Source of the DNA: Acidobacteriota bacterium | GTDB lineage: Bacteria > Acidobacteriota > Vicinamibacteria > Vicinamibacterales > JAKQTR01 | Assembly: GCA_040752275.1 (NCBI GenBank) | Contig: JBFMFH010000101.1 | Location: 62,813-126,812, forward strand | Length of the DNA stretch: 64,000 bases | Direction of reading: 5' to 3' | Part shown: piece by piece, positions 1 through 64,000 of the stretch | Layout of the letters: every line of letters begins with the position of its first letter | Position numbering within the stretch: the first letter of the stretch is position 1 | Made by a program: the position numbers and the translations under genes | The notes under the pieces: generated by a model | Database searches by the model: none | The model's input: the letters and a program-made list of their open reading frames with translations, nothing else | What the model was told of the DNA's origin: nothing

Positions 1-779
1 AGAAGGCGGTGAAGGAAGCCAAGAAGGTCGCCGGGGTGAACGTGGCATGGACCGGCGAAGCCGGCAACTTCAGCACCGTGCCGGCTCCGGGCGATCTCAA
101 GCTGAATCCGAACGCGGCGTACGTGGCCTTTACGTCGAACGAAACAATCCACGGCGTTGAATTCAAGTACGTCCCCGACTCGGGCGGCGTGCCGCTCGTC
201 TGCGACACCTCATCCGACATGTTCAGCCGCCCGCTCGACGTGACGAAGCATGCGCTCATCTATGCCGGCGCCCAGAAGAACATCGGGCCGGCAGGGGTCG
301 CGCTCGTCATCGTCAGAGATGAGTGGCTGAAGCGGCGCGTCGACGATCCCAAGCTGCCGACGATGCTGAACTACGCGATCCACGCGGAGAACGGGTCGAT
401 GTACAACACCCCGCCCGTCTTCGCGATCTACATCATGGGCCTCGTGATGAAGTGGCTCCTGGCCATCGGGGGCCTGCCGGCCATCCACGCGATCAACGAA
501 CGCAAGGCGGCCAGGCTCTACGCGGAAATCGACCGCACGGGCTTCTACAGGGGCCACGCCGAGAAGGCCTGCCGGTCGCTGATGAACGTCACGTTCCGCC
601 TGCCGAGCGAGGAACTCGAGGCCGCGTTCGTGAAGGAGTCGAAAGCGGCCGGCCTCGATGGCCTCAAGGGCCACCGGTCGGTTGGAGGCCTGCGAGCCTC
701 GATCTACAACGCATTCCCGGAAGACGGCATCGACGCGCTGGTGCAGTTCATGCGGGAGTTCGAACGCAAGAACGGGTAG
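1..779 (+). CDS. serC: phosphoserine aminotransferase, C-terminal part (5' end upstream of window)
   Basis: ORF 9..779 stays open to the window edge. 'SNETIHGVEF' and the C-terminal 'GHRSVGGLRASIYNA' are typical of SerC. Confidence 0.85.
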   Translation, partial: KAVKEAKKVAGVNVAWTGEAGNFSTVPAPGDLKLNPNAAYVAFTSNETIHGVEFKYVPDSGGVPLVCDTSSDMFSRPLDVTKHALIYAGAQKNIGPAGVALVIVRDEWLKRRVDDPKLPTMLNYAIHAENGSMYNTPPVFAIYIMGLVMKWLLAIGGLPAIHAINERKAARLYAEIDRTGFYRGHAEKACRSLMNVTFRLPSEELEAAFVKESKAAGLDGLKGHRSVGGLRASIYNAFPEDGIDALVQFMREFERKNG

Positions 780-796
780 GCACCGGCGACGCCCTG

Positions 797-3298
797 TCAG
801 CCGGCGTCGGCGAGCACGTCGTGTACCTTCCGCGCGAGCGCGTCAGGACTGAAGGGCTTCTGGAGGAAGGGCACGTCACGCAGGGATCCTCCCTGCGGGA
901 CGAGGGCGTCGTCCGCATATCCCGACATGTAGAGGATACGCAGGTCTGGGCGTCGTTCCACCAGTCGGGCTGCCAACTCGAAGCCGTTCATGCCGGGCAT
1001 GACCACGTCCGTGAGCAGAAGATCCAGCCGGTCGGGCCAGCCGGTCTCGATCTCCAGCGCCTCGCTGGGCGTCCCCGCTTCGAGCACACGGTGCCCAGCC
1101 GCCTTGAGTGCCCGCACGGCCAGCTTGCGTAGAGCCCGGTCATCCTCCACCACCAGCAGTGTCGCCGACCTTCCTTGAGGGCGACTGACAGTTTCCGGCT
1201 CAATCGGATCGACGGGAGCGTCCACGCAGGGCAAGTACGCCCTGAAGACCGAGCCGGCGCCGGGCTCGGTGTACACCCAGATGTGTCCGCCGCTCTGCTT
1301 GATGATGCCGTGAACGGTCGCAAGGCCCAGGCCCGTTCCGCGGCCCTTCGCCTTGGTCGTGAAGAACGGCTCGAACACCCGGGCTGCGGTGGCCGCATCC
1401 ATGCCGACGCCCGTATCGCCGACCACCAACATGACGTGCGGTCCTGGGTTGACCCCCACGCGGAGAGAGGCGTAGGCCTCGTCCAGCAGAACGTCCTTGG
1501 TCTGAAGGGTCAGCCTGCCGCCGTTGGGCATGGCGTCGCGCGCGTTGATCACGAGATTGAGAACCACTTGTTCGATCTGGCCGGGATCGGCCGCGACATG
1601 CCCGGCTGCCTCGGTCGCGACCGCGACCTCGATGTGCTCGCCGATCAGTCGCGTGAGCATGGGCACCATCGCCTTGACCGAATCAGAGAGGCTCAGAACA
1701 CGCGGGGCAAGGACTTGCTGCCGGCTGAAGGCCAGGAGCTGATCGACGAGTGACGTCGCCTGGGAAACCGCACGATGAATCTCCCCGAGATCGGCTTGGA
1801 GCGGACTCGCCGGCGGGAGCGCCTGCGCGAGCAGTGACCCGTAGCCCTGAATGGCCGTCAGCAGGTTGTTGAAGTCGTGCGCGATGCCGCCGGCAAGCTG
1901 CCCGACGGCCTCCATCTTCTGGGACTGGCGCAACTGCTCCTCTGTCTGCTGCTGGTTCGTGACGTCAACGGCGATGCCTGCAGCGCGCCCGGGCGTGCCG
2001 TGCTTGCCGGGCGTGACCCTCCCGAGACTACTGAGCCAGTGCAAGCTACCGTCAGGCCAGGTGGTTCGATAGACCATCCTCCACTCGGCCCCTTCGCGGC
2101 CGGCTCGGTCGATTGCGTGCTGCACCGCGTGACGATCCTCGGGATGAACCCGATCCAGGAACGCCTCAAACGTCCCCGCGAACGCGCCGGGTGCCATGCC
2201 GTGAAGCTGCTTGAGCGTCGTTGACCAATGTACGGAGCCAGGCGGCCAGTCGGCCTCCCACAAGCCGACTCCCGCAGCCTCGAGGGCAAAGCGCATGCGC
2301 TGCTCGGTCCTTCGCAGTCTCTCCCAGGCGGTCGACCGCTCCTCCAGCACGACGGCCGGAACCAGGGACGAGAGGGTCGCCAGTGCGACGAACGCATGCA
2401 GTTGCATGGCCGTACTCACCCCGGTCTGACCCGTTGTTACAAATGGGCCCACACCGAGCGCAGCATGCCACGTCGCGAGAACGGCAAGGACAATCGAGCC
2501 CGTTGCCGCGCCACGAGGACCAAGACGAGCTGCGGCCCAGATGAGAATCGGGATACTGATATACGGATCCGGTTCGACGACCCAGCCGTGCCTCGGTCCC
2601 AGCACCAATTGTCCTGCCAGCAGGAGCACCACCAGGAAGAACACGGCCTCGACGGCCTGACGTCGCCCGGGCAGGGACTCCGGGCGGGCCCACGTAAGCA
2701 GCAGGGGTGCCACCGATAACATGCCGAGCCCATCGCCGACCCACCACACGAACCATGCCTCCCCCCACGACGTACTGAATGCGGCGTGGAGGATGGCCGC
2801 CCCAAGCAGCGCCGTCGCGCCGTTGGCGAATACCGCCGCGCCAACGGTCAGATACAGGACGGAGCGGAGACCGACCAGTCGAGCCGGCGTGCCGAGGGCG
2901 CGGGTCAGCAGCCATGCAGCAACCACGCTCTCCGTCTGATTGGCCAACGCGGACAGCACGGCCCGGCCAATCGGGGAGGCCTGGAGCAGGTCCGACCCCA
3001 GACATCCCAGAAAACCCCCGACAAGCAAGTACGGCCAGTCGCGCCGCTCCTTGAGCGCGAGCAGTCCCAGCATCACACCGGCCGGAGGCCACAGCGTCAC
3101 GATGCCGGCGGGAATGGCCAATGCATAGCCCACGCGGGCGCTGGCGAAATACGCGAGAGCCGACAGCATGACGAGCGCGAGCGCGTGGAACCTGCGGTGC
3201 TGCACGAAGGCGGAAACGACACGCTGCATCGGGCGCAAGCGTAGCACAATCGCTGGAACGGGCCAGACCGGAAGGGGCCCACAAGAGACGACGGGCAC
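797..3298 (-). CDS. hybrid sensor histidine kinase (MASE1-like membrane domain, PAS, HisKA, HATPase, C-terminal receiver)
   Basis: The N-terminus is multi-TM ('[14 protein letters not shown]'), followed by a PAS-like segment. H-box '[16 protein letters not shown]', 'DTGVGMD...GTGLGLA', and receiver 'LLVVEDD...[13 protein letters not shown]'. The start could instead be Met24 (3229). Confidence 0.85.
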
Positions 3299-3391
3299 AT
3301 CTGCCCACCTCGGTGTCGACGCGGCTGTGCTAGACTCTCCGCCTGCCCCGGCGGGCGCGGGTGCCCGCCATCACATCCAGGACATCGTGAG

Positions 3392-6300
3392 GTGCTCATG
3401 AGGACGCATCGTCTGTCTGCGTTGGCCGCGGCCCTGGCTGCAGGGTTCGCGCTGGCCCTAGCCGCCCACGGCCCGGGTGAGGTCGCGGCCCAGGGGCCAT
3501 CGAGTTCCCCTGCCGCCGCGCTGAAGAGTCTCCAGTGGCGCAGCATCGGTCCCACGGCCCAGACCGGACGCGTCTCGGCGGTCGCGGGCATCCCCGGAGA
3601 CGTCAACACGTGGTATGTCGGTGCCGCTGCGGGCGGTGTCTTCAAGACGACCAACAACGGGGTGTCGTGGACGGCGCTGTTTGACGAACAGCCAAACGTG
3701 TCGATCGGCGACATCGCGATTGCACCCTCGAATCCCAATGTCATCTACGTCGGGACGGGCGAAGGGAATCCCCGGAACAGTGCGTCGTTCGGCGAGGGTG
3801 TCTTCAAGTCGATCGATGCAGGTGGACACTGGACGCACGTCGGTCTGAAGGACGCCGACAAGATCGCACGTCTGCGCATCGACCCGCGAGACCCCGATGT
3901 CGTCTATGCGTGCGTGCTCGGCGGCGCCTGGGGCCCGACCGAAGAACGAGGCCTGTTCAAAACGACCGACGGCGGCAAGAGCTGGCACAAGATCCTCTAC
4001 AGGAACGAGCGTACGGGATGCTCGGATGTCGACATCGATCCGACCAACGGCAACATCGTGTACGCCGGCCTGTACACCTTTCGCCGCTGGGCCTGGTACT
4101 TCGACTCGGGCGGCGGCGACACGGCCGTCTACAAGTCTTCGGACGGCGGAGGCAGCTGGACGAGGCTGTCGGGCCCGGAGGCCGATCGCGGGCTCCCGAA
4201 GGGGCCGATGGACCGCATCGGGATCGGCGTCGCGCGAAGCAATCCGAACGTTGTCTACGTGATCAGCGAGACGACGAGCGAGGGGGAGATCTGGCGGACG
4301 GACGATGCCGGCGCGACATGGAGGATGGTCAACAAGGACCCCAACATCAACTTCCGGCCGTTCTACTACTCGGACATCCGCGTCGATCCCCAGCATCCCA
4401 ACACCGTCTATTCCCTTTCGGGCCCGCTGCTGAAGTCGGAGGACGGCGGCCGGACGTTCACCCGGATCGGCAACTCCACGCACGGCGACCATCAGGCCAT
4501 GTGGATCGACCCCACGAACTCGAATCGGATTCTGAGCGGTGACGACGGCGGGTTCCAGGTGTCGTACGACGCGGGCGCAACCTTCGACGTGCTGAACAAC
4601 ATTCCTTTCACCCAGTTCTACAACGTCGACTATGACCTGCGAATCCCGTACCACCTCTGCGGCGGTTTGCAGGACAATGGTACCTGGTGCGGTCCCAGCC
4701 AGACGCCTGGGGCCCAAGGAACGCCCAAGAGCGAGTGGCAGAATGTCGGCGGCGGCGATGGCTTCTTCGCGGTGCCGGACCTGACGGACCCGGACCTGGT
4801 CTACAACAACCTCCAGGGTGGCGTCATCAGCCTGACCAACCGCAAGACCAGGGCGTCCTGGGGCGTGAATCCCTACCCCGGCGGCATCGGGTCGAGCGGG
4901 CAGTGGATGGCCCCGCAGAAGTACCGCTTCAACTGGAACGCGCCGATCGTGCTGTCGCCGCAAGATCCGATGACGGTCTACTACGGCGGCAACGTCCTGT
5001 TCAGGACGACCGATCGCGGCCATTCGTGGGAGGTCATCAGCCCGGACCTCACGACCAACGACAAGGAGAAGCAGAAGTCATCCGGCGGCCAGATCGTGAC
5101 CGACAATACCGCCGCCGAGTTCCATTGCACGATCATCAGCATCGGTCCGTCGCCCCTCGACGCCAACCTCATCTGGGTGGGTACCGACGACGGGAACGTG
5201 CAAGTGACGCGTGACGGGGGGAAGAGCTGGACCAGCATTTTCGCGCACGCACCGGGCCTGAAGCCCAGCGCGTGGATCAACAAAGTCGAGCCGTCTCGTT
5301 TCGACAAGGCCACCGCCTACGTATCAGCCAGCCACTGGCAGGACGGCGACTACACGCCGTACTTCTACAGGACGACCGACTACGGCGGGACCTGGACCAA
5401 GATCACCGACGGCCTGCTGCCGAAGGGCTGGTCCCACGTCATCCGCGAGGATCCGAAGAACCGGGACCTGCTCTACGCGGGCACGGAGAACGGCCTGTAT
5501 GCCTCGTGGGACCGGGGTGAGAACTGGGTCTCGATCCGCAACAACATGCCGGCGGCGCCCGTCCGGGACATCAAGATCCACCCCCGCGACAACGACATCA
5601 TCGTGGCGACCCATGGCCGGGGCCTCTACATCCTCGACGATGCAGCGCCCTTCCAGCAGGTGACCGCGGCGGTGAAATCCGAGGCCTACCTGTTCCCGGT
5701 TCGGCCGGCCATCCGGTGGGCCGGCGGCTCGGGGATGTTCCGGCTTAATGAACGCGACTGGATTGCTCCCAACCCGCCAGCGGGCGCCTACATCAACCTG
5801 TATCTGAGGAACGCGCCGGAACGGCCCCTCACCATCACGATTGCCGACAAGGCCGGGAGGACCGTGCGTAGCCTGCGCAATCAGCGCGCCCGAGCTGGTG
5901 TCAACCGCTTCGTCTGGGATCTGAGATGGGACAACCCGGCGGCCCGGGAGGATCCGGCCATGGCGGACATCCCGGTTGCGGTTCGTGCACGGTTCGGGTT
6001 CGGGAGCTTCGGACCCTCCGTCCTGCCAGGCGAGTACGTGGTCAAGGTGGCCGCCGGCGGGCGGGAACTGACCTCTCCCGTCACCGTCATGCTCGAACCC
6101 GGCGTCACGGTGCCGCAGTCCGACTTGCAGGCGCAGATCGACGCGGCCTTCGCGATGCTCGATGTCCAGAAGCGCCTCAATGCTGTCATCGACCGTATCG
6201 ACAGCCTGAGGGAGCAGTTGACGGCGCTCGACGGCTCGCTCGGGAAGCAGGCGCCACCGCCGGCCGTCCGTGGCCTGGTGAAGCAGACCATGACCAGGCT

Positions 6301-6559
6301 GAAGACGTGGCGAGACGAAGAGCTGGTGCGCCCGCTGTCGGGTCTTGGATACCGGCAGTATCCCAGACTGCGCGAGAATGTGCAGTCAGTGGCTGGCTAC
6401 GTCAATCGGGGCTTCAAAGCACCGAACGAAGGCGAGAAGCTGCGCATGAAGGAACTGGTTGACGAGACAGCCGCGGCCGAGAGGACGCTCGCGGCCATCG
6501 AAGGCGGCGAGATCGCGGCGATCAACGCAGCGATGAAGGGGGAGCCGCGGATACGGTGA
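3392..6559 (+). CDS. secreted BNR/Asp-box repeat protein (sortilin/VPS10-like, annotated glycosyl-hydrolase-like in relatives)
   Basis: Signal peptide 'LSALAAALAAGFALALAA'. More than 10 Asp-box motifs of the form SxDxGxxW ('TTDGGKSW','SSDGGGSW','TRDGGKSW','TTDYGGTW'). Confidence 0.8.
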   Translation: MLMRTHRLSALAAALAAGFALALAAHGPGEVAAQGPSSSPAAALKSLQWRSIGPTAQTGRVSAVAGIPGDVNTWYVGAAAGGVFKTTNNGVSWTALFDEQPNVSIGDIAIAPSNPNVIYVGTGEGNPRNSASFGEGVFKSIDAGGHWTHVGLKDADKIARLRIDPRDPDVVYACVLGGAWGPTEERGLFKTTDGGKSWHKILYRNERTGCSDVDIDPTNGNIVYAGLYTFRRWAWYFDSGGGDTAVYKSSDGGGSWTRLSGPEADRGLPKGPMDRIGIGVARSNPNVVYVISETTSEGEIWRTDDAGATWRMVNKDPNINFRPFYYSDIRVDPQHPNTVYSLSGPLLKSEDGGRTFTRIGNSTHGDHQAMWIDPTNSNRILSGDDGGFQVSYDAGATFDVLNNIPFTQFYNVDYDLRIPYHLCGGLQDNGTWCGPSQTPGAQGTPKSEWQNVGGGDGFFAVPDLTDPDLVYNNLQGGVISLTNRKTRASWGVNPYPGGIGSSGQWMAPQKYRFNWNAPIVLSPQDPMTVYYGGNVLFRTTDRGHSWEVISPDLTTNDKEKQKSSGGQIVTDNTAAEFHCTIISIGPSPLDANLIWVGTDDGNVQVTRDGGKSWTSIFAHAPGLKPSAWINKVEPSRFDKATAYVSASHWQDGDYTPYFYRTTDYGGTWTKITDGLLPKGWSHVIREDPKNRDLLYAGTENGLYASWDRGENWVSIRNNMPAAPVRDIKIHPRDNDIIVATHGRGLYILDDAAPFQQVTAAVKSEAYLFPVRPAIRWAGGSGMFRLNERDWIAPNPPAGAYINLYLRNAPERPLTITIADKAGRTVRSLRNQRARAGVNRFVWDLRWDNPAAREDPAMADIPVAVRARFGFGSFGPSVLPGEYVVKVAAGGRELTSPVTVMLEPGVTVPQSDLQAQIDAAFAMLDVQKRLNAVIDRIDSLREQLTALDGSLGKQAPPPAVRGLVKQTMTRLKTWRDEELVRPLSGLGYRQYPRLRENVQSVAGYVNRGFKAPNEGEKLRMKELVDETAAAERTLAAIEGGEIAAINAAMKGEPRIR

Positions 6560-6570
6560 CACCAGGAGCC

Positions 6571-6658
6571 GGGATTCGGGATTCGGGAGTCCAAAGTCGC
6601 AGCTCGGACCAGGTCCTGGCCCGGCGCAAGACCCGAATCCCGAATCCCGAATCCCGAG
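6571..6658. repeat. inverted pair of tandem heptamer arrays (GGGATTC x2 + GGGAGTC; CCCGAAT x3), a candidate bidirectional hairpin
   Basis: Read directly: 6571-6591 GGGATTCGGGATTCGGGAGTC and 6632-6658 CCCGAATCCCGAATCCCGAATCCCGAG are reverse complements. They lie between convergent stops at 6559 and 6672. Confidence 0.9.
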
Positions 6659-6671
6659 TCCAGATCCTCGT

Positions 6672-8003
6672 TCAGCGCGAGCGTCTCTTGCGTAGCAGCC
6701 CCTTGAGCACGTCCGTCAGGTCAGGCTTGCCGATGACCTGCAGCTCGTAGCGCACGCGCACCGTTGGCTTCCTGATCGTAATGATTCGATTCAGGTCAAT
6801 CGGCGTGCCGATGATGACCGTGTCGCACGGGGTACGGTTGATGGTCTTCTCGAGGTCCTTGATCTGGTGATTCCCGTACCCCATCGCAGGCAAGAGGGTG
6901 CCGATGCCCGGGTACTTCGCGAAGGTCTCTCTGATTGTGCCGACCGTGTAGGGCCGGGGATCGACGATCTCGGCGGCGTTGAACTTGCCGGCCGCGACGA
7001 TGCCGGCCCCGAACTTCATCTCGCCGTGTGTCAGCGTCGGGCCGTCCTCGACGACGAGAACCCGTCTTCCGGTGATGCGCTCGGGATGGTCGACGAGGAT
7101 GGGTGAGGCGCCCTCGATGATCTGCGCCTTCGTGTTGACCAGCCGGATGTTCGCGCGCAGCGCGTTGATGTTGCCGATGTCCGCCGTGTCCACCTTGTTG
7201 ATGAGCACGACATCGGCCATCCGCAGGTTCGTACCCCCGGGGTAGTAGGTCAGCTCGTTCCCCACGCGCAACGGGTCTGCGACGACGACGTGAATGTCCG
7301 GGCGGTAGAACGGCGTGTCGTTGTTGCCCCCGTCCCAGAGGATGACATCGGCTTCGGCCTGCGCCTGGGCCAGGATGTCGCCGTAGTCGACCCCGGCGTA
7401 GACAATCGTGCCGCTGACGATGTGCGGCTCGTACTCCTCGATCTCTTCGATCGTGCAGTCGTGCTTCTTGAGGTCGGCAATCGAGGCGAAGCGCTGGACA
7501 CGCTGTCTGTCGAGGTTGCCGTACGGCATCGGGTGGCGGATGGCGGCCACGCTGAGGCCGGCGCCGCGCAGCATCCCCGCGATGCGTCTGGTCGTCTGGC
7601 TCTTGCCGGATCCGGTTCGCACTGCGCAGACGGCCACGACGGGCTTCCGGCTCTTGAGCATGGTTGCAGCCGGGCTGAGAAGCTTGAAGTGCGCGCCCGC
7701 CGCATTGACGACCGAGCCGCGATCCAGGACGTAGGTGTACGACACGTCGCTGTACGAGAAGACGACCTCGTCGATCTCCTCCGTGCGGATGATCGACTCG
7801 AGGTCTTCCTCGGCGAGGATCGGGATGCCCTTCGGGTACAGCTTGCCGGCCAGCGATGCTGGATACCGCCGGTCCTCGATATTCGGGATCTGGGTGGCCG
7901 TGAACGCCACGACCTGGTACCGCGGATCGTCGCGATAGACGACGTTGAAGTTGTGGAAATCGCGCCCTGCGGCGCCCATGATCAGGGTTCGGGTGGGTTT
8001 CAT
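6672..8003 (-). CDS. COG2403 / cyclic-2,3-diphosphoglycerate-synthetase-like P-loop protein (candidate arginine-citrulline ATP-coupled enzyme)
   Basis: 443 aa. N-terminus 'IMGAAGRDFHNFN', Walker A 'RTGSGKSQT'. The start is 6 nt after the rocD stop, in an operon with OTC and carbamate kinase. Confidence 0.7.
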   Translation of the reverse strand: MKPTRTLIMGAAGRDFHNFNVVYRDDPRYQVVAFTATQIPNIEDRRYPASLAGKLYPKGIPILAEEDLESIIRTEEIDEVVFSYSDVSYTYVLDRGSVVNAAGAHFKLLSPAATMLKSRKPVVAVCAVRTGSGKSQTTRRIAGMLRGAGLSVAAIRHPMPYGNLDRQRVQRFASIADLKKHDCTIEEIEEYEPHIVSGTIVYAGVDYGDILAQAQAEADVILWDGGNNDTPFYRPDIHVVVADPLRVGNELTYYPGGTNLRMADVVLINKVDTADIGNINALRANIRLVNTKAQIIEGASPILVDHPERITGRRVLVVEDGPTLTHGEMKFGAGIVAAGKFNAAEIVDPRPYTVGTIRETFAKYPGIGTLLPAMGYGNHQIKDLEKTINRTPCDTVIIGTPIDLNRIITIRKPTVRVRYELQVIGKPDLTDVLKGLLRKRRSR

Positions 8004-8009
8004 GGTCCC

Positions 8010-9215
8010 TCAGCCTTCCAGCACTCTCTTCAACCGACCGAAGGCCCAGTCGATCTCCTGGCGCGTGATGACCAGGGGCGGCGCGAGGCGGATGACGCGC
8101 TCGTGGGTCTCCTTGCAGAGCACGCCTTCCTGCATCAGGCGCTCGCAGTACGGCCTGGCCGGGCCGTGCATCTCGACTCCGATCCAGAGCCCCCGGCCGC
8201 GGATGTCCTTGATGGCTGGGCTCACCAAGGTCCGCAGCTTCCCCATGAAGTACTCGCCGAGTTCGGCGGAGCGCTCCACCAGCTTCTCGTCGATGAGGAC
8301 CTGCAGCGCGGCTCTGGCCACCGCGCACGCGAGGGGATTGCCGCCGAACGTGCTGCCGTGGTCGCCGGGCTGGAACACGCCGAGGACCGCCTTGCTGGCA
8401 AGGACTGCCGAGATGGGGTAGTACCCGCCCGAGAGCGCCTTGGCCACGATGATCATGTCCGGCGCGACGCCATCCCATTCGTGGGCGAAGAGCCTTCCGG
8501 TGCGGCCGAGGCCGGACTGGATCTCATCGCAGATGAAGAGGACATTGTTCGCATTGCAGAGGGCCTCGGCCCTTCTCAGGTAGCCGTCAGGTGGAAGGAT
8601 GATGCCGGCCTCGCCTTGGATGGGCTCGACGAGAAACGCCGCCGTGCAGGGGGTGATGGCCGACTCCAGTGCCGCCGCGTCTCCGAATGGGATCACGACG
8701 AAGCCGGGCGTCAGCGGGCCGAATCCTCCCCTGTACTGTTCCTCTGTCGAGAAACTGACGATCGTCGTCGTGCGACCGTGGAAGTTCCCGGCGCAGGCAA
8801 TGATTTCGGCCCTGTCGGCCGGGATGCCCTTCACGGTGTAGCCCCATTTGCGGGCCGCCTTGATGGCGGTCTCCACCGCCTCCGCTCCCGAGTTCATCGG
8901 GAGCGACATGTCGTAGCCCGTCAAGTCGTGGAGCAGCTTGTAGAGCAGCGGCAGCTGGTCGTTGCGGAACGCCCGTGACGTCAGCGTCACCCGCTTCACC
9001 TGGTCCACCAGTGCCTGCATGATGCGCGGGTGGCAGTGGCCCTGGTTGACGGCGGAGTAGGCCGCGAGACAGTCGAGGTACTTCTTGCCATCGACGTCGT
9101 ACACCCATGCGCCCTCGCCGCGCTCGATGACCACGTCGAGGGGAAGGTAGTTGTGGGCACCGTACTTCTCTTCGAGCTCGATGAACTGCTGGCTTGATGG
9201 AACAGCGGACTGCAT
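8010..9215 (-). CDS. rocD: ornithine aminotransferase (class III PLP aminotransferase)
   Basis: '[14 protein letters not shown]', '[11 protein letters not shown]', and a 'KALSGG' PLP-Lys region. I chose the start at ATG 9215 (MQSAVPSS). The longer ORF to 9407 runs through a repeat-containing spacer. Confidence 0.85.
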
Positions 9216-9232
9216 GGCGCACCTTCTGGAAA

Positions 9233-9257
9233 GGGGATTCGGGGTTCGGGATTCGGG
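9233..9257 (+). repeat. tandem heptamer array (GGGATTC, GGGGTTC, GGGATTC, GGG)
   Basis: Read directly in the 176-nt spacer between the ATCase-like gene and rocD. It contains four G3+ tracts. Confidence 0.85.
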
Positions 9258-9391
9258 CGGCCCGCCCCGCTCCCGGGCCCTCCGCCGAACCAAACTCGCT
9301 TCGGCCCGCGGGTGGCCGCGCCCGGGGCCAGGATGGCAGAGCTGTCCGGCTACAAGTCCTCGGGCTTCTGGTTGCGCGGTCCCAGCATGGA

Positions 9392-10306
9392 TCATTCCTC
9401 GTCCCACAGGAGTGTCAGCAGGGCCATCCGGATGAACAGGCCGTTCTGGGCCTGCTTGAAGTAGAGTGCCCGCGGGTCATCGTCCACGGCCTTGTCGATC
9501 TCGACCGTGCGCGGCAGGGGGTGGAGGATCATCGCGTCGGGCTTCATCCGTCTGAGCAGGCGCGTGTCGATCGTGTAGCGCCCGAGCGAGGTCCGGTCGG
9601 CAACGCGATCCGGACGGATCCGTGTCTGATAGATGACATCCACGCCGCCGACAATCGACTCCACGTCGGTATGGAGGTCGTACCATACGTCGTGCTCGTC
9701 GAGGTGATCCAGGATGTCCTGCTGCATCTGGATTTCGGGCGGGCTGACGAAGTGGATCTTCACGCGCTCGAACTTGCTCAGCAGGTACGCGAGGGATCGG
9801 GCGGTCCGGCCCTGATCCAGCTCGCCGACGATGGCGATGGTGAGGCCGTCCATCGTGCGGCGTTCCCGGTAGATTGTGTAGAGATCGAGCAACGCCTGGG
9901 TGGGGTGCTGGCCGCCGCCGCCATCGCCGGCGTTGATGACCGGCACCGCCGAGACCCGCGCGGCGCGCTGTGCGCCACCGGGCTCGTTGTGTCGCAGCAC
10001 GATCACATCCGAGTAGCCCGCCATGATCCGGATCGTGTCCTCGAGGCGCTCCTCGGCGACCTCCGAGGAGAAGATGCGGGCGTGCTCCGTCGAGAGCACG
10101 CGCCCGCCGAGGCGGTACATGGCTGCCTCGAAGGAGAAGCGCGTGCGGGTCGACGGCTCATAGAAGAGCGACGCCATCACCCGGCCGGCATAGTCACGCG
10201 TGCCGCCGCGGGCCACGATCCGCTCCATCTGCCCGGCGCGATCGAACAGCTCCAACAGGAGCGGCACGGTGAACTGCTGCGATTCGAGGACGTGGGTCAG
10301 TTTCAT
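9392..10306 (-). CDS. pyrB: aspartate-carbamoyltransferase-type transcarbamylase catalytic chain
   Basis: '[11 protein letters not shown]', 'HPTQALLD', 'HPLPR', and no SMG loop. At 304 aa this is the ATCase pattern, unlike the OTC pattern of the neighbouring gene. Confidence 0.75.
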
Positions 10307-10317
10307 AGGAACTTGCC

Positions 10318-10476
10318 AGAAGACAGGAGACAGAATACAGAAGACAGAATCACGTCGAGAGCCGCTGGACGCGGCTCCTTCTCTCTGGGGTCATGCCTCA
10401 CCCGCTGACCGCGGCGCATGCCTGTCAAGTAGATGCTCCCCATTCTGTCTTCTGTCTCCTGTATTCTGTCTTCTCT
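10318..10476. repeat. inverted pair of purine-type heptamer arrays (AGAAGAC/AGGAGAC/AGAATAC x5 versus their complements) flanking a GC hairpin
   Basis: 10318-10352 reads AGAAGAC AGGAGAC AGAATAC AGAAGAC AGAATCA. 10442-10476 reads ATTCTGT CTTCTGT CTCCTGT ATTCTGT CTTCTCT. An internal hairpin GAGCCGC-tggac-GCGGCTC lies at 10359-10377. Confidence 0.85.
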
Positions 10477-10488
10477 TCCCCTCGTGCG

Positions 10489-11430
10489 TCAGTCCATCAC
10501 AATGTGCGTTCCCGCCTCGCCGCGCACCGCGTCCAGCAGTTGCTCGTACGACGTGATGATCACCTCGCGGCCGCCGGCGCGCAGAAACCGCAACGCCGAG
10601 TCGATCTTCGGCCCCATGTTCCCCGGAGGGAACTGGCCCTCGTCGTAGTGCCGCTGCATCTCGGAGACGGTTGCCCGACCGATGGGCCGCTGGCTGGGCT
10701 TCTTGAAGTCCAGATAGACGCGGCTCGCATCGGTCGAGATGACGAACAGATCCGCTCGCAGTCTCGACCCGAGCAGGGCCGAGGCCCGGTCCTTGTCGAT
10801 GACGGCCTCCACACCGCGCAGCCCGCGGCCGGTTCGAACCACCGGTACACCGCCGCCGCCGGCGGCGATGACGATGGCGCCGGCGGCGATGAGCTGCCTG
10901 ATGACCTCCTCCTCGACGATCTCGAGCGGCTCGGGCGAGGGCACCACCCGCCGATACCCCCGGGCTGCGTCCTCGACGACGTTCCAGCCCAGTTGGCTGC
11001 GCCGGACCGCCGCCTCTCGGGCGGAGTAGAACGGGCCGACTGGCTTGGTCGGCCGATGCATGGCCGGATCGTCCGGTGACACGACCACCTGGGTGAGCAT
11101 CGTCACGACCGGCGTGTTCAGGCCGGCGAGCCCCAGTTCATGGCGCAGCGACTGCTGCAGGAGATACCCGATCTCACCCTGCGTCGAGGCCACGCAGACG
11201 TCGAGCGGATGACTGTAGACCTGATCGGCTGCCCGCTCGGAGCGCAACAGCGCCGCACCGACCTGGGGGCCGTTGCCGTGAGTCACCACCACGCGGTAGC
11301 CGAGACGCACGATCTGGACAATCGACTCGGCCGTCCGCGCCGTGTTGGCCCGCTGCTCGGGAATCGTGCCCTTCTCACCCGCGCGGATGAGCGAGTTGCC
11401 GCCGACGGCGACCAGTGCAGTGCGGCCCAC
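10489..11430 (-). CDS. arcC: carbamate kinase
   Basis: 'ALVAVGGNSL' and 'VVTHGNGPQVG'. 313 aa, starting 7 nt downstream of the OTC stop. Confidence 0.9.
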   Translation of the reverse strand: MGRTALVAVGGNSLIRAGEKGTIPEQRANTARTAESIVQIVRLGYRVVVTHGNGPQVGAALLRSERAADQVYSHPLDVCVASTQGEIGYLLQQSLRHELGLAGLNTPVVTMLTQVVVSPDDPAMHRPTKPVGPFYSAREAAVRRSQLGWNVVEDAARGYRRVVPSPEPLEIVEEEVIRQLIAAGAIVIAAGGGGVPVVRTGRGLRGVEAVIDKDRASALLGSRLRADLFVISTDASRVYLDFKKPSQRPIGRATVSEMQRHYDEGQFPPGNMGPKIDSALRFLRAGGREVIITSYEQLLDAVRGEAGTHIVMD

Positions 11431-11437
11431 GAGCCAC

Positions 11438-12367
11438 CTACTGCATCAGCTCGAGCATGATGGCCTTCTGCGCATGCAGCCGGTTCTCGGCCTGCGGGAA
11501 GACCACCGAGTTGGGCGAATCGATCACCTCGTCGGTCACCTCGTCGCCGCGATGGGCCGGCAGGCAGTGCATGAACAGCGCATCGGGCTTGGCCCGGCCG
11601 AACAGCGCTCCATTCACCTGATACGGACGGAACACCAGCCTGCGCGCGTGTGCCTCGGCTTCCTGGCCCATGCTGGCCCAGACGTCCGTGTACACGACGT
11701 CTGCGCCGGCGACGGCCTCCGCCGGGTCGTTGGTGACCACGCACGTCGACCCGGTCGCCGCTCCATGCTCCCTCGTCCAGGCCGTGACCTCCGCCTTCGG
11801 CTCGTAACCCCTCGGCGTGCCCACGGTCATGTGAACGCCGAAACGGGCCGCCGCGAACATCAGCGAGTTGGCCACGTTGTTGCCGTCACCGACATACGCC
11901 ACCTTGAGGCCCGCAAGCGTGCCCTTGTGCTCGAGGATGGTCAGGTAGTCGGCCATCGCCTGGCACGGGTGACTGAAGTCCGTGAGTCCGTTGATGATCG
12001 GGATCAAGGCGTGCTCCGCCATCTTCTCCACGATGTCGTGACCGAAGGTGCGGATCATGATGCCCTGCACCATCCGCTCGAGGTTCTTGGCCACGTCGTA
12101 CACCGACTCCCGCTTGCCGAGGTTGATCTCGGCCGGCGACAGGTACACCGAGAACCCGCCCAGTTGCTGGATGCCGACATCGAAGGTGACCCGTGTGCGC
12201 AGAGAGGGCTTCTCGAAGATGAGGGCGAGCGTCTTGCCCTTCAGCGCCGCGCCAAAGTCAGCGGGATTGGCCTTGATGTCCTTCGCCAGGTCGAGAAAGT
12301 GCTGCAATTCGTCCGTGGTGAAATCGCGGATCGTCAGGAAGTCCTTGACGCGCATAGCGGTCTCCAT
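11438..12367 (-). CDS. argF: ornithine carbamoyltransferase
   Basis: 'KPSLRTRVTF', 'HPCQAMAD', the SMG loop 'DVWASMGQE', and 'HCLPAHRG'. Confidence 0.9.
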   Translation of the reverse strand: METAMRVKDFLTIRDFTTDELQHFLDLAKDIKANPADFGAALKGKTLALIFEKPSLRTRVTFDVGIQQLGGFSVYLSPAEINLGKRESVYDVAKNLERMVQGIMIRTFGHDIVEKMAEHALIPIINGLTDFSHPCQAMADYLTILEHKGTLAGLKVAYVGDGNNVANSLMFAAARFGVHMTVGTPRGYEPKAEVTAWTREHGAATGSTCVVTNDPAEAVAGADVVYTDVWASMGQEAEAHARRLVFRPYQVNGALFGRAKPDALFMHCLPAHRGDEVTDEVIDSPNSVVFPQAENRLHAQKAIMLELMQ

Positions 12368-12504
12368 GGGGAGTCAGTGGCGGCATCCGTTCTCCAGGCA
12401 GCCAGCATGTCGGGCCGACAAGCCGTCTCGTCTCTCTGGAACGGAAGGGGCGAGCGAGGCGAGAAGCCGGGGTAAAGACCCAGCACTCCCATTCTACCCC
12501 AGCG

Positions 12505-12521
12505 CCGAATCCCGAATCCCG
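12505..12521 (-). repeat. short heptamer array (CCGAAT CCCGAAT CCCG, which is GGGATTC on the minus strand)
   Basis: Read directly in the divergent gap between the OTC start and the menF start. Confidence 0.7.
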
Positions 12522-12542
12522 TACAATGGACCGAACGCCGCC

Positions 12543-13607
12543 GTGTCGAGCCCCACCTGTTTCGGATTCGTGCAGACGGAGCCGGCCTCATTCCTGTGTC
12601 TGGAGGGGCGGCTGCGGCCTGCCACACACGGCGATCGCGACACGCCCGCGCTGTACGCCCCGGCCTTCGATGAGTCGCCCAACGGCGCTTGGCTCCGCGC
12701 TGAAGACGCGCGTCTGGAAGAGGTGCCTCACGCGACCTGGCTCGTCCGGTTTCCCCCGCCGGCGGATTCGCCGCCGCCCGTTGCCTGGGGCGAGCCCGAC
12801 GAAGAGCGGTTCCGCCACGCCTTCGCTCGCCTCCGCGATCTCATCGCTCGTGGCGTCCTGCAGAAGGGGGTCCCGGCCAGCCGGATCGTCGCCGCGATCG
12901 AGCCAGGCGCGGCCGAGACGCTGTTCGGGCACCTCCTCCGACGCGTGCCGGAACAGCCGGCGGCGCTCATGGCCTACGGGTTGTGCCGGCGCGATCCGAC
13001 GACGGGGCGTCTCGTCGAGTTCATGCTGGGCGCGACCCCCGAGGTCCTCTTCGACCTCCACGACCAGCATTGCCTCCGGACCATGGCCGTAGCCGGCACC
13101 CGGTGGTCGTCGATCGGACCGGATGTGCTGCAATCGAGCGCCAAGGACCGTGACGAGCACCAGTTCGTCGTCTACGATCTGATCAATCGCCTGGCCGCAT
13201 GGGGCAGCGCGTCCGTGTCGGGAACCATCGTCCGGTCATTCGGTGACTTGGAACACCTCGTCGCCGAGATCAGCCTCGAGGCGAGGCGGCCGCTGGTGTT
13301 CGAGGAAGTCGCGCGTGAGCTGCATCCGACTCCCGCCCTGGGTGTCTACCCGAGAAATCAGGCCGGCCTGGCGTGGCTGTCTGACCTCGACCCCCGCGGT
13401 GAGCGGCACAGGTACGGTGCACCCTTCGGCATCAGCGTGCCGGCCAGACCCAGCCGGTGCGTCGTGGCCATCCGCAACGTGCAGTACCGGCGGGGGGAGT
13501 TGAGCATCTGGGCGGGCTGCGGCGTGGTGGCGCAGAGCCGGTACGAGGAGGAGTGGCAGGAGGTGCTCGACAAGATGCAGACCGCGAGGGTGATGTGGGG
13601 CCTGTAG
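12543..13607 (+). CDS. menF: isochorismate synthase
   Basis: Chorismate-binding C-terminus 'ELHPTPALGVYP', 'GAPFGI', 'IWAGCGVV'. The start is uncertain (GTG 12543 or 12570). The long ORF from 12048 overlaps the OTC gene. Confidence 0.75.
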   Translation: MSSPTCFGFVQTEPASFLCLEGRLRPATHGDRDTPALYAPAFDESPNGAWLRAEDARLEEVPHATWLVRFPPPADSPPPVAWGEPDEERFRHAFARLRDLIARGVLQKGVPASRIVAAIEPGAAETLFGHLLRRVPEQPAALMAYGLCRRDPTTGRLVEFMLGATPEVLFDLHDQHCLRTMAVAGTRWSSIGPDVLQSSAKDRDEHQFVVYDLINRLAAWGSASVSGTIVRSFGDLEHLVAEISLEARRPLVFEEVARELHPTPALGVYPRNQAGLAWLSDLDPRGERHRYGAPFGISVPARPSRCVVAIRNVQYRRGELSIWAGCGVVAQSRYEEEWQEVLDKMQTARVMWGL

Positions 13608-15253
13608 CGTGCGCGCCGGGCGGTCGGCTGGCGGGCCTGAACGAAGCGCTCGCCCGGGAAGTCGTCGAACGCCTGTGGCAGGCCGGCGTCAGGACATTCG
13701 TGGTCTGCCCGGGCGGACGCGATGCGCCGCTTGTGGAATCGCTCGAAGGCGTCGGCCGGGAAGCGGCCGAGGTGGTCCACTTCTTCGACGAACGGAGCGC
13801 CGCGTTTTTCGCCCTCGGACGGACGAAGCGCGATCGGTGCCCGGCCGCCGTCGTCACGACTTCTGGAACCGCGGCGGCGGAACTCCTGCCGGCCATGATC
13901 GAGGCCTACTACGAGGGCGAGCGCCTGATTGCCGTGACGGCGGACCGGCCTGCGCGGTTTCGCGGCACCGGAGCGCCGCAGGCCATCGACCAGCGCGGGC
14001 TCTTCGGCTCGCACGTGGTTCGGAGCATCGATCTCGACCGGGCTGGCACCGACTGGTCGCTCGCCGGGGTGCCGGGCACGGTTCACGTCAATGTCTGCTT
14101 CGAGGAACCGCTCCTCGACGGCTGGCAGGGAACGCCGCTTCTGCTGTCGCCCGCCGGATCGTCGGCCGGGCACACCCCCTTGCCGGAGGGGATGGACCGC
14201 CCGGCGGCGGTGCGGGTGCAGGGCCGCGAGGGTTGCACCGAGGTCGTGCGCACGTTCCTCCGGGCCCATCGGAGGCCGCTCGTCGTCCTCGGAGCGCTCC
14301 AGGACCCCACCGATCAGGAGGGGGTTCGGGACTTCTGTCTGGCCCTCGGCGCACCCGTGCTCGCGGAGGCGAGTTCCCACATGTGGGGCAGGGTGGAACC
14401 GCTGATCCTGCACGGACGCGAGGCGTCGGCCCAGGCCCTCGTGGACGCCGGGCGCGTCGGGTCGATCCTGCGAATCGGTGACGTTCCGTCGTTCCGCGTC
14501 TGGCGGGATCTCGAGGAACGCACCGAGATCCCCGTGCTGTCGGTGTCGAGACGGCGCTGGCCCGGCCTGACACGAGGGGAGTGCATCCAGGCCGAGCCGG
14601 ACCGGCGGTTGCCTCTCCCGCGGGAGGTGCCGACGACAACGTGGTCCCCTGAGGAGACACACGAGATCGTCGCCTCGGACCGCGAGCGCGGCGAGCGCAT
14701 GGCAGCGCTGTTGGCGGAGTACCCCGCAAGCGAGCCGGCCCTGGTCGCGCGACTGTCGCGCGCCATTCCCCGCGGATCCTCCGTCTACCTCGGGAACAGT
14801 CTGCCCATCCGCGAATGGAACCAGTTCGCGGCACTCGAAGACCGCGCCTTCACGATGCGCGAGAGTCGAGGTGTCAACGGGATCGACGGGCAGGTATCCA
14901 CGTTTCTCGGGACCGCGGAGCCGGATTGTGAGAACTGGGCCGTCGTGGGGGATCTGACCGCGCTCTACGACCTCTCGGCCCCCTGGGCGCTGCGCTACCT
15001 GGAGGGCATCACGGTTCGAATTGTCGTCGTCAACAATGGGGGCGGCCGGATCTTCGGGCGGCTCTTCGCGAACAAGAACTTCCAGAACCTGCACGAGACG
15101 GGATTCGAGGGGTGGGCGACACTGTGGTCGATCCCATGGATGAGCGACACGCGCGCCCCGGATGACGAGCCGGCCGCCATCATCGAAGTGCGCCCCAGCG
15201 CCGCCCAGACCGAGGCCTTCTGGGCAGCCTGGGGTGCGCGACGATCGTACTGA
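13595..15253 (+). CDS. menD: SEPHCHC synthase (2-succinyl-5-enolpyruvyl-6-hydroxy-3-cyclohexene-1-carboxylate synthase)
   Basis: ThDP-enzyme N-terminus 'VVCPGGRDAPL' and 'TTSGTAAAELLPA'. GTG 13595 overlaps the end of menF. Confidence 0.8.
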   Translation: MGPVACAPGGRLAGLNEALAREVVERLWQAGVRTFVVCPGGRDAPLVESLEGVGREAAEVVHFFDERSAAFFALGRTKRDRCPAAVVTTSGTAAAELLPAMIEAYYEGERLIAVTADRPARFRGTGAPQAIDQRGLFGSHVVRSIDLDRAGTDWSLAGVPGTVHVNVCFEEPLLDGWQGTPLLLSPAGSSAGHTPLPEGMDRPAAVRVQGREGCTEVVRTFLRAHRRPLVVLGALQDPTDQEGVRDFCLALGAPVLAEASSHMWGRVEPLILHGREASAQALVDAGRVGSILRIGDVPSFRVWRDLEERTEIPVLSVSRRRWPGLTRGECIQAEPDRRLPLPREVPTTTWSPEETHEIVASDRERGERMAALLAEYPASEPALVARLSRAIPRGSSVYLGNSLPIREWNQFAALEDRAFTMRESRGVNGIDGQVSTFLGTAEPDCENWAVVGDLTALYDLSAPWALRYLEGITVRIVVVNNGGGRIFGRLFANKNFQNLHETGFEGWATLWSIPWMSDTRAPDDEPAAIIEVRPSAAQTEAFWAAWGARRSY

Positions 15254-15255
15254 CA

Positions 15256-16026
15256 GTGGTGGCGACGTCAGGACCGTACCGCATCGTGGCCCTGCATGGG
15301 TTTCTGGGAGGTCCGGACGACTGGCTCCCGCTCAGGTTGCGTCTGCCGGGCGTCTGGTGGTCGCCCCTCGACCTGTGGGCGATCGTCGGGCGCGCCGAGG
15401 TGCGCGACTGGTCGACGCTGGGCGGGGCGCTCGAGGCGGAGATTGCCTCCGCCGCCGCGGCCGAGCCGAGGCTTCCGGCAGTCGTCCTCGCGTACTCCTT
15501 CGGTGCTCGAATGATGCTGGCCTCGCCCGGCGCTGCGTCTCGCGTGGCCGGCACGTGTCTGGTGTCCTGCAATCCTGGGCTGAAGGCCGAGGACGGCGGC
15601 GCCCGTGAGGCCCGGCGGGTATCCGACGAGACCTGGGCGCAACGCCTGCTGGACTGGGAGCCGGCGGCGCTCTTCCAGGCATGGAACCGCCAGCCGTCGC
15701 TCGCGTCGAGTGTGCCGATACCAACGGGCAGCAACTTCCCCGCCGCGCGGGTGACGCTGGCCAGGGCCATGCGGTCGTTCTCCCTCGCCGGCCAGCCCGA
15801 TTGGCATGGGCGCCTCCGTGCGTGGCCGGGCCCTGTACTCGTCGTCGCGGGGGAACGCGACGGGAGATATGCTGCTATCGCTTCAGGGTTCGAGGGGGCC
15901 GGCGGGCACCTGGACGTGCGAGTCGTCTCCGGAGCGGGACACCGGGTGCCTTGGGATGCCCCGGATCAGTTCGTCGAGACCCTTGCGGCGTGGGCAGAGG
16001 GCCTCATCAGCAGGAGTCGCGCATGA
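15256..16026 (+). CDS. menH: SHCHC synthase (alpha/beta hydrolase)
   Basis: '[10 protein letters not shown]' and a nucleophile-elbow-like 'AYSFGAR'. It sits between menD and menB. Confidence 0.7.
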
Positions 16027-16853
16027 AGGGCAGCGAAGCCGCCTGGCAGACAGTTCAGACGTTCAAGGAGATCCTCTTCGAGAAGACCGGCGACGGGATT
16101 GCGAAGATCACGATCAACCGCCCGCACCGACGCAACGCGTTCACGCCGCTGACCGTGCAAGAGATGATCGAGGCGTTCCAGGTGTGCCGCGAGGATCCGT
16201 CCGTTGGCGTTGTCATCCTGACTGGCGCGGGAATGAAGGCGTTCTGCTCCGGAGGCGACCAGCGCGTGAGGGGGGAGCAGGGCTACGTGGATGACGGGGG
16301 CGTGCCCAGGCTGAACGTGCTGGATCTGCAGAAGCTCATCCGCGGCCTGCCGAAGCCGGTCATCGCCATGGTTGCGGGCTACGCCATCGGCGGCGGCAAC
16401 GTCTTGCAGGTCGTGTGCGATCTGACGATTGCGGCAGACAACGCGATCTTCGGCCAGACGGGCCCGAAGGTCGGATCGTTCGACGGCGGGCTCGGCTCGA
16501 GCTACCTGGCGCGGATCGTCGGGCAGAAGAGGGCGCGGGAGATCTGGTACTTGTGCCGCCAGTACAGCGCCCAGCAGGCTCTCGAGATGGGGATGGTGAA
16601 CGCGGTGGTGCCGCTGGCCGACCTCGAGGCGGTCACGCTGCAGTGGGCGCGCGAGATGCTCACGCATTCCCCGCTGGCGCTCCGCTGCCTGAAGGCCGCG
16701 CTGAACGCCGACTGCGACGGTCAGCTCGGGTTGCTGGACCTGGCCGGAAACGCCACCCTCCTCTACTACATGAGCGAGGAGGCGCAGGAAGGCAAGAAGG
16801 CCTACCTCGAAAAGCGGAAGCCGAACTTCAAGAGGTTTTCCCGCCTGCCGTGA
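16023..16853 (+). CDS. menB: 1,4-dihydroxy-2-naphthoyl-CoA synthase (crotonase family)
   Basis: '[12 protein letters not shown]' and 'FCSGGDQ'. ATG 16023 overlaps the menH stop (ATGA). Confidence 0.9.
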
Positions 16854-17743
16854 GCGAGAAGACCCGCGTCCACCCGTGGCTCCTGGCCGCCCGGCCCAGG
16901 ACGCTGACCGCCAGCGTGGCGCCTGTGCTGGTGGGAACCGCGCTAGCGCGTGGCCTCGGCCAAGAGGCCGTGGCCTGGCCCCTCGCGGTCCTCGCGCTCG
17001 CGTCGGCCACGTTCATCCAGATCGGGACGAACCTCGTCAACGATGCGGCTGACTTCGAGCGGGGTGCCGACACGCACGATCGACGTGGGCCGATCCGGGC
17101 GACGCAAACTGGCCTGCTCACGCCACGGCAGGTCAAACTGGGCGCGGCAGGGGCCTTCGCGTTCGCGGCCCTGCTCGGGATCCCACTGCTGTACGCCGGC
17201 GGCACCCCGATCCTCGTCATCGGCGTGCTCTCGATCATCGCCGGCTGCGCCTACACGACCGGGCCGATGCCCCTCGCGTATGTCGGGTTGGGTGAGATCT
17301 TCGTCCTGCTGTTCTTCGGCCTGGCCGCCGTGAAGGGGACGGCGTATGTCGTGGCCGGGCAGGCCTTCACGCCGTGGGCGGAGCTGGCGGCACTGCAGGT
17401 CGGGCTGCAGAGCGCGACGCTGCTCGCCATCAACAACCTGCGGGATGCAGCCGGCGATGCACGGGCCGGCAAACGCACGCTCGCGGTCCGATTCGGCCCG
17501 CGGTTCGGACGATGGGAGATCGCCGCGCTCGTGGTCGGGCCGTTTGCGGGCGGAGCCGGCTGGTGGGCGGCCGAACGTGCGCTGGCGTCCTGGCTGCCGC
17601 TCCTATGCCTCCCTCTGGCATGGACACTCCTGCGCCGGGTGTGGAGTGAGGAGCCGGGCACCCGCTCCAATCAACACTTGGCGATGAGCGCGCGACTGCA
17701 GCTGGTGTTCGCCTCGCTCCTGGCGGCCGGGCTCGTCCTGTAG
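16850..17743 (+). CDS. menA: 1,4-dihydroxy-2-naphthoate polyprenyltransferase (UbiA family)
   Basis: '[14 protein letters not shown]' (the NxxxD motif) in a multi-TM protein. GTG 16850 overlaps the menB stop. Confidence 0.8.
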
Positions 17744-17753
17744 GGCTCTCGAG

Positions 17754-18986
17754 ATGATCGCCGTCCTGGACATGGGCTCCTACCTGTCGGAGGCGACGGC
17801 GTGGCCGGACTGGGAGGACTCCGGGACCGTCCTGATCCCGCATCCGGCCATGCGGGAACAGGTCCCGGCGCTCTTGGGGGCGCTCTCGCGGACCGATCTG
17901 CCTCCGGCGCACCTGCTCGTGGCCACCTCCGGCAGCACGGCACCGAGAGAGGGCGGCGTCCGACTCGTGGCGTTGTCGCTCGAGGCATTCCTGGCCTCGG
18001 CCGTGGCAGTCAATGCGCATCTCGCCGCCGCGCCTGGCGACATCTGGGCCCACGCCCTCCCGGTGTTTCACGTCGGGGGTCTCGGCATCCTCGCGCGCGC
18101 ACGCCTCTCGGGGAGCCGGGTTGTCGCCGCCGTCGATCAGAAATGGAGTGCGCACCGCTATCACGAGCGCGTGGCGTCGTCAGGTGCCACCCTGAGCGCG
18201 CTGGTGCCATCGCAGATTCACGACCTCGCGTCGGCCGGACTGCGCGCGCCATCGTCGCTGCGCGCGGTCGTCGTTGGCGGAGCGCGCCTCGATCCGTCGC
18301 TGTACGGCGCGGCGTGCGCGCTGGGCTGGCCGTGCCTGCCGAGCTACGGCTTGACCGAGACGTGCAGCCAGGTGGCGACGGCGAGGCCCGGGTCGGCCGG
18401 GGAGGCCTATCCAAACGCGCTCCCGATCCTGCCTCATGCCGACCTGAGCCTCGGACCGGACGGCCGCATCCGCGTCTGCGCCTCGTCGTTGCTGACCTGC
18501 TACGTGAGTGTCGATCCGGCTTCCGGAACGGCGCACGTCGACGATCCAAAGCGCGGCGGGTGGTTCGAGACGGAAGATCTGGGTCGGTTGCATGCCGGTG
18601 GCATCGAAATCCTCGGCCGCGCGGACGACATGGTGAAGGTGCTTGGCGAGCTGGTCAGTCTCGCGGCGGTTGAGGGGGCCGTCGGCTGCTGGCTGGACGA
18701 CGCCGGTCATCGGCGATCGCTGATCGCAGACTATGCGGTTGTCAGCCTGCCGCACCCTCGGCTGGGCTCCGAACTCGTCCTTGCCGTGGTTCCTGCCCCG
18801 GGCCCGGGTGCCGGCGGCCTTCGGGCCCGCGACCTGGCTGCCGGCCTGAAGGGTCGGCTCGGCCCGCTGGAATGCCCGTCCCGACTCATTGTGGTCGACG
18901 TCATCCCCCGCACCGCGCTCGGGAAGGTCCGGCGCGCCCGCCTTGCCGACCACTGTCGCTACTGTCGCGGGTCGGCAATCATATGA
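17754..18986 (+). CDS. menE: o-succinylbenzoate-CoA ligase-like adenylate-forming enzyme (short form)
   Basis: 'VATSGSTA' and 'SYGLTET', with 'GRADDMVKVLGELV'. It follows menA directly. Confidence 0.7.
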   Translation: MIAVLDMGSYLSEATAWPDWEDSGTVLIPHPAMREQVPALLGALSRTDLPPAHLLVATSGSTAPREGGVRLVALSLEAFLASAVAVNAHLAAAPGDIWAHALPVFHVGGLGILARARLSGSRVVAAVDQKWSAHRYHERVASSGATLSALVPSQIHDLASAGLRAPSSLRAVVVGGARLDPSLYGAACALGWPCLPSYGLTETCSQVATARPGSAGEAYPNALPILPHADLSLGPDGRIRVCASSLLTCYVSVDPASGTAHVDDPKRGGWFETEDLGRLHAGGIEILGRADDMVKVLGELVSLAAVEGAVGCWLDDAGHRRSLIADYAVVSLPHPRLGSELVLAVVPAPGPGAGGLRARDLAAGLKGRLGPLECPSRLIVVDVIPRTALGKVRRARLADHCRYCRGSAII

Positions 18987-19387
18987 CGTTCAAGCCTGGC
19001 GCGAATGGTGGCCGGAATCGGTGTCTTCTGGAACCGGCCATCGACGAAGACATGAACGGTGCGGGTCTCGGCGCACAGGTGTGGCGATGGATCGCCGGTG
19101 TCGAGGAAGCGCGTGACCAGGTCGAACGACGACTCCGAGAGACGGCCCACTCCGACTTCGGCGACAAACGGCCGACCCGGCCGCAACGGGCGGTGAAAGG
19201 TCGCCTCCGCGTGCTTGATCGGGACCAGCCAGTCTGGCGCGGCGAAGTACTCGTCCCAGGTCACGCCCAGGGCGGAGACGACGAAATCCTCGTAGACCTC
19301 GTGCGCCAGTTGGAGGATCCGCCCGAAGAAGAGGATCCCGCGGAAGTCAGCTTCGTGGAACCGAACTGACACGGGGCATGTGAACAT
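18959..19387 (-). CDS. hotdog-fold acyl-CoA thioesterase (4HBT/YbgC type), candidate DHNA-CoA thioesterase
   Basis: 'VSVRFHEADFRGILFFGR'. It converges on menE and overlaps its 3' end by 28 nt. I chose ATG 19387 as the start because the longer ORF to 19414 enters a palindromic repeat. Confidence 0.65.
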   Translation of the reverse strand: MFTCPVSVRFHEADFRGILFFGRILQLAHEVYEDFVVSALGVTWDEYFAAPDWLVPIKHAEATFHRPLRPGRPFVAEVGVGRLSESSFDLVTRFLDTGDPSPHLCAETRTVHVFVDGRFQKTPIPATIRARLERHMIADPRQ

Positions 19388-19411
19388 CGAGAGGCTCCGT
19401 GCGCCGAAGAA

Positions 19412-19476
19412 CACTCCCGCTCTCGAGCGGGATTGTCCGCATGGTGGAATCGCACTCCCGCTCTAGAGCGGGAGTG
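19412..19476. repeat. two tandem copies of a palindromic element (CACTCCCGCTCT-GAGCGGGA..)
   Basis: 19453-19476 CACTCCCGCTCTAGAGCGGGAGTG is a perfect 24-nt palindrome. 19412-19435 CACTCCCGCTCTCGAGCGGGATTG is a near copy 41 nt away. Confidence 0.85.
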
Positions 19477-19479
19477 AGG

Positions 19480-20748
19480 TCACGGCGTCGGCTCACCGGA
19501 CGGTTCGCGCCGTCGTCCCGGCCGGCGTCGTCGCCGCCGCCGGCGCTTCGGGCGGACCTCGTCCTCGGGAGCCGCCGCCTGCTGCATCCAGTAGGCGACC
19601 ATCTCGGGAGCCTGCCCATGAATCTCGAGCCAGGTCAGGGCATCGCGAAAGGCCGCGCGCTCGGTTAACATCCAGCGCGCCCGGCCAGACCGGCTCGGTT
19701 CGAGCAGCCGGCGCTGGAGTACCAGCACCTGGTGAACTCGCTCCACCTCGCGCCGCGCGAGGGGCAGCACGCCGAGCGAGAGCCCGCTCTGCCGGCCGTC
19801 GCCCACCCAGGCGGGCCACCCCTGGGGCGAGAAGCCCAGCGGGGCAATGAGACTGCCGAGGAGGATCGCGTTCGACAGCGTGTCTGGAACCTGCTCGAAG
19901 CGGCGGCGGTAGGCGTCCAACCGGGACAGGGAGGCCAGCACGCTGTCACCGACGCCCTCGTGCAGCACGTGGCTCAGCGGCTCCAGCAGGCCGACACGCT
20001 TCAACTCGCGGAATGCCCGTTCTGCGAAGCCGGACCGGAGGATCTTGTAGTACTCATCGGCGAGCCGGGCCGGCGCCGCCCTGGTCAACTCGCCGCGGTG
20101 GCGGCCGATGGCCTCGATAACGGGCGGGTCGATGGCGAGGTCCATGCGCGCGGCCAGGGTAATGGCGCGTTGCATGCGGACGGGGTCTTCGCGGAACCGC
20201 ACACCGGGGTCTCCGATGCATCTGACCACGCGGAGTCTCAGATCCTCGAGCCCCCCGACGTAGTCGATGATCGAAAACGTCGCGATGTCGTAGAAGAGGG
20301 CGTTGATCGTAAAGTCGCGCCGAAAGGCGTCCTCCTCGGCCGTTCCAAAGGTGTTGTCCCGGTGAATCAGGTGGTCCTTGTGTCCGGCTCCCGACGGCTC
20401 AGTGGTCCCGGCGCCGCGGACGTGTTCTTTCGCCTCTTCTTCGCTCACCTGCCGCCTAAACGTGGCCACCTCGATGACCTTGGCTCCGAACTTGACATGG
20501 GCCAACCGGAAGCGGCGGCCGACGACGTAGCAGTTCCGAAAGAGCTTCTTGACCTGATAGGGGTGCGCGTCGGTGCCGATATCGAAGTCTTTCGGCCGGC
20601 GGTCGAGCAGCAGGTCCCGGACGCTGCCGCCGACCAGGTACGCGGCATACCTGGCGTCCTTCAGGCGATAGAGGACCTTGAGTGCGTCTGGATCAATGTG
20701 TCGGCGCGACAGCGTGTGCTGATCGCGCGGGACCACGAGGGGCGGCAT
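19480..20748 (-). CDS. pcnB: poly(A) polymerase I / tRNA nucleotidyltransferase family
   Basis: 'LVGGSVRDLLLDRRPKDFDI' and 'RRFRLAHV', with an Arg-rich C-terminal tail. Confidence 0.8.
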   Translation of the reverse strand: MPPLVVPRDQHTLSRRHIDPDALKVLYRLKDARYAAYLVGGSVRDLLLDRRPKDFDIGTDAHPYQVKKLFRNCYVVGRRFRLAHVKFGAKVIEVATFRRQVSEEEAKEHVRGAGTTEPSGAGHKDHLIHRDNTFGTAEEDAFRRDFTINALFYDIATFSIIDYVGGLEDLRLRVVRCIGDPGVRFREDPVRMQRAITLAARMDLAIDPPVIEAIGRHRGELTRAAPARLADEYYKILRSGFAERAFRELKRVGLLEPLSHVLHEGVGDSVLASLSRLDAYRRRFEQVPDTLSNAILLGSLIAPLGFSPQGWPAWVGDGRQSGLSLGVLPLARREVERVHQVLVLQRRLLEPSRSGRARWMLTERAAFRDALTWLEIHGQAPEMVAYWMQQAAAPEDEVRPKRRRRRRRRPGRRREPSGEPTP

Positions 20749-20753
20749 GTCTG

Positions 20754-20817
20754 GGGATTATATCTTCCGGGATTCGGGATTCGGGATTCGGGATTCGGGA
20801 AGCGGGATTCGGGAAGC
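20754..20817 (+). repeat. tandem heptamer array, 7 contiguous units (GGGATTC x4, GGGAAGC, GGGATTC, GGGAAGC) plus an upstream GGGATTA
   Basis: Read directly. The contiguous run is 20769-20817 and begins 4 nt after the polA stop codon. Confidence 0.95.
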
Positions 20818-20821
20818 CAGG

Positions 20822-23509
20822 CTACTTCGCGTCCTTCCAGTTCTCGCCGATGCCCACGTCCACGGTGAGAGGGACGCCGAGGGGAACCGCCTTCTCCATC
20901 AGGTGCCGCACCAGCGCGGCCACCTCGTCCGACTCTTCCCGCCTCGCCTCGAACAGCAGTTCGTCATGCACCGTGAGGATCATCCGCGGCCGCAGACCGC
21001 CGGCTCGGGCCGGCCTGGCCGAGAGAGCCTCGTGGACGTCGATCATGGCCCGCTTGAGGATGTCGGCGGCGGTGCCCTGGATGGGCATGTTGACGGCGAC
21101 GCGCTCAGCCGCAGAGCGGACCTGTCCGTTCCGGCTGGTGATCTCGGGCACAGGCCGTCGTCGTCCGAACATGGTCTTCACGACTCCACTCGCCCGGGCC
21201 TCCGCAATCGTCCGGTCGATGAAGACCCGCACGCCGGGAAAGCCCGAGAAGTACGCGTCGATGAACGCCTGCGCCGCCTGCTGGGTCACGCCTATGTCCC
21301 TGGCGAGCGTAAATGCGGTCTTCCCATAGAGCAGGGCGTAATTCACCATCTTGGCCGTGCTGCGCCTCTCCTGCCGGCTCCGGCCGCTGTCGGCGCCGAA
21401 AATCGCGTCGGCGGTCCGGTCGTGAATGTCCTCGCCCCGAGCAAAGGCGTCGATGAGCGCCCGATCGCCGGACAGGTGTGCCAGCACCCTGAGCTCGATC
21501 TGCGAATAGTCCGCCGAGATGAGCACGCAGCCCGGCTCGGCGACGAAGGCCCGGCGGATCTCGCGGCCGAGGTCGGTGCGAACGGGGATGTTCTGCAGAT
21601 TGGGCTCGCTGCTGCTCAAACGTCCGGTTGCGGCAACGGCCTGATTGAAGCGCGTGTGGACGCGCCCGGTGGCGGGGTTGATCAGCTGGGGCAGGGCATC
21701 GACGTAGGTGCCCTTCAGCTTCTGCAGACTCCGCCATTCCAGGATGAGCCGCGGCAGCTCGTGACCGAGGGCCAGTTCTTCCAGCACCTCGACGGCCGTC
21801 GACGCCGCCCGCGTGGTGCCGGTCTTCTTGAGGACGGGCAGCTTCAGCTTCTCGAACAGAATCTCGGCCAGCTGCTTCGGCGATCCGATGTTGAAGGACT
21901 CGCCGGCGAGCGCGAAGATCCGGTCGCTTGCCTGCTGCATCTCGGCGTCGAGCCTGCGCGACAGCGATTCGAGAACGGTGCGCTCGACGCGAACGCCCGC
22001 CATCTCGATGGCCATCAGCACCGGGACGAGCGGCCACTCCAGCGTCCGATAGACCTCCTCGAGGTGCTCCTCGGCCAGCTTCTCACGAAGGATCGGCGCG
22101 AGCTGGCGGGGCAGATCGGCCCGTTCTCCCGCGAATGCCAGGGTGGCGGTCGCCGGGAGATCCGCGGCGCAGGTGGCCCTGGCGCCCTTGCCGTAGACGT
22201 GCTCCTCGGCGACGAGCCTGTAGCCGAGATGCTCGAGGCTCAGCACTTCCAGCGCGTGCGGCGCCCTGTTCGAGTCGATCAGGTAACTCGCCAGCATGGT
22301 ATCGAACCCCGGACCCGCGACGTCGACGCCGTGGCGGGCCAGTACGACGCCGTCGTACTTCACGTCGTGACCGATCTTCTCCACGCTCGGATCTGCGGCG
22401 AGCCCGGCCAGCCTGGCGAGCAGGTCGCGCTCGTTCAGGTTCCCAACGGAGTCCAAGGCCCGGTGGGCGACTGGTGCGTAGCGCACGCGGCGCTCGGATG
22501 TCGACAAGGCGATACCGACTATGCCGGCCTGCATGGGTGAGGGCGCGTCCCCAATCACTCTGATACCGACGCACCCGGTGGCGCGGGCTTCGGCAATGAC
22601 GCCGTCCAGCTCCTCCAGCGACTCGACGACGGCGTAATCAGCCGCCACGCTGTCTGCAGCCGGTGCGTACTCGTTCATCAGCGATCGGAACCCGAGCTGC
22701 GAAAACAGATCGAAGCACTCCTGGGTCTTCGGCCCCCGGTACCTCAGCGTCTCGAATTCGACGTCGATCGGGACATCCGTGCGAATGGTGACCAGTTCGC
22801 GGCTGCTGCGCGCTGCGCCGGCGTTGGCGAGCAGCGCCTCCCGGTAGCGCTTCTGCTGAACCGAGGCCGCGCCCTCGAGCAGGGCATCGAGAGACCCGAA
22901 CTGAGCCATCAGCTCACGGGCGCCCTTCTCGCCGATGCCCGGGACGCCCTTGACGTTGTCCACGGCATCACCCGTGAGCGCGAGCACGTCGATGACCTTG
23001 TCCGGGGCGACGCCGAACTTCTCGACGACGCCGGCCTGGTCGTACCAGGTCCCCTCGTCGCGAGGGTTGAACACCCTGATGCGGCCGCCCACCATCTGGA
23101 AGAAGTCCTTGTCGCCGGTCACGATGGCGACGTCGAAGCCCTTCTCGGCGCCTCTGACTGCCAACGTCCCGATCACATCGTCGGCCTCGAAGCCCCGCAG
23201 CGTCATGACTGGCACGCCCATGGCGGTGCAAGCGCGGTGCACCAGCGCCACCTGCTGGACCAGGTCATCAGGCATCGGGGCGCGGTTGGCCTTGTAGTCG
23301 TCAGCCAGCGCATCACGAAAGGTCGGCCCCTCCACGTCGAAGGCCGCGCCGATGTAGTCGGGCCGCTGGTCGGCCAGCAGCTTGCGCAGCATGGTCACAA
23401 AGCCGTAGATGGCGTTTGTCGGCCGCCCGTCGGGAGCGCTGAGTCCACGGATGGCATGGAAGGCCCGGTACATCTGGGAGTTGCCGTCGATGAGGAACAG
23501 GCTAGGCAC
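20822..23509 (-). CDS. polA: DNA polymerase I
   Basis: 5'-nuclease N-terminus 'LIDGNSQMYRAFHA' and polymerase motif 'DYSQIELRVLAH'. 895 aa with a GTG start. Confidence 0.95.
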   Translation of the reverse strand: MPSLFLIDGNSQMYRAFHAIRGLSAPDGRPTNAIYGFVTMLRKLLADQRPDYIGAAFDVEGPTFRDALADDYKANRAPMPDDLVQQVALVHRACTAMGVPVMTLRGFEADDVIGTLAVRGAEKGFDVAIVTGDKDFFQMVGGRIRVFNPRDEGTWYDQAGVVEKFGVAPDKVIDVLALTGDAVDNVKGVPGIGEKGARELMAQFGSLDALLEGAASVQQKRYREALLANAGAARSSRELVTIRTDVPIDVEFETLRYRGPKTQECFDLFSQLGFRSLMNEYAPAADSVAADYAVVESLEELDGVIAEARATGCVGIRVIGDAPSPMQAGIVGIALSTSERRVRYAPVAHRALDSVGNLNERDLLARLAGLAADPSVEKIGHDVKYDGVVLARHGVDVAGPGFDTMLASYLIDSNRAPHALEVLSLEHLGYRLVAEEHVYGKGARATCAADLPATATLAFAGERADLPRQLAPILREKLAEEHLEEVYRTLEWPLVPVLMAIEMAGVRVERTVLESLSRRLDAEMQQASDRIFALAGESFNIGSPKQLAEILFEKLKLPVLKKTGTTRAASTAVEVLEELALGHELPRLILEWRSLQKLKGTYVDALPQLINPATGRVHTRFNQAVAATGRLSSSEPNLQNIPVRTDLGREIRRAFVAEPGCVLISADYSQIELRVLAHLSGDRALIDAFARGEDIHDRTADAIFGADSGRSRQERRSTAKMVNYALLYGKTAFTLARDIGVTQQAAQAFIDAYFSGFPGVRVFIDRTIAEARASGVVKTMFGRRRPVPEITSRNGQVRSAAERVAVNMPIQGTAADILKRAMIDVHEALSARPARAGGLRPRMILTVHDELLFEARREESDEVAALVRHLMEKAVPLGVPLTVDVGIGENWKDAK

Positions 23510-23512
23510 GCG

Positions 23513-23552
23513 GGGATTCTATCCGGGATCCGGGATCGGGGATCCGGGATCC
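23513..23552 (+). repeat. heptamer array variant (GGGATTC, then GGGATCC GGGATCG GGGATCC GGGATCC)
   Basis: Read directly inside the 59-bp divergent gap between polA (23509) and the next gene (23569). Confidence 0.9.
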
Positions 23553-23568
23553 GTTATGATTCCCTGCT

Positions 23569-24333
23569 GTGCCGTTTGGTGGGAGGGTCTTCCTGGCGCG
23601 CGCAAGACTGATCGGGCTGGTGGCTGCACTGGTCCTCGGGGCTGCCTCCTGCACAGGTAACGGACAGGGCCTGATCAAGCACTACGAATACGAGGAGGAG
23701 ATCTACCTGTCGCTGGACGGGAGCGCCACCATCTACGTCAATGCATCGGTGCCGGCTCTTGTGTACCTGAGGGGGCTTGATCTCGATCCGCGTCCGAACG
23801 CCCGGCTGGACCGTGCGCGGGTGCGCAACATGTACACGACTCCCGTGACACGTGTGGCACGGGTGAGCACATGGCGCCGGTTCGGACGGCGCTTCGTCCA
23901 GATCCGCGTGGCCGTCGACGACATCCGGCGCCTTGGCGACGCCGGACCATTCTCGTGGTCCACCTACCGGTTCGAGCTGCAGGACGATCAAGTGGTCTAC
24001 CGGCAAGCCATCGGTGGTCCTGAGGGAAGGCCGGTGGGGACGGTCGGGTGGACCGGACGCGAACTCGTGGCCGTGCGGCTTCACCTGCCCGCCCGCATTC
24101 ACTACCACAACGCGGGTGCCGACAACCTGAAGCGCGGCAACATCCTGGTCTGGGAACAGTTGTTGAGCGACCGGCAAGCGGGCGTGCCGCTCGAGATGGA
24201 AGTCCGGATGGCGCAGGCGTCGATCCTCTATTCGACGCTCCTTCTGTTTGCGGCCAGCGGTGCATTGGCCCTGGTCGTGCTGGCGTTCCTCATCTGGTGG
24301 GTGATGAGGCGGGGACGGACGGCGGCGGTCTGA
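23569..24333 (+). CDS. hypothetical exported protein with an N-terminal signal/lipobox-like segment and a C-terminal TM anchor
   Basis: 'LVAALVLGAASC' at the N-terminus and 'ILYSTLLLFAASGALALVVLAFLIWWV' at the C-terminus. I recognised no family. Confidence 0.6.
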   Translation: MPFGGRVFLARARLIGLVAALVLGAASCTGNGQGLIKHYEYEEEIYLSLDGSATIYVNASVPALVYLRGLDLDPRPNARLDRARVRNMYTTPVTRVARVSTWRRFGRRFVQIRVAVDDIRRLGDAGPFSWSTYRFELQDDQVVYRQAIGGPEGRPVGTVGWTGRELVAVRLHLPARIHYHNAGADNLKRGNILVWEQLLSDRQAGVPLEMEVRMAQASILYSTLLLFAASGALALVVLAFLIWWVMRRGRTAAV

Positions 24334-24420
24334 TGTGATACGAGGGGGCGCAGCCACAACAATTCGCGGCCGTGCAGAAGCTCGGAGCAGGGGCCGATAC
24401 GCAGAAGGGGGCCACCCTGC

Positions 24421-25587
24421 ATGGCTGTGCTGGAGGGTCTTGGTCTTGTGTCGATTGCATTGCCTCGGCGTGCGGAGATCTGGCTAGCGGGTTCGCTGCG
24501 TTCCCTCGTGCGCGCCAGACGCGAGTCCAGAGAGCGCCGGGGTGTCGTGGACATCCTGTTCGCCGTCGCCGATCACTTCGAGCCGCTGCACGGGGGCGTG
24601 AGCGTTGACGAGGGGCTGCGCCGCGTGGAGACCTGGCTGGAGCACTACCCCCGCTTGGCCTCGTCGTTCGTTGATGCGGACGGCCGGCGCCCTCAGCACA
24701 CCTTCTTCTTCCCGATCGAGCAGTACCGCCCCGAGCTCATCGGGTCTCTCGCGTCGCTCTGCGGACAAGGGTTCGGTGAGGTTGAGATCCACCTGCATCA
24801 TGACCGCGACACGGCGGTGCATCTGCGCCGGCAACTGGAGGTGTTCGCCAACACGCTCCGCGATCGCCATGGTCTGCTGCCGGCGGACGAGAGCGGGCGC
24901 GTCCGCTATGGGTTCATCCACGGCAACTGGGCGCTCAGCAACTCACTGCCGGACGGCCGTTGGTGCGGTGTGGACGATGAGCTGGCCGTACTCATGGAGA
25001 CGGGCTGTTACGCCGACTTCACGCTTCCGGCGGCTCCGTCGCCGGCGCAGACGCGGACGGTCAACCAGGTGTACTACGCAGAAGGGGCCCGACCTGGACC
25101 ACGTGCGCACGAGACGGGCGTGCGCGCGGCCGTCGGCCGCCAGCCATCAGCGGATGACTTCCTCCTGGTCCAAGGTCCCTTGCGCCCGAGCTTCCGCCGC
25201 GCGAGATGGGCCATCGTGCCCCGCGTCGAGAACGGCGCCCTGCACGCCGGCGACCCGCCGACCCTCGATCGCGTTGCCGACTGGCTGTCGTGCGGGATTT
25301 CGGTGGCGGGACGCCCGGAGTGGGTGTTCGTCAAGGTCCACACCCACGGCGCCCCCGAACCGAACGCGAGGATGCTGCTGGGGGACGACCTCTCGGCGTT
25401 CCACCGTCGCCTGCTCGCCAGCTACAACGACGGCGAGCGCTACCGGCTGCACTACGTGACCGCGCGCGAAATGGTGAACATCATCCACGCGGCCGAGGAC
25501 GGGATGAGCGGAAACCCGAACCAGTTCCGCGACTATCGCCTGCAGCGTCCTCCGGCGGCACGGCCGGTCCCACGCTCGTCAGGCTGA
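24421..25587 (+). CDS. hypothetical protein, possibly of carbohydrate-esterase/deacetylase-like fold
   Basis: 388-aa ORF with coding-like composition. The His/Asp-rich motifs 'ADHFEP' and 'EIHLHHD' are only suggestive. Confidence 0.55.
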   Translation: MAVLEGLGLVSIALPRRAEIWLAGSLRSLVRARRESRERRGVVDILFAVADHFEPLHGGVSVDEGLRRVETWLEHYPRLASSFVDADGRRPQHTFFFPIEQYRPELIGSLASLCGQGFGEVEIHLHHDRDTAVHLRRQLEVFANTLRDRHGLLPADESGRVRYGFIHGNWALSNSLPDGRWCGVDDELAVLMETGCYADFTLPAAPSPAQTRTVNQVYYAEGARPGPRAHETGVRAAVGRQPSADDFLLVQGPLRPSFRRARWAIVPRVENGALHAGDPPTLDRVADWLSCGISVAGRPEWVFVKVHTHGAPEPNARMLLGDDLSAFHRRLLASYNDGERYRLHYVTAREMVNIIHAAEDGMSGNPNQFRDYRLQRPPAARPVPRSSG

Positions 25588-25594
25588 GGAGGAC

Positions 25595-25615
25595 CCCCGC
25601 AGGTGTCGTGCGGGG
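25595..25615. terminator. GC hairpin between convergent genes
   Basis: CCCCGCA-ggtgtcg-TGCGGGG, a 7-bp perfect stem. It lies 8 nt after the stop at 25587 and 26 nt before the stop at 25641. No U-tract. Confidence 0.45.
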
Positions 25616-25640
25616 CGAACGCTCCAGGACGGGCACCGAC

Positions 25641-27596
25641 TCACGGCACGCGAACGACGGAGGCGGGTTCCCTCGGCAGTCGCTCCTTGACCTGCTCCAG
25701 TCGAGCCGCCGCTGCCGCGAGTGCGGCGTCCCAATCTGCGGGGTCGTGCGACCATCGACCGGCGCCGTACCGTTCGGGCGCGGCTGCCGCGTCGGATAAC
25801 GCGAGTTTGAGCACGCTCTTGACCAGGCGATCGGCCAGCGCGCCCTCTCCCGCCTGTTGCAGGAGCCAGAAGTACTCGTAGTCGGTCTGGCCGCGACGGA
25901 TCTGCTTCATCCGGATGTTGGCGATGGGCAGGTTGAAGTCGACCTTCTTTCCGGGGTAGATGAACACGCCTTGCGACAGCGCCCAGGTTCGGTTGCGCGG
26001 GTGATCCCAGATCTCGTTGTCGTTGTTCTCGCCGTCAGGACCCGGCGGAACTACGAACCTCCCGGGGTCATCCGGACTCGGCACGGCCCTGCGCCACGCC
26101 TCGGACATCGAGTAGTAGCAGAGATAGTCGATGCGGTACTGCCAGGCAATCCAGCTCCATGTCCGCAAGGCCACGCCGTCGGCGTCCAGTGTCTCGTTTC
26201 CCTGGTACGGCTCACCGCCCTGGTACATGCCCTTGAGCGCGTCCGCCGGAAGCGCGTTCATGTGGCGCACACTGTAGTAGTCGCCTGCGACCAGCCACAT
26301 GTCCAGCGCGTCCTTCCACCAATCGAATACGGGCTGCTGGGCGTCCCACCTCCCGCCCAGCACGGTGTAGACGGCAATCTGCCGGCGCAAGGCACCGCCC
26401 GACGCGTGCTTCACGCGCCGGGCGAAGTCGTCGAGATCGGCCGCAGCCGAGGCCTCCGGCTCGTCGGCCAGGTAGGCGTAGGCCCGCGAGAGGTCCCAAC
26501 CTCGCTCCCTCCAGTGCCGCACGATCTCGACCACCATCTGATCCCATGCGCGGTCGCCCGCCGGCAGTCTCGGGCCCGTCGAGTCGATGCCGGTCGACAG
26601 CGGGACCTTCCAGATCTCGATGGCATCCTCGCCAGGGCCGAAGAGGTTGTTCTTCGGATTGAGCACCTTGTCGTGAGCCGCGTCGTACGCGGTCCAATCC
26701 ACGCGGCCGATATCGCCGCTGGGCGTTTCCTCGATGGCCGGACCGTCGGCGCCATACATGTTGCCCGCAGTGAACCGGTGCCTCCGGGCGAGGCGGTAGA
26801 CCTCGTCTTCGTACGCGGCGAGCCGATCCCCGCTCAGCCAGCGGCCACCGGCCTGGTTCAGGTCGTCGAGGTCGAAGTTCATGAAGAACGTGCTGTGAAT
26901 CTTCCGCGGGATGTCGATGTCGAGCACGTGCAGGACGAAGTGGAGCACCGACTGCTGGGTGTCCCAGTCGACCGTGAGCGATCCGGTGTAGTCGCCCGCC
27001 GGAGTGCCGTAGGGAATCGTCAAGTCCACCCACACGCCCTGGATCTCGCCGGGCTGGATCGCGAAGGGCGGCCCGTCGTACCCGCCGTAGGTGTGGGTAT
27101 CGCCGATCGACCAAGGGACGAGCGCATCGGGGTACCAGCCCGGGCCCATCGAGGGACCATTGGTCGGTCCCGAGCCTCGATCGTCGACCTCGGTGTAGTA
27201 GATCTTGAAGAGGTCCACCCGGCTTGCGGGCACCGCATGACCGTCCCGGCTGGACAGGGCTGAGGTGCGCACGTCGACGCGGCGCCGGCCGGCGCCGCCA
27301 CCTTCGATGCCCAACTGAAAGGCGACAGTCTCGCCGCGGGCCCCCTGGACCGTGATACGGCCGGCCGCACTGTCCCAGAGGCGGTTCGCCCGCTTGATGG
27401 CGGTAAGATCCTGTCCAGTGTCCTGAACGAAGATCCGCCTGCCGGACTTGGCGATCTTGTAGCCCTCGGGCGCGGCCCAGATCACTGGGATGTCGCCTTC
27501 GTCCGGCCGGGCGCCGCACGCGACGGACCCGGCCAAGGTTGCCGCCAGCGTGAGTGCGAGAAGGCTGCGCACGTTCATCAGCATAAAGGATTGCAT
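25641..27596 (-). CDS. secreted hypothetical protein, possibly DUF4091/GH123-like glycoside hydrolase
   Basis: Signal peptide 'LLALTLAATLAGSVAC' in a 651-aa, Trp/Tyr-rich protein. The family assignment is from memory only. Confidence 0.6.
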   Translation of the reverse strand: MQSFMLMNVRSLLALTLAATLAGSVACGARPDEGDIPVIWAAPEGYKIAKSGRRIFVQDTGQDLTAIKRANRLWDSAAGRITVQGARGETVAFQLGIEGGGAGRRRVDVRTSALSSRDGHAVPASRVDLFKIYYTEVDDRGSGPTNGPSMGPGWYPDALVPWSIGDTHTYGGYDGPPFAIQPGEIQGVWVDLTIPYGTPAGDYTGSLTVDWDTQQSVLHFVLHVLDIDIPRKIHSTFFMNFDLDDLNQAGGRWLSGDRLAAYEDEVYRLARRHRFTAGNMYGADGPAIEETPSGDIGRVDWTAYDAAHDKVLNPKNNLFGPGEDAIEIWKVPLSTGIDSTGPRLPAGDRAWDQMVVEIVRHWRERGWDLSRAYAYLADEPEASAAADLDDFARRVKHASGGALRRQIAVYTVLGGRWDAQQPVFDWWKDALDMWLVAGDYYSVRHMNALPADALKGMYQGGEPYQGNETLDADGVALRTWSWIAWQYRIDYLCYYSMSEAWRRAVPSPDDPGRFVVPPGPDGENNDNEIWDHPRNRTWALSQGVFIYPGKKVDFNLPIANIRMKQIRRGQTDYEYFWLLQQAGEGALADRLVKSVLKLALSDAAAAPERYGAGRWSHDPADWDAALAAAAARLEQVKERLPREPASVVRVP

Positions 27597-27651
27597 CCTC
27601 CGGCCGACACTTCAAGGAAGGGGAGACGTCTTGCCCTCACCGCTTGCCCGC

Positions 27652-28266
27652 ATGTACCGGGAAGCCCTTCGCGCCGCGGAACATCTCCGACCCAGCGTGT
27701 GGCCTCGCGCGAGGCGATTCGAGATTGCCTATGCGATTCTGGTCAATGATGAAGTGCACCAGTTCGTCAACAGGATGCAGACGGACGTGGTGCGCACCTG
27801 CCGCGTCCGGCCCCTGCTGCACGAGACGCCGCACATCACGCTGAAGCTCGGCTTTCGCGTGTCCGCCTTCGAGCCCTTCGAGGCCTATCTCGAGACGCTG
27901 GCCCGTGAGACGGACCCCTTCGAAATCGGCGTGCGAGACGTCGGGTTCTTCGACGAGGGGATCATCTTCCTCGACGTCGAGCCAAACGCTGCGTTCGAGC
28001 GCCTGAGACACCGCATCCTCCGAGACCTCTCCGAGCGGCACGGGATCGAGCCGTACGCCATCGAGGGCGACCAGTTTCACCCGCACGTGACCGTCGCATT
28101 CGGCCTGTCCTCTCACGATGTCGAGCACGCCAAGGCCGTCTTTGGCGGCGCCGGCGCCAGGTTCCACTTCATGCTGGAAGCGCTGGGACTGCTGTGTCAG
28201 ACGAGCACGCAGTGGGTGACACGCAAACGAGCGAACCTCACCGGCAGTCCGGCGAAGCCATCATGA
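27652..28266 (+). CDS. 2H phosphoesterase superfamily protein (LigT / 2',5' RNA ligase-like)
   Basis: Two HxT/S motifs, 'PHITLKLGF' and 'HPHVTVAFG'. An alternative TTG start at 27631 follows GGAAGGGGAG. Confidence 0.7.
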   Translation: MYREALRAAEHLRPSVWPRARRFEIAYAILVNDEVHQFVNRMQTDVVRTCRVRPLLHETPHITLKLGFRVSAFEPFEAYLETLARETDPFEIGVRDVGFFDEGIIFLDVEPNAAFERLRHRILRDLSERHGIEPYAIEGDQFHPHVTVAFGLSSHDVEHAKAVFGGAGARFHFMLEALGLLCQTSTQWVTRKRANLTGSPAKPS

Positions 28267-29792
28267 TGCAGGGCGACTACAGCCCGGACGCCCTCGGCCA
28301 GCTGCTGTTCCGGCGCCAGTTCTACCTGGGACCGCGGCACCTGGACCAGTTCCCGTCGTGGACACGCGTGGGCGTCGGCGACACCTATTGCCTGACCGCT
28401 CACCCCGATCTGGGCGTGGCCCACGCGACAGACGGGCGCAAGTCCGTAACGCTCGTTGGGTACATGCTCGACCCCGCCGAGCCCCACGCCGGCAACGCGG
28501 ATGTGGCAGAAGCCCTGGTGCGGAAGCTCCAAAGTTGCCGCGGGTCCTGGGTGCACACGGCTGACTTCGGAGGTCGCTGGATCCTCATCGTGCATGATGG
28601 TCGCGACACCGTGCTCTTCCACGATGCCGCGGGACTGCGATCGGTTCACTACGCACGCGCCGGGGAGACGGGCGCGACGGTGTGCGCGTCGCGACCATCG
28701 TTGATTGCGGAAACGCTGGGCCTCGAGAGGCATGAGGAGGCCTGGGACTTCGTCACGTCGCAGGACCAGGACGAATGCGACGTGTACTGGATGCCCGGCG
28801 ACACCGCCCTGTACGCGCGGACGCGCTGCCTGCTCCCCAACCACTACCTCGACCTGCGAACCGGTGAGGCACACCGATACTGGCCTGACGCGGACCTGCG
28901 AAGCCTGCCTCTCGCCGACGCCGTGGCCGAGAGCCTTCGTATGCTGCGTGGGCTCGTCCTGGGCGCCCGGCACCGTTCACCCCTGGCGCTTTCGATGACC
29001 GCGGGATGGGACAGCCGGCTGATGTTGTCGCTGGCGAAGGCACTCGGCCGTGACCTGTACTGCTTCACGCTGGCCTACCCGGGATCCGAGAACTCCCGCG
29101 ACGTGAGGGTCCCCGCCGCGCTGCTCGCGCGCCTTGGGCTCGAACACACCGTCGTCGGGTACCCGGCGCAGATCAACCTCGACTTCAAGACCACCTACCA
29201 GAGGAACGTCGCTGCAGAGGGCCACGCCTACTGTGCGGACGCGCAGGCTCTATACGAACACTATCCGGCCGGGCGGATGTGCATGACCGGCGACGTTGCC
29301 GAGATCGTGAAGTGCCACTACAGGCCGCCGGCGGGACGGGAAACGCCGGCGACGGCCACGGGTCTGGCAGAGCTGTGCGGCATCCGCGCCCATCCCTTCC
29401 TCTTGAACGCCTTCGAGACCTGGCTCGAGGGAGCGGTGCCGCGGAACATTCCCCTCCTGGACCTCTTCTGCTGGGAGCAGTTCGCGGGGCGGAAGCAGGC
29501 GCTGATCAGGTCGCAGTACGACATCGTTCACGATTCGTTCGCGCCGCTGAACTGCCGCACGCTCCTCGTGACGATGCTTTCGGTGAGCGAACGGTACAGG
29601 TGTGGACCCGACTTCGCGCTCCTGAGAACGCTCGTCGAGGAGCTGTGGCGGGAGACACTGTCGGTGCCGGTGAACCCCGACGAACGCACGCAGGCCAAGC
29701 GCGTCATCAGAGGCGTGCTCGATGCCTTGAAGTTGTACGACCGGGTTCCCGAATCCCTCAAGGAGCTCGGCCGGCGTGTCATGATGCGGTGA
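28263..29792 (+). CDS. asparagine-synthetase-B-like adenylating enzyme lacking the N-terminal Cys nucleophile
   Basis: The start 'MMQGDY' has no Cys2. An AsnB N-domain-like segment 'GRWILIVHDGRDTVLFHDAAGLRSVHYA' and a PP-loop-like 'LSMTAGWDSRL' are present. ATGA overlap with the upstream gene. Confidence 0.65.
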   Translation: MMQGDYSPDALGQLLFRRQFYLGPRHLDQFPSWTRVGVGDTYCLTAHPDLGVAHATDGRKSVTLVGYMLDPAEPHAGNADVAEALVRKLQSCRGSWVHTADFGGRWILIVHDGRDTVLFHDAAGLRSVHYARAGETGATVCASRPSLIAETLGLERHEEAWDFVTSQDQDECDVYWMPGDTALYARTRCLLPNHYLDLRTGEAHRYWPDADLRSLPLADAVAESLRMLRGLVLGARHRSPLALSMTAGWDSRLMLSLAKALGRDLYCFTLAYPGSENSRDVRVPAALLARLGLEHTVVGYPAQINLDFKTTYQRNVAAEGHAYCADAQALYEHYPAGRMCMTGDVAEIVKCHYRPPAGRETPATATGLAELCGIRAHPFLLNAFETWLEGAVPRNIPLLDLFCWEQFAGRKQALIRSQYDIVHDSFAPLNCRTLLVTMLSVSERYRCGPDFALLRTLVEELWRETLSVPVNPDERTQAKRVIRGVLDALKLYDRVPESLKELGRRVMMR

Positions 29793-29884
29793 CAACCGGC
29801 GACGACAGGCAGCCCGCTGTCTGCGTCGGGAAGGAAGCACAGCCGGAGCGTCCGTCCGCTCGGAATCGGTATCGTGATCATCGC

Positions 29885-30994
29885 GTGAGGAGCATCCCGG
29901 TGTCCAAGCTCGTGAGACGTGCGCTCTATCCCGCCGTGTCCCGGCTGTGTGCGCACGCCACGCTTGTCGAGGGGCGACTGAAGGGAACCGAGACGCCGTT
30001 TCGCTGCCTGTTCGTGGACAATTCGCGCTTCGGGGAGTACCTGACGGGCCGGATGTACGACACGCTGCCGGACCGGCTGGAGAAGAAGCGCATCTGGATT
30101 CCCGCGCTGCGACGGCGTCTCCTGAGCCGGCGCGACGGGCATGATCTCTGCGTCGCCGTCCTCCCGAGGTTCTACGAAGCCCTGTTTCGGGGACTCTATG
30201 ACTACCGGACCACCGAGACGGTCAGACAGGTCATCGACACGTCGGGCTCCTGGGACGACGTGAAGAGCAGGTTCTCCAAGAAGAAGCGGCAGGTGGCGAA
30301 CAACTTCGAGGCCAAGTCCGGACTCGGCTACCGCCTGTCTCACGAACCCGGCGACCTCGAGTTCTTCTACCACCGGATGTTCGTGCCCCATATCACCAGG
30401 CGGTACGGAGAACTCGCGACGATCGACTCCTACGTCGAGATGCAGCGGTTCTTCCGCCGGGGCGTGCTGCTGTTCGTGACCAAAGGAGGCCAGGCGGTCG
30501 CCGGGGCCCTGAGCCTGGTGGAAGATGGCGTGCTGAGATTCCGCCGGACCGGGGTCCTCGACGGCGACGAGTCGCACGTCGACGGCGGTGCCCAGACCGC
30601 GCTCTACTACTTCCAGCTGAGGTACGCGCAGGAGCACGGCCTTCGCGCGGTGGACACGATGATGAGCGCGCCGTTCCTGAACGACGGCGTCTACAGGCAC
30701 AAGAGAGAGTGGGGCGCGGTTGTCCTCCCCGATGACGAGACGCGCACCTGGGTCTACGTCTTCGGCGCAACGCCGTCCGAGAAGACCGCGCGTTTCTTCG
30801 AGGACAACCCGATGGTCGTGCACCGGGATGATGGGATGAAGGGGATGATCGGGATCTCGGGCGACGCCGCCCCGTCACCGGCCGCGATCAACGAGCGGGT
30901 CCGTCGCTATGAAGCGACCGGTCTACGGGGCTTCCTCGTGGTGACGCGTGCGGAGGTGCTGGCCGCGCCTCAAACCCGGCCCGGCACTCACTAG
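29885..30994 (+). CDS. FemAB/CelD-like GNAT-fold protein
   Basis: 'GGQAVAGALSLV...FRRTGVLDGDE...GAQTALYYFQLRYAQEHG'. GTG start (alternative 29900). The long ORF from 29279 overlaps the upstream gene. Confidence 0.6.
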   Translation: MRSIPVSKLVRRALYPAVSRLCAHATLVEGRLKGTETPFRCLFVDNSRFGEYLTGRMYDTLPDRLEKKRIWIPALRRRLLSRRDGHDLCVAVLPRFYEALFRGLYDYRTTETVRQVIDTSGSWDDVKSRFSKKKRQVANNFEAKSGLGYRLSHEPGDLEFFYHRMFVPHITRRYGELATIDSYVEMQRFFRRGVLLFVTKGGQAVAGALSLVEDGVLRFRRTGVLDGDESHVDGGAQTALYYFQLRYAQEHGLRAVDTMMSAPFLNDGVYRHKREWGAVVLPDDETRTWVYVFGATPSEKTARFFEDNPMVVHRDDGMKGMIGISGDAAPSPAAINERVRRYEATGLRGFLVVTRAEVLAAPQTRPGTH

Positions 30995-31046
30995 CTGCAA
31001 CGGATCTTGGCCTTCAACGACGTCTGGCGCGCTGCACCCGCGGCGA

Positions 31047-32225
31047 TCAGGACGCCGGCCGTTCCTCAGGGGAAGGACGACGGAACCGGCGTTTCATGCG
31101 CCGTGCGCGCTCGATGAGTCCGAGCGCCTGTTTGCCGAGCCTCGTGGTCGGGAACACTCCTGAGGTCAGCCAGCGATGCGTGGTCCACAGCGTGTCGAGG
31201 TACGAGCCTCCCACCGCTCCGCTGTCGATGTACTCCAAGTCGCGGCAGAGGAGGAGCTCGGGTGCGCGGCGGAGGAACTCGACCTCGTTGAGCAGTCCAG
31301 GGGAACACTGCTTGTAGTCGGGGTGCCACCCGATCTTGAAGGCAAACCCGGCGCGCCCAGACGCGAAGTTGCTGGTCGACGAGATCACCTCGCCTCCCAC
31401 GGCGAGCTCGGCGAAGAACGCCTGCCCCTCTCGGCCAAACCTGCCCACGACCTCCCGAAAGAACGCCTCGTCCTCGGGTCTCGACCGCAGCGACGTTCCC
31501 TGGGAGCCCTTCCAGCCAAGGTGCTCGAGTTCAAGGAGCCGTTCGGGACATTCGGGTCCCAGCTCCGCCCCGGCTCGGAAGCGCCAGCTCACCACACCGC
31601 GCTCCTCCAGGCGGCGCCTCCGGCGGGACAGGTCTTTGTGCCGTCCCCGCGCCAGGTGCCCGGCCAGATACGCGTCTCCGCCTTCGGCGGGAATGAACGT
31701 CGGTCGCTTCGTCCGGTACTGCTCGTGCCACGGAAAGCCGTGTCCGGCGGCAGCGCCCTCCAAGAGGCCCGCCAGAGGGCTATCGGCAGTACGCCATGTG
31801 AACTCGACGCCGTGCCACCGTGAACTGCCGCGAAAGAACGTGAAGAACGCGGCAACCACCGGGCTCGCGCGGTCCCGATCGACGAGCAGTCCGGACAGGT
31901 AGGAGTGGCGGGATCGGTACGCCGCAAGCGACGGCAGCGGAAAGCGCCAGGACGAGGAGCGCTGCCTGAACACGCCGACACCCAGGAGATCTCCTGTGCC
32001 GTCCTCGACCAGCACCGCGACCGGCCCGGGCGCGGGCTCCAGGTGCCGCACGGCCGGGAGGATGAAGTGCGGCGACAGGTAGGCATTGGCCTCCAGGGCA
32101 CGCCGCTCCAACCGGGCCCACGCCCTTTCGGTCTCCTCATCGACATCCCGGCACGCAACAGTGCGGACCCGATAGGTGGCGGGGGGGGCCTCCCCGGACG
32201 CGACCGGGTGCTGCGGGATGGCCAT
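31047..32225 (-). CDS. CelD/BcsL-like GNAT-fold protein (Acetyltransf_6-like)
   Basis: 'LELEHLGWKGSQGTSL', 'FFAELAVGGEVISS', 'FKIGWHPDYKQCSPGLL'. Confidence 0.65.
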   Translation of the reverse strand: MAIPQHPVASGEAPPATYRVRTVACRDVDEETERAWARLERRALEANAYLSPHFILPAVRHLEPAPGPVAVLVEDGTGDLLGVGVFRQRSSSWRFPLPSLAAYRSRHSYLSGLLVDRDRASPVVAAFFTFFRGSSRWHGVEFTWRTADSPLAGLLEGAAAGHGFPWHEQYRTKRPTFIPAEGGDAYLAGHLARGRHKDLSRRRRRLEERGVVSWRFRAGAELGPECPERLLELEHLGWKGSQGTSLRSRPEDEAFFREVVGRFGREGQAFFAELAVGGEVISSTSNFASGRAGFAFKIGWHPDYKQCSPGLLNEVEFLRRAPELLLCRDLEYIDSGAVGGSYLDTLWTTHRWLTSGVFPTTRLGKQALGLIERARRMKRRFRRPSPEERPAS

Positions 32226-32355
32226 CGCTTCGACTCCACTCCAGACTGATGCTCAGCCCTGCCCTGCAGTCTATGCCGGCCCGGCAGGCCACGTAAAGCC
32301 AGCTCTGCTAAAGCTTTGCGTCGTCTGACCGACATCTTGACCAGGGGAGAGGTCT

Positions 32356-33504
32356 GTGAACGTGCCCGAGGCGGGGCAAGGGCAGGACGTGACGATCCGG
32401 GTCATCCGGAGTGAAGACGAATGGGACGACGTCCGGTCCGACTGGGACGCTCTGCATCGCGCCACGCCGGACGCCTCGCCCTTCCTCCGCTTCGCCTGGC
32501 TGCGCGGCTGGTGGCGGGCGTACGGACCGAGGTACGGAACCGGCGGACTCCGGATCCTGACCTGCTGGCACGGGGCGGACCTTGTCGGGGCTGTGCCTCT
32601 GTATGTGCGAGTGGAGCACGGCCCCCTCCACGTGCGATGCCTGCGGTTCGTATCGACTGGCGAAGCAGAGGAGGAAGAGACCTGCCCGGACTATCTCGAT
32701 CTGCTCTCCCAGCCAGGATTCGAACCCGCGTGCGCCAGAGCGGCCTGGGAGGGCATCGCACGGCTCGATTGGGACCGCCTGGAACTGGACGATGTGCCCG
32801 CGGGCTCGCTGCTCCTTCGATTGCCGCGCCCGCTACGCCGTGTCAAGTCCTATCCGCGGGGCGTCTGCCCGGTCGCCGACCTGAACGGCGGCTTCGAGTC
32901 CTACCTCGCGAGGTTGAGCCCCAACAGCCGCCAGCAGGCGCGTCGTCTCCTCCGCGAAGGGGAGCGGGCGGGCGTCCGGTTCGAACTGGCGGGCGTCGAC
33001 GGCACGACGGAGACATTCGACGAGATGGTGCGCCTGCATCAGCAGCGGTGGGTGGCCGATGGCCAACCCGGGGTTTTTGGATCCGAACGCTTCACCGATT
33101 TCCATCGCCGCCTCGTGCGCGAGTGGCAGCCGCGTGAGGACGCCGTGCTGGCGAGGATGTCATTCGAAGGTGTGCCTATTGCGGTGCTGTATGGCTTCGT
33201 GTCGCACCGGCGCTTCGCGTTCTACCAGTCGGGTGTGGACCTCGCGGCCGACAATCGGCTCCGCAGCCCGGGAACGCTGGCCCACCTCCTGCTCATGAGG
33301 ACGCTTGCCGCACGGGGTGTCCTGGCGTACGACTTCCTCAGGGGATCGGCCTCGTACAAGGACCGCCTGGCGACCCGCGAGAGCCACCTGTCCGGTCTCC
33401 GTACCTGGCGCCCGACCCCACGGGGACTGGCCTGGTGGCCGATTCGCCTCGCCGTGAAGATCGGCGGGCGCGGCCGGCGGGCGACGAGCGAGGGCCGGCG
33501 ATGA
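32356..33504 (+). CDS. CelD/BcsL-like GNAT-fold protein (Acetyltransf_6-like)
   Basis: 'SPFLRFAWLRGWW', 'AVLYGFVSHRRFAFYQSGVD', 'SPGTLAHLLLMR...YDFLRGSASYKDRLAT'. Confidence 0.7.
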   Translation: MNVPEAGQGQDVTIRVIRSEDEWDDVRSDWDALHRATPDASPFLRFAWLRGWWRAYGPRYGTGGLRILTCWHGADLVGAVPLYVRVEHGPLHVRCLRFVSTGEAEEEETCPDYLDLLSQPGFEPACARAAWEGIARLDWDRLELDDVPAGSLLLRLPRPLRRVKSYPRGVCPVADLNGGFESYLARLSPNSRQQARRLLREGERAGVRFELAGVDGTTETFDEMVRLHQQRWVADGQPGVFGSERFTDFHRRLVREWQPREDAVLARMSFEGVPIAVLYGFVSHRRFAFYQSGVDLAADNRLRSPGTLAHLLLMRTLAARGVLAYDFLRGSASYKDRLATRESHLSGLRTWRPTPRGLAWWPIRLAVKIGGRGRRATSEGRR

Positions 33505-34505
33505 CGCGTGCCCTTCTCTCACGCCTGCTCTCGAAGGGTGGGCTCCTTCCCGTGCTCCGGGCCGTCGCCCCCTGGTCAGGCGTCCTCGCTCTGAACTACC
33601 ACCGCATCGGCGATGGCCACGCCAGTCGATTCGACAGAGGACTCTGGAGCGCGGACGCCGAGGGGTTCGACGCACACCTGCGCTTCCTGGCAGCCCATTT
33701 CACGATTGTGACGCCGCGCGATCTCCCCGCCATCCGCCGCGCGGGTCGCGGCCGATTCGTCCTGGTCACGTTCGATGACGGCTATCGTGACAATTACGAG
33801 GCGGCGTTTCCCATTCTCAGGCGGCATGGGATCGCCGCGACGTTCTTCATCGCGACGGGCTTCCTCGATTGTCCCCGGCTCCCCTGGTGGGATGAGATGG
33901 CCTGGATGGTGAGGACGAGCCGCCGGAACGGCATCGAGCCGGGACGCTGGCTGCCAGGCCCGGTCGCCTTCGACGAACCAGACCGCGAGATGGCGGTGCG
34001 GTCCCTGCTCCGTGCCTACAAGAGCATGCCCGCGACTTCGACCGACGCGTTTCTCGAGTTCCTGGGAGAGGCAACAGGCAGCGGCAGATGTGAGAGCGGG
34101 CAGGCAGCCGGGACGTGGATGAGCTGGGACATGGTTCGTGAGATGCATGCAGCCGGTATGGTCATCGGAGGCCACACGGTCACTCATCCCGTGCTGGCCC
34201 GACTGACGCGCGAGCGGCAATGGGAGGAGATCTCGACCTGCGCGCGGCGGCTGACCGAGGAACTGGGCGAGCCGATGCGGTACTTCAGCTATCCGGTCGG
34301 CAGCCGATCGAGCTTCGACGACGACACCCGCGCGTGCCTGAGGCGGGCAGAGGTACGGCAGGCTTTCAGCTACTACGGCGGGACGACCACGTTCGAGCGC
34401 TGGGACGACTTCAACCTCTGCCGGATCGGGGTCGAGCGGGACATGGACGGTGACTGGGTCCGGGCCACCGTCACACTTCCGGGCGTCTTCGGGCGGCCGA
34501 ACTGA
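33501..34505 (+). CDS. polysaccharide deacetylase (NodB/CE4 domain)
   Basis: 'LNYHRIGD', 'VTFDDGYRDNYE', 'GGHTVTHP'. The ATG overlaps the upstream stop. Confidence 0.85.
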   Translation: MTRALLSRLLSKGGLLPVLRAVAPWSGVLALNYHRIGDGHASRFDRGLWSADAEGFDAHLRFLAAHFTIVTPRDLPAIRRAGRGRFVLVTFDDGYRDNYEAAFPILRRHGIAATFFIATGFLDCPRLPWWDEMAWMVRTSRRNGIEPGRWLPGPVAFDEPDREMAVRSLLRAYKSMPATSTDAFLEFLGEATGSGRCESGQAAGTWMSWDMVREMHAAGMVIGGHTVTHPVLARLTRERQWEEISTCARRLTEELGEPMRYFSYPVGSRSSFDDDTRACLRRAEVRQAFSYYGGTTTFERWDDFNLCRIGVERDMDGDWVRATVTLPGVFGRPN

Positions 34506-34530
34506 GGCAGGGTTGGCGGGAGCAGCAGGC

Positions 34531-35499
34531 ATGGAGCGAGCGTCAGTCAGCGTCGTGATCCCGACGTTCAATCGTGCGTCCATCGTGGGCGAGGCTGTCG
34601 CCAGCGCATTGGCCCAGACCCACGAGCCGGCCGACGTGGTCGTTGTCGACGACGGTTCCACTGACGACACCGCGAGCGCGCTCGACGCCTACCGGGGACG
34701 CATCCTGTATGTCCGACAGCAGAATGCAGGACCGGCGGCCGCGAGGAACACCGGCATCCGCCACACGAAGAGCCGCTACGTCGCCTTCCTGGACTCGGAC
34801 GACCTCTGGGCGCCAGAGAAGCTGCGCGCGCAGATGAGTCTGTTTGCATCCGACCCGTCGCTCGCGGTCGTCAGTTGCCTGGCGCGGTATGTCGCCTTCG
34901 ACGGCAGAACGCTCGCCGAGACCGGCCCGCCTCAAGACACGCTGCGCGCCGGCGACCGCACCGGCCTGCGCCGGCTGCTCCTTGGCAACACGGTGTCAGG
35001 CGGATCGAGCGCCGTCGTCAGACGTGAGTGCCTCGACGACGTCGGCGTATTCGACGAGGAGCTGTGGGGCGTCGAGGACTGGGACATGTGGCTCCGCGTG
35101 GCCAAGAAGTACTCGATAGGATTCGTGAACCAGCCGCTGACCATCATGCGCTCCGGCGCTGCCAATCTCAGTGCGACCGCGAATGTGGCGACGATGCTCG
35201 CGAACGAACTGCGGCTGCTCGACAAGCACTTTGCGGACGGCTCGCTCGGTTTCGGCTGGTACGACCGCGGCATGGCGATATCCGAGCGGTACGGCCGCGC
35301 TGCCTGGGCGTACTACGCGACCGGACACCCCCGGCAGGCCAGACGCTGTCTCGCGAGAGCACTTGCGAACAACCCGGTGCACTTCCTCAGTCAGAGGGCA
35401 TTCCCGGGTCTGTTCGCCCGAACACTCATCGGCCAGCGGTCACTGGCGACCCTGAGGCGGGTGCTGGGATCGCGATCCGCCGCGCGGCGGAGCTCCTGA
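34531..35499 (+). CDS. glycosyltransferase family 2
   Basis: 'VVIPTFNRA', 'VVVVDDGSTDDT', 'FLDSDD'. Confidence 0.85.
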   Translation: MERASVSVVIPTFNRASIVGEAVASALAQTHEPADVVVVDDGSTDDTASALDAYRGRILYVRQQNAGPAAARNTGIRHTKSRYVAFLDSDDLWAPEKLRAQMSLFASDPSLAVVSCLARYVAFDGRTLAETGPPQDTLRAGDRTGLRRLLLGNTVSGGSSAVVRRECLDDVGVFDEELWGVEDWDMWLRVAKKYSIGFVNQPLTIMRSGAANLSATANVATMLANELRLLDKHFADGSLGFGWYDRGMAISERYGRAAWAYYATGHPRQARRCLARALANNPVHFLSQRAFPGLFARTLIGQRSLATLRRVLGSRSAARRSS

Positions 35500-35500
35500 C

Positions 35501-36982
35501 GTGACAGGAGCAAGCGAGGAACCCGTGACCAGTCGCAGCGAGCCGGCCAGCGTCGTCGTGAAGAACTCGTTCTGGATGGTGGCTCAGCCGCTGGCCCTGA
35601 GTCTGATCTCCCTGTTCGTCGTGGGCTACACCGCCAGGCTGCTCGGAGAGGACCAGTACGGACGCTTCGTCCTCGGGTTCACCTTCGTCGCCATGATTGC
35701 CCCGTTCGCCAACCTGGGCCTCCGGGCCATCACGGTTCGGGAAGTGGCGAAGCGCCAGGACGAATCCGGCCGGTTCGTCGACATGGTGTACTCTGCGCGG
35801 CTGATCCTGTCCCTCCTGAGCGTCCTTGGCGCGATTGTCAGCGTGAGCCTGACGAACTACCCGCTGGATACCCGGCTCGTCGTGAGCCTGGCCTCCCTGA
35901 CCATCGTGCTCCAAGCGGTGAGCACGACCTTCTACGACGTGTTCCAGGCGCACGAGCAGATGCAGGAGGTAGCCTTCGCCCAGGGCATGACCGGGCTGGC
36001 GGTCACGGCCCTCACCGTCGCCGCCCTGTTCGCGGGGTTCCGGCTGCTGGGGGTGACGGTGGCGTACGTGATCGGCAACGCGGCCGGCCTGGCCGTCGCG
36101 TGGGCACGATTCACCAGGCAGTACCGCAGACCGAGACTGCTGATCGACGGCCCCGGGTTCGCGTCGGCCATTGTCAGGGGTGCCCCCTTCTTCGTTCCGG
36201 GTCTGGTGGCCATCGTGGGGAGCAGGGTCGGGATCGTGATCCTGTCGGCCGTGTCCGGAGACGCGGCCGTCGGGCACTACGGTGCGGCAAATGCCCTCGT
36301 GGAGAGGCTCGGCGTCGTTCCCGATGGCATCTGCACTGCCTTCTACCCGACCATGATCGCCCTGTACCACCGATCCGCGGATGAGGGAGGGCGGCTCTTC
36401 AAGCGGTTCTTCCTGTACATGGTGCTGCTGGGGCTGCCCATTGGCGTGGGCACCACGGTCTTGGCCCGCCCGATCATCACCCTCGTGTACGGGCTGGCCT
36501 ACCTCGACTCGGTGGCGGTTCTGCAGATCCTGATCTGGTCCCTGTTCGTCACCTTCCTGACCTCGTTGCAGTCCTGGACGCTGGGGGCGATCCACCGGGA
36601 GAAGCTGGCCGGCGTGGTTGCCATCGCGTCGACGCTGGTCAACGTGGCGCTGAGTGCGGTGCTCATTCCCCTGTACGCCGAGAGGGGGGCGGCGATGGCC
36701 TCGCTCGTGTCGGCAGCGTGCGCCTATGTGGCACTGTGGCTGGCCATCAAACGGCACCTCGTGGCGGAAGTGACAAACCTCCGGCGGCTGGGCAAGGCCG
36801 TGACCGCGACGGCCATCATGGGCGTCGTGAGCTATCTCCTGCGTGACATGAACATCGCCGTCGTTCTGGCAGCCAGCGTCGCCACCTACGCCGCCACGCT
36901 GTGGGCAATCAAGGCCGTCACGACAGAAGAAGTCCAACTGATCAGGGGTCTGCTGTTCAGCAGGGCGGCACGGGGCATCTGA
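35501..36982 (+). CDS. polysaccharide flippase (Wzx/MOP superfamily)
   Basis: 493 aa and multi-TM throughout. N-terminus 'KNSFWMVAQPLALSLISLFVVGYTARLLGEDQYGRF'. Confidence 0.75.
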   Translation: MTGASEEPVTSRSEPASVVVKNSFWMVAQPLALSLISLFVVGYTARLLGEDQYGRFVLGFTFVAMIAPFANLGLRAITVREVAKRQDESGRFVDMVYSARLILSLLSVLGAIVSVSLTNYPLDTRLVVSLASLTIVLQAVSTTFYDVFQAHEQMQEVAFAQGMTGLAVTALTVAALFAGFRLLGVTVAYVIGNAAGLAVAWARFTRQYRRPRLLIDGPGFASAIVRGAPFFVPGLVAIVGSRVGIVILSAVSGDAAVGHYGAANALVERLGVVPDGICTAFYPTMIALYHRSADEGGRLFKRFFLYMVLLGLPIGVGTTVLARPIITLVYGLAYLDSVAVLQILIWSLFVTFLTSLQSWTLGAIHREKLAGVVAIASTLVNVALSAVLIPLYAERGAAMASLVSAACAYVALWLAIKRHLVAEVTNLRRLGKAVTATAIMGVVSYLLRDMNIAVVLAASVATYAATLWAIKAVTTEEVQLIRGLLFSRAARGI

Positions 36983-38297
36983 TCGCGTCCACGCCCGCCC
37001 GCCTGCCCAGAGGCTCCCGACCACCAACCCTGACCCGCTGGCACGCCCGGAGCAGCTCGGGTGCAGCCAGGATCATGACGAGCGGCATCAGCGGCAAGTG
37101 GTAGCGGCTTGCACCGTAGACGAGCATGTGCGGCACGGTGTAGAGGATGAGGACGAGCGCGACGAACCAGGTCGACCAGGCCCAGCGGTTCGCCCACGCG
37201 TGCCGGCACGCCATGCCCATCACGAGCAGATACGCGCCCACGGTGAGGACCAACACGGCGAGCCAGGCACGAGCATATGCCGGTCCGAACGAACCGGCGC
37301 GGACGTTTCGTGCAATGAAGAAGTCCGGGAGCCAGAAATCGAATGCCTTCCCCAGCGCGAGCGCGGCCGTGCGAAGCGGGTTCTCTCTCACATAGTCGAG
37401 CGCCGCCCGCGCCAGCAGCGCATTCTGGCTCTCCTTCGAGTGCCCGCCGAGAATCGCGTGGTATCGCTCGTCGTACGCCAGCGTGGCGGCCTTCTGCCAG
37501 GCGAAGGGAATAGGCGTGTCGGGACTGTTGCCGATGTACAGGTTGTAGCCGACGTTGCTTTCCACCAGGACGAACTGGTCATGCAGAAGGTAGTTGCGTG
37601 CGGTCCAGCCGCCCAGAATCGTCAGTCCCAGGACCGTGACGAGGATCGTCCTGCCGATCTGCGCACGTGGTGCGGCCGACGTGAATGCGGAAAACCAGAG
37701 AAGCGGGAAGAGAACCACGGCCGTCGATCGCGTCAGCACGGCCGCTCCGACGAGTGCCCCGGCCGCCACCGCCGCCGGCCACGACGGCGTGTCGGTTCGC
37801 CACCGCACGATCGTCCACACGCTTGCCAGGAACAGGCAGGTGAACAGCGTCTCCGACCATAGCAGCCCGGTCAGGCCGGCCAGTTCGGGTGAGAGTCCGA
37901 CCAGGGCGGCTGCGAGCAGGGCGGCGCGATCCCCGACGACACGGCGTCCCAGAGCGTAGGTGATCAACGTCGTCAGGGTCCAGATGAACGCCGAGACGAT
38001 TCTCGCCGCGGTGAGGGACGCGCCCGTCAGCCAGAACACGACAGCAAGCAGGACCGGGTAGCCCGGGGCGCGCCATGACGTGGGTGTCCGGCCCGGCTCG
38101 AACACGAAGCCGTGCCCGGCGGCGAGGTTCGAGCCGAGCCGCACGTAGCTGTCGGCATCATCCTGGATGAGGCCGTCCCGGCTTGCCCAGGCCACGCCGA
38201 GGTGAACCAGCAGCACCACGCCAAGGAGCAGAAGCAGGGCGCGACGGGCCCGCCGCGTCGCGCCCTGCCTCATGTCGACTGGTGTGCGGGGGGTCAC
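36957..38297 (-). CDS. GT-C fold glycosyltransferase (ArnT/PMT, GT39/GT83-like)
   Basis: 446 aa and multi-TM. 'QDDADSYVRLGSNLAAGHGF' is in the first loop. Its 3' end overlaps the flippase 3' end by 26 nt. Confidence 0.7.
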   Translation of the reverse strand: MTPRTPVDMRQGATRRARRALLLLLGVVLLVHLGVAWASRDGLIQDDADSYVRLGSNLAAGHGFVFEPGRTPTSWRAPGYPVLLAVVFWLTGASLTAARIVSAFIWTLTTLITYALGRRVVGDRAALLAAALVGLSPELAGLTGLLWSETLFTCLFLASVWTIVRWRTDTPSWPAAVAAGALVGAAVLTRSTAVVLFPLLWFSAFTSAAPRAQIGRTILVTVLGLTILGGWTARNYLLHDQFVLVESNVGYNLYIGNSPDTPIPFAWQKAATLAYDERYHAILGGHSKESQNALLARAALDYVRENPLRTAALALGKAFDFWLPDFFIARNVRAGSFGPAYARAWLAVLVLTVGAYLLVMGMACRHAWANRWAWSTWFVALVLILYTVPHMLVYGASRYHLPLMPLVMILAAPELLRACQRVRVGGREPLGRRAGVDAIRCPVPPC

Positions 38298-38367
38298 GGC
38301 TCCTCCTGCTCTCCTCAGACGTCGCGCGTTCCTCCGGATGCGCCCGTTGCCCCTGACCGGGGTGGCC

Positions 38368-39411
38368 CTACCGCCAGCCCAGTTGAATCACCTCGAAGTC
38401 GTCGCCGCGCAGTTGCTTGAACGCCGGGTTGAGCTCGTCGTTGTTCCAGCGCGGATCCATCGTGCCCGACACGTACAGATCGCTGCCGTTGTCGGCAAGG
38501 ATGAGGCCATAGGTCTTCATGGCCTCGAAGATCTTGCGCGTTGCCGGCGAGAATCCTGACAGGTCGACGGATGCCTTCAGGCGCAAGCGGGTTCCCAGCG
38601 GGGGGGCTCCGGATGTGTTGCCCGCGGCGTGGGAAGCGGGCCAGACGTACCCGTTGGTTGACCGCGTCGTGAAGCGTATGGCGTGGCGGATGGCGCCGCC
38701 GGCGTAGACCTCGTCGTACCGCAGGAGCCCAGGGAGTATGGCCATGCCGGACGCGTCCGCGGAGGTCCACCCTTCCGGCCGGCGCGCGTTGCTCAACAGA
38801 TCGAAGATCGCGCCAGAGCCGACCTCCCATCGACCGGCCCCCGCGTTCCAGCTCGTCGCGAACGTCTCGAAGAGCAGCCAGCGGTCCCGGTCCACGACGA
38901 TGAGATGCCGGTCTCCGGAGCTCCCGCCTCCGGGCTCTCCGCCTTCGATGTAGTTGGGCTGCGTGCGGGCCTCGTCGGGGATCGGATAGCCCGGCGCCTC
39001 GCCGGGCACACCCTCGTCACTCTCGCCGGCGTAGTAGAACGACCCGATCACCACTCGCGGCTGGTCGCGGCCAACCGTCACGTACGGAATCCCGTAGGGG
39101 GGCGGACCGAAGTCGGGGTGCAGTGTCCTCGTGCGACCGATGAAGCTGATGAGCGATGCCGAACTCGGGTCGACCGGCGCCCGCGAGACGTCCTGATTCC
39201 ACCAGTTGTCAGGTGGGAACAGCTGCCGGCCCGCCAGGTCCTCGAGCAACCGTGCGGTAGACACCGTGGGCGCCGGCGCCGGCGACGACGGGGACGTCGC
39301 CGACGGGGTGTCGGAGGGTGCCGCCGGCGACGAATGGGTCGACGAGCATCCGAAACAGACCACCGACGCCAGACAGACGAGACGAAGCGTTGCTGCAACG
39401 GGGTTGTGCAT
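38368..39411 (-). CDS. hypothetical secreted protein or lipoprotein inside the glycosyltransferase operon
   Basis: 'LVCLASVVCFGCSS', then a Ser/Pro-rich linker. I recognised no family. Confidence 0.6.
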   Translation of the reverse strand: MHNPVAATLRLVCLASVVCFGCSSTHSSPAAPSDTPSATSPSSPAPAPTVSTARLLEDLAGRQLFPPDNWWNQDVSRAPVDPSSASLISFIGRTRTLHPDFGPPPYGIPYVTVGRDQPRVVIGSFYYAGESDEGVPGEAPGYPIPDEARTQPNYIEGGEPGGGSSGDRHLIVVDRDRWLLFETFATSWNAGAGRWEVGSGAIFDLLSNARRPEGWTSADASGMAILPGLLRYDEVYAGGAIRHAIRFTTRSTNGYVWPASHAAGNTSGAPPLGTRLRLKASVDLSGFSPATRKIFEAMKTYGLILADNGSDLYVSGTMDPRWNNDELNPAFKQLRGDDFEVIQLGWR

Positions 39412-39424
39412 GACGACTCTCTCT

Positions 39425-40732
39425 TCAGGCTCGAGACCACACCGCCAACAGGCGCACGGCCACGTACGCCGCCACGACAGCGGCGGCGGTCAGGCCCGCC
39501 AGCGCGCCCCAGTCCGAACGCTTCTGGATGGGCTCCAGGCGTTCGGACTTTCGTTCGACGGAGATCCTGGCTGCGCCCATGGCCAGGATGACGTAGAGCA
39601 CAGGGCTGTATTGCCGCGACAGGAAGAGCGCGCACACCGTCATGCCGACGGCGCTGGCCCAGATATCGCGGGCGAACGCCGAACTGGCCGCATCGGCGAC
39701 GTTCCGCCCGGCACCGTTGCCCACATACAGCCAGAAGAACATGCCGATGAAGAAGTAGCCCCCGACGAGCCCGAGCTCGGCGAACGTGTGCACGAAGGAG
39801 TTGTGCGCCACGAGCTCGTGGTGTTCTGTGTACGCGTCGTAGCCGACGCCCAGCACCGGCTTGGCCTTCAGCATCTGGAGACCAGCCGACCAGGCCTGAA
39901 TGCGGCCCTGGGCCGAGGCCTCCGAAGACCGCATCTCCCGAAGCCGACCCGATCCGGCAGCCAGAAGGAACCCGGCGATGACGACAACGGCCACAACCGG
40001 TGCCACGCGTCCAGAACGCCGGTACAGGTATGCCGCTCCCAGTGCGGCCAATCCCACCAGCCCCCCACGGGACTGCGTGAGCAGGAGAGCGTAGGCGAGG
40101 AGTCCGAGCGCGGCCAGCGCGGCCACACGACGCATGTTGCCCGGCTCGCGCGTGAGAATGGCGGTAAAGAGGAAAGGAAAGACCATGACGAGGCTCATCG
40201 CGAGATCGTTGGGATCCCCGAAGATACCCGTCCCTCGGACACGTCGCTCGACCGTGACCTCGGTTTGACCCAGCAGATCTTCATCCGTCTGCTCGTAGCG
40301 TTCGGCGTAGGCCGTCGAATCACCGAAGCCGACCCCGGTCCAGTACTGCACGACGCCGTTCACCCCCTGGAACAGCGTGAGGGCGACCAGGAGGATGATC
40401 AGCCCGCGAAGCTGCTGCGGGGTCCGCACGGCCAGACGGATGAGCAGGTACAGCAGGAGGAGCGGTAGCAGTGCCAGGAGCGTGTAGTAGCTTCCTCCGA
40501 TCCAGCCGTTGGCCGGAATGGAAAGCGTGGCCGCCCCCACGAACCCGAAGAAGCACCAGTCGTTCGGCAGATCGGCGAACGCCCTGGGCCTGAGGAACAG
40601 CGACCACACGGAGGTGATCGCGGCCAGGAGGCCGGTCGCCGCGACGAAGGGAATCCCGGCCCACTCCCGGACGAGCTCGCCAGGCCTCACGTAGAGGAGC
40701 GCGACATACGCCAGCGTTAGGGCGTAGCTCAT
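39425..40732 (-). CDS. O-antigen ligase / Wzy-like polymerase family membrane protein
   Basis: 435 aa and multi-TM, with a 'LLLTQSRGGLVGL' loop typical of Wzy_C/O-antigen ligase proteins. Confidence 0.75.
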   Translation of the reverse strand: MSYALTLAYVALLYVRPGELVREWAGIPFVAATGLLAAITSVWSLFLRPRAFADLPNDWCFFGFVGAATLSIPANGWIGGSYYTLLALLPLLLLYLLIRLAVRTPQQLRGLIILLVALTLFQGVNGVVQYWTGVGFGDSTAYAERYEQTDEDLLGQTEVTVERRVRGTGIFGDPNDLAMSLVMVFPFLFTAILTREPGNMRRVAALAALGLLAYALLLTQSRGGLVGLAALGAAYLYRRSGRVAPVVAVVVIAGFLLAAGSGRLREMRSSEASAQGRIQAWSAGLQMLKAKPVLGVGYDAYTEHHELVAHNSFVHTFAELGLVGGYFFIGMFFWLYVGNGAGRNVADAASSAFARDIWASAVGMTVCALFLSRQYSPVLYVILAMGAARISVERKSERLEPIQKRSDWGALAGLTAAAVVAAYVAVRLLAVWSRA

Positions 40733-42105
40733 GTGGGGCAGACCTCTAGTTCGGGCTCCGCGTGCGGCTGGCGTCCGGCGCTGACGTCTGCGAGCAACCG
40801 GCCGAGCTCCCAGGCCTGCTGCCGGCGGTCGAACTGCCGGCCGTCCCAGACGATCGGCGGTTCGGACCGGCCGGCGGCAAAATCGCCGATCTTCCGGGCC
40901 AGACAGGCAAAGATCGCGCCGACATCGGAAGGACGGTACCGGGACGACGCCGGGTAGTCGCTAAGCAGATCCCACAGATCTCCGGGCGGCGCGATGGCCA
41001 GAATCGGCCGCCTCGACGCCATGTACTCGAAGATCTTCGCGTTCAAGAAGCGCTCGGCACCGGGCAGATCCGCCGTCAACGAACAGAGCAGGTCGGCGGA
41101 TCGCATCAGCTGAACCACGGTCCGATGGCCGAGGTATGAGTGAGCAACCAGGCGGACCGGCAACCCCGACAACTGCTGCAGTAGTCCCTCCTGGGCGGAG
41201 GTCCTCAGTCCGGCGATCACCAGCTCCAACCGCGACGCGAGATCGGGTCTTTCGGTGCACAGCCGCCTGGCGGCCCTGACGAGCGGCTCGACCGACGTCT
41301 GCTCCCACAACGTGCCCGTGTAGACGACGCGGTAGCGGCGCGTGCTGGCGTCATCCCTCGGAGGGGCGGGAGCGTCGAAATCCTCCGGATCGAAGCCGTT
41401 GCGAAGGCACACGACGGCCGCGTGCCCGGCCGCCCGGTCCCGTACCGTCTCGAGCGCACGCACGCTGGCGTCGCTGGTCGCCAGGATGAGACTGGCCCTC
41501 CGAACGACGGACCGCTCCATCAGGCGGTTGACTTGACGAACCGTGCGGCCGTACCGCTTGTTCTCATGGAACGCGTTGGTCAGGTCCCATTCGTCCCGGT
41601 AGTCGAGAACCAGAGGGAGTCCAGACGTTCGATGAAGCGCGAGCCCGACGAGAAACGAAGAGAACGGCGGGGCCGTGGCGACAATAGCCGTGTGTGGCAC
41701 CGCTCTGAGAAGGCGTCGGCCCTCGCGGACGGCCGAGGGGAACCACAGCACCTGCGGATCCGGCTGGAGCACTCGGGCGGCCATCCGCCGGAGGCCGTCC
41801 CTCGGATGCCATCGGAATGGCCCGCCGGCGTCCGCACGGGGGCCACTCGTCGCCGAGACGAGCGCCTTGGTGGCATATGACGGCTCGAACGTGCGGGCAC
41901 GGCGCACGAGCGTCCCGGCCGGGACATCCCCTTCGAGCGTGCTGTCGGCAACGGGCACCGACGGATTCGACACCGTGAGCACCGACGCCTGCCACCCGGA
42001 GTCTGGCAGGTACTTCACGAATTTCGTGACACGCTGCACGCCTGCACCGCCGACCGGCGGGAACGCATAGGCCACGAACAGGACACGCCCGGGTTGCGCG
42101 ATCAT
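40729..42105 (-). CDS. glycosyltransferase (GT4-like)
   Basis: 'VLFVAYAFPPVGGAGVQRV' and C-terminal 'FEYMASRRPILA'. 4-nt overlaps with both neighbours. Confidence 0.7.
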   Translation of the reverse strand: MIAQPGRVLFVAYAFPPVGGAGVQRVTKFVKYLPDSGWQASVLTVSNPSVPVADSTLEGDVPAGTLVRRARTFEPSYATKALVSATSGPRADAGGPFRWHPRDGLRRMAARVLQPDPQVLWFPSAVREGRRLLRAVPHTAIVATAPPFSSFLVGLALHRTSGLPLVLDYRDEWDLTNAFHENKRYGRTVRQVNRLMERSVVRRASLILATSDASVRALETVRDRAAGHAAVVCLRNGFDPEDFDAPAPPRDDASTRRYRVVYTGTLWEQTSVEPLVRAARRLCTERPDLASRLELVIAGLRTSAQEGLLQQLSGLPVRLVAHSYLGHRTVVQLMRSADLLCSLTADLPGAERFLNAKIFEYMASRRPILAIAPPGDLWDLLSDYPASSRYRPSDVGAIFACLARKIGDFAAGRSEPPIVWDGRQFDRRQQAWELGRLLADVSAGRQPHAEPELEVCPT

Positions 42106-43316
42106 GGCACGCGAGTCCCTGCGAGCTCAGTCAGTCCGGACACTCCGGCCGAGGGCGAGCGCCTCGCGGCGAGCGCCAATTGGAACACCGATTCCAGCCG
42201 CTGCGCCTGCTGGTCCCAGGTGGACCGCAGGCGAGCCGGCCCCGGCTCCGTTGTCGATGAGGCGCGGCGGCGGATAGCGGCGGCCCATGCGTTGACGTCT
42301 CCCGGGGGAACCAGGACGTCCAGGTCCGCGTCCGCGATCTCGGGCACACCCCCGACTGCGCTCGCCATGAACGGCGTGCCGCACGCGATTGACTCCAGCA
42401 GCACGTTCGGCGAGCCCTCGGACCAGCTTGGGAGGACCGTCACGTCGGCGGCCCGGTACCAGTCGGGCAGCTCGTTGTTGGCGACGTTCCCGATGAACCG
42501 TACTCGATCGGCGATGCCGAGGCCGACAACGCGTCGCGCGAGCGCGTCGCGCAGAGGGCCGTCGCCGGCCAGACACAGGCGCGGTGACGGCAACCCTGAC
42601 ACGGCTGTTGCAAACCCGTCCAGCAGCACGTCCAGCCCCTTGACCGGGACCATACGGCCGACCCAGAGAAACATGGGTGCCGAGCCGTCCAGATTGAGGC
42701 GCCGTCGCGCCATGGCGCGGTCGGCCGGGAAGAACAGACCCGGATCGACGCCGTTGTCGACCACGTGCACGCGGCCCCCTGGGACACCGAGTGCCTCGAT
42801 GGCGCCTTTCAGGTGATGGCTCACGCTGACGACGGCATCAGCCCGGCGAAGGACACCTGCTATCACGCGGCGGCGGATGGGATTGCGGCCGAGCACCAGC
42901 ACGTCCGATCCGCCGGCCATGACGACGCCGGGCACGTTGCAGTCTCTGGCGATCCTCACGGCCGTCCCGCCGTCCGGGTGGATCCAGAACCCGAGTACCA
43001 CCTCGGGACGAAAGCGCAACAGCAGTGTCCGGACCGTCCTTCGAACCGACTGCCAGAAGCACCACTCATAGGCCGCCCGGAAGATGCCGGGCGGGTACCA
43101 GTAGAGGGGGTGATGCACCTCCGCGCCCTCGCGGTATTCGAGCCGTGGGACGGCGGGTCGTCGCCCGCGCGAGCGCCACGCATCGCGCCACGAGGTTGGT
43201 GCCACCACGACGACCTCGTGGGTGCGAGCCAGCGCACGTGAGGTCTGCGCGTTGAACATCCCGCGCGTGGGCTCCTGCGGGTTTGGAAAGTTGTTGGTCA
43301 CGAAGAGGATGCGCAT
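42102..43316 (-). CDS. glycosyltransferase family 4
   Basis: 'MRILFVTNNFP' and the E-x7-E region 'WSEGSPNVLLESIACGTPFMASAVGGVPE'. Confidence 0.85.
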   Translation of the reverse strand: MRILFVTNNFPNPQEPTRGMFNAQTSRALARTHEVVVVAPTSWRDAWRSRGRRPAVPRLEYREGAEVHHPLYWYPPGIFRAAYEWCFWQSVRRTVRTLLLRFRPEVVLGFWIHPDGGTAVRIARDCNVPGVVMAGGSDVLVLGRNPIRRRVIAGVLRRADAVVSVSHHLKGAIEALGVPGGRVHVVDNGVDPGLFFPADRAMARRRLNLDGSAPMFLWVGRMVPVKGLDVLLDGFATAVSGLPSPRLCLAGDGPLRDALARRVVGLGIADRVRFIGNVANNELPDWYRAADVTVLPSWSEGSPNVLLESIACGTPFMASAVGGVPEIADADLDVLVPPGDVNAWAAAIRRRASSTTEPGPARLRSTWDQQAQRLESVFQLALAARRSPSAGVSGLTELAGTRVP

Positions 43317-43319
43317 GGG

Positions 43320-44429
43320 TCACCCCACCAGGGCCTGGCCCGCCTGGCTGTCCAGGCACCGCGCGTACATGCGCTCGTACTGGGCGACCACCGTGCGGAG
43401 GTTGAAGTGCGATTCGATGCGCGCGCGGGCCGCACGTCCCATGCGCGCGATCGCCGCGGCGTCGGCCAGCATCGTCAACATGCCGTCGGCCAGGGCCTCT
43501 GGTGAGCCTGCCGGGACCAGGTAGCCGGTTTCTCCCGGGACCACAACCTCCCGGTTACCTCCGACGTCGGTGGCCACTGCGGGCAATCCCGCGGCCATGG
43601 ATTCGAGCAGGGCGAGGGGAAGTCCCTCGCTGATCGACGACAGGACGAAGAAGTCCGGGCCTGCGAGCAAGGGCCCGACATCTTGCCGGTACCCCAGGAA
43701 GCGCACGTGGCCCGCCAGCTCGAGGGTGCGTCCGAGCGCCTCGAGTTCACGGCGGGAGGGTCCGTCGCCCACGATGTCGAGCTGGAACTGCGGTTCACGG
43801 TCCACGACCAGGCGAGCCGCGCGCAGCAACGTCTGCTGATCCTTGATCGGGTCGAGCCGCCCGATTGTGACGGCTCGGCGCGGGATGCGCCTCGCCGCGG
43901 TTGCCGCGTGGAACCGGTCCAGATCCACGCCGTTGCGAATCACGTGCAGCTTCCGGGGCGGCACGCCCTCCACGTCCCTCGCAACCGAGGCCGCATCCTC
44001 GGAGACCGCAACGAACTCGGTCGTCCACCGTGACGCCAGGCGGGAGAACGTCGCGATCGGCTGTCGTGCGAGGTACCCGCGCCCGTGCCTGGTGTGGATC
44101 ACGACCGGCACGCCTGCCAGTCTTCCAGCCAGTGCGCCGTGCAGATGGGCCTGGGGATTGTGGGTGTGGACGACGTGCGGGGCCAGGTGCCTGAGGCGAC
44201 GGGCCAGTCTCAGAATCCGGACGGGCACGGACCCGGCGGCCCCGATCGTCTCGACGGGCACGCCGAGCTCGGCGAAACCCTGCTGCAGGATGCCTGACGC
44301 GTCGAGGCAGATCACGCGAACGCTGAAGACGTCCCGGCTCCGGTACCGGACCAGGTCGAGCACGACCTTCTCGAGGCCGCCAAGCGCGAGGCTGGTCACC
44401 ACGTGGACCACCGGAACCGGGGGTGACAT
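43320..44429 (-). CDS. glycosyltransferase family 4
   Basis: 'VVHVVTSLALGGLEKVV' and 'SISEGLPLALLESMAAGLPAVATDVGG'. I chose ATG 44429 as the start because 44534 would overlap the upstream GT2. Confidence 0.8.
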   Translation of the reverse strand: MSPPVPVVHVVTSLALGGLEKVVLDLVRYRSRDVFSVRVICLDASGILQQGFAELGVPVETIGAAGSVPVRILRLARRLRHLAPHVVHTHNPQAHLHGALAGRLAGVPVVIHTRHGRGYLARQPIATFSRLASRWTTEFVAVSEDAASVARDVEGVPPRKLHVIRNGVDLDRFHAATAARRIPRRAVTIGRLDPIKDQQTLLRAARLVVDREPQFQLDIVGDGPSRRELEALGRTLELAGHVRFLGYRQDVGPLLAGPDFFVLSSISEGLPLALLESMAAGLPAVATDVGGNREVVVPGETGYLVPAGSPEALADGMLTMLADAAAIARMGRAARARIESHFNLRTVVAQYERMYARCLDSQAGQALVG

Positions 44430-44464
44430 GCGTGACCCGATGGTGCGACAAAGAGGATTCCTGC

Positions 44465-45349
44465 TCACGACCACGTCGCCTCTCGCGACAGCCCGACGGC
44501 CCAGCGTTCCGTCGCACCAGCACGCGAAGGCCACGGTGTCGCGAGCGCGTCAGGCCGAGTGAACCACCCACCGTGCTTGCGGTGATACCGCACGAGACCC
44601 TTCAGATGAGAGAGGGACAGACTGGACAGCGGTCGTCGGTGGGAGACCTGCTGCGTGTGATGGAGCAGCGTCAGACCTGGTTCGTACGCGATGTACAGGC
44701 CGGCCTCCCGGATCCGAGCCGAGTAGTCGAGGTCCTCCGGCGCGTAGAAGATCTGCTCGTCGAGCAGCCCGACCGAATCGAGCAGATCTGCTCTGAAGAC
44801 CCAGCATGCCGAGATAGCCGTGTCCACACACGTGCGGCGGCGGAACGGGAACGACGCGTAGAAATCCGTCGTCGGGACTTCCCTCCGGAAGAGGATTCGC
44901 GGGACCTTTCGGAGCTTGTCGAGAAACGACGGAAAACGCTTGGCGGAGTGCTGAACGCTGCCGTCCGGGAGAATCAGCCGCGGCGCCACGATGGCCAGTT
45001 GGCGGTCCTCGGAGAGCAGGGAGAGCACCGGGCGGAGTGATCCCGACAAGAACTCGGTGTCGGAATCGAGCACACAGAGAAACCGGCCGCGCGCGCGTTT
45101 CATGGCGAGGTTGCGGGTCCACGTGGTCCCCCGGTTCCGATCGAGGGCGATCAGCGTCACCGAGTCGGGATGGTCCTCGCGGAACTCCTCCAGGATGCGG
45201 ACGGACTCATCGCGAGACCCGTTGTCCACCACGATGACCTCAACGTTCAGGCCGTCGGTCGCACAGCGCTGCATGATGGAATCGAGGCAGCGCCGCACGT
45301 AGGCCTGTGAGTTCCAGGTCAACGTGATGAACGTGATGTCGACCGTCAT
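44465..45349 (-). CDS. glycosyltransferase family 2
   Basis: 'ITFITLTWNSQ', 'VVDNGSRDES', 'VLDSDTEF'. Confidence 0.85.
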   Translation of the reverse strand: MTVDITFITLTWNSQAYVRRCLDSIMQRCATDGLNVEVIVVDNGSRDESVRILEEFREDHPDSVTLIALDRNRGTTWTRNLAMKRARGRFLCVLDSDTEFLSGSLRPVLSLLSEDRQLAIVAPRLILPDGSVQHSAKRFPSFLDKLRKVPRILFRREVPTTDFYASFPFRRRTCVDTAISACWVFRADLLDSVGLLDEQIFYAPEDLDYSARIREAGLYIAYEPGLTLLHHTQQVSHRRPLSSLSLSHLKGLVRYHRKHGGWFTRPDALATPWPSRAGATERWAVGLSREATWS

Positions 45350-45358
45350 CGTCGGCCC

Positions 45359-45802
45359 TCAGCGCGCCGACCGCCGGAAGGCAACCGGTGCGGCAAGTGC
45401 GGACGGGCGAACCACCAGGCGCGGTCTCCTCGACACCACCATCCGCGCTCGCGCACCCCTGTGCGCCGGCCTGTGGCCCAGAACGCGGCCCGCGCCGATC
45501 AGGCTGAGGCCGAGGACGAACAGACCGGCCAGCTCGGTCGCGTGGCCGGGCAACGACGCCACCGGGCCGAGGGCCCGGTCCACAAGCGAGAGAATCGGGG
45601 GGCGCTCCGTGTTCGACAAGGGGACGGGCAGTTCGGCGTCGGCACGGACGATTCCCGCCGTGAGCGGACCCGCGGTCATGGGCGGACCCGCCAGAGCGAG
45701 ACAGAAGACCAGCGCTCCGAGCACGGCGGCTATCCGCGCCCATGCAGGTCTGGCGCGCCGGTGTCCATGCCGGTGTTTCGGAGATGTGGGAACTGATGCC
45801 AT
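45359..45802 (-). CDS. small (147 aa) two-TM protein of unknown function, first gene of the minus-strand glycosyltransferase operon
   Basis: ATG 45802 is preceded by AAGGGAGGAG with an 8-nt spacer. The stop is 9 nt before the GT2 start. It has an N-terminal signal-like helix and a C-terminal helix followed by an Arg-rich tail. Confidence 0.5.
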   Translation of the reverse strand: MASVPTSPKHRHGHRRARPAWARIAAVLGALVFCLALAGPPMTAGPLTAGIVRADAELPVPLSNTERPPILSLVDRALGPVASLPGHATELAGLFVLGLSLIGAGRVLGHRPAHRGARARMVVSRRPRLVVRPSALAAPVAFRRSAR

Positions 45803-45928
45803 TGGAGGTACTCCTCCCTTGCCGGCACACGATGCAAGACCGATTCCGCTGTTTGCGCTTCGCATCCCTCATGCCCGGCTCGCTTCCGGATCCAGGTTCC
45901 GGCACGCGCACACGCGGAGTTCTCGCCA

Positions 45929-45951
45929 TTGCACGCCCGACGCCGGTGCAA
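45929..45951. promoter_or_regulatory. palindrome TTGCAC-N11-GTGCAA, a candidate enhancer-binding-protein site
   Basis: Read directly. It lies about 180 bp upstream of the sigma-54-like promoter. The half-sites resemble NtrC-type TGCAC/GTGCA. Confidence 0.25.
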
Positions 45952-46122
45952 GGGCCGAGGTCTCGCCTGGGCGGTCGTGCTTCGCGAAATGGGGGTTTGG
46001 GAAGATCGAGACGACAAAAGGTGTGGAGCATGCGGAGCGGGCCGGGATGCACCCGGTCGGGGCGGGCCTGGACTGTCAGGCTTCGTGGCAGCTGTGTCGG
46101 CTGGCGCGCGGCCGCGCCCGAT

Positions 46123-46138
46123 TGGCGCCCGGTTTGCA
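46123..46138 (+). promoter_or_regulatory. sigma-54 (-24/-12) promoter candidate for the Wza export operon
   Basis: TGGCGC-ccggt-TTGCA versus the consensus TGGCAC-N5-TTGCW. It sits 84 nt upstream of the Wza ATG. Confidence 0.5.
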
Positions 46139-46221
46139 ACGACCGCGGTGTCGGATTGGCTGTACGCCAGTCGGACCGCTCGTTCGGAGGCATCGCATTC
46201 GGGTACTCCAGGGGTGTCGTG

Positions 46222-46890
46222 ATGATGATCAGGCTTGCGATGGCGCGACGTCGGATGGCGGTGCTGCTCGGTGCCCTTCTGGCCGCCAGCCTCGGCTCGA
46301 CGTTTGGGGGTCCCGGTGCCGCACAGGCCGGGCAGGTGGGGGCGGCCGTCTCGCAGGTTTCGCAGACCACAAGCCAGGCCGTAGCGCAGCCGTCCGTCGA
46401 CGCAGGCGAGGACTACTTGCTCGGGCCGACCGACGTACTGTCCGTCGTGTTCTGGGGCGAGAAGGACCTGTCGATGGAGGTTACCATCCGGCCGGACGGG
46501 AAAATCTCGCTGCCGCTGCTCAACGACGTGGTGGCAGCAGGCCTGACGACCGAGCAGCTCCGCCACCAACTGACGGAACGAGCGAAGCGGTTCTTGGCGG
46601 CGCCGGTCGTCGCCGTGGTCCTTCGGCAGGTGAACAACAACAAGGTGTTCGTGACCGGTCAGGTGCTGCGCCCCGGACCTTACGTGGTGACCGGCCCGAC
46701 CACGATCCTGCAGGTGCTCGCCCTGGCCGGAGGGTTCACGGACTTCGCCGACCGGAAGCACATTCTGATCACCAGGATCGAGAACGGCGTCCAGCAGGCC
46801 CTGACCTTCAACTACGATGAGGTCGTGAAGAAACGCGATCTCAGCCAGAACATCATCCTGAAGCCCGGCGACACCGTGGTGGTGCCCTAG
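46222..46890 (+). CDS. polysaccharide export outer-membrane protein (Wza-like; Poly_export + SLBB)
   Basis: Signal peptide 'MAVLLGALLAASLG', 'YLLGPTDVLSVVFWGEKDLS...IRPDGKISLPLL', 'VFVTGQVLRPGPY'. Confidence 0.85.
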   Translation: MMIRLAMARRRMAVLLGALLAASLGSTFGGPGAAQAGQVGAAVSQVSQTTSQAVAQPSVDAGEDYLLGPTDVLSVVFWGEKDLSMEVTIRPDGKISLPLLNDVVAAGLTTEQLRHQLTERAKRFLAAPVVAVVLRQVNNNKVFVTGQVLRPGPYVVTGPTTILQVLALAGGFTDFADRKHILITRIENGVQQALTFNYDEVVKKRDLSQNIILKPGDTVVVP

Positions 46891-46891
46891 C

Positions 46892-48268
46892 ATGTCTGCC
46901 ACGTGCGCCTGCCGGCACTCCCTTGGGGGTCCTCGCCTCATCTGCGCTGTCACAGTGCTCCTGACCGGACTGACGGGACAACCCGCGCTGGCCGGAGAGG
47001 CCGCGCCGCAGAATCCGCCGGCACAGCCGGCGGGTCAGGCCGCGCCGCCCGTAGCCCAGGCGGCGCCGCCCTACCGGGGCCTGTTCGGAGCCGGCAGTCC
47101 TGCGGCGCCAGGCGGCCACGCACTCGACCTGACGACCTCCATCTACCAGGAGTACGGCAACACCGTAGACGACGCCGGCCTCGCCCTGGCCGACGTGCTG
47201 ACGACCGGCTGGTTCATGGGGATGCGGGGCGGGCTGTCCTTCGAGAAGGCCGGCCGTGACACCCGGTTCGGGCTTCGAGGCGAAGGCGCCTTCCGCTACT
47301 ACCGTGACACCAATCTCACGACCTCGCCGCGCTTCCGGCTCGATGTCGGCGTCGACAGCCGGACCGGAACGCGCGGGCAGAACATCTTGCGCCTCGGCGG
47401 GTCGGTCGACTACGAGCCCTACTACATCTTGCCGCTCTTTCCTTCGGCGGCACCGGTCACTGGCGGCGCGGCCATTCTCCCGTCGAGCCGGGACGATTTG
47501 ATCTTCCGCCGGAATCGGTACATCTACGGCCAGACGCTCGGACTGGAGCGACAGGTGTCGCCGCGCACCTACGTGAGCATCCACGAGGAGGCCCGTTACA
47601 CGGAGGCCGATACGCCGGGCCTCGACGTGCGGTCGGTGCGCGTCGGCGCACGCTACGGCTACCGCGTGACCCGCAACGCGTCGCTGCGGCTCGGCTACGC
47701 CTATCAGACCGGCCGATACGGAACCGATGCGGCGCAGCAGATGGAAGCCCACGATGTCGACATCTCCCTGGACTACCAGAGGCCGCTGACCCGGTCGCGC
47801 CGGACCACGTTCGGGTTCGGGGCCGGGTCGTCGCGGATCACGGCCCAGGCGAACCGCAAGTGGGAGATCGTCGGCACCGTGAACCTGCGCCACGAGTTCG
47901 AGATGGGCTGGTTCCTCCAGGGCGACTTCAGGCGAACCGTCCAACTGGTCGAGGGGTTTGCGGATCCCTTCATGGTCAACACCGTGACGGGCAGCCTCGG
48001 CGGATTCATGGGCCGGCGGGTGGAGCTCCTGGCGTCTGGCGGATACTCGCGAGGCGTGATTGGCTTCGGCGCGGACTCGTACGACGCGCTCCAGGGCTCG
48101 GCGCGGCTCCGATTGGCACTTGCGCGATTCCTGGCGGTCGACGCCGAAGCACTGGCGAACCAATACACCTTTGCCGCGCAGGTCCCGCTGCCGCCAGGGG
48201 TGCCGGCCGCGCTGAACCGCTGGGCGGTGCGATGGAACGTGTCGCTGTGGCTCCCGTTGTCGAGGTAG
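46892..48268 (+). CDS. putative outer-membrane beta-barrel protein of EPS loci
   Basis: Signal peptide followed by alternating beta-strand-like pattern rich in Y/R/G. It lies between Wza and the chain-length determinant. Confidence 0.55.
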   Translation: MSATCACRHSLGGPRLICAVTVLLTGLTGQPALAGEAAPQNPPAQPAGQAAPPVAQAAPPYRGLFGAGSPAAPGGHALDLTTSIYQEYGNTVDDAGLALADVLTTGWFMGMRGGLSFEKAGRDTRFGLRGEGAFRYYRDTNLTTSPRFRLDVGVDSRTGTRGQNILRLGGSVDYEPYYILPLFPSAAPVTGGAAILPSSRDDLIFRRNRYIYGQTLGLERQVSPRTYVSIHEEARYTEADTPGLDVRSVRVGARYGYRVTRNASLRLGYAYQTGRYGTDAAQQMEAHDVDISLDYQRPLTRSRRTTFGFGAGSSRITAQANRKWEIVGTVNLRHEFEMGWFLQGDFRRTVQLVEGFADPFMVNTVTGSLGGFMGRRVELLASGGYSRGVIGFGADSYDALQGSARLRLALARFLAVDAEALANQYTFAAQVPLPPGVPAALNRWAVRWNVSLWLPLSR

Positions 48269-48272
48269 GAGG

Positions 48273-49760
48273 GTGGACCCCGTGATCCCTGGCAGAACCT
48301 ACACACCGCAGGACGTCATCGAAGCGTTGTGGCGCCGCTGGCCGTGGATGGCGGGGGCGTTCGTGGTGCTCTCCGCTGCCGCGCTGGCCGCCGTGCTGTC
48401 CTTCGCCCGCAGCTACACCTCGGTGGCGACGATCCAGATTGTGTCGGAGCCTGTCGCGGACGGCTACGTCAAGACGACGCCGCAGACCCGATTGTCCGAT
48501 CGCCTGCCGAGTATCGGCCAGGCCACGCTGACCAGGTCGCGCCTCGAGACGATCATCAAGGACCTCGACCTGTACCCCGACATGCGTCAGCGCGCCGTGA
48601 TGGAGCAGGTGGTCGAGCGGATGCGCAGCGACATCACCTTCAGGTCGACCGATCGCGACGTCTTCAACCTGGGCTTCACGTCGCAGAGTCCCCGGGTCGC
48701 GCACGCGGTCGCCACGCGCCTGACGGCGTTGTTTCTGGAGGAGAACGCCCGGGACCGCGAACAGCAGGCGGAGGCCACCACGCACTTCCTGGACTCGCAG
48801 CTCGCCGACATCCGCAAGACCCTGGACACGCAGGAAGCCCAGCTCGAGACCTACAAGGCCCAGCATTCCGGCGAGCTGCCCACGCAGCTGTCGCTCAACG
48901 TCCAGGAGCTGAACAACAGCCAGAACAACCTGCGATCCCTGCTGGAGACCATCGCCCGCGATCAGGACCAGAAGCTGTTTATGCAGCGGCAGCTGGAGGT
49001 CGCGCAGTCGTCCGCGGACGTGGCCATTGCGGCCGCGGGAACGGGAGGCGTGACGTTCGGCGGCGATCCCGCGTCGGGCCAGGGGCAGCCCGATCCACTC
49101 GAGGCCGCCAGGGCCACGCTGAAGTCCCTGGAACTCCGGCTGACGCCGGAGCATCCAGATGTGCAGCGGACGAAGCGGCTCATTGCGACCCTCGAACAGC
49201 AGAAGGCCCGCGAACGGACCGCATCCGGCCGTGTGGAAGAGACCAATCCTGCCAGTCTCCGGCGGGACTACCAGCTCCGCGAGCTGCGGGGGCAGATCGA
49301 CACACTGGACAGGCGCCTGGCCGCCAATAGCGAACAGGTGCGCCATCTCCGGGCGCGAATCGACCAGTACTCCCGGCGCATCGATGCCACGCCGCTGCGG
49401 GAATCCGAGCTGGCGACCCTGAGCCGAGACTACGAGGATACGAAAAAGCTGTACTCGAGCCTCCTGGCGCGGAAGCAGGAAGCCAGTATGGCCGCGAACC
49501 TGGAGCGCAAGAACATCGGCGACCGCTTCCGCGTGATCGAGCCCGCGCAATTGCCGCAGCGGGCGTCCAGCAAGAGCCGGAGAAGCCAGCTCCTCCTGGG
49601 TCTGATGGTGGCGCTGGGGGTGAGCGTTGCCCTGGGGGCGTTCATCGAGTACCGCGACACCAGCGTTCGCACCGAGACGGACGTCGCGGCGGTGCTGCAC
49701 CTGCCCGTGCTGGCGGTGATTCCGGATCTGCGCAGCCCGGCCATTCGAAGATCCCGTTGA
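48273..49760 (+). CDS. polysaccharide chain-length determinant (Wzz/GumC family)
   Basis: An N-terminal TM 'WMAGAFVVLSAAALAAVL', a long coiled-coil periplasmic region, and a C-terminal TM 'LLLGLMVALGVSVALGAF'. Confidence 0.8.
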   Translation: MDPVIPGRTYTPQDVIEALWRRWPWMAGAFVVLSAAALAAVLSFARSYTSVATIQIVSEPVADGYVKTTPQTRLSDRLPSIGQATLTRSRLETIIKDLDLYPDMRQRAVMEQVVERMRSDITFRSTDRDVFNLGFTSQSPRVAHAVATRLTALFLEENARDREQQAEATTHFLDSQLADIRKTLDTQEAQLETYKAQHSGELPTQLSLNVQELNNSQNNLRSLLETIARDQDQKLFMQRQLEVAQSSADVAIAAAGTGGVTFGGDPASGQGQPDPLEAARATLKSLELRLTPEHPDVQRTKRLIATLEQQKARERTASGRVEETNPASLRRDYQLRELRGQIDTLDRRLAANSEQVRHLRARIDQYSRRIDATPLRESELATLSRDYEDTKKLYSSLLARKQEASMAANLERKNIGDRFRVIEPAQLPQRASSKSRRSQLLLGLMVALGVSVALGAFIEYRDTSVRTETDVAAVLHLPVLAVIPDLRSPAIRRSR

Positions 49761-49771
49761 GGTCAATCGCC

Positions 49772-50665
49772 ATGAACAGGACGTCCACCGCGGAGCGGAT
49801 CGGCCACGACTTCCTCGGGGAGCACGAGCGCCGGTGGGCACAAAGCGCCCGTGAGGCAGATCGCCTGTCCGGCGTCTCTGGAGAATCAGTGAGCCGCTTC
49901 GACGTCGTCGACGGCGGAAGGCGGGACCCGGCCGACCGCACACCAGAGCGGCTGTCAGCGCCGGCCTTCGACCGCTCGCAGACCACTTCCTGGAGCCCGG
50001 TGCCAGCCGCGGGCCAGGCGGCGGCCGTCGAACAGTACCGCCGCTTGGCCGCCGCACTGCTGCAGGCGCAGGTCGAGCGCGGCATCAGGGTGGTGATGAT
50101 TACCTCGTCGGTGGCCGGCGAGGGCAAGAGTCTGACGGTCGCGAACCTGGCGGTCACCTTGTCGCGGTCCTACCGGCGAAACACCCTGATCATCGATGCC
50201 GACCAGCGGTCTCCGTCCCAGCACGAGATCTTCAGAGTCGCGCACGGCCGCGGACTGAGCGACTACCTGCGCGACCACGACGACAGAGCCGCGCCCACCG
50301 TCGAGCTGCACCCGGGTCTGTCCCTGCTTCCCGCGGGGCCGCCGACCAACGATCCGATGGGAGGCCTGACATCGACCCGCCTGAAGGGCGTGCTCGCCGA
50401 CGCGTCCGCCACGTTCGACTTCACGTTGATCGACACGCCACCGGCGGCCTTGGTGCCCGATGCGGGCATCCTTGCGCCACTGGTCGATGGCTCGGTGCTG
50501 GTCATCGGAGCCGGCTCGACACCGTTCGAGGTCATCCGGCGGACCGTTGCCACCCTGGGCGCCGAGCGCATCCTGGGCACGGTGCTGAATCGGGCAGAAC
50601 GGACCGCCGGCGGCCGGTACGGATACGGGTACGGGTACGGCGAGTACGGGGATCCCCGGAGGTAA
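49772..50665 (+). CDS. cytoplasmic BY-kinase-type P-loop ATPase (CpsD/CapB-like) with a Tyr-rich tail
   Basis: Walker A 'SSVAGEGKS', A' 'LIIDADQR', B 'FTLIDTPP', and tail 'GGRYGYGYGYGEYG'. An alternative TTG start is at 49757. Confidence 0.8.
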   Translation: MNRTSTAERIGHDFLGEHERRWAQSAREADRLSGVSGESVSRFDVVDGGRRDPADRTPERLSAPAFDRSQTTSWSPVPAAGQAAAVEQYRRLAAALLQAQVERGIRVVMITSSVAGEGKSLTVANLAVTLSRSYRRNTLIIDADQRSPSQHEIFRVAHGRGLSDYLRDHDDRAAPTVELHPGLSLLPAGPPTNDPMGGLTSTRLKGVLADASATFDFTLIDTPPAALVPDAGILAPLVDGSVLVIGAGSTPFEVIRRTVATLGAERILGTVLNRAERTAGGRYGYGYGYGEYGDPRR

Positions 50666-50669
50666 CCCG

Positions 50670-52067
50670 ATGGCCCTACTGCTCAACCAGCGCGTGACAT
50701 GGCGTCTCGCGCTACCTGTCGTCATCGATACGACGCTGATCCTGTCGTCGGTGTTGGCGAGTGCGTTCCTGCTGCTCGGACCGGAGTTCCGCGAACAGGC
50801 AAGCGAGCCGTCGTTCTTCCTGAAGCTGTCACTCGTCGCCATCATCCTGCCCCTGGGACTGTATCTCGCTGACGTGTACGACGCCGAGGCCAAGGCCGAT
50901 TCCAGGCAGATCATCGTCCGCCTGCTGCAGTCGCTGGGGGTGACGACGCTGGCGTTCACCGCGATCTACGCAGCGGTACCCGCACTCGTGGTCGCTCGGG
51001 GCGCGTTTGCGCTGACCGTGGGCTTCATCCTCGGCCTGGTGCCGTTGTGGCGGGCCGTCTTCGACGAGGTCATCGACCGCCTGACACCAGGCGAACGCCT
51101 GCTGTTTCTCGGCACGAGGCCAGCAGCGGTGGCCCTGGCGCGGGACCTCGCCGCCCGCCAGCGGGATCTCAGCGTGGAGGTTGTGGGCTTCGTCGAGGCC
51201 GAATCATCGGCAGTACGGACCTTCGTCCGGGACCCCGGCATCATTGGCACCGTCCGGGATCTGCCTGCCCTCGTCGACCGGCTTCACGTCGACCGCGTCG
51301 TGGTCAGCCTTGGGGATGCCCGAGGCAGACTCCCGATGCAAGACCTGCTCGACCTGAAGCTGCAGGGTGTGCGATTCGACCACTTGGCGTCGGTGTACGA
51401 GGAGTTCACTGGCCGGATCGCGGTGGAGAATCTGCGGCCGAGCTGGCTGGTCTTCTCCGATGGCTTCAGAAAGCCCCGGGCGGTGACGGCGGCCAAGCGG
51501 CTGGTCGATATGGCCTCCTCCGCCGTCGGGCTGCTGGCAGGGCTGCCAATCATCGCGGCGGTCGCTGCCGCCATCAAGCTGACGTCGACCGGACCCGTGC
51601 TCTATCACCAGACTCGCGTCGGCAGCGGTGGCCGCACGTTCACCCTCCACAAGTTCCGTACCATGAGGACCGACGCCGAGGAGTCAACCGGACCGGTATT
51701 TGCCGCGGACGAAGATCCCCGGGTCACGCCAATCGGCGGGTTCTTGCGCCGCACCCGGCTCGATGAGCTGCCGCAGCTGTGGAACATCCTGGTGGGTGAC
51801 ATGAGCCTGGTCGGACCGCGGCCGGAACGACCCGAGTTCGTCACCAACCTGACCGAGCTGATCCCGTTCTACGGACTGCGGCACGTCGTCAAGCCCGGCC
51901 TGACCGGGTGGGCGCAGGTTCGCTACGCGTATGCCGCAACCGTCGAAGACACCATGGAAAAGCTGCAGTACGACCTGTTCTACATCAAGAACATGTCGGT
52001 CCTGCTGGATCTGTTGATCATCTTCTCGACGATCAAGACGGTGGTCCGACGCAGGGGATCGCGGTAG
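50670..52067 (+). CDS. polyprenyl-phosphate glycosyl-1-phosphate transferase (WbaP/EpsB-type priming enzyme)
   Basis: N-terminal TMs and the C-terminal bacterial sugar transferase motif 'LDELPQLWNILVGDMSLVGPRPERPEF'. Confidence 0.9.
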   Translation: MALLLNQRVTWRLALPVVIDTTLILSSVLASAFLLLGPEFREQASEPSFFLKLSLVAIILPLGLYLADVYDAEAKADSRQIIVRLLQSLGVTTLAFTAIYAAVPALVVARGAFALTVGFILGLVPLWRAVFDEVIDRLTPGERLLFLGTRPAAVALARDLAARQRDLSVEVVGFVEAESSAVRTFVRDPGIIGTVRDLPALVDRLHVDRVVVSLGDARGRLPMQDLLDLKLQGVRFDHLASVYEEFTGRIAVENLRPSWLVFSDGFRKPRAVTAAKRLVDMASSAVGLLAGLPIIAAVAAAIKLTSTGPVLYHQTRVGSGGRTFTLHKFRTMRTDAEESTGPVFAADEDPRVTPIGGFLRRTRLDELPQLWNILVGDMSLVGPRPERPEFVTNLTELIPFYGLRHVVKPGLTGWAQVRYAYAATVEDTMEKLQYDLFYIKNMSVLLDLLIIFSTIKTVVRRRGSR

Positions 52068-52079
52068 CGCGCAACAGCG

Positions 52080-52108
52080 GCACGGGCCGGCCTCAGGCCG
52101 GCCCGTGC
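52080..52108. terminator. perfect 13-bp GC hairpin between convergent genes
   Basis: GCACGGGCCGGCC-tca-GGCCGGCCCGTGC. It starts 13 nt after the stop at 52067 and ends 36 nt before the stop at 52144. No U-tract. Confidence 0.55.
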
Positions 52109-52143
52109 ATCCCCGGGCTCTCTGGAGGGAGAGGAGGAGTGAG

Positions 52144-52779
52144 CTAGACGAGCCCGGGATCTCCGATTCGCATCGTGTCCTGGATCTGCTTGCGGCGCTC
52201 GCGCATCCGGTCCGTTCGTTCCTTCATCCGCTTTTCGTGCTCCGCCTTCAGTTCCTTTGCCTTCTGCTGCTGTTCGGCCGTCAGCAGCGAGAAGACTTCG
52301 GCGTGGATCCGGCTCCGCAACACCGCCCCGTCGGCCTCCACGGCAGCGACGCCGGCTGCAGCCTCCCGGATGAGTGCCTCGTTGGGCACGTCGGCCGTGA
52401 TCGCGTCGTGAAGCGCCTTGCGTGCCTCGGCCATCCGTGCGCCGAGGGCGTCCAAGTCGGCCTGGTGCGACTCCATCACCGTGCGAACCTGTTCGCGCTG
52501 GGCGTCGGTCAGCTCGAGTGCGCGCATGCCTCCGCCGAACACCCCCAGCGGGCCGCCTGGTCCCCCGCGGCCGCCTCGCATGCCCGGGCCGCCCAGCATG
52601 CCGCGGCCGCGGCCGCCCATGGGCCCACCTGGTCCCCCGGGTCCCCCGGGACCCTGGAGCCTGGCGGGATCGCCGGAGCCGCGCTGCGCACTGGTCACGG
52701 CCGCCGCCAGACCCAGGATCATCATGGCTGCCGCTCCCGCGGCCACGACCTTGAGAAGCCTGTTATCCTTGATGCTCAT
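52144..52779 (-). CDS. periplasmic Spy/CpxP-family (LTxxQ) protein with a Gly/Pro/Arg/Met-rich N-terminal region
   Basis: Signal peptide and the LTxxQ motifs 'LELTDAQREQV' and 'LLTAEQQQKAKEL'. Confidence 0.8.
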   Translation of the reverse strand: MSIKDNRLLKVVAAGAAAMMILGLAAAVTSAQRGSGDPARLQGPGGPGGPGGPMGGRGRGMLGGPGMRGGRGGPGGPLGVFGGGMRALELTDAQREQVRTVMESHQADLDALGARMAEARKALHDAITADVPNEALIREAAAGVAAVEADGAVLRSRIHAEVFSLLTAEQQQKAKELKAEHEKRMKERTDRMRERRKQIQDTMRIGDPGLV

Positions 52780-52876
52780 CGACGACCTCCTTGTCGTTCA
52801 TTCTGTAAGATTAGACTGCGGGGGCCATGATGATCCTGCGGCTCACCTGTGAAAAGACTGTGACGGGCGGCCCCGG

Positions 52877-53635
52877 ATGACACGGACGCGACGCGCGCTC
52901 GTGGTCGAGGACGAATCCCACATCCGCGACCTCGTCTGCCTGCACCTGGACCTAGAGGGCTTCGCCTGCACGCCAGTGGGCGACGGCCGCGAGGCGTTGA
53001 CGGCGCTGGCCCACGAGCCGTTCGATCTGGTCGTCCTCGATCTGATGGTCCCCCGGGTCGACGGCTTTGCGCTATGCCGGGCGGCTCGGCGCGAGGGCCC
53101 CAACCAGCGCACGCCGATCCTGATGCTGACCGCGCGCCGGGACGAGTCGGACAAGGTCCTGGGCCTCGAAAGCGGTGCCGACGACTACCTGACCAAGCCG
53201 TTCGGCATCCGGGAACTGGTGGCCCGCGTGCGCGCACTGATGCGCCGCGCGGACCAGAGCGATCCCGCCCTGGCGGTCGGGGCAGCCGGTTGGACGGGAC
53301 CGAACGCTGCGGGCGGGGATCTTCCGCTCCCACCGCCGCTGCTCGTGGCGGACCTGGAGATCGATCCCGCCCGCCAGCGGGTCATCGTGGGCGGCCGTGC
53401 GGTCGAACTGACGACACAGGAGTTCAGGCTGCTGCACACCCTCGCCGCCCGTCCGGGGATCATCTTCAGTCGCGAGGCGCTGTTGCGTCGCGTCTGGCGC
53501 GGCGAAGCGAACGTCACGGATCGGAGCGTGGACGCGCTGGTCAAGCGCCTGCGCAAGAAGATCGAACCATCCACCGATCAGCCGCGCTACATCGTCACGG
53601 TGTGGGGTGCCGGCTACAAGTTCGCCGATGTCTGA
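52877..53635 (+). CDS. OmpR-family response regulator
   Basis: 'LVVEDESHIRD', 'LVVLDLMVPRVDG', 'GADDYLTKPF', and winged helix 'VTVWGAGYKF'. Confidence 0.9.
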   Translation: MTRTRRALVVEDESHIRDLVCLHLDLEGFACTPVGDGREALTALAHEPFDLVVLDLMVPRVDGFALCRAARREGPNQRTPILMLTARRDESDKVLGLESGADDYLTKPFGIRELVARVRALMRRADQSDPALAVGAAGWTGPNAAGGDLPLPPPLLVADLEIDPARQRVIVGGRAVELTTQEFRLLHTLAARPGIIFSREALLRRVWRGEANVTDRSVDALVKRLRKKIEPSTDQPRYIVTVWGAGYKFADV

Positions 53636-55133
53636 GCGCAGCTGGTTCCGGAGTCTGTACTGGCGAATCGCCGTCGGCTTCGTCGCCTTTCTCGCCGTGT
53701 TGCTCACCGTGCAGGCGGCGGTGTTCCTGTGGTTGGCCGCGCGCGAGACCAGCGAGAGCCGGACGAGAACACCGTTCGGCCAGGCTGCGCTGGTGGCATC
53801 GGACCTGGGCACCGCGCTCGAGACCGAGCCCGCACTCGACATCCAGCGGTGGCTGCGAAACCAATACGGCGACGCCATCCACCCGGTCGCCGTCGTGCTG
53901 CCGGACAACCAGGTCTTCGTATCTCACGCGGGTGTCGAACTTCCAGTGCCCCTTGTCGAGGCCGCCCAGCGCCGGCTGAGAATGGCCCGGCGCCTCCCAG
54001 GTGATCCAGCCGGGCGCCCGCCAGGCGGGCCGTTCCCAGGCAGGCCGCCCGGTGAGCCCGGTGGTCGAGGCATGCGCCAGCCGATGGCGGGCATTGCCCT
54101 GGTCGTCTCGGGCGGCCGCGTTGTCGCGGCCGTCGTGGCGCTGGTTGGCCCGGTGCTTCCCGGCCTGTTGCGGAGCTACGGCCCCTGGCTGCTCGCCATC
54201 GCGTTGGGGCTGACGCTCCTCGGCACCGGCCTGGCGGCACTCGTGATCTTCCGCCCTGCCCACCGGCGACTTCGCCAACTGGAGGACGCCGCTCGCCGGT
54301 TCGGCTCGGGCGACACCGCTTCGCGCGCCCCGGACGCCGGCGGGGATGAGATCTCGGCCGTGGCCCGGGCCTTCAACCAGATGGCCGGCGATCTGGCCGC
54401 GAGAGCCAACGCCCTGCGCGAATCAGACCAGGCCAGGCGTCAGCTCCTGGCCGACGTGTCCCATGAGCTGAGAACGCCCCTCACGGCCATCCGGGGCTAC
54501 CTCGAGACCCTGTCGATGTCGGAACTCGACATCGACGAGGCCCGGCGTGTCCGGTATGTATCGGTCGCGCTCGAGGAGGCCGATCGGCTCGAGCGCATCG
54601 TCGGAGACCTGCTCGATCTGGCGCGGCTGGACGCCGGAGCATTCCAGCTCGAAATGAACGTCGTCGAGGTTGCCGACCTGTTCAGGCGCGTTGCCGACCG
54701 GCATGAAAAAGAGGCGTCGGCGAGAGGCGTGCAGATTCGCGCCGAGGTCGGCCCGGGCGCCGAATCGGTGAGGGGGGATGCGGGACGCCTCGAGCAGGCA
54801 CTGCAGAATGTGGCGGCCAACGCCCTTCGCCACGCCCGGTCGGGCGGGCTCATCCACCTGAGGTCGACGCGACGCGCTGGCGACGTGGTCCTCGCTGTGC
54901 ACGATTCGGGCGAGGGCATCGCGCCGGAACACCTGGAGCGGATCTTCGACCGGTTCTACAAGGGCGATCACGCACGAGGCGGGGAAGGGCGGGGAAGCGG
55001 CCTCGGGCTCTCCATCGTGAAGGCCATCGTCGAGGGCCACGGAGGCCGCGTGACCGCCCGTTCCACTCCGGGCGTCGAAACCGTCTTCGAGCTAGCCCTG
55101 CCTGCCGCTGAACATCAGGCGCCCGATGCTTGA
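53628..55133 (+). CDS. sensor histidine kinase (2 TM, HAMP, HisKA, HATPase)
   Basis: 'LLADVSHELRTPLTAIRGY' and 'GSGLGLSIVKAIVEGHGG'. ATG 53628 overlaps the response-regulator stop. Confidence 0.9.
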   Translation: MSERSWFRSLYWRIAVGFVAFLAVLLTVQAAVFLWLAARETSESRTRTPFGQAALVASDLGTALETEPALDIQRWLRNQYGDAIHPVAVVLPDNQVFVSHAGVELPVPLVEAAQRRLRMARRLPGDPAGRPPGGPFPGRPPGEPGGRGMRQPMAGIALVVSGGRVVAAVVALVGPVLPGLLRSYGPWLLAIALGLTLLGTGLAALVIFRPAHRRLRQLEDAARRFGSGDTASRAPDAGGDEISAVARAFNQMAGDLAARANALRESDQARRQLLADVSHELRTPLTAIRGYLETLSMSELDIDEARRVRYVSVALEEADRLERIVGDLLDLARLDAGAFQLEMNVVEVADLFRRVADRHEKEASARGVQIRAEVGPGAESVRGDAGRLEQALQNVAANALRHARSGGLIHLRSTRRAGDVVLAVHDSGEGIAPEHLERIFDRFYKGDHARGGEGRGSGLGLSIVKAIVEGHGGRVTARSTPGVETVFELALPAAEHQAPDA

Positions 55134-55252
55134 TGCCGGACCCCGTGCTGGACCGCTCTCACCCTTCCGCGAGGCGAAGAGTCGGCCTCGGCCTCATCTC
55201 CATGGACCGGCGGGATGCGAGCGGAGTTACACTTACCGTCTTGGACCGAGGT

Positions 55253-55292
55253 CCCAATCCCGCTCGTGTCCGGGATTGTCTCAGCGGGATTG
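55253..55292 (+). repeat. degenerate GGGATT-type element: hairpin CAATCCCG/CGGGATTG plus direct repeat CGGGATTGTC x2
   Basis: Read directly in the spacer upstream of the GNAT gene. The two CGGGATTGTC copies are 14 nt apart. Confidence 0.5.
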
Positions 55293-55307
55293 TCGTGGGG
55301 AGGGGCC

Positions 55308-55910
55308 ATGCCCAACCGTCGGTCATTCGGTGCCAAGCCGGCCGTGCTCCGGTGTTCCCGTTGTGGAAGGTTCGTCGACTGGGCGGACGCCAGGCTGCAG
55401 GTCGTGTGCGAGTGCCGCACTCACATCGAGCTGCCGCCCGTCCTCGTACGCGAAGCCACCGACGACGACCGGCACGCCACGATGGCCTTGTTCGAGCACG
55501 ATTTCGGCCGGACCCGGATCGTCGCCTTCGGCAGCCTGATGGCCCTCGATGACGCGCCGGCGCTCGTGGCCGAGATGAAAGGGGAGCTGGCGGGGGCGCT
55601 GGCCTACCGGTTGCGGGGCGACGCGGTGCAGATTGTCGCCCTCGCAACCGATCCGACGTGGCAGCGCTCGGGCGTGGGCGGGCACCTGGTCGCCGAGGCC
55701 GAGCTGCTGGCCCGGCGTCTTCAGCTATCGAGGATCGTCGTGGCAACGACCAACGACAATCTGCCGTCCCTGTATTTCTATCAGCGCCGCGGCTACTTCA
55801 TCACCGAGGTCATTGCCGGAGCGCTCACCCCCCACAATCCGGAACCTGACAACCGCGGCTTCGGTGGCATCCCCGTCCGGGACGAAGTCCGGCTCGAGAA
55901 GCGCCTCTAG
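55308..55910 (+). CDS. GNAT N-acetyltransferase with an N-terminal CxxC...CxC zinc-ribbon-like segment
   Basis: 'CSRCGRFV...VVCECRTH' followed by the acetyl-CoA motif 'QRSGVGGHLV'. Confidence 0.7.
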   Translation: MPNRRSFGAKPAVLRCSRCGRFVDWADARLQVVCECRTHIELPPVLVREATDDDRHATMALFEHDFGRTRIVAFGSLMALDDAPALVAEMKGELAGALAYRLRGDAVQIVALATDPTWQRSGVGGHLVAEAELLARRLQLSRIVVATTNDNLPSLYFYQRRGYFITEVIAGALTPHNPEPDNRGFGGIPVRDEVRLEKRL

Positions 55911-56644
55911 CCCGGTCCGAGCAGCATCGTCAGAATGCCCAAGGCCACGACGAGAACCTGGCCGACGCTGTTGCGCTCGAACGGCCCTCGGTGCAGGCTC
56001 GGGATCAAATCGGACATGGCCACGTAGAGGAAGCTCGCGGCCGCGAGAGGGAGGAAGTACGGAAGGAACCGCGGGGTCAGCGTGAACGCCAGCACGGCGA
56101 AGAGCACGCCCAGAATGGCCGAGACTCCGGAGAAGATGTTGAGCCACAGCGCCCGCCTGCGTGAGTAGCCCGCGCCGAGCAGAATGGCGAAGTCGCCCAC
56201 CTCCTGGGGAATCTCGTGTGCGGCGACGGCGACCGCCGTCGTCACGCCGAGGGGAACCGAAACGGCCGTTGCCGCGGCGATGACCGCTCCGTCGACGAAG
56301 TTGTGAAACGCGTCACCGATCAGAATGAGTGCCGCCGCCGACTTGTGCAGCTCGCACTGATCCGCATGACAGTGCCGCCAGAGGACGAGCTTCTCGAGAA
56401 GGAAGAACAAGATGATACCCGCAAGCAGTGTCCCGAAGACCGCGGGCGCCGGCAGCGACTCGAGAGACTCGGGCAATAGGTGCAGTAAAGCGACGCCGAG
56501 CAGGGCGCCGACCGCATAGCTGATCAGCCAGGGCAGCAGCTTCACACGGACGGTGTCTCTGAAGAGCAGGAGGGTCGATGCCAGGATCAGCCCGCCGATG
56601 CTGCCGACGATGGACAGTCCGATGGCTACGGGAAGGGCGGACAC
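55907..56644 (-). CDS. ZIP-family divalent metal transporter (ZupT-like)
   Basis: 'HEIPQEVGDFAILL' in a multi-TM protein with a GTG start. Confidence 0.85.
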   Translation of the reverse strand: MSALPVAIGLSIVGSIGGLILASTLLLFRDTVRVKLLPWLISYAVGALLGVALLHLLPESLESLPAPAVFGTLLAGIILFFLLEKLVLWRHCHADQCELHKSAAALILIGDAFHNFVDGAVIAAATAVSVPLGVTTAVAVAAHEIPQEVGDFAILLGAGYSRRRALWLNIFSGVSAILGVLFAVLAFTLTPRFLPYFLPLAAASFLYVAMSDLIPSLHRGPFERNSVGQVLVVALGILTMLLGPG

Positions 56645-56659
56645 GGAAGGGATCGTAGC

Positions 56660-56701
<42 letters not shown>

Positions 56702-56770
56702 GAGCTACGGCCGCCGCCCGATTCCTGACCGTCGCCAGTCGACTGCCAGCCGAGCACCGAGCTCGCGCGC

Positions 56771-57892
56771 TCAGCGCGAGACGTCCACCCTGTTGCCCGC
56801 CCGCCCCGAGCTGAGTCGAGGGGTCGCCCGCCGCCTGTCGCCTGTGTCCGCCATGTACCCTCGCCGCGCCCGGACGAGGTAGGAGGGATTGCGGACCTCG
56901 ACGCGGATGCTGTGCCAGCGGCCGTCGGGCTCGGCCGCTGCCGCGTAGGCCAAGAAGTACTGGCGGCTCAATTCGTCCGCGATGCCTGCCGTGGCCGGGT
57001 CGAGATCGCGGGGCACGCGGACGATCTCCGTCCGACCTCCGCTGTCATCGGTCATGTCACGCAGTGCGCCGATGTTCACGCGCGCGTCCTGCACGCGTCC
57101 ACCACCCGGCAGTGGCGGCTGGGGCAGCGGCGGGTTGCGGCGCCCTCCCGGGAACGGAAAGGGAATCGGGATTCTGGTTGGTGGCTGTGGCAACCGGGGC
57201 CTGGACACGCCACCGCCCGATTCGCCGGCGTCGATGCCGATGGCATAGACGAGGACCTCCGACTCGCGGATGATCTGGCGCACTTCCCCCACGGTGGCCT
57301 GGCTCTCGGTGTCGTTCCCATCCGAGATGACGAGCAGAGCCTTCTTCCGATGCTGGCCCGTCCGAGCCAGGGCGACCGACTCGACGACGGTGTCGTAGAG
57401 AGCCGTACCGCCCCGCGTGTTCGGACGACCCAGGCGCCGCCGCAGGCGATCGAGATCGGACGTCCAGCCTTCGACGAGGACCGGAAGATCGCTGAAGCGG
57501 AAGAGAAACACCTCGTCCTCGGGGCCGAGCAGGTGGCCCAGGAACCTGTCGAGGGCGGCCGCGGCGGCTTCGATCTTGTCGCCTTCCATGCTGCCGGACG
57601 AGTCGAGGGCGATGCCGAGGCTGACCGGCACGCGCTCGTTGCTGAAGTGCGAGATCTGCTGGGCGACCCCGTCTTCGAACACCGTGAAGTCTCCGGCGGT
57701 CAGTCCCGGCACGAATCGGCCGGCCCGATCGGTGACCGTGACGGTCACGTTGACCAGATCGACGCCAGTCCTGAAGCGGAATCGCTGGTCGTCCTGCGCG
57801 CCGCGCAGCGTCAGGTTGCCAGTGTCGAGCACCGTGAGTATGGCCACGACGCCGATGACCGGACGAAGCAGGTCTGGCGTCCTCGTGGTCAT
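56771..57892 (-). CDS. VWA-domain protein (acidobacterial VWFA-related type)
   Basis: 'FRTGVDLVNVTVTVTD..GRFV..L...DF.VFEDG' N-domain and the MIDAS motif 'LDSSGSM'. Confidence 0.8.
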   Translation of the reverse strand: MTTRTPDLLRPVIGVVAILTVLDTGNLTLRGAQDDQRFRFRTGVDLVNVTVTVTDRAGRFVPGLTAGDFTVFEDGVAQQISHFSNERVPVSLGIALDSSGSMEGDKIEAAAAALDRFLGHLLGPEDEVFLFRFSDLPVLVEGWTSDLDRLRRRLGRPNTRGGTALYDTVVESVALARTGQHRKKALLVISDGNDTESQATVGEVRQIIRESEVLVYAIGIDAGESGGGVSRPRLPQPPTRIPIPFPFPGGRRNPPLPQPPLPGGGRVQDARVNIGALRDMTDDSGGRTEIVRVPRDLDPATAGIADELSRQYFLAYAAAAEPDGRWHSIRVEVRNPSYLVRARRGYMADTGDRRRATPRLSSGRAGNRVDVSR

Positions 57893-57914
57893 CGCTTCCT
57901 CCTCTCTGTCACGC

Positions 57915-58724
57915 TCAGCGCGCCGCGGTGGCTGCGAGTGCCGCGGTCCTTCGTGGTGCGGGCGTCGACTCGGGGTTCGGCCGCTGATCCGGAGTCGCGG
58001 TCCGGCAATCCAGATGAGGCACCGGCGTCCCGCCCGCGTGGAACGTCAGGCGGTATCGTCCGACCGGCAGGCGGTCACTGATCGAGAACTCGAACGGCGA
58101 GTTGGCGCCCGGTGACACCACACTGGTGACAACCGGCTGCTTGAGCGTCCCCAGATAGCGGCCGGCGCCGTCGAAGAGAAACAAGACCGCCACCAGATCC
58201 CTGACTTCTCCACGGGCCATCGGGTTGCGCACCACGCCGCGGACGGCCAGTTGGCCACCAGCCCGCGCGTGCTCCAGCGAGAGGAGTTCGAGCGGTGGGG
58301 GCACCGCTTGCGCGGCATCCGCGTTCCCACCGCGAGTCGACACGGACACGACAAGAGCTCCTACGATCACCAGGCCCGTTGCGGCCAGTGCCAGACCCGC
58401 GACGAGCCGGCGGCCGTTGCCCTCGGCCATGCCGTCCGTCCTGAAGAGGTGGGCGGCCGCCAGACGGTCGTCTCCCTCGCGGCCGGAGAGCCCGGCGGTC
58501 CGTTCGATGACGAGATCAGACCACAACGCGACCGCCGGATCCCGGCGGACATCGGGAGAATCCCAGCCTTCGTCCTGCCACTCGCTGGCCGCCGCGCTCA
58601 GTGCCGCCACCCGCGCGGCCGAGCGCTTCTGCTCTAGGCGGAGCACCCGCCAGACGATGACGCCCATCGCGGCAGCGAACGTGAGTGAGATGATCGTGAC
58701 GATGACCAGGACTGTGTCGACCAT
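57915..58724 (-). CDS. hypothetical membrane protein (2 TM)
   Basis: 'VLVIVTIISLTFAAAMGVIVW' and 'LVAGLALAATGLVIVGALVV'. I chose Met35 of the ORF as the start. Confidence 0.55.
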   Translation of the reverse strand: MVDTVLVIVTIISLTFAAAMGVIVWRVLRLEQKRSAARVAALSAAASEWQDEGWDSPDVRRDPAVALWSDLVIERTAGLSGREGDDRLAAAHLFRTDGMAEGNGRRLVAGLALAATGLVIVGALVVSVSTRGGNADAAQAVPPPLELLSLEHARAGGQLAVRGVVRNPMARGEVRDLVAVLFLFDGAGRYLGTLKQPVVTSVVSPGANSPFEFSISDRLPVGRYRLTFHAGGTPVPHLDCRTATPDQRPNPESTPAPRRTAALAATAAR

Positions 58725-58744
58725 GATGCCCACCGTCGGCCGCG

Positions 58745-59806
58745 CTAGCGCAGCCTGAACTCCACCGCAACCTCGACCAGCACGTGCACCGGTGCACCTC
58801 TCACGCGGGCAGGCTCGAATCGCCACTGGCGGACCGCCTCCGCGGCCCGTTCGTCGAGGCCCGAACCGAGGCCCTCCAGCACCCGGACACCGCCGACCGA
58901 CCCGCTCCGCAAGACGAGAACCTCGAGGACCACCTCGCCCATGATTCCGCGCCGGCGAGCCAGCTCCGTGTAGGTCGGCCTCACTTCGCGAATGACGATC
59001 GGCGGCTCGACTCCGCTCCCGGGTCGATATGGTCCACCGCCGCTGCCTCCACCCGAACCGGGCCCCAAGCCCGACCCGTCGCCTTCCCCGACACCCGTCC
59101 CCGACCCCCTCCCCGTTCCACCGCCGGCGCCGGGGCCACGGCTGTCGTCCGCCGAAGAGGTCTCGGCCAACACACCGGCTCTACTTTCCGCATCGCCGGG
59201 CACCTGGACAACCGGAGCGGCGATTGGGGGTTGCACGTCCGGAGGCGGCTGAGCCTTCGGCGATTCGGGCGGCGTGACGGGCGGCTCGACTGGAGGAGCC
59301 CGCCGAACGGGCACCGGGCTGCTGAGCGCGGCCGCCCCCTGGCGCCTGGGCTTCGGGGGAAGTGCCAGGTGCCGCATACCCCCCCCGCCGCCCCCGCCAC
59401 CTGAGCCGGGCAGCGCCACGTAGACCAGCCGAACCGGCCGGAGTCTCTCCGGGTTCGTCTGGCCCAAGGTCGAATCGGCTCCAACTGCCGAAATCAGGGA
59501 GGCGCCAGCCAGCAGAAGTGCATGGACTGTGATGGAGGCCGCCAGCGGTCCACCGCGGCGTCTGGCCGCGCTGACGGGTTCCACAAACAGTCCTGGTCGA
59601 TCCCCAGTCGCGCATCGTGCCTGCGCCGTCGAACCCACCCTCCACGACCGGACGAGCTTGACGGCGTTCCGCTCCGGCACGAGGACGTCCCATCCTTCTG
59701 CACCCTCACCCAGTCGAGACCGGATGCTGCTCGCATCAGTACCGGCCGCCCGGGCGATCTCTTCCGGCGTATACCAGTCAGGGCTGCTTGCAGGGCACTT
59801 GCGCAT
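58745..59806 (-). CDS. TonB-family protein with an N-terminal HTH-like segment
   Basis: C-terminal TonB domain 'GIMGEVVLEVLVLRSGSVGGVRV...AVRQWRFEPA', a Pro/Gly-rich linker, and N-terminal 'WYTPEEIARAAGTDASSIRSRL'. The start is ambiguous (59806, 59896 or 60007). Confidence 0.7.
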   Translation of the reverse strand: MRKCPASSPDWYTPEEIARAAGTDASSIRSRLGEGAEGWDVLVPERNAVKLVRSWRVGSTAQARCATGDRPGLFVEPVSAARRRGGPLAASITVHALLLAGASLISAVGADSTLGQTNPERLRPVRLVYVALPGSGGGGGGGGMRHLALPPKPRRQGAAALSSPVPVRRAPPVEPPVTPPESPKAQPPPDVQPPIAAPVVQVPGDAESRAGVLAETSSADDSRGPGAGGGTGRGSGTGVGEGDGSGLGPGSGGGSGGGPYRPGSGVEPPIVIREVRPTYTELARRRGIMGEVVLEVLVLRSGSVGGVRVLEGLGSGLDERAAEAVRQWRFEPARVRGAPVHVLVEVAVEFRLR

Positions 59807-60022
59807 GCTGCCGGCCGAAGGCGCAAGAACCCTGCCAGAAGCGGACACTCCCGCTGCTCTCTTCTTTTCGGTCGATCCCTGCGCGAACTTGCGCATTCTG
59901 GCCCGCAGCCGCGACAATATCCGGGCCCGCGCCGCCGTTCGGTGACACCTGCAGAGGACTCTGCGGTGTCTACTCCTTTGGGCCCGCCGACTCAAGTTGG
60001 GGGGCATTGAGAGGCATGGTCC

Positions 60023-60580
60023 ATGGCATTCTCCCTGTTCCGAAAGTCACGCGGCCCGGTCGACCTGGCCGCAGACATGGTGGGCGTTCGACTTGGCGAG
60101 AGGCTGCTGCATGTCGGTGTGGGGATGCCGCGGGCCTTCGCCTTGCTCGCTGGCCGGGCAGGCCTGACCGGGCGGGCGTGTGCGGTCGTGGCCGATGCGA
60201 TCTCGGCCAAGACTCTGGAGGCCGCTGCAGCCCGCGAAGGCGTGTTTGCCGAGGTCTTCACGTGCGCGACCTCGCTCTGGCCCCTCGACAACGGCTCGTT
60301 CGACGTCGCAGTCGTCGATGCGACGTGGTTGCTCCAGTCCCGGCTCGCGTCCGCGGTGATGCCCGAGCTGTGGCGTTGCCTCCGTCCCGGCGCACGGGCC
60401 GTCGCCCTGCACCGGCGGCCGCGAGGCCTGGCCCTTCGGCTGGGCTTCGAGCGAAGGCACGACGCCAGCCGCGAGGCGCGTCTGCTCGAGGCCCGGCTCG
60501 AGAGCCAGGGCTTCTCGCCGGTCCGCCTGCTGGCCGAGCGCGAAGGCCTCACATTCGTCGAAGGCTTCCGGGCCCGGTGA
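60023..60580 (+). CDS. hypothetical protein, class-I methyltransferase-like
   Basis: 'LLHVGVG' resembles a degenerate motif I and 'FDVAVVD' is also present. The assignment is weak. Confidence 0.45.
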   Translation: MAFSLFRKSRGPVDLAADMVGVRLGERLLHVGVGMPRAFALLAGRAGLTGRACAVVADAISAKTLEAAAAREGVFAEVFTCATSLWPLDNGSFDVAVVDATWLLQSRLASAVMPELWRCLRPGARAVALHRRPRGLALRLGFERRHDASREARLLEARLESQGFSPVRLLAEREGLTFVEGFRAR

Positions 60581-60627
60581 AGTGCCGCGTGATATAGTTC
60601 TTGGCCGTGAAACAGCCACCTGAACTC

Positions 60628-61920
<1,293 letters not shown>

Positions 61921-61923
61921 CCG

Positions 61924-62421
61924 ATGAACGCCATGTTGATGCCGGCGCTCTGGGGCGGGGTGACGATCGGCCTGCTCTCGGCCCTTCCCGTCGTGGGTGC
62001 CGGGAACTGTTGCTGCTGCCTGTGGGTGGTCAGCGGCGGCGTCGTCGCGGCCTACCTCCTGCAGGCGAACACGGCCGAGCCCGTCGCGCTCGGTGATGGA
62101 GCGCTGGCAGGGCTGCTCGCGGGCCTGTTTGGCGCAGTGGTTTACGCGGTGGTGTCCGTGCCGGTCACCCTCGTGACCGGACCGTTCCAGCAGCGGCTCT
62201 TCCGGGGGCTCACGGAGCGGCTCCAGGACGTTCCCGACAGCGTGCGGCAGGCGCTCGACGGCATCGGGACGTCGGAAGCCTCCGTCTTCGGTATGGTCAC
62301 GGCCTTCGTGTTCATGCTGATCGCCGGCGCTGTCTTCGCCAGCCTGGGTGGTCTGCTCGGTGCCGTGTTCTTCAGAAAGAACCCCGAATCCCGAATCCCG
62401 AATCCCGAACCCCGGCCGTAA
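61924..62421 (+). CDS. small membrane protein with a CCCC motif; its C-terminal tail is encoded by a heptamer array
   Basis: 4 predicted TM. 'AGNCCCCLW' is at 62008-62019. It starts 3 nt after the ino1 stop. Confidence 0.6.
   Translation: MNAMLMPALWGGVTIGLLSALPVVGAGNCCCCLWVVSGGVVAAYLLQANTAEPVALGDGALAGLLAGLFGAVVYAVVSVPVTLVTGPFQQRLFRGLTERLQDVPDSVRQALDGIGTSEASVFGMVTAFVFMLIAGAVFASLGGLLGAVFFRKNPESRIPNPEPRP
62383..62414 (-). repeat. tandem heptamer array (CCCGAAT x3, CCCGAAC on the plus strand) overlapping the last codons of a CDS
   Basis: Read directly. It translates as NPESRIPNPEPRP-stop in the frame of ORF 61924..62421. Confidence 0.9.
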
Positions 62422-62456
62422 AGCCCCGTCCGTCGCCGTCCGATACCTCCGACGTT

Positions 62457-63443
62457 GTGATTGCCGCCTCTCACATCTCCAAGAAATACGGCCGCACCGT
62501 CGTCGTCGCCGACATGACCTTCGACGTGGCCGAGGGTGAGGTCCTGGGCTTCCTGGGCCCGAACGGCGCGGGGAAGACGACGACGATGCGTATGATCACC
62601 GGGTATCTGCCACCGTCGAGCGGCCGGGTGAGCATCGGCGGGTACGACATGTTCGACCACCCGATCGAGGCGAAGCGCCAGATCGGATACCTGCCGGAGA
62701 ACCCGCCGGTCTACCCGGAAATGACCGTGCGCCGCTACTTGCGGTACGTGGCCGAACTGAAGGACGTTCCCAGCAGCCGCGTCCGATCCGCCGTCGACAG
62801 GGCGATCGAGCGGACCCAGTTGCAGGAAGTCGCCGGCCGGCGCATCGCCAAGCTCTCCAAGGGCTTCAAACAGCGGGTGGGGCTCGCCCAGGCCATCGTT
62901 CACGAACCGAAGGTGCTTATCCTCGACGAACCCACGTCGAGCCTCGATCCGAAACAGCGCGCCGAGGTCCGGGACTTGATCGCGGAGCTCAAGGGCCGAC
63001 ACACCGTCATCCTCTCCACGCACATCCTCCCCGAAGTCTCGGAGGTCGCAGACCGCGTCTTCATCCTGAACAGGGGAAAGGTCGTGGCCGTCGACAGCCC
63101 CTCGCGCCTCGGGGACCGCCTCCGGGCCAGGGAAGTCGTGACCGCCGAGTTCGGGGCGGCGGCCGGCGATGGCGTCGGCCAAACACCCGGTGTCGAACAG
63201 ATCCGTGCCGCTCTCGCTGATCTCGCCGGAGTGAGCGATGTTCAGGTCGAGCCGGTCGAACCCGGGACCTACCGGGCGCGGCTCGAAGGCGATGTCGGGA
63301 GCGACCTGCGTGCCGCCACGGCCGAGCGCGTCGTCTCGCAGGGATGGAGACTCTATGGCCTGGCCGGCGAGTCGCTCTCCCTCGAGGAAATCTTCCTGGC
63401 CTTGACTCGCGACGAACCGTCCGCCGGTGAAGGAGTCTCGTAG
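62457..63443 (+). CDS. ABC transporter ATP-binding protein (ABC-2 / GldA-like)
   Basis: 'GPNGAGKTTT', 'LSKGFKQRVGLAQA', 'ILDEPTSSLD'. Confidence 0.9.
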   Translation: MIAASHISKKYGRTVVVADMTFDVAEGEVLGFLGPNGAGKTTTMRMITGYLPPSSGRVSIGGYDMFDHPIEAKRQIGYLPENPPVYPEMTVRRYLRYVAELKDVPSSRVRSAVDRAIERTQLQEVAGRRIAKLSKGFKQRVGLAQAIVHEPKVLILDEPTSSLDPKQRAEVRDLIAELKGRHTVILSTHILPEVSEVADRVFILNRGKVVAVDSPSRLGDRLRAREVVTAEFGAAAGDGVGQTPGVEQIRAALADLAGVSDVQVEPVEPGTYRARLEGDVGSDLRAATAERVVSQGWRLYGLAGESLSLEEIFLALTRDEPSAGEGVS

Positions 63444-63445
63444 CC

Positions 63446-64000
63446 ATGCGCCACGTCCTGGCCGTCGCCCGCCGCGAGCTGGAGTCCTACTTCGCCTCGC
63501 CGATTGCCTACGCGGTGATGACCATCTTCACGTTCGTCTCGGGCCTGTTCTTCTCGAGCATCCTCGTCTTCGCCATTCGGCAGGCGGCGCTGGCGGACTC
63601 CCAGCTTGAGAAACTCGGCCGTTCAGACTTCCAACTCGATGTGCCGACCTCGGTTCTGTCCCAGTTCTTCCAGAACGAGGCCTTCCTGCTGATGTTCGCG
63701 CTCCCCTTGTTGACGATGGGGCTCATGACGGACGAGCGGCGGAAGGGAACCCTCGAGTTGCTGCTGACCTCGCCCGTGCGGGCGACCGAGCTGGCGCTCG
63801 GCAAGTTCCTGGGGGCTCTCGGACTGGTGAGCGTGTTGCTGGTACCGCTCCTGCCGATGTTCTACTTCCTGGCCCAGGGCGGGGACTGGGAACCCGGCGT
63901 CGTGGCGTCCGGCCTCCTGGGCCTGCTGCTGCTGGCAGGCGCCCAGATCGGCCTCGGCCTCTTCATCTCCTCGCTCTGCGAGAACGTCCTCGTGGCGGCC
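63446..64000 (+). CDS. ABC-2 type transporter permease, N-terminal part (continues beyond the window)
   Basis: I translated this by hand from ATG 63446: MRHVLAVARRELESYFASPIAYAVMTIFTFVSGLFF...TDERRKGTLELLLTSPV. An AAGGAG sequence lies 9 nt upstream, and the frame stays open to the window end. Confidence 0.75.
   Translation, partial: MRHVLAVARRELESYFASPIAYAVMTIFTFVSGLFFSSILVFAIRQAALADSQLEKLGRSDFQLDVPTSVLSQFFQNEAFLLMFALPLLTMGLMTDERRKGTLELLLTSPVRATELALGKFLGALGLVSVLLVPLLPMFYFLAQGGDWEPGVVASGLLGLLLLAGAQIGLGLFISSLCENVLVAA

Follow-up and report, generated by a model that had tools for sequence, protein, structure and literature searches.

Five co-directional genes on the minus strand of the window (the whole 64-kb stretch of DNA analysed here) probably encode an ATP-yielding breakdown of arginine: the "arginine synthetase pathway" with one additional step. 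Entry into this route would be catalysed by a 443-aa P-loop protein, which by its sequence is a close homologue of the arginine synthetase ArcE (TK2200) of Thermococcus kodakarensis. ArcE interconverts arginine + ADP + Pi and citrulline + NH3 + ATP, and both the two-ATP pathway and the occurrence of arcE in many bacteria, with linkage to arcB/arcC, have already been reported (Michimori et al. 2024, PNAS, PMC11032458). The interpretation proposed in a first-pass annotation of this DNA is therefore supported, yet less novel than was thought there, as the enzyme family is already published. The route had also been regarded as uncharacterised in this lineage. This holds experimentally, and no characterised bacterial ArcE was found in the literature searched, but Acidobacteria were already among the arcE carriers in the 2024 paper (PMC11032458).

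The gene cluster and the ArcE homologue

The five genes were confirmed by ORF positions and profile matches, and run from 12367 to 6672. The gene of the ATCase-type transcarbamylase is called X below.

11438..12367, minus strand: OTC (arcB/argF type), 309 aa; NF001986 and TIGR00658, with canonical DxxxSMG and HCLP motifs
10489..11430, minus strand: carbamate kinase (arcC), 313 aa; TIGR00746, 375 bits (cutoff 358)
9392..10306, minus strand: X, ATCase-branch transcarbamylase, 304 aa; TIGR00670, 288 bits (cutoff 237)
8010..9215, minus strand: ornithine--oxo-acid aminotransferase (OAT, rocD type), 401 aa; TIGR01885
6672..8003, minus strand: arginine synthetase ArcE homologue, 443 aa; 62% identity to Thermococcus P0287

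All four partner genes of the ArcE homologue exceeded curated profile cutoffs. OTC scored 434 bits with NF001986 (cutoff 306) and 405 bits with TIGR00658 (cutoff 281), its translation contains FMHCLP and DVWASMG, and orthologues of 70-91% identity occupy the equivalent position in related loci. The aminotransferase reached 539 bits with TIGR01885 (cutoff 378) and 623 bits with NF003145, which is under the 656 cutoff of that profile. Its start was placed at the ATG at 9215, although the ORF extends to 9407, because the homologues are 401 aa long. The carbamate kinase gene starts with GTG, 7 nt past the OTC stop, and the arcE gene begins exactly 6 nt past the aminotransferase stop (tga gggacc atg), as first annotated. 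The remaining gaps are 182 nt (carbamate kinase to X) and 176 nt (X to OAT). The five genes would be co-transcribed, and the operon could be split by these two spacers of ~180 nt, one of which holds a very stable hairpin.

The 443-aa protein gave no Pfam or NCBIfam match at E<=0.001, and only a weak cobW match (E 0.0014). It carries the P-loop RTGSGKS (in the context RTGSGKSQ) and the motifs RHPMPYG and WDGGNND, both of which are family-invariant. The alignment to P0287 is gapless over 437 residues. P0287 stands for 201 proteins from Thermococcus and Palaeococcus that cluster at 90% identity, and its termini, MAEKKKKRVLI ... KNCEKLKK(E), are the residues encoded by the published TK2200 primers dTK2200inF/inR (agreement over the first 11 and last 8 residues). 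An AF2 model (pLDDT 90.4) had LpxK (4EHY) and cDPG synthetase as its nearest solved folds; 4EHY is also the structure that Michimori et al. superimposed on their TK2200 model. According to the first-pass annotation, a member of the cDPG-synthetase-like family had been reported as an arginine synthetase in T. kodakarensis and often neighbours OTC and carbamate kinase genes. Both statements were essentially right, the paper describing arcE as sometimes beside arcB/arcC (PMC11032458).

This gene order was found again on dozens of independent contigs whose flanks differ, so the arrangement is not due to chance. All five genes were found in this order, with differing flanks, in Acidobacteriota (L001, L003, L007, L009) and in a member of the Ignavibacteriaceae (L021), and a Gemmatimonadota locus (L006) has carbamate kinase, X, OAT and ArcE without OTC. 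Among 80 species-representative arcE loci, carbamate kinase was present in the fetched flank in 27 and directly downstream in 15. X is always positioned between carbamate kinase and OAT (55/55 and 53/54 loci). No description of this fixed OTC-CK-X-OAT-ArcE module of Acidobacteriota and Ignavibacteria, or of its OTC-less form in Gemmatimonadota, was found in the literature searched.

The ATCase-type transcarbamylase

Of the five genes, X is the one explained least, and it was passed over in the first-pass annotation beyond the label "ATCase-type". ATCases are defined by Lys84 and the Gln of the RxQxER motif (review PMC4581275). In X, Lys84 is replaced by Ala and Gln231 by Arg, giving RIRPDR in place of RxQxER; across the X clade, A, E or D occurs at position 84 and R, L, D or E at position 231. 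The carbamoyl-phosphate site is fully intact, and R167, R229, HPLP and FxExSTR are retained. No site of this type, with the carbamoyl-phosphate part kept and both Lys84 and the RxQxER Gln lost, was found in the literature searched. Judged from these residues, X appears to be ATCase-derived with a rebuilt aspartate site, and would still bind carbamoyl phosphate. Its second substrate is probably not aspartate but another compound, with which X would use up the carbamoyl phosphate made by the operon or release a further amount. X also differs from ureidoglycine transcarbamylase, another ATCase offshoot, in lacking its H(T/S)LP motif and retained Lys (PMC4581275), and from both enzymes in its gene context, which is carbamate kinase and OAT rather than pyr or purine-catabolic genes.

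It is possible, though we consider it doubtful, that X is a still-working aspartate carbamoyltransferase through which the operon partly feeds arginine-derived carbamoyl phosphate into pyrimidines. X scores above the TIGR00670 cutoff, its nearest solved relatives are all ATCases (54% identity to Arabidopsis PYRB), and the conserved residues listed above point the same way. The arcE/arcB pathway of T. kodakarensis does supply carbamoyl phosphate for pyrimidines, and a pattern of E84/R231 versus R84/E231 might reflect a relocated positive charge. Against this stand the RIRPDR sequence, the A/E/D at position 84 and the variability of residue 231 over the clade. Moreover, X never adjoins pyr genes, and a housekeeping pyrB within an arginine operon would be awkward to regulate.

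Direction of flux and known pathways

In the catabolic reading, ArcE would convert arginine + ADP + Pi to citrulline + NH3 + ATP, and OTC would phosphorolyse citrulline to ornithine and carbamoyl phosphate, from which carbamate kinase would form a second ATP. The RocD-type aminotransferase would then convert ornithine to glutamate semialdehyde/P5C, with the carbon passing on to glutamate; this removal of ornithine would thereby pull the thermodynamically unfavourable OTC step. Such a pathway needs no arginine deiminase. None had been noticed in the cluster, and a Pfam scan of all longer ORFs with coding-like third-position GC in the 64-kb window revealed no ArcA-like gene and no amidinotransferase/ADI. 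The route first suggested, which gains two ATP at substrate level and leads from arginine through citrulline and ornithine to glutamate semialdehyde, is judged the best reading, supported by the ArcE homology and the partner genes. The catabolic direction is further favoured by Thermoanaerobacterium, in which arcE adjoins ornithine-fermentation genes (OrtA etc.), by the peptidase genes flanking several clusters, and by the tendency of ArcE to occur in users of amino acids and peptides (Michimori et al.). Against it, the gene cluster contains neither an arginine transporter/antiporter nor a regulator nor a P5C dehydrogenase.

The reverse direction, an arginine synthesis free of acetylated intermediates, CPS and ArgG/H, seems unlikely. 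OAT would then form ornithine from glutamate semialdehyde, carbamate kinase would make carbamoyl phosphate from NH3 + CO2 + ATP, OTC would yield citrulline, and ArcE would produce arginine from citrulline + NH3 + ATP, while X would be an ATCase drawing carbamoyl phosphate into pyrimidines. With a Keq of about 10 at 80 °C, the ArcE reaction lies close to equilibrium; it is reversible, in citrulline-fed T. kodakarensis it sustains the synthesis of arginine in vivo, and a biosynthetic ArcE has been proposed for some bacteria without ArgG/H (PMC11032458). All five genes, the ATCase-like one included, use or make carbamoyl phosphate or ornithine, and the gene set is therefore internally consistent; the ATCase-like gene is no less compatible with a supply of carbamoyl phosphate than with pure catabolism. 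No arcA, argG/H, carAB or canonical pyrB was detected in the 64-kb window; these absences refer to the window and not to the whole genome. Against the anabolic direction, RocD-type OAT is the catabolic ornithine enzyme, as in the B. subtilis roc genes, and arcC-type carbamate kinase likewise normally works in catabolism. The OAT equilibrium favours P5C, the carbamate kinase of T. kodakarensis is unable to replace CPS in supplying carbamoyl phosphate, X lacks the ATCase-defining residues, and ArcE has been reported to occur independently of ArgG/H and in correlation with amino-acid catabolism.

Arginine breakdown by the operon would have the same chemistry as the T. kodakarensis pathway (ArcE TK2200, ArcB TK0871, ArcC TK2158; PMC11032458; 2026 Front Microbiol, PMC13260591), with three enzyme families in common, two ATP per arginine, no arginine deiminase and carbamoyl phosphate as a shared intermediate. 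The locus numbers suggest that the genes are unlinked in this hyperthermophilic archaeon, whereas here they form one operon, in a high-GC bacterium (about 67%). Ornithine is a proline precursor in T. kodakarensis (PMC11032458), whereas the operon adds the RocD-type OAT and the non-canonical ATCase-like gene. With the ADI pathway, arcABC(D), the operon would share a catabolic OTC and carbamate kinase, with ATP from carbamoyl phosphate; in contrast, ArcE would replace ArcA and give an extra ATP, and ornithine would be transaminated rather than exported by an arginine/ornithine antiporter. An antiporter likewise called "ArcE" is an unrelated protein. The Roc pathway of Bacillus subtilis consists of arginase RocF, OAT RocD and P5C dehydrogenase RocA. 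There, too, a RocD-type aminotransferase removes ornithine towards glutamate, but the pathway uses arginase and yields urea, whereas the operon, in which rocA and rocF are both missing, would make ornithine via citrulline with a gain of ATP.

A reading of the 443-aa protein as cyclic 2,3-diphosphoglycerate synthetase, beside arginine genes by coincidence, is effectively refuted: NCBI names the identical protein P0001 and many homologues "cyclic 2,3-diphosphoglycerate synthase", and this enzyme is the best match by PDB profile and by fold, but a single-sequence search gave none at E<=1, the profile match covers the protein in part and reaches 63 bits, NCBI applies the name also to Thermococcus orthologues of the proven arginine synthetase, and the gene is tied to carbamate kinase, OTC and OAT across phyla. 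The name is misleading because the true cDPG synthetase, that of Methanothermus fervidus (PDB 8ORK/8ORU, also 9SXB), from which it derives, is a remote relative with the same P-loop architecture (14% identity, TM about 0.45), detectable by profile only and different in substrate and biology. The 443-aa protein did not group with authentic cDPG synthetases in the profile and structure-prediction comparison.

Non-coding elements

12368..12662, minus strand: divergent intergenic region from the OTC start to the estimated menF start (sequence reading)
10318..10474, no strand: long hairpin with 33-nt arms of AGACAGA/ATACAGA-type heptamers, filling the 182-nt spacer between carbamate kinase and X
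9234..9254, no strand: GGGATTC-type heptamer repeat (mRNA strand CCCGAAUCCCGAACCCCGAAUCCC), directly 5' of the OAT start
6565..6661, no strand: hairpin of GGGATTC heptamers with 27-nt arms, separating arcE from the convergent BNR/sortilin gene

The divergent region, whose menF end was estimated from a 314-aa homologue in L001, holds a GGGATTC heptamer repeat (12507-12520) and a -10-like hexamer, TAGAAT. Because a consensus promoter scan of this region revealed nothing above chance, the operon promoter can only presumptively be placed here. The spacer hairpin upstream of X (RNA fold -79.5 kcal/mol, z = -4.2) is an inserted repeat, since the closest relative, L001, has a spacer of only 84 nt without it. 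The mRNA may be processed or attenuated at this hairpin. The GGGATTC-type repeat was also observed in L089, L097 and L152, there between OAT and arcE. The hairpin beyond arcE (-70.4 kcal/mol, z = -6.0) is probably a bidirectional terminator.

Gene content of the operon and identity of the 443-aa protein

The arginine operon comprises five consecutive open reading frames on the minus strand, from 12367 to 6672, as the first-pass annotation had described it. Translations and profile searches also reproduced the motifs named there (HCLP and SMG in the ornithine carbamoyltransferase, GSGKS in the 443-aa protein) and the start of the 443-aa gene 6 nt past the stop of the aminotransferase gene.

Genes of the operon (coordinates, strand, product, family model)
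11438-12367, minus strand, ornithine carbamoyltransferase (OTC), NF001986 434 bits (cutoff 306)
10489-11430, minus strand, carbamate kinase (CK), TIGR00746 375 bits (cutoff 358)
9392-10306, minus strand, gene X, transcarbamylase of the aspartate carbamoyltransferase (ATCase) type, TIGR00670 288 bits (cutoff 237)
8010-9215, minus strand, ornithine aminotransferase (OAT), TIGR01885 539 bits (cutoff 378)
6672-8003, minus strand, 443-aa protein, no Pfam or NCBIfam family

The OTC translation contains DVWASMG as well as HCLP and exceeds the curated cutoffs of both NF001986 and TIGR00658. CK meets the curated equivalog model TIGR00746 (375 vs 358), and OAT was assigned to RocD by the curated equivalog model TIGR01885 (539 vs 378), with the argD model staying below its own cutoff. 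The remaining spacers measure 7 nt (OTC-CK), 182 nt (CK-X) and 176 nt (X-OAT). Upstream, the cluster is bordered by a divergent menaquinone operon (menF, Chorismate_bind; synteny with the Acidobacteriota locus L001), and downstream by a convergent BNR/sortilin gene, with a strong hairpin in between. A scan for consensus promoters and terminators across 6400-12800 revealed nothing that exceeded chance, and Rfam gave zero matches across the whole window.

The Thermococcus kodakarensis arginine synthetase named in the first-pass annotation is a real published enzyme. It is TK2200, formerly labelled a hypothetical protein or putative GTPase, which was characterized as the arginine synthetase ArcE and catalyzes Arg + ADP + Pi <-> Cit + NH3 + ATP (Michimori et al. 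2024, PMC11032458). More than 8000 homologues of the 443-aa protein were found, many of which are "predicted GTPase" in the JGI annotation; the names of the first ten representatives of their 50% clusters were uninformative. Primers annealing to the ends of the TK2200 ORF encode MAEKKKKRVLI at the start and KNCEKLKK plus a stop at the end (supplement of a 2026 paper, PMC13260591). An exact search of species-representative genomes with the forward primer gave no match. The search of representatives yielded a fragment ending in KNCEKFKK, which led to Thermococcales proteins when used as a query. Thermococcus and Palaeococcus contribute the 201 sequences of the 90%-identity cluster that the protein P0287 represents. 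P0287 begins with MAEKKKKRVLI and ends with KNCEKLKKE, and its termini equal those encoded by the TK2200 primers. The comparison with ArcE was made with this cluster representative standing for TK2200, on the basis of its matching termini.

An ungapped alignment of 437 aa between the window protein and P0287 shows 62% identity (572 bits). At this level of similarity the window protein belongs to the ArcE family itself and is more than a relative of it. Four motifs that are invariant in bacterial and archaeal ArcE members (RTGxGKS, RHPMPYG, WDGGNND and EDGPTLTHG) are all found in the window protein. Its AF2 model (pLDDT 90.4) was matched by Foldseek to LpxK 4ehy with E = 3e-9 and TMt 0.66; this P-loop kinase is the structure with which the ArcE authors compared TK2200 (PMC11032458).

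The alternative identity, a cyclic 2,3-diphosphoglycerate synthetase (cDPGS), was rejected on single-sequence, profile and fold comparisons. A phmmer single-sequence search of all PDB chains with the window protein returned no cDPGS at E <= 1, and a family profile of ArcE scored 63 bits against cDPGS with partial coverage of the protein. Comparison of the AF2 model with cDPGS gave 14% identity and a TM of about 0.45, a remote resemblance set beside the match to ArcE, and close sequence or structural likeness to the cDPGS of M. fervidus was lacking. The Thermococcus orthologues of the characterized ArcE are also named "cyclic 2,3-diphosphoglycerate synthase" in databases, so the name is an annotation carry-over. 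ArcE homologues are systematically named 'cyclic 2,3-diphosphoglycerate synthase' or 'GTPase', among them P0001, which is identical to the window protein, P0287 and many more. An unrelated arginine/ornithine antiporter has been published under the name 'ArcE' as well (Saccharibacteria papers).

One further database entry, P0257 (Logan assemblies, 31 contigs), is a fragment of a Thermococcus-type ArcE that systematically carries P->L/F, A->V, H->Y, T->I and S->F substitutions, equivalent to C->T on the coding strand. The entry, which serves as a cluster representative in the protein database, appears to have been assembled from bisulfite-converted or deaminated reads.

Proposed pathway and conservation of the module

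In the proposed pathway, ArcE would convert arginine to citrulline with a gain of ATP, OTC would convert citrulline to ornithine and carbamoyl phosphate, and CK would form ATP from the carbamoyl phosphate. OAT would convert ornithine to glutamate semialdehyde, a step beyond the published pathway. In drawing off ornithine it would pull the unfavourable OTC phosphorolysis, because ArcE, unlike arginine deiminase (ADI, ArcA), supplies little driving force; the Keq of the ArcE reaction is about 10 (PMC11032458). The ADI pathway has ArcA, whereas the window operon is without it within 64 kb. The first-pass annotation had noted the lack of an ArcA-like gene in the cluster, which held for the cluster and extended to the 64-kb window in a Pfam scan of its longer ORFs whose third-position GC looked coding-like. 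A hidden ADI was likewise rejected on scanning beside arcE-less OTC-CK-X-OAT clusters: none was found in the scanned flanks of L160, L164 and L168, where the flanking genes were unrelated. Within the 64-kb window, no argG/H, carAB or canonical pyrB was found.

The operon most likely runs catabolically, from arginine to glutamate semialdehyde. This direction is indirectly suggested by the RocD type of the OAT, by the catabolic neighbours of arcE in the Firmicute Thermoanaerobacterium, by peptidase genes near several clusters, and by the ArcE authors' remark that the enzyme tends to occur in organisms that use amino acids and peptides. As the main rival we consider the anabolic direction, in which CK would make carbamoyl phosphate, OAT ornithine and ArcE arginine; we regard it as unlikely.

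The five genes recur in unchanged order in close relatives among the Acidobacteriota. The flanks of L001 are those of the window, and those of L003 and L007 differ. Menaquinone genes (menF, menD, menH, menB, menA, menE) separate the arc operon from polA and the gene for the CCA-adding enzyme in the window and L001, whereas in L003 and L007 the latter two genes lie directly before OTC, at the place of the men operon. Compared with L003 and L007, window 12048-19000 has been rearranged locally, while the five-gene module has stayed stable. All five genes are also present in an Ignavibacteriaceae genome, and a Bacteroidota genome has ArcE-OTC-CK-X. Acidobacteriota clusters almost always begin with OTC, unlike the Gemmatimonadota-type clusters (L006, L118, L122), which read CK-X-OAT-ArcE with OTC absent from the cluster and from several kb upstream. 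On the Gemmatimonadota contig L006, a divergent dipeptidase gene is found upstream.

These arrangements were surveyed from two sides. The arcE survey covered the best 80 of at least 600 matches in species-representative genomes, from many phyla and with 61-83% identity. Their flanks contained CK in 27 cases (15 directly downstream), OTC in 10, a close OAT in 6 and X in 5; for 50 of the 80, none of these four genes was present in the fetched flank, some contigs being short. Genomic association of arcE with arcB/arcC was thus observed, and in the window they form one operon. The X survey covered 80 metagenome loci with close relatives of X, with neighbours counted only where the contig was long enough.

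Neighbours of X (gene and position, loci with it out of loci where visible)
CK immediately upstream of X, 55/55
OAT immediately downstream of X, 53/54
OTC upstream of X, 40/42
ArcE in cluster with X, 31/38

The 7 loci without arcE in the fetched flank (L160, L164, L168, L132, L144, L159 and L161) have the order OTC-CK-X-OAT to the extent that it is visible on the contig. Around the module in other phyla, the flanks differ and no conserved extra partner (transporter, regulator or P5C dehydrogenase) was found.

In the Thermoanaerobacterium sp. locus L008 (1-7700 and 8001-9311), arcE adjoins genes of the ornithine-fermentation type (OrtA, a PALP enzyme, a DapB_N-type dehydrogenase and Ala_racemase_N), together with genes for a Na/Ala symporter and a peptidase M20. 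The catabolic pairing here is not the one seen in the window. In the Acidobacteriota loci L001 (17401-18618), L003 (16974-18191) and L007 (15323-16543), a DUF1015 gene lies beside serA/serC within a few kb of the arc cluster, and in the unrelated locus L008 one (14747-15994) is separated from arcE by about 5 kb. This proximity may be a coincidence.

The ArcE family, its reaction, its wide bacterial distribution, with Acidobacteria named, and an occasional linkage to arcB/arcC are already published (PMC11032458). Our literature search found no study of a bacterial arginine synthetase and no description of a CK/ATCase-like/OAT cluster. The first-pass claim that the route is uncharacterized in this lineage stands in the experimental sense, but Acidobacteria were already among the published carriers of arcE. 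At the level of the operon, the locus is a new form of a pathway already known, with one gene, X, of putative function. The first description of arginine synthetase dates from 2024, and the studies of it among the papers searched concern a single hyperthermophilic archaeon. Because ArcE shares a compact operon with OTC, CK and OAT in high-GC Acidobacteriota and in relatives from Gemmatimonadota and Ignavibacteria, a two-ATP route of arginine fermentation, or one feeding respiration, is directly testable in bacteria.

Gene X

X was aligned with the ATCases of E. coli, Arabidopsis, M. jannaschii and human, and with 9 orthologues of X. The residue numbering of the E. coli sequence agrees with Table 1 of the transcarbamylase review. 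X passes the ATCase model TIGR00670 (288, cutoff 237) and is borderline for NF002032 (263.5 vs 263). The carbamoyl-phosphate site is complete in the window protein and the 9 orthologues (S52, T53, R54, T55, R105, H134, Q137, P266, L267), and R167 and R229 are retained.

Two features that define ATCases are missing. The ATCase 240s-loop motif is RxQxER, in which Q231 anchors the aspartate beta-carboxylate (PMC4581275); window X reads RIRPDR, with Gln231 replaced by Arg. Among the 120 closest X clusters, RIRPDR was found in 97, RIRPER in 17 and RIQPER in 1, and position 231 is L, D or E in more distant orthologues from arcE clusters. Lys84, which belongs to the adjacent subunit, is Ala in window X and E, D, Q or R in orthologues. 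Ureidoglycine transcarbamylase (UGTCase), a known ATCase offshoot, has an H(T/S)LP motif and keeps the 80s-loop Lys (PMC4581275). This identity was ruled out for X by the HPLPR motif, invariant in 120/120 of the closest clusters, and the lack of the Lys.

Since X fails both ATCase features and is no UGTCase, we interpret it as a descendant of ATCase whose second-substrate site has been rebuilt. Positions 84/231 hold an acid/base pair, which is E/R or R/E, or else Q/D with R next at 232; one sub-clade has E/L. These pairs suggest that the two positions form a salt bridge between subunits, or that the site suits a substrate with an ammonium or zwitterionic group. Quite possibly, although we propose it tentatively, X is a transcarbamylase with a new, non-aspartate second substrate, and the invariant CK-X-OAT core would then encode a carbamoyl transfer not yet described, linked to the catabolism of ornithine/arginine. 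Ornithine/citrulline would be an obvious candidate substrate, especially where the cluster is without OTC, and another diamino acid would also suit the residue pattern. In the OTC-less Gemmatimonadota-type clusters X itself may be the citrulline-cleaving enzyme.

Alternatively, X could still make carbamoyl-aspartate, with arginine-derived carbamoyl phosphate feeding pyrimidines as it does in T. kodakarensis. Such a role would be compatible with the catabolic reading of the operon, but K84 and Q231 are missing from X, for which reason we lowered our estimate and consider a working ATCase rather unlikely. X is a concrete candidate for a transcarbamylase of new specificity, a question that the transcarbamylase review leaves open (PMC4581275), and is worth testing by specialists in carbamoyl-phosphate enzymes. 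In databases, X (P0419 and its homologues) is systematically named 'aspartate carbamoyltransferase' though it is without the two ATCase-defining residues. Two systematic annotation errors are thus exposed, ArcE as cDPGS and X as aspartate carbamoyltransferase.

Repeats and other features of the window

Tandem arrays of the heptamer GGGATTC occur in the window at 6565-6661, 9234-9254, 12507-12520, 20769-20817 and 62379-62413, and also at 23539, 29744 and 57161 (21 matches vs 0.64 expected). They often form long hairpins as inverted pairs and are mostly intergenic among the regions checked; three lie in or beside the arginine operon. The repeat is also found between OAT and arcE in three relatives (L089 3671-3687, L097 7929-7945, L152 2096-2112). 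It looks like a lineage-wide REP-like element, with a putative regulatory role at most. The CK-X spacer contains a different heptamer hairpin at 10318-10474, built from AGACAGA/ATACAGA units with 33-nt arms (-79.5 kcal/mol), which occurs once in the window. This hairpin is absent from the closest relative, L001, where the spacer is 84 nt, and thus looks like a recent insertion inside the operon.

The rest of the window encodes serC, the men operon, a CCA-adding enzyme, polA, an inositol-phosphate synthase, an ABC transporter and a two-component system, along with an exopolysaccharide cluster. Three large ORFs of the exopolysaccharide cluster (29279-30994, 46892-48268 and 48273-49760) had no Pfam match. 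This large biosynthesis cluster spans about 29000-52100 and contains GNAT/FemAB-like proteins, a polysaccharide deacetylase, GT2 and GT4 glycosyltransferases, a Wzx-type flippase, a Wzy_C ligase, Poly_export/SLBB, a CbiA-type ATPase and Bac_transf.

Follow-up and report, generated by a model that had tools for sequence, protein, structure and literature searches.

That some large genomes of free-living bacteria contain tandem repeats specifically of heptamers has long been noted as an oddity. One such group, the STRR, was reportedly described by Mazel et al. in 1990 as restricted to heterocystous cyanobacteria. The closest described system, the G-rich heptameric simple-sequence repeats (SSRs) of Xanthomonas and Nostoc (GGGAATC; GGGGA(C/T)T), was reported by Rehm et al. 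(PLoS One 2015, PMC4692102), who also mention STRR in Calothrix PCC 7601. These repeats are 89-93% intergenic, form 70-75 inverted pairs and are rare between divergent genes; in the 50 nt that follow a stop codon the G-rich strand is the coding one, and in the 50 nt ahead of a start codon it is the non-coding one. Their length and sequence vary between close relatives, and their neighbours are housekeeping genes. The search rule of that study called for at least one GGGAATC heptamer, heterogeneous arrays being scored as (GGGANTN)n. The paper states that heptamer over-representation had been noted by 2007 (Mrázek et al.) and that function "remains to be elucidated". In Nostoc, heptamers are found close to promoters and start codons (bioRxiv 10.1101/2022.06.06.494920), and GGGATTC is the unit of an MLVA VNTR (variable-number tandem repeat) locus in Xanthomonas vasicola. 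The arrays found in the 64,000-nt stretch of DNA analysed here (the window) are this known repeat class in a new host lineage, Acidobacteriota (Vicinamibacterales), and not a new kind of system. An earlier note on the same DNA, which knew of no description of the motif in this kind of genome, was wrong on this point: Rehm et al. (PMC4692102) describe the class and discuss all three of its ideas (hairpins, G-quadruplexes and contingency loci). One of the outcomes that the note had set against its own proposal, a match to an already annotated repeat family, is thus the case.

The focal array is solitary and lies between two minus-strand genes, polA (ORF 20822-23509; NCBIfam PRK05755, E=0) and pcnB (ORF 19480-20748, ATG at 20748; TIGR01942). 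It occupies positions 20769..20817, with the G-rich strand on plus, and reads GGGATTC x4, GGGAAGC, GGGATTC, GGGAAGC; Tandem Repeats Finder (TRF) reported it with period 7, 6.7 copies and a score of 80. The sequence bears out the seven contiguous 7-nt units described in the earlier note and their spacing of 4 nt (20818-20821) from the polA stop and 20 nt from the pcnB ATG. The site had been drawn as 20754-20817, and of this the start has to be corrected: the array proper begins at 20769, while the stretch from 20754 includes GGGATTATATCTTCC, which contains no repeat unit and is the reverse complement of the pcnB -10 box and the CCCC that follows it. Since both flanking genes are on the minus strand, sense RNA of the focal array is (GAAUCCC)n, with 43% C and 14% G. 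Minus-strand RNA of 20740-20830 folded with -13.2 kcal/mol (z +0.31 versus shuffles), and the focal array is therefore predicted to be unstructured.

The pcnB -10 box, TATAAT (20757..20762, minus strand), is located 8 nt upstream of the ATG at 20748, so that the mRNA is expected to be leaderless or nearly so. Ca. 70 pcnB-anchored relatives have a tttGgTAcAAT-type -10 box at a distance of 7-9 nt from the start codon. A scan for consensus sigma-70 promoters around the focal site (19300-24400) gave no match and no -35 box, and the assignment of pcnB-type -10 boxes therefore rests on their conservation in relatives. The focal array ends 6 nt upstream of the box, from which it is separated by GGAAGA. 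The orthologous site upstream of pcnB is without an array in two relatives (L116 and L130), is occupied by another unit, (GGTCCCC)n, in L119, and by degenerate GNNTCCC units in L122. The focal array is best read as an insertion just 5' of a conserved, putatively leaderless pcnB -10 box. The idea that the GAATCCC unit was seeded by slippage of the -10 box and discriminator (TAGAATCCC, TATAATCCCC) was unsupported and was rejected, being countered by the GGAAGA separator, by the different unit in L119, and by the presence of the box without an array in L116.

Every other array cited in the earlier note was found where it had been placed. TRF period-7 arrays started at 6570, 6632, 9234, 12505, 20768, 23521, and 62379, and two inverted pairs, 6571/6632 and 10318/10442, were observed. 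The left arm of the first pair (6571..6591, plus; GGGATTC, GGGATTC, GGGAGTC) is located 11 nt past the stop of the plus-strand gene 3422-6559, and the right arm (6632..6658, G-rich strand minus) 13 nt past the stop of the convergent minus-strand gene 6672-8003, so that each convergent transcript encounters its own G-rich arm first. RNA of 6557-6675 folded with -62.1 kcal/mol (z -6.0). In the second pair, a purine-rich arm (10318..10352, plus; AGAAGAC, AGGAGAC, AGAATAC and similar units), which lies 11 nt upstream of the ATG at 10306 of a minus-strand carbamoyltransferase gene and is pyrimidine-rich in sense RNA, pairs with an arm at 10442..10476 (minus), which is purine-rich in sense RNA and lies 12 nt past the carbamate kinase stop (10489); this fold had -80.7 kcal/mol and a z of -4.5.

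The remaining window arrays are solitary. The array at 9233..9257 (plus; GGGGATTC GGGGTTC GGGATTC GGG) precedes the start of the minus-strand ornithine aminotransferase gene (ATG at 9215) by 17 nt and is C-rich in the sense direction (fold z +0.32). A short array of 2.4 units at 12505..12521 (minus; plus strand, CCGAATCCCGAATCCCG) directly adjoins a TACAAT (12522-12527) located 15 nt before the GTG at 12543 of a gene for a chorismate-binding enzyme (fold z +1.08). A GGGATCC-variant array (23525..23552, plus) fills the gap between two divergent -10-like boxes, TAGAAT (23516-23521, minus), 6 nt before the polA GTG at 23509, and TATGAT (23555-23560, plus), 8 nt before a GTG at 23569; its unit is self-complementary (GGATCC), and its fold z was -5.0. 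The purine-shifted array at 56660..56701 (plus; AGAAGAC followed by (AGGAGTC)4-5, pyrimidine-rich in the sense direction, fold z -1.0) adjoins the upstream end of a TACGAT (56652-56657, minus), which precedes the GTG (56644) of a gene for a ZIP-family transporter by 7 nt. The array at 62383..62414 (minus; plus strand, (CCCGAAT)n; fold z +0.03) lies within the last 39 nt of ORF 61924-62421, 42 nt upstream of the start of an ABC-ATPase gene at 62457, and is the one array that, as had been noticed earlier, spills into the 3' tail of a coding sequence.

When up to two mismatches were allowed, GGGATTCGGGATTC was matched 21 times in the window against a mean of 0.64 in shuffled sequences, and none of 100 shuffles reached 21 matches to (GGGATTC)2. 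The window contains 10 period-7 arrays, eight of them non-coding, with 93% of the window coding in our own gene map and roughly 5% non-coding. Periods 4, 5, 8, 10, 11, and 12 yielded 0-1 arrays each, and periods 6 and 9 yielded five and one, respectively, with one non-coding array between them. The same count was made in 512 kb of pcnB-anchored contigs (79 loci including the window, duplicates removed), which were chosen independently of repeats and in which genes of the related loci were called with a simple codon-usage caller. In this relatives set, 50 period-7 arrays were non-coding and 12 coding (11.1 versus 0.26 per 10 kb), though orthologous sites across related loci are non-independent and array counts overstate the statistical weight; each other period from 4 to 12 gave 0-7 non-coding arrays. 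The claim of the earlier note that the arrays are confined to intergenic DNA and are not coding repeats is thus upheld in both samples, with eight of 10 arrays non-coding in the window and a ca. 43-fold higher non-coding density in the relatives set. The arrays are nearly limited to non-coding DNA, and it is the 7-nt period, not the sequence, that defines them.

Forty different consensus units were found among the 50 non-coding arrays of the relatives set, and the units are lineage-specific. A rule of purines at positions 1-4 and a final C, which had been proposed from the window, is valid there but fails in the relatives (GCAAAAT, GAATTAA, GGTTTCT). Arrays of three, four, five, six, and seven units numbered 12, 18, 17, two, and one, respectively, the detection threshold dropping those with fewer than three units. 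The arrays break short-read assemblies, and several contigs start inside one. Two loci with flanks 99-100% identical (L195 and L197) differed in array length by exactly one 7-nt unit, a difference of 21 nt was seen for L164/L194 and L186/L194, and the L183 array was missing from nine orthologous loci. Arrays therefore gain and lose whole units, and come and go between close relatives. (GGGATTC)4 was found in more than 115 genome stretches, of which a tally by record names assigned 69 to Lysobacterales and 18 to Acidobacteriota; GGGATTC was the dominant array unit in 69 Lysobacterales loci. In the window genome, as in Lysobacterales, one G-rich unit is preferred at seven separate sites, whereas the units of the relatives are arbitrary.

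The placement of the arrays relative to genes is not uniform. Convergent gaps contained an array in 16 of 54 cases (4.5 per kb), co-directional gaps in 11 of 118 (1.15 per kb), and divergent gaps in five of 80 (0.66 per kb), i.e., array density is highest between convergent genes, where inverted pairs of arrays are frequent. This enrichment could reflect tolerance, there being no promoters to disturb in such gaps, rather than function. Array orientation is polar: the sense strand has G>C just past stops and C>G just ahead of starts. Within 30 nt after a stop codon, 24 arrays had G>C and six C>G on the sense strand (two-sided binomial p ~0.001, sites non-independent); within 30 nt before a start codon, 11 had C>G and three G>C (p ~0.06 in the same test, sites likewise non-independent).

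Nine inverted pairs, with arms 7-93 nt apart and a private unit in each pair, were present among the 50 arrays, and about one-third of arrays are in inverted pairs that fold into long hairpins. The hairpin idea of the earlier note stands for the two inverted pairs of the window, with their RNA z-scores of -6.0 and -4.5, but not for the focal and other solitary arrays, whose folds were not better than those of shuffled sequences (z -1.0 to +1.1), with the palindromic GGATCC-unit array as the sole exception. Downstream of pcnB, depending on the lineage, there were either ordinary hairpins or long ones with heptamer arrays of unrelated units as arms. Neither paired-array hairpin in the window is followed by a T-run, as a canonical intrinsic terminator would be, and most of the hairpins downstream of pcnB in relatives, read by eye, are also without one. 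A terminator consensus scan of 19300-24400 gave only weak matches, one of which is the GGATCC palindrome at 23540. The hairpins, then, usually have no following U-tract and are not intrinsic terminators of the canonical type.

On balance, we think it probable that the arrays are heptanucleotide simple-sequence repeats of the class formed by the cyanobacterial STRR and the Xanthomonas GGGAATC-type repeats, born by slippage, with paired arrays being REP-like and solitary arrays being tolerated expansions. All functional steps in this explanation we infer from the sequence. The arrays would arise by replication slippage that favours 7-nt steps; one idea, cited by Rehm et al. (PMC4692102), is that the period corresponds to the length of DNA accommodated by the polymerase active site. 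Genes would be cleared of arrays, 7 not being divisible by 3, and arrays would persist at the edges of transcription units. Paired arrays may serve as REP-like elements or hairpin terminators, ending or protecting transcript 3' ends with stems that would be register-tolerant, since the loss of a unit in one arm merely moves the arms into another register. Solitary arrays, the focal one included, would be lineage-specific expansions in the sole free DNA, here that between the polA stop and the pcnB -10 box. The focal array may at most modulate or insulate pcnB, e.g., by spacing the promoter from polA read-through, its G-tracts being on the template strand; arrays of this type are probably dispensable for pcnB expression, because there are relatives without them.

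Pure neutral slippage leaves two observations unaccounted for, namely strand polarity and the use of one G-rich unit at seven sites, as against the arbitrary units of the relatives. It is a minor possibility that in Vicinamibacterales the 7-nt period rather than the sequence is maintained, and that hairpins with arbitrary heptamer arms are a selected, register-tolerant 3'-end architecture of a high-GC lineage without U-tract terminators, generated by heptad-specific slippage or arm-to-arm copying; the dominance of GGGATTC in Lysobacterales and Acidobacteriota, which are unrelated soil lineages, would then reflect a shared trans-acting factor or structural selection and not chance. 

Formation of G-quadruplexes (G4), with an i-motif on the C-strand, by arrays with at least four GGG tracts, in DNA or RNA, could act on transcription at gene boundaries by blocking, pausing, or opening it; the focal G-tracts lie upstream of the pcnB promoter, on the strand that polA read-through would use as template. 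Five window arrays have at least four GGG tracts with 4-nt loops, which is a sequence potential only, and the window has 12 potential quadruplex sequences, of which heptamer arrays make up five and of which six are in the roughly 5% of non-coding DNA. GGG-type units are favoured in the window genome and in Lysobacterales, and oligonucleotides of the cousin GGGAATC type showed K+-dependent G4 by CD, with i-motif signals from the C-strand, in a study that also found a preference for four units (Rehm 2015, PMC4692102). Yet at least four G3 or C3 tracts were found in only 10 of the 50 repeat-independently sampled arrays, and units containing GGG or CCC made up 34% against 28% expected from composition, i.e., were not in excess. 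On these unit statistics, G4 as the common denominator of the arrays was rejected, and what is left of the quadruplex proposal in the earlier note is a possibility for the five arrays. The AGGAGTC and AGAAGAC arrays of the window cannot form G4 and nevertheless occupy equivalent positions, paired arrays should prefer the duplex hairpin, and the near-equal numbers of four- and five-unit arrays (18 and 17, with 12 of three units) suggest no sharp preference for four among arrays of at least three units. We consider the quadruplex reading unlikely. Somewhat less likely still is that the arrays are a platform for a trans-acting factor that reads the 7-nt register and exerts global post-transcriptional or promoter control. 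On RNA, ribosomal protein S1 or a CsrA-like protein would be candidates, on DNA a nucleoid protein, and on either a ring-shaped or multi-domain binding protein. A strict 7-nt period combined with variable sequence and with strand polarity relative to genes would point to a selected feature, and one dominant unit recurs in two unrelated phyla. Similar proposals have been made for the TAACTGA repeats of Beggiatoaceae (PMC4679880), and in Nostoc, where deleting heptamer repeats changed how a reporter was regulated, a partner has been proposed for them (bioRxiv 10.1101/2022.06.06.494920). The 40 units among 50 arrays, however, argue against sequence-specific recognition, and arrays are often missing at orthologous sites.

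Solitary arrays that are C-rich in the sense direction might alternatively be Rho loading (rut) sites past the upstream gene or ribosome standby sites before the downstream start. The focal array, which starts 4 nt past the polA stop, has the C-rich, G-poor and unstructured sense RNA that such sites call for, and the arrays at 9233, 12505, and 62383 are alike. But the G-rich orientation, the opposite of what rut requires, is the commoner one just past stops (24 versus 6), on which account a general rut-site reading was rejected; four of the window arrays located upstream of starts lie 5' of the likely transcription start and would be outside the downstream gene's own mRNA; and the focal array is missing in relatives. 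We regard both roles as improbable. Contingency (phase-variation) loci, in which gain or loss of units alters promoter geometry or reading frame and so switches expression, are very improbable. The change in unit number that the earlier note had in mind when it raised this idea does occur, as whole-unit differences between near-identical strains among the relatives; in Xanthomonas, repeats of this kind vary enough to be used as an MLVA marker, several arrays touch promoters, and one is in the tail of a coding sequence. Against switching, the genes next to the arrays have housekeeping roles (polA, pcnB, ornithine aminotransferase, carbamoyltransferases, and a chorismate-binding enzyme). At four promoters with a -10 box 6-8 nt from the start codon, the array is 5' of the box, and no -35 was identifiable in 19300-24400, so that there is no recognisable -35/-10 spacing for a unit change to alter; moreover, a unit change reproduces an identical upstream sequence because the array is periodic. 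Convergent gaps, which offer nothing that could be switched, are also the commonest place for arrays, and the same negative conclusion was reached by Rehm 2015 (PMC4692102). That the arrays are a mobile family of REPIN- or MITE-like repeats, dispersed by a transposase, has hardly any probability in our view. Inverted pairs 7-93 nt apart do resemble REPIN doublets, and one unit is present at seven window sites, but no conserved flanks, terminal motifs, or target duplications were found around the seven GGG-type arrays. Their 30-nt flanks share nothing, in agreement with the absence of IS hallmarks remarked on earlier, and the mobile-element reading was rejected on the grounds of these unconserved flanks. 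In addition, each pair in relatives has a private unit, (GGGATTC)4 is very rare in viral contigs (five stretches in the viral collection), and a search of the whole window against Rfam at gathering thresholds gave no match.

A literature search for GGGATTCGGGATTC or its complement in print found no paper, and one for Acidobacteria or Vicinamibacter together with heptamer repeats returned nothing relevant. REP, BIME, and REPIN elements of enterobacteria and pseudomonads are extragenic, are located at gene ends, and often form inverted doublets that yield mRNA hairpins, which are thought to stabilise 3' ends or punctuate operons. A REP sequence is an imperfect palindrome of ~20-40 nt that is conserved and is moved by RAYT transposases, whereas the arrays here are private tandem heptamers without conserved ends: nothing beyond the heptamers is shared, flanks are unconserved, and each pair in relatives has its own unit, which places them outside REP/REPIN. 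They are not CRISPR either, as had been pointed out, being contiguous 7-mers without spacers, in contrast to repeats of ~25-40 nt with unique spacers. Contingency SSRs of Haemophilus and Neisseria are likewise slippage-prone and strain-variable in unit number, but have units of 1-5 nt and are found in small genomes, where they occupy the ORFs or promoter spacers of genes for surface or host-interaction functions; the arrays here have 7-nt units, housekeeping neighbours, and mostly 3'-end positions. The TAACTGA direct repeats of marine Beggiatoaceae are, according to MacGregor (2015, PMC4679880), abundant in intergenic DNA, present in 2-6 copies in scattered lineages, and proposed to be regulatory. 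As described there, they have one fixed unit, are nearly always direct (a single indirect repeat is reported), and are mostly found just 5' of starts, whereas inverted pairs at 3' ends are prominent among the arrays here.

The STRR of heterocystous cyanobacteria (Calothrix, Nostoc) are likewise tandem intergenic heptamers with several units per genome; since the host here is an acidobacterium with Vicinamibacterales relatives, its PcnB matching a protein of an NCBI Acidobacteriota MAG at 100% identity, and the units are different, the resemblance is one of kind and not of membership. The arrays would suit VNTR strain typing in this abundant, poorly cultured soil group. With the Xanthomonas and Nostoc SSRs, they share tandem heptamers with G3-4, dispersed and intergenic location, inverted pairs, polarity, rarity between divergent genes, length and sequence variation among close relatives, and housekeeping neighbours. 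By the features of the Rehm class, the window has 7-nt head-to-tail units with a tract of at least three G, in arrays of at least two units, and a non-coding bias, convergent inverted pairs, and the positional and strand rule were each found here. The GGGAATC rule, which is a search criterion and not a biological definition, does not capture the arrays, the sole GGGAATC-GGGATTC dimer in the window being inside a coding sequence at 57161; the unit GGGATTC does fit GGGANTN. Differences from the Xanthomonas and Nostoc SSRs concern the host, which here belongs to Acidobacteriota, and the unit, GGGATTC being no rotation or reverse complement of GGGAATC. Units in the Vicinamibacterales set are arbitrary (40 kinds) and mostly without G-tracts, and no sharp four-unit preference is apparent among the arrays of at least three units in this set, a preference for four having been reported for the Xanthomonas and Nostoc SSRs. 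The strongest enrichment here is in convergent gaps, whereas most Xanthomonas repeats are in co-directional gaps. With dozens of unrelated units in use, neither a given sequence nor the capacity for G-quadruplexes is tied to the period, the hairpin pairing, or the polarity, and Acidobacteriota (Vicinamibacterales) become the third well-separated lineage with such repeats, beside cyanobacteria and Xanthomonadales/Lysobacterales.

The heptanucleotide array between polA and pcnB occupies positions 20769-20817, where the plus strand reads GGGATTC x4, GGGAAGC, GGGATTC, GGGAAGC (period 7, 6.7 copies, score 80 in Tandem Repeats Finder, TRF). Both neighboring genes are on the minus strand and code for DNA polymerase I (polA, 20822-23509; NCBIfam PRK05755, 1059 bits) and poly(A) polymerase PcnB (19480-20748; TIGR01942, over its cut-off). 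Along the direction of transcription, the polA stop codon is followed by 4 nt, the array, 20 nt, and the pcnB ATG; both this arrangement and the units agree with the earlier note. The span of 20754-20817 proposed there is right for the array itself but starts too far to the left, as it includes the non-repeat sequence GGGATTATATCTTCC, the reverse complement of the pcnB -10 box TATAAT (20757-20762) plus CCCC, which contains no repeat unit.

Every other array cited in the earlier note was found in the window, including two inverted pairs (6571/6632 and 10318/10442). The dimer GGGATTCGGGATTC, with up to two mismatches allowed, matched the window 21 times versus 0.64 expected, a number reached in none of 100 shuffles. 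On a codon-usage-based gene map (93% coding, main genes confirmed by NCBIfam and Pfam), one detection rule for every period returned ten period-7 arrays, eight of them within ca. 3.3 kb of non-coding DNA, and 0-1 arrays for periods 4, 5, 8, 10, 11, and 12. One coding match is the single spill into a CDS tail already described (62383-62414, within the last 39 nt of ORF 61924-62421), and the other (56823) is weak and unrelated. The repeats, with their intergenic confinement, are real, statistically solid, and were accurately described. At 59075-59116, an imperfect, C-rich repeat with a period of 6/12 (CCCGTC/TCCCCGACACCC) lies within the minus-strand ORF 58745-60007, a long reading frame with atypical codon usage that was mostly missed by the gene caller and left an apparent 1038-nt gap.

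Relatives were sampled through PcnB, independently of the repeats, at 80 loci from metagenomes plus several from assemblies; removal of near-duplicates left 79 loci including the window (512 kb, 8.8% non-coding by our own gene caller). The window PcnB matches a protein of an Acidobacteriota MAG at 100% identity; after it, relatives are at most 85% identical, several being named Vicinamibacterales. GC content is 65-70% throughout. The intergenic enrichment extends to these related genomes, with 50 non-coding versus 12 coding period-7 arrays (11.1 versus 0.26 per 10 kb), and each other period within 4-12 gave 0-7 non-coding arrays. The 50 non-coding arrays have 40 kinds of consensus unit (GAAGTCT, GGCTACT, GAATTAA, GCAAAAT, GGGGCTT, and GGTATCA, for example), and GGGATTC is the most frequent solely owing to the window's contribution. 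Units bearing GGG or CCC make up 34% of the set, where composition-matched random heptamers would give 28%, and only 10 of the 50 arrays contain at least four G3 or C3 tracts. Given 40 different units and so few arrays rich in G-tracts, the conserved property is the 7-nt period, and neither the sequence nor the quadruplex potential.

Three states of the polA-pcnB site were observed in compared loci. In L116 (PcnB 80% identical), the site reads polA TAG-T-TATAAT-CCCCTCTC-ATG and the array is absent; in L119 (PcnB 85% identical), (GGTCCCC)4 is followed by the same TATAATCCCC box; L122 has seven degenerate GNNTCCC units. The focal array is thus a recent, lineage-specific insertion or expansion, and the site has seen repeated origin, or turnover, of arrays. 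Many arrays have no counterpart at orthologous sites of relatives with 75-90% identical flanks, and the one in L183 is absent at nine orthologous loci. Unit-number variation, which the earlier note had proposed looking for, was found between the near-identical relatives L195 and L197 (flanks 99-100% identical), where one pair arm differs by exactly one unit (26 versus 19 nt). A (GCTACTG)n block differs by 61-68 nt between L178 and L181, and array length by 21 nt in both L164/L194 and L186/L194. Period-7 architecture, exclusion from coding DNA, gain and loss of whole units, and rapid turnover are established by the data. The start of many contigs lies only a few bases from a heptamer array (L119:1-30, inside its (GGTCCCC)4; L092:1-116; L032:6-117; L038:6-61; near position 1 also in L007, L011, L067, L070, and L077), which suggests that the repeats break short-read assemblies and are hence under-counted in MAGs.

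Arrays are found in 16 of 54 convergent gaps (30%; 4.5 arrays per kb), 11 of 118 co-directional gaps (9%; 1.15 per kb), and 5 of 80 divergent gaps (6%; 0.66 per kb). Within 30 nt past a stop codon, the sense strand has more G than C in 24 arrays and more C than G in 6; within 30 nt ahead of a start codon, C exceeds G in 11 and G exceeds C in 3 (two-sided binomial p of ~0.001 and ~0.06, respectively, indicative only, given the non-independence of orthologous sites). Of the 50 arrays, 18 belong to nine inverted pairs; this number is too low, since certain partner arms, for example in L199 and L156, were too weak for the detection threshold. Enrichment at gene 3' ends, hairpin-forming pairs, and strand polarity are likewise features of the data. 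The hairpins suggested in the earlier note are borne out for the two inverted pairs of the window, since regions 6557-6675 (-62.1 kcal/mol, z -6.0) and 10300-10492 on the minus strand (-80.7 kcal/mol, z -4.5) form long stems, but not for the focal array (z +0.31) or the solitary arrays 9233 (+0.32), 12505 (+1.08), 62383 (+0.03), and 56660 (-1.0), none of which folds better than shuffles as sense RNA. The array at 23525 (GGATCC unit) is self-complementary (z -5.0). Downstream of pcnB, there is, depending on the lineage, an ordinary hairpin or a long one with heptamer-array arms, whose units (GAATTAA, GGAATTT, GAACTTA, CTGGTTG, TTTTCAG/AACTGAC) are mutually unrelated. In the window this gap (19415-19479, up to the thioesterase gene start) contains no heptamer hairpin and two small, near-identical CCCGCTC-TNGA-GAGCGGG palindromes, TCCCGCTC-TCGA-GAGCGGGA and CTCCCGCTC-TAGA-GAGCGGGAG; the equivalent gap in L116 and L119 contains an inverted pair. 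The site of other lineages' heptamer hairpins is occupied in L176, ~199 nt 3' of pcnB and between convergent genes, by three tandem copies of a ~60-70-nt unit, GGACGCGGAGGCGCGGAGGGG(G)ATCTCACGCCA(C/A)GCCGCCATGACGCCAAT(T/C)TC.

Of the window arrays located upstream of a start codon, five terminate at a distance of 0-6 nt from a -10-like hexamer, which in four cases is separated from the start codon by 6-8 nt, namely at pcnB (TATAAT-N8-ATG), polA (TAGAAT-N6-GTG), the 23569 gene (TATGAT-N8-GTG), and a ZIP transporter gene (TACGAT-N7-GTG); the gene with GTG at 12543 has TACAAT 15 nt upstream. In loci L120-L199, an extended -10 box, tttGgTAcAAT, located 7-9 nt before the pcnB start (window counterpart TATAAT, region 20746-20762, minus strand), is kept in ~70 relatives despite diverged surroundings; in L124, L129-L131, and L174 it overlaps the polA stop codon or comes directly after it. 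Judged by this conservation, the pcnB box is clearly real, and pcnB seems leaderless throughout the lineage. With boxes so close to their start codons, all four genes look leaderless, which places their arrays upstream of the promoter and outside the mRNA of the gene that follows. No -35 box was detectable in a consensus promoter scan of 19300-24400. Since relatives have the same pcnB box without an array, the focal array is presumably not an essential part of this promoter. A TANNNT hexamer is present 6-9 nt before the start of 7 of 53 called window genes, which are candidate leaderless genes (sites include 23507-23571, 56642-56657, 12522-12545, and the starts of 797-3229 and 29885); a heptamer array is immediately upstream in four of the seven, and CCC(C) follows several boxes. 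The motif GCGGGATTGTC / CCGGGATTGTC occurs twice in gap 55134-55307 (55255-55300) and once at 19430 (19428-19440); its reverse complement, GACAATCCCG, resembles a further -10 box plus CCC.

We propose that arrays may arise by replication slippage biased towards 7-nt steps and would be purged from coding sequence through the frameshifts they cause. Paired arrays could work in the manner of REP elements or of hairpin terminators without a U-tract, ending or protecting transcripts; because the arms are tandem, a stem would tolerate the loss of a unit from one of them, a difference seen in L195/L197. The focal array and the other solitary ones may be expansions tolerated where a stop codon and a leaderless promoter leave the only DNA free of constraint; at most they would modulate or insulate. 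This combination of slippage, purging from genes, REP- or terminator-like pairs, and tolerated solitary arrays is in our judgment somewhat probable; membership in the class of heptanucleotide SSRs is much more secure than function.

The slippage-based combination leaves unexplained the strand polarity and the dominance of one G-rich unit here and in Lysobacterales, so that three rivals stay alive. Regulation based on G-quadruplexes (G4) is doubtful: the Vicinamibacterales arrays retain their period and hairpin pairing with arbitrary unit sequences, which argues against quadruplexes as a general principle. A factor reading the 7-nt register is improbable, and slightly more so is the idea that arrays C-rich in the sense direction serve as rut or standby sites. 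Contingency switching is quite unlikely, and transposition extremely unlikely. The hairpin, G4, and contingency ideas of the earlier note have all been discussed in the literature for Xanthomonas; it is G4 as a general principle that the arbitrary units disfavor.

The window arrays are of a known kind, heptanucleotide intergenic SSRs. A scan of the whole collection for (GGGATTC)4 returned at least 115 stretches; by record names, those listed comprise 69 from Lysobacterales (Xanthomonas, Lysobacter, Rhodanobacter, Luteimonas, Stenotrophomonas, and others), 18 from Acidobacteriota, mostly Vicinamibacterales, 3 from cyanobacteria, and 25 scattered others. GGGATTC is also a VNTR locus unit, beside other 7-nt units, in a Xanthomonas vasicola MLVA scheme. 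One 8-kb stretch of an Acidobacteriota MAG (L051, CAVZRV010000035.1) has (GGGAATC)n and (GGGATTC)n arrays besides AAATCGT, GGAACCA, and CGGTCTC (array sites 623-713, 2529-2590, and 6917-6937); the Xanthomonas unit GGGAATC and GGGATTC therefore coexist in one acidobacterial genome. Our literature search found no paper printing this tandem sequence or describing heptamer arrays in Acidobacteriota. Related repeats include, according to passages in Rehm et al. 2015 (PMC4692102) and PMC4679880, respectively, cyanobacterial STRR heptamers and TAACTGA repeats of Beggiatoaceae, and also promoter-near heptamers of Nostoc, whose deletion alters reporter regulation (bioRxiv 10.1101/2022.06.06.494920).

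Rehm et al. 2015 (PMC4692102) described GGGAATC-type heptamers at 186 loci in Xanthomonas campestris and 183 in X. axonopodis, and GGGGA(C/T)T in Nostoc. Those repeats are 89-93% intergenic, form 70-75 convergent inverted pairs, are G-rich on the sense strand past stops and C-rich ahead of starts, are under-represented between divergent genes, neighbor housekeeping genes, and differ in length and sequence between close species; they formed G4 and i-motif structures in vitro, the majority of copies are transcribed, and the authors state explicitly that they could assign no function. The arrays described here resemble them in being intergenic heptamers with inverted pairs, the matching strand rule, and rarity between divergent genes. 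New here are Vicinamibacterales as a host lineage and the persistence there of period and hairpin pairing despite arbitrary unit sequences. Among the listed matches, the 125 arrays of Lysobacterales loci are nearly all of the GGG type (92 GGGATTC, 13 GGGGATT, and 4 GGGAATC), whereas the units of Vicinamibacterales are heterogeneous.
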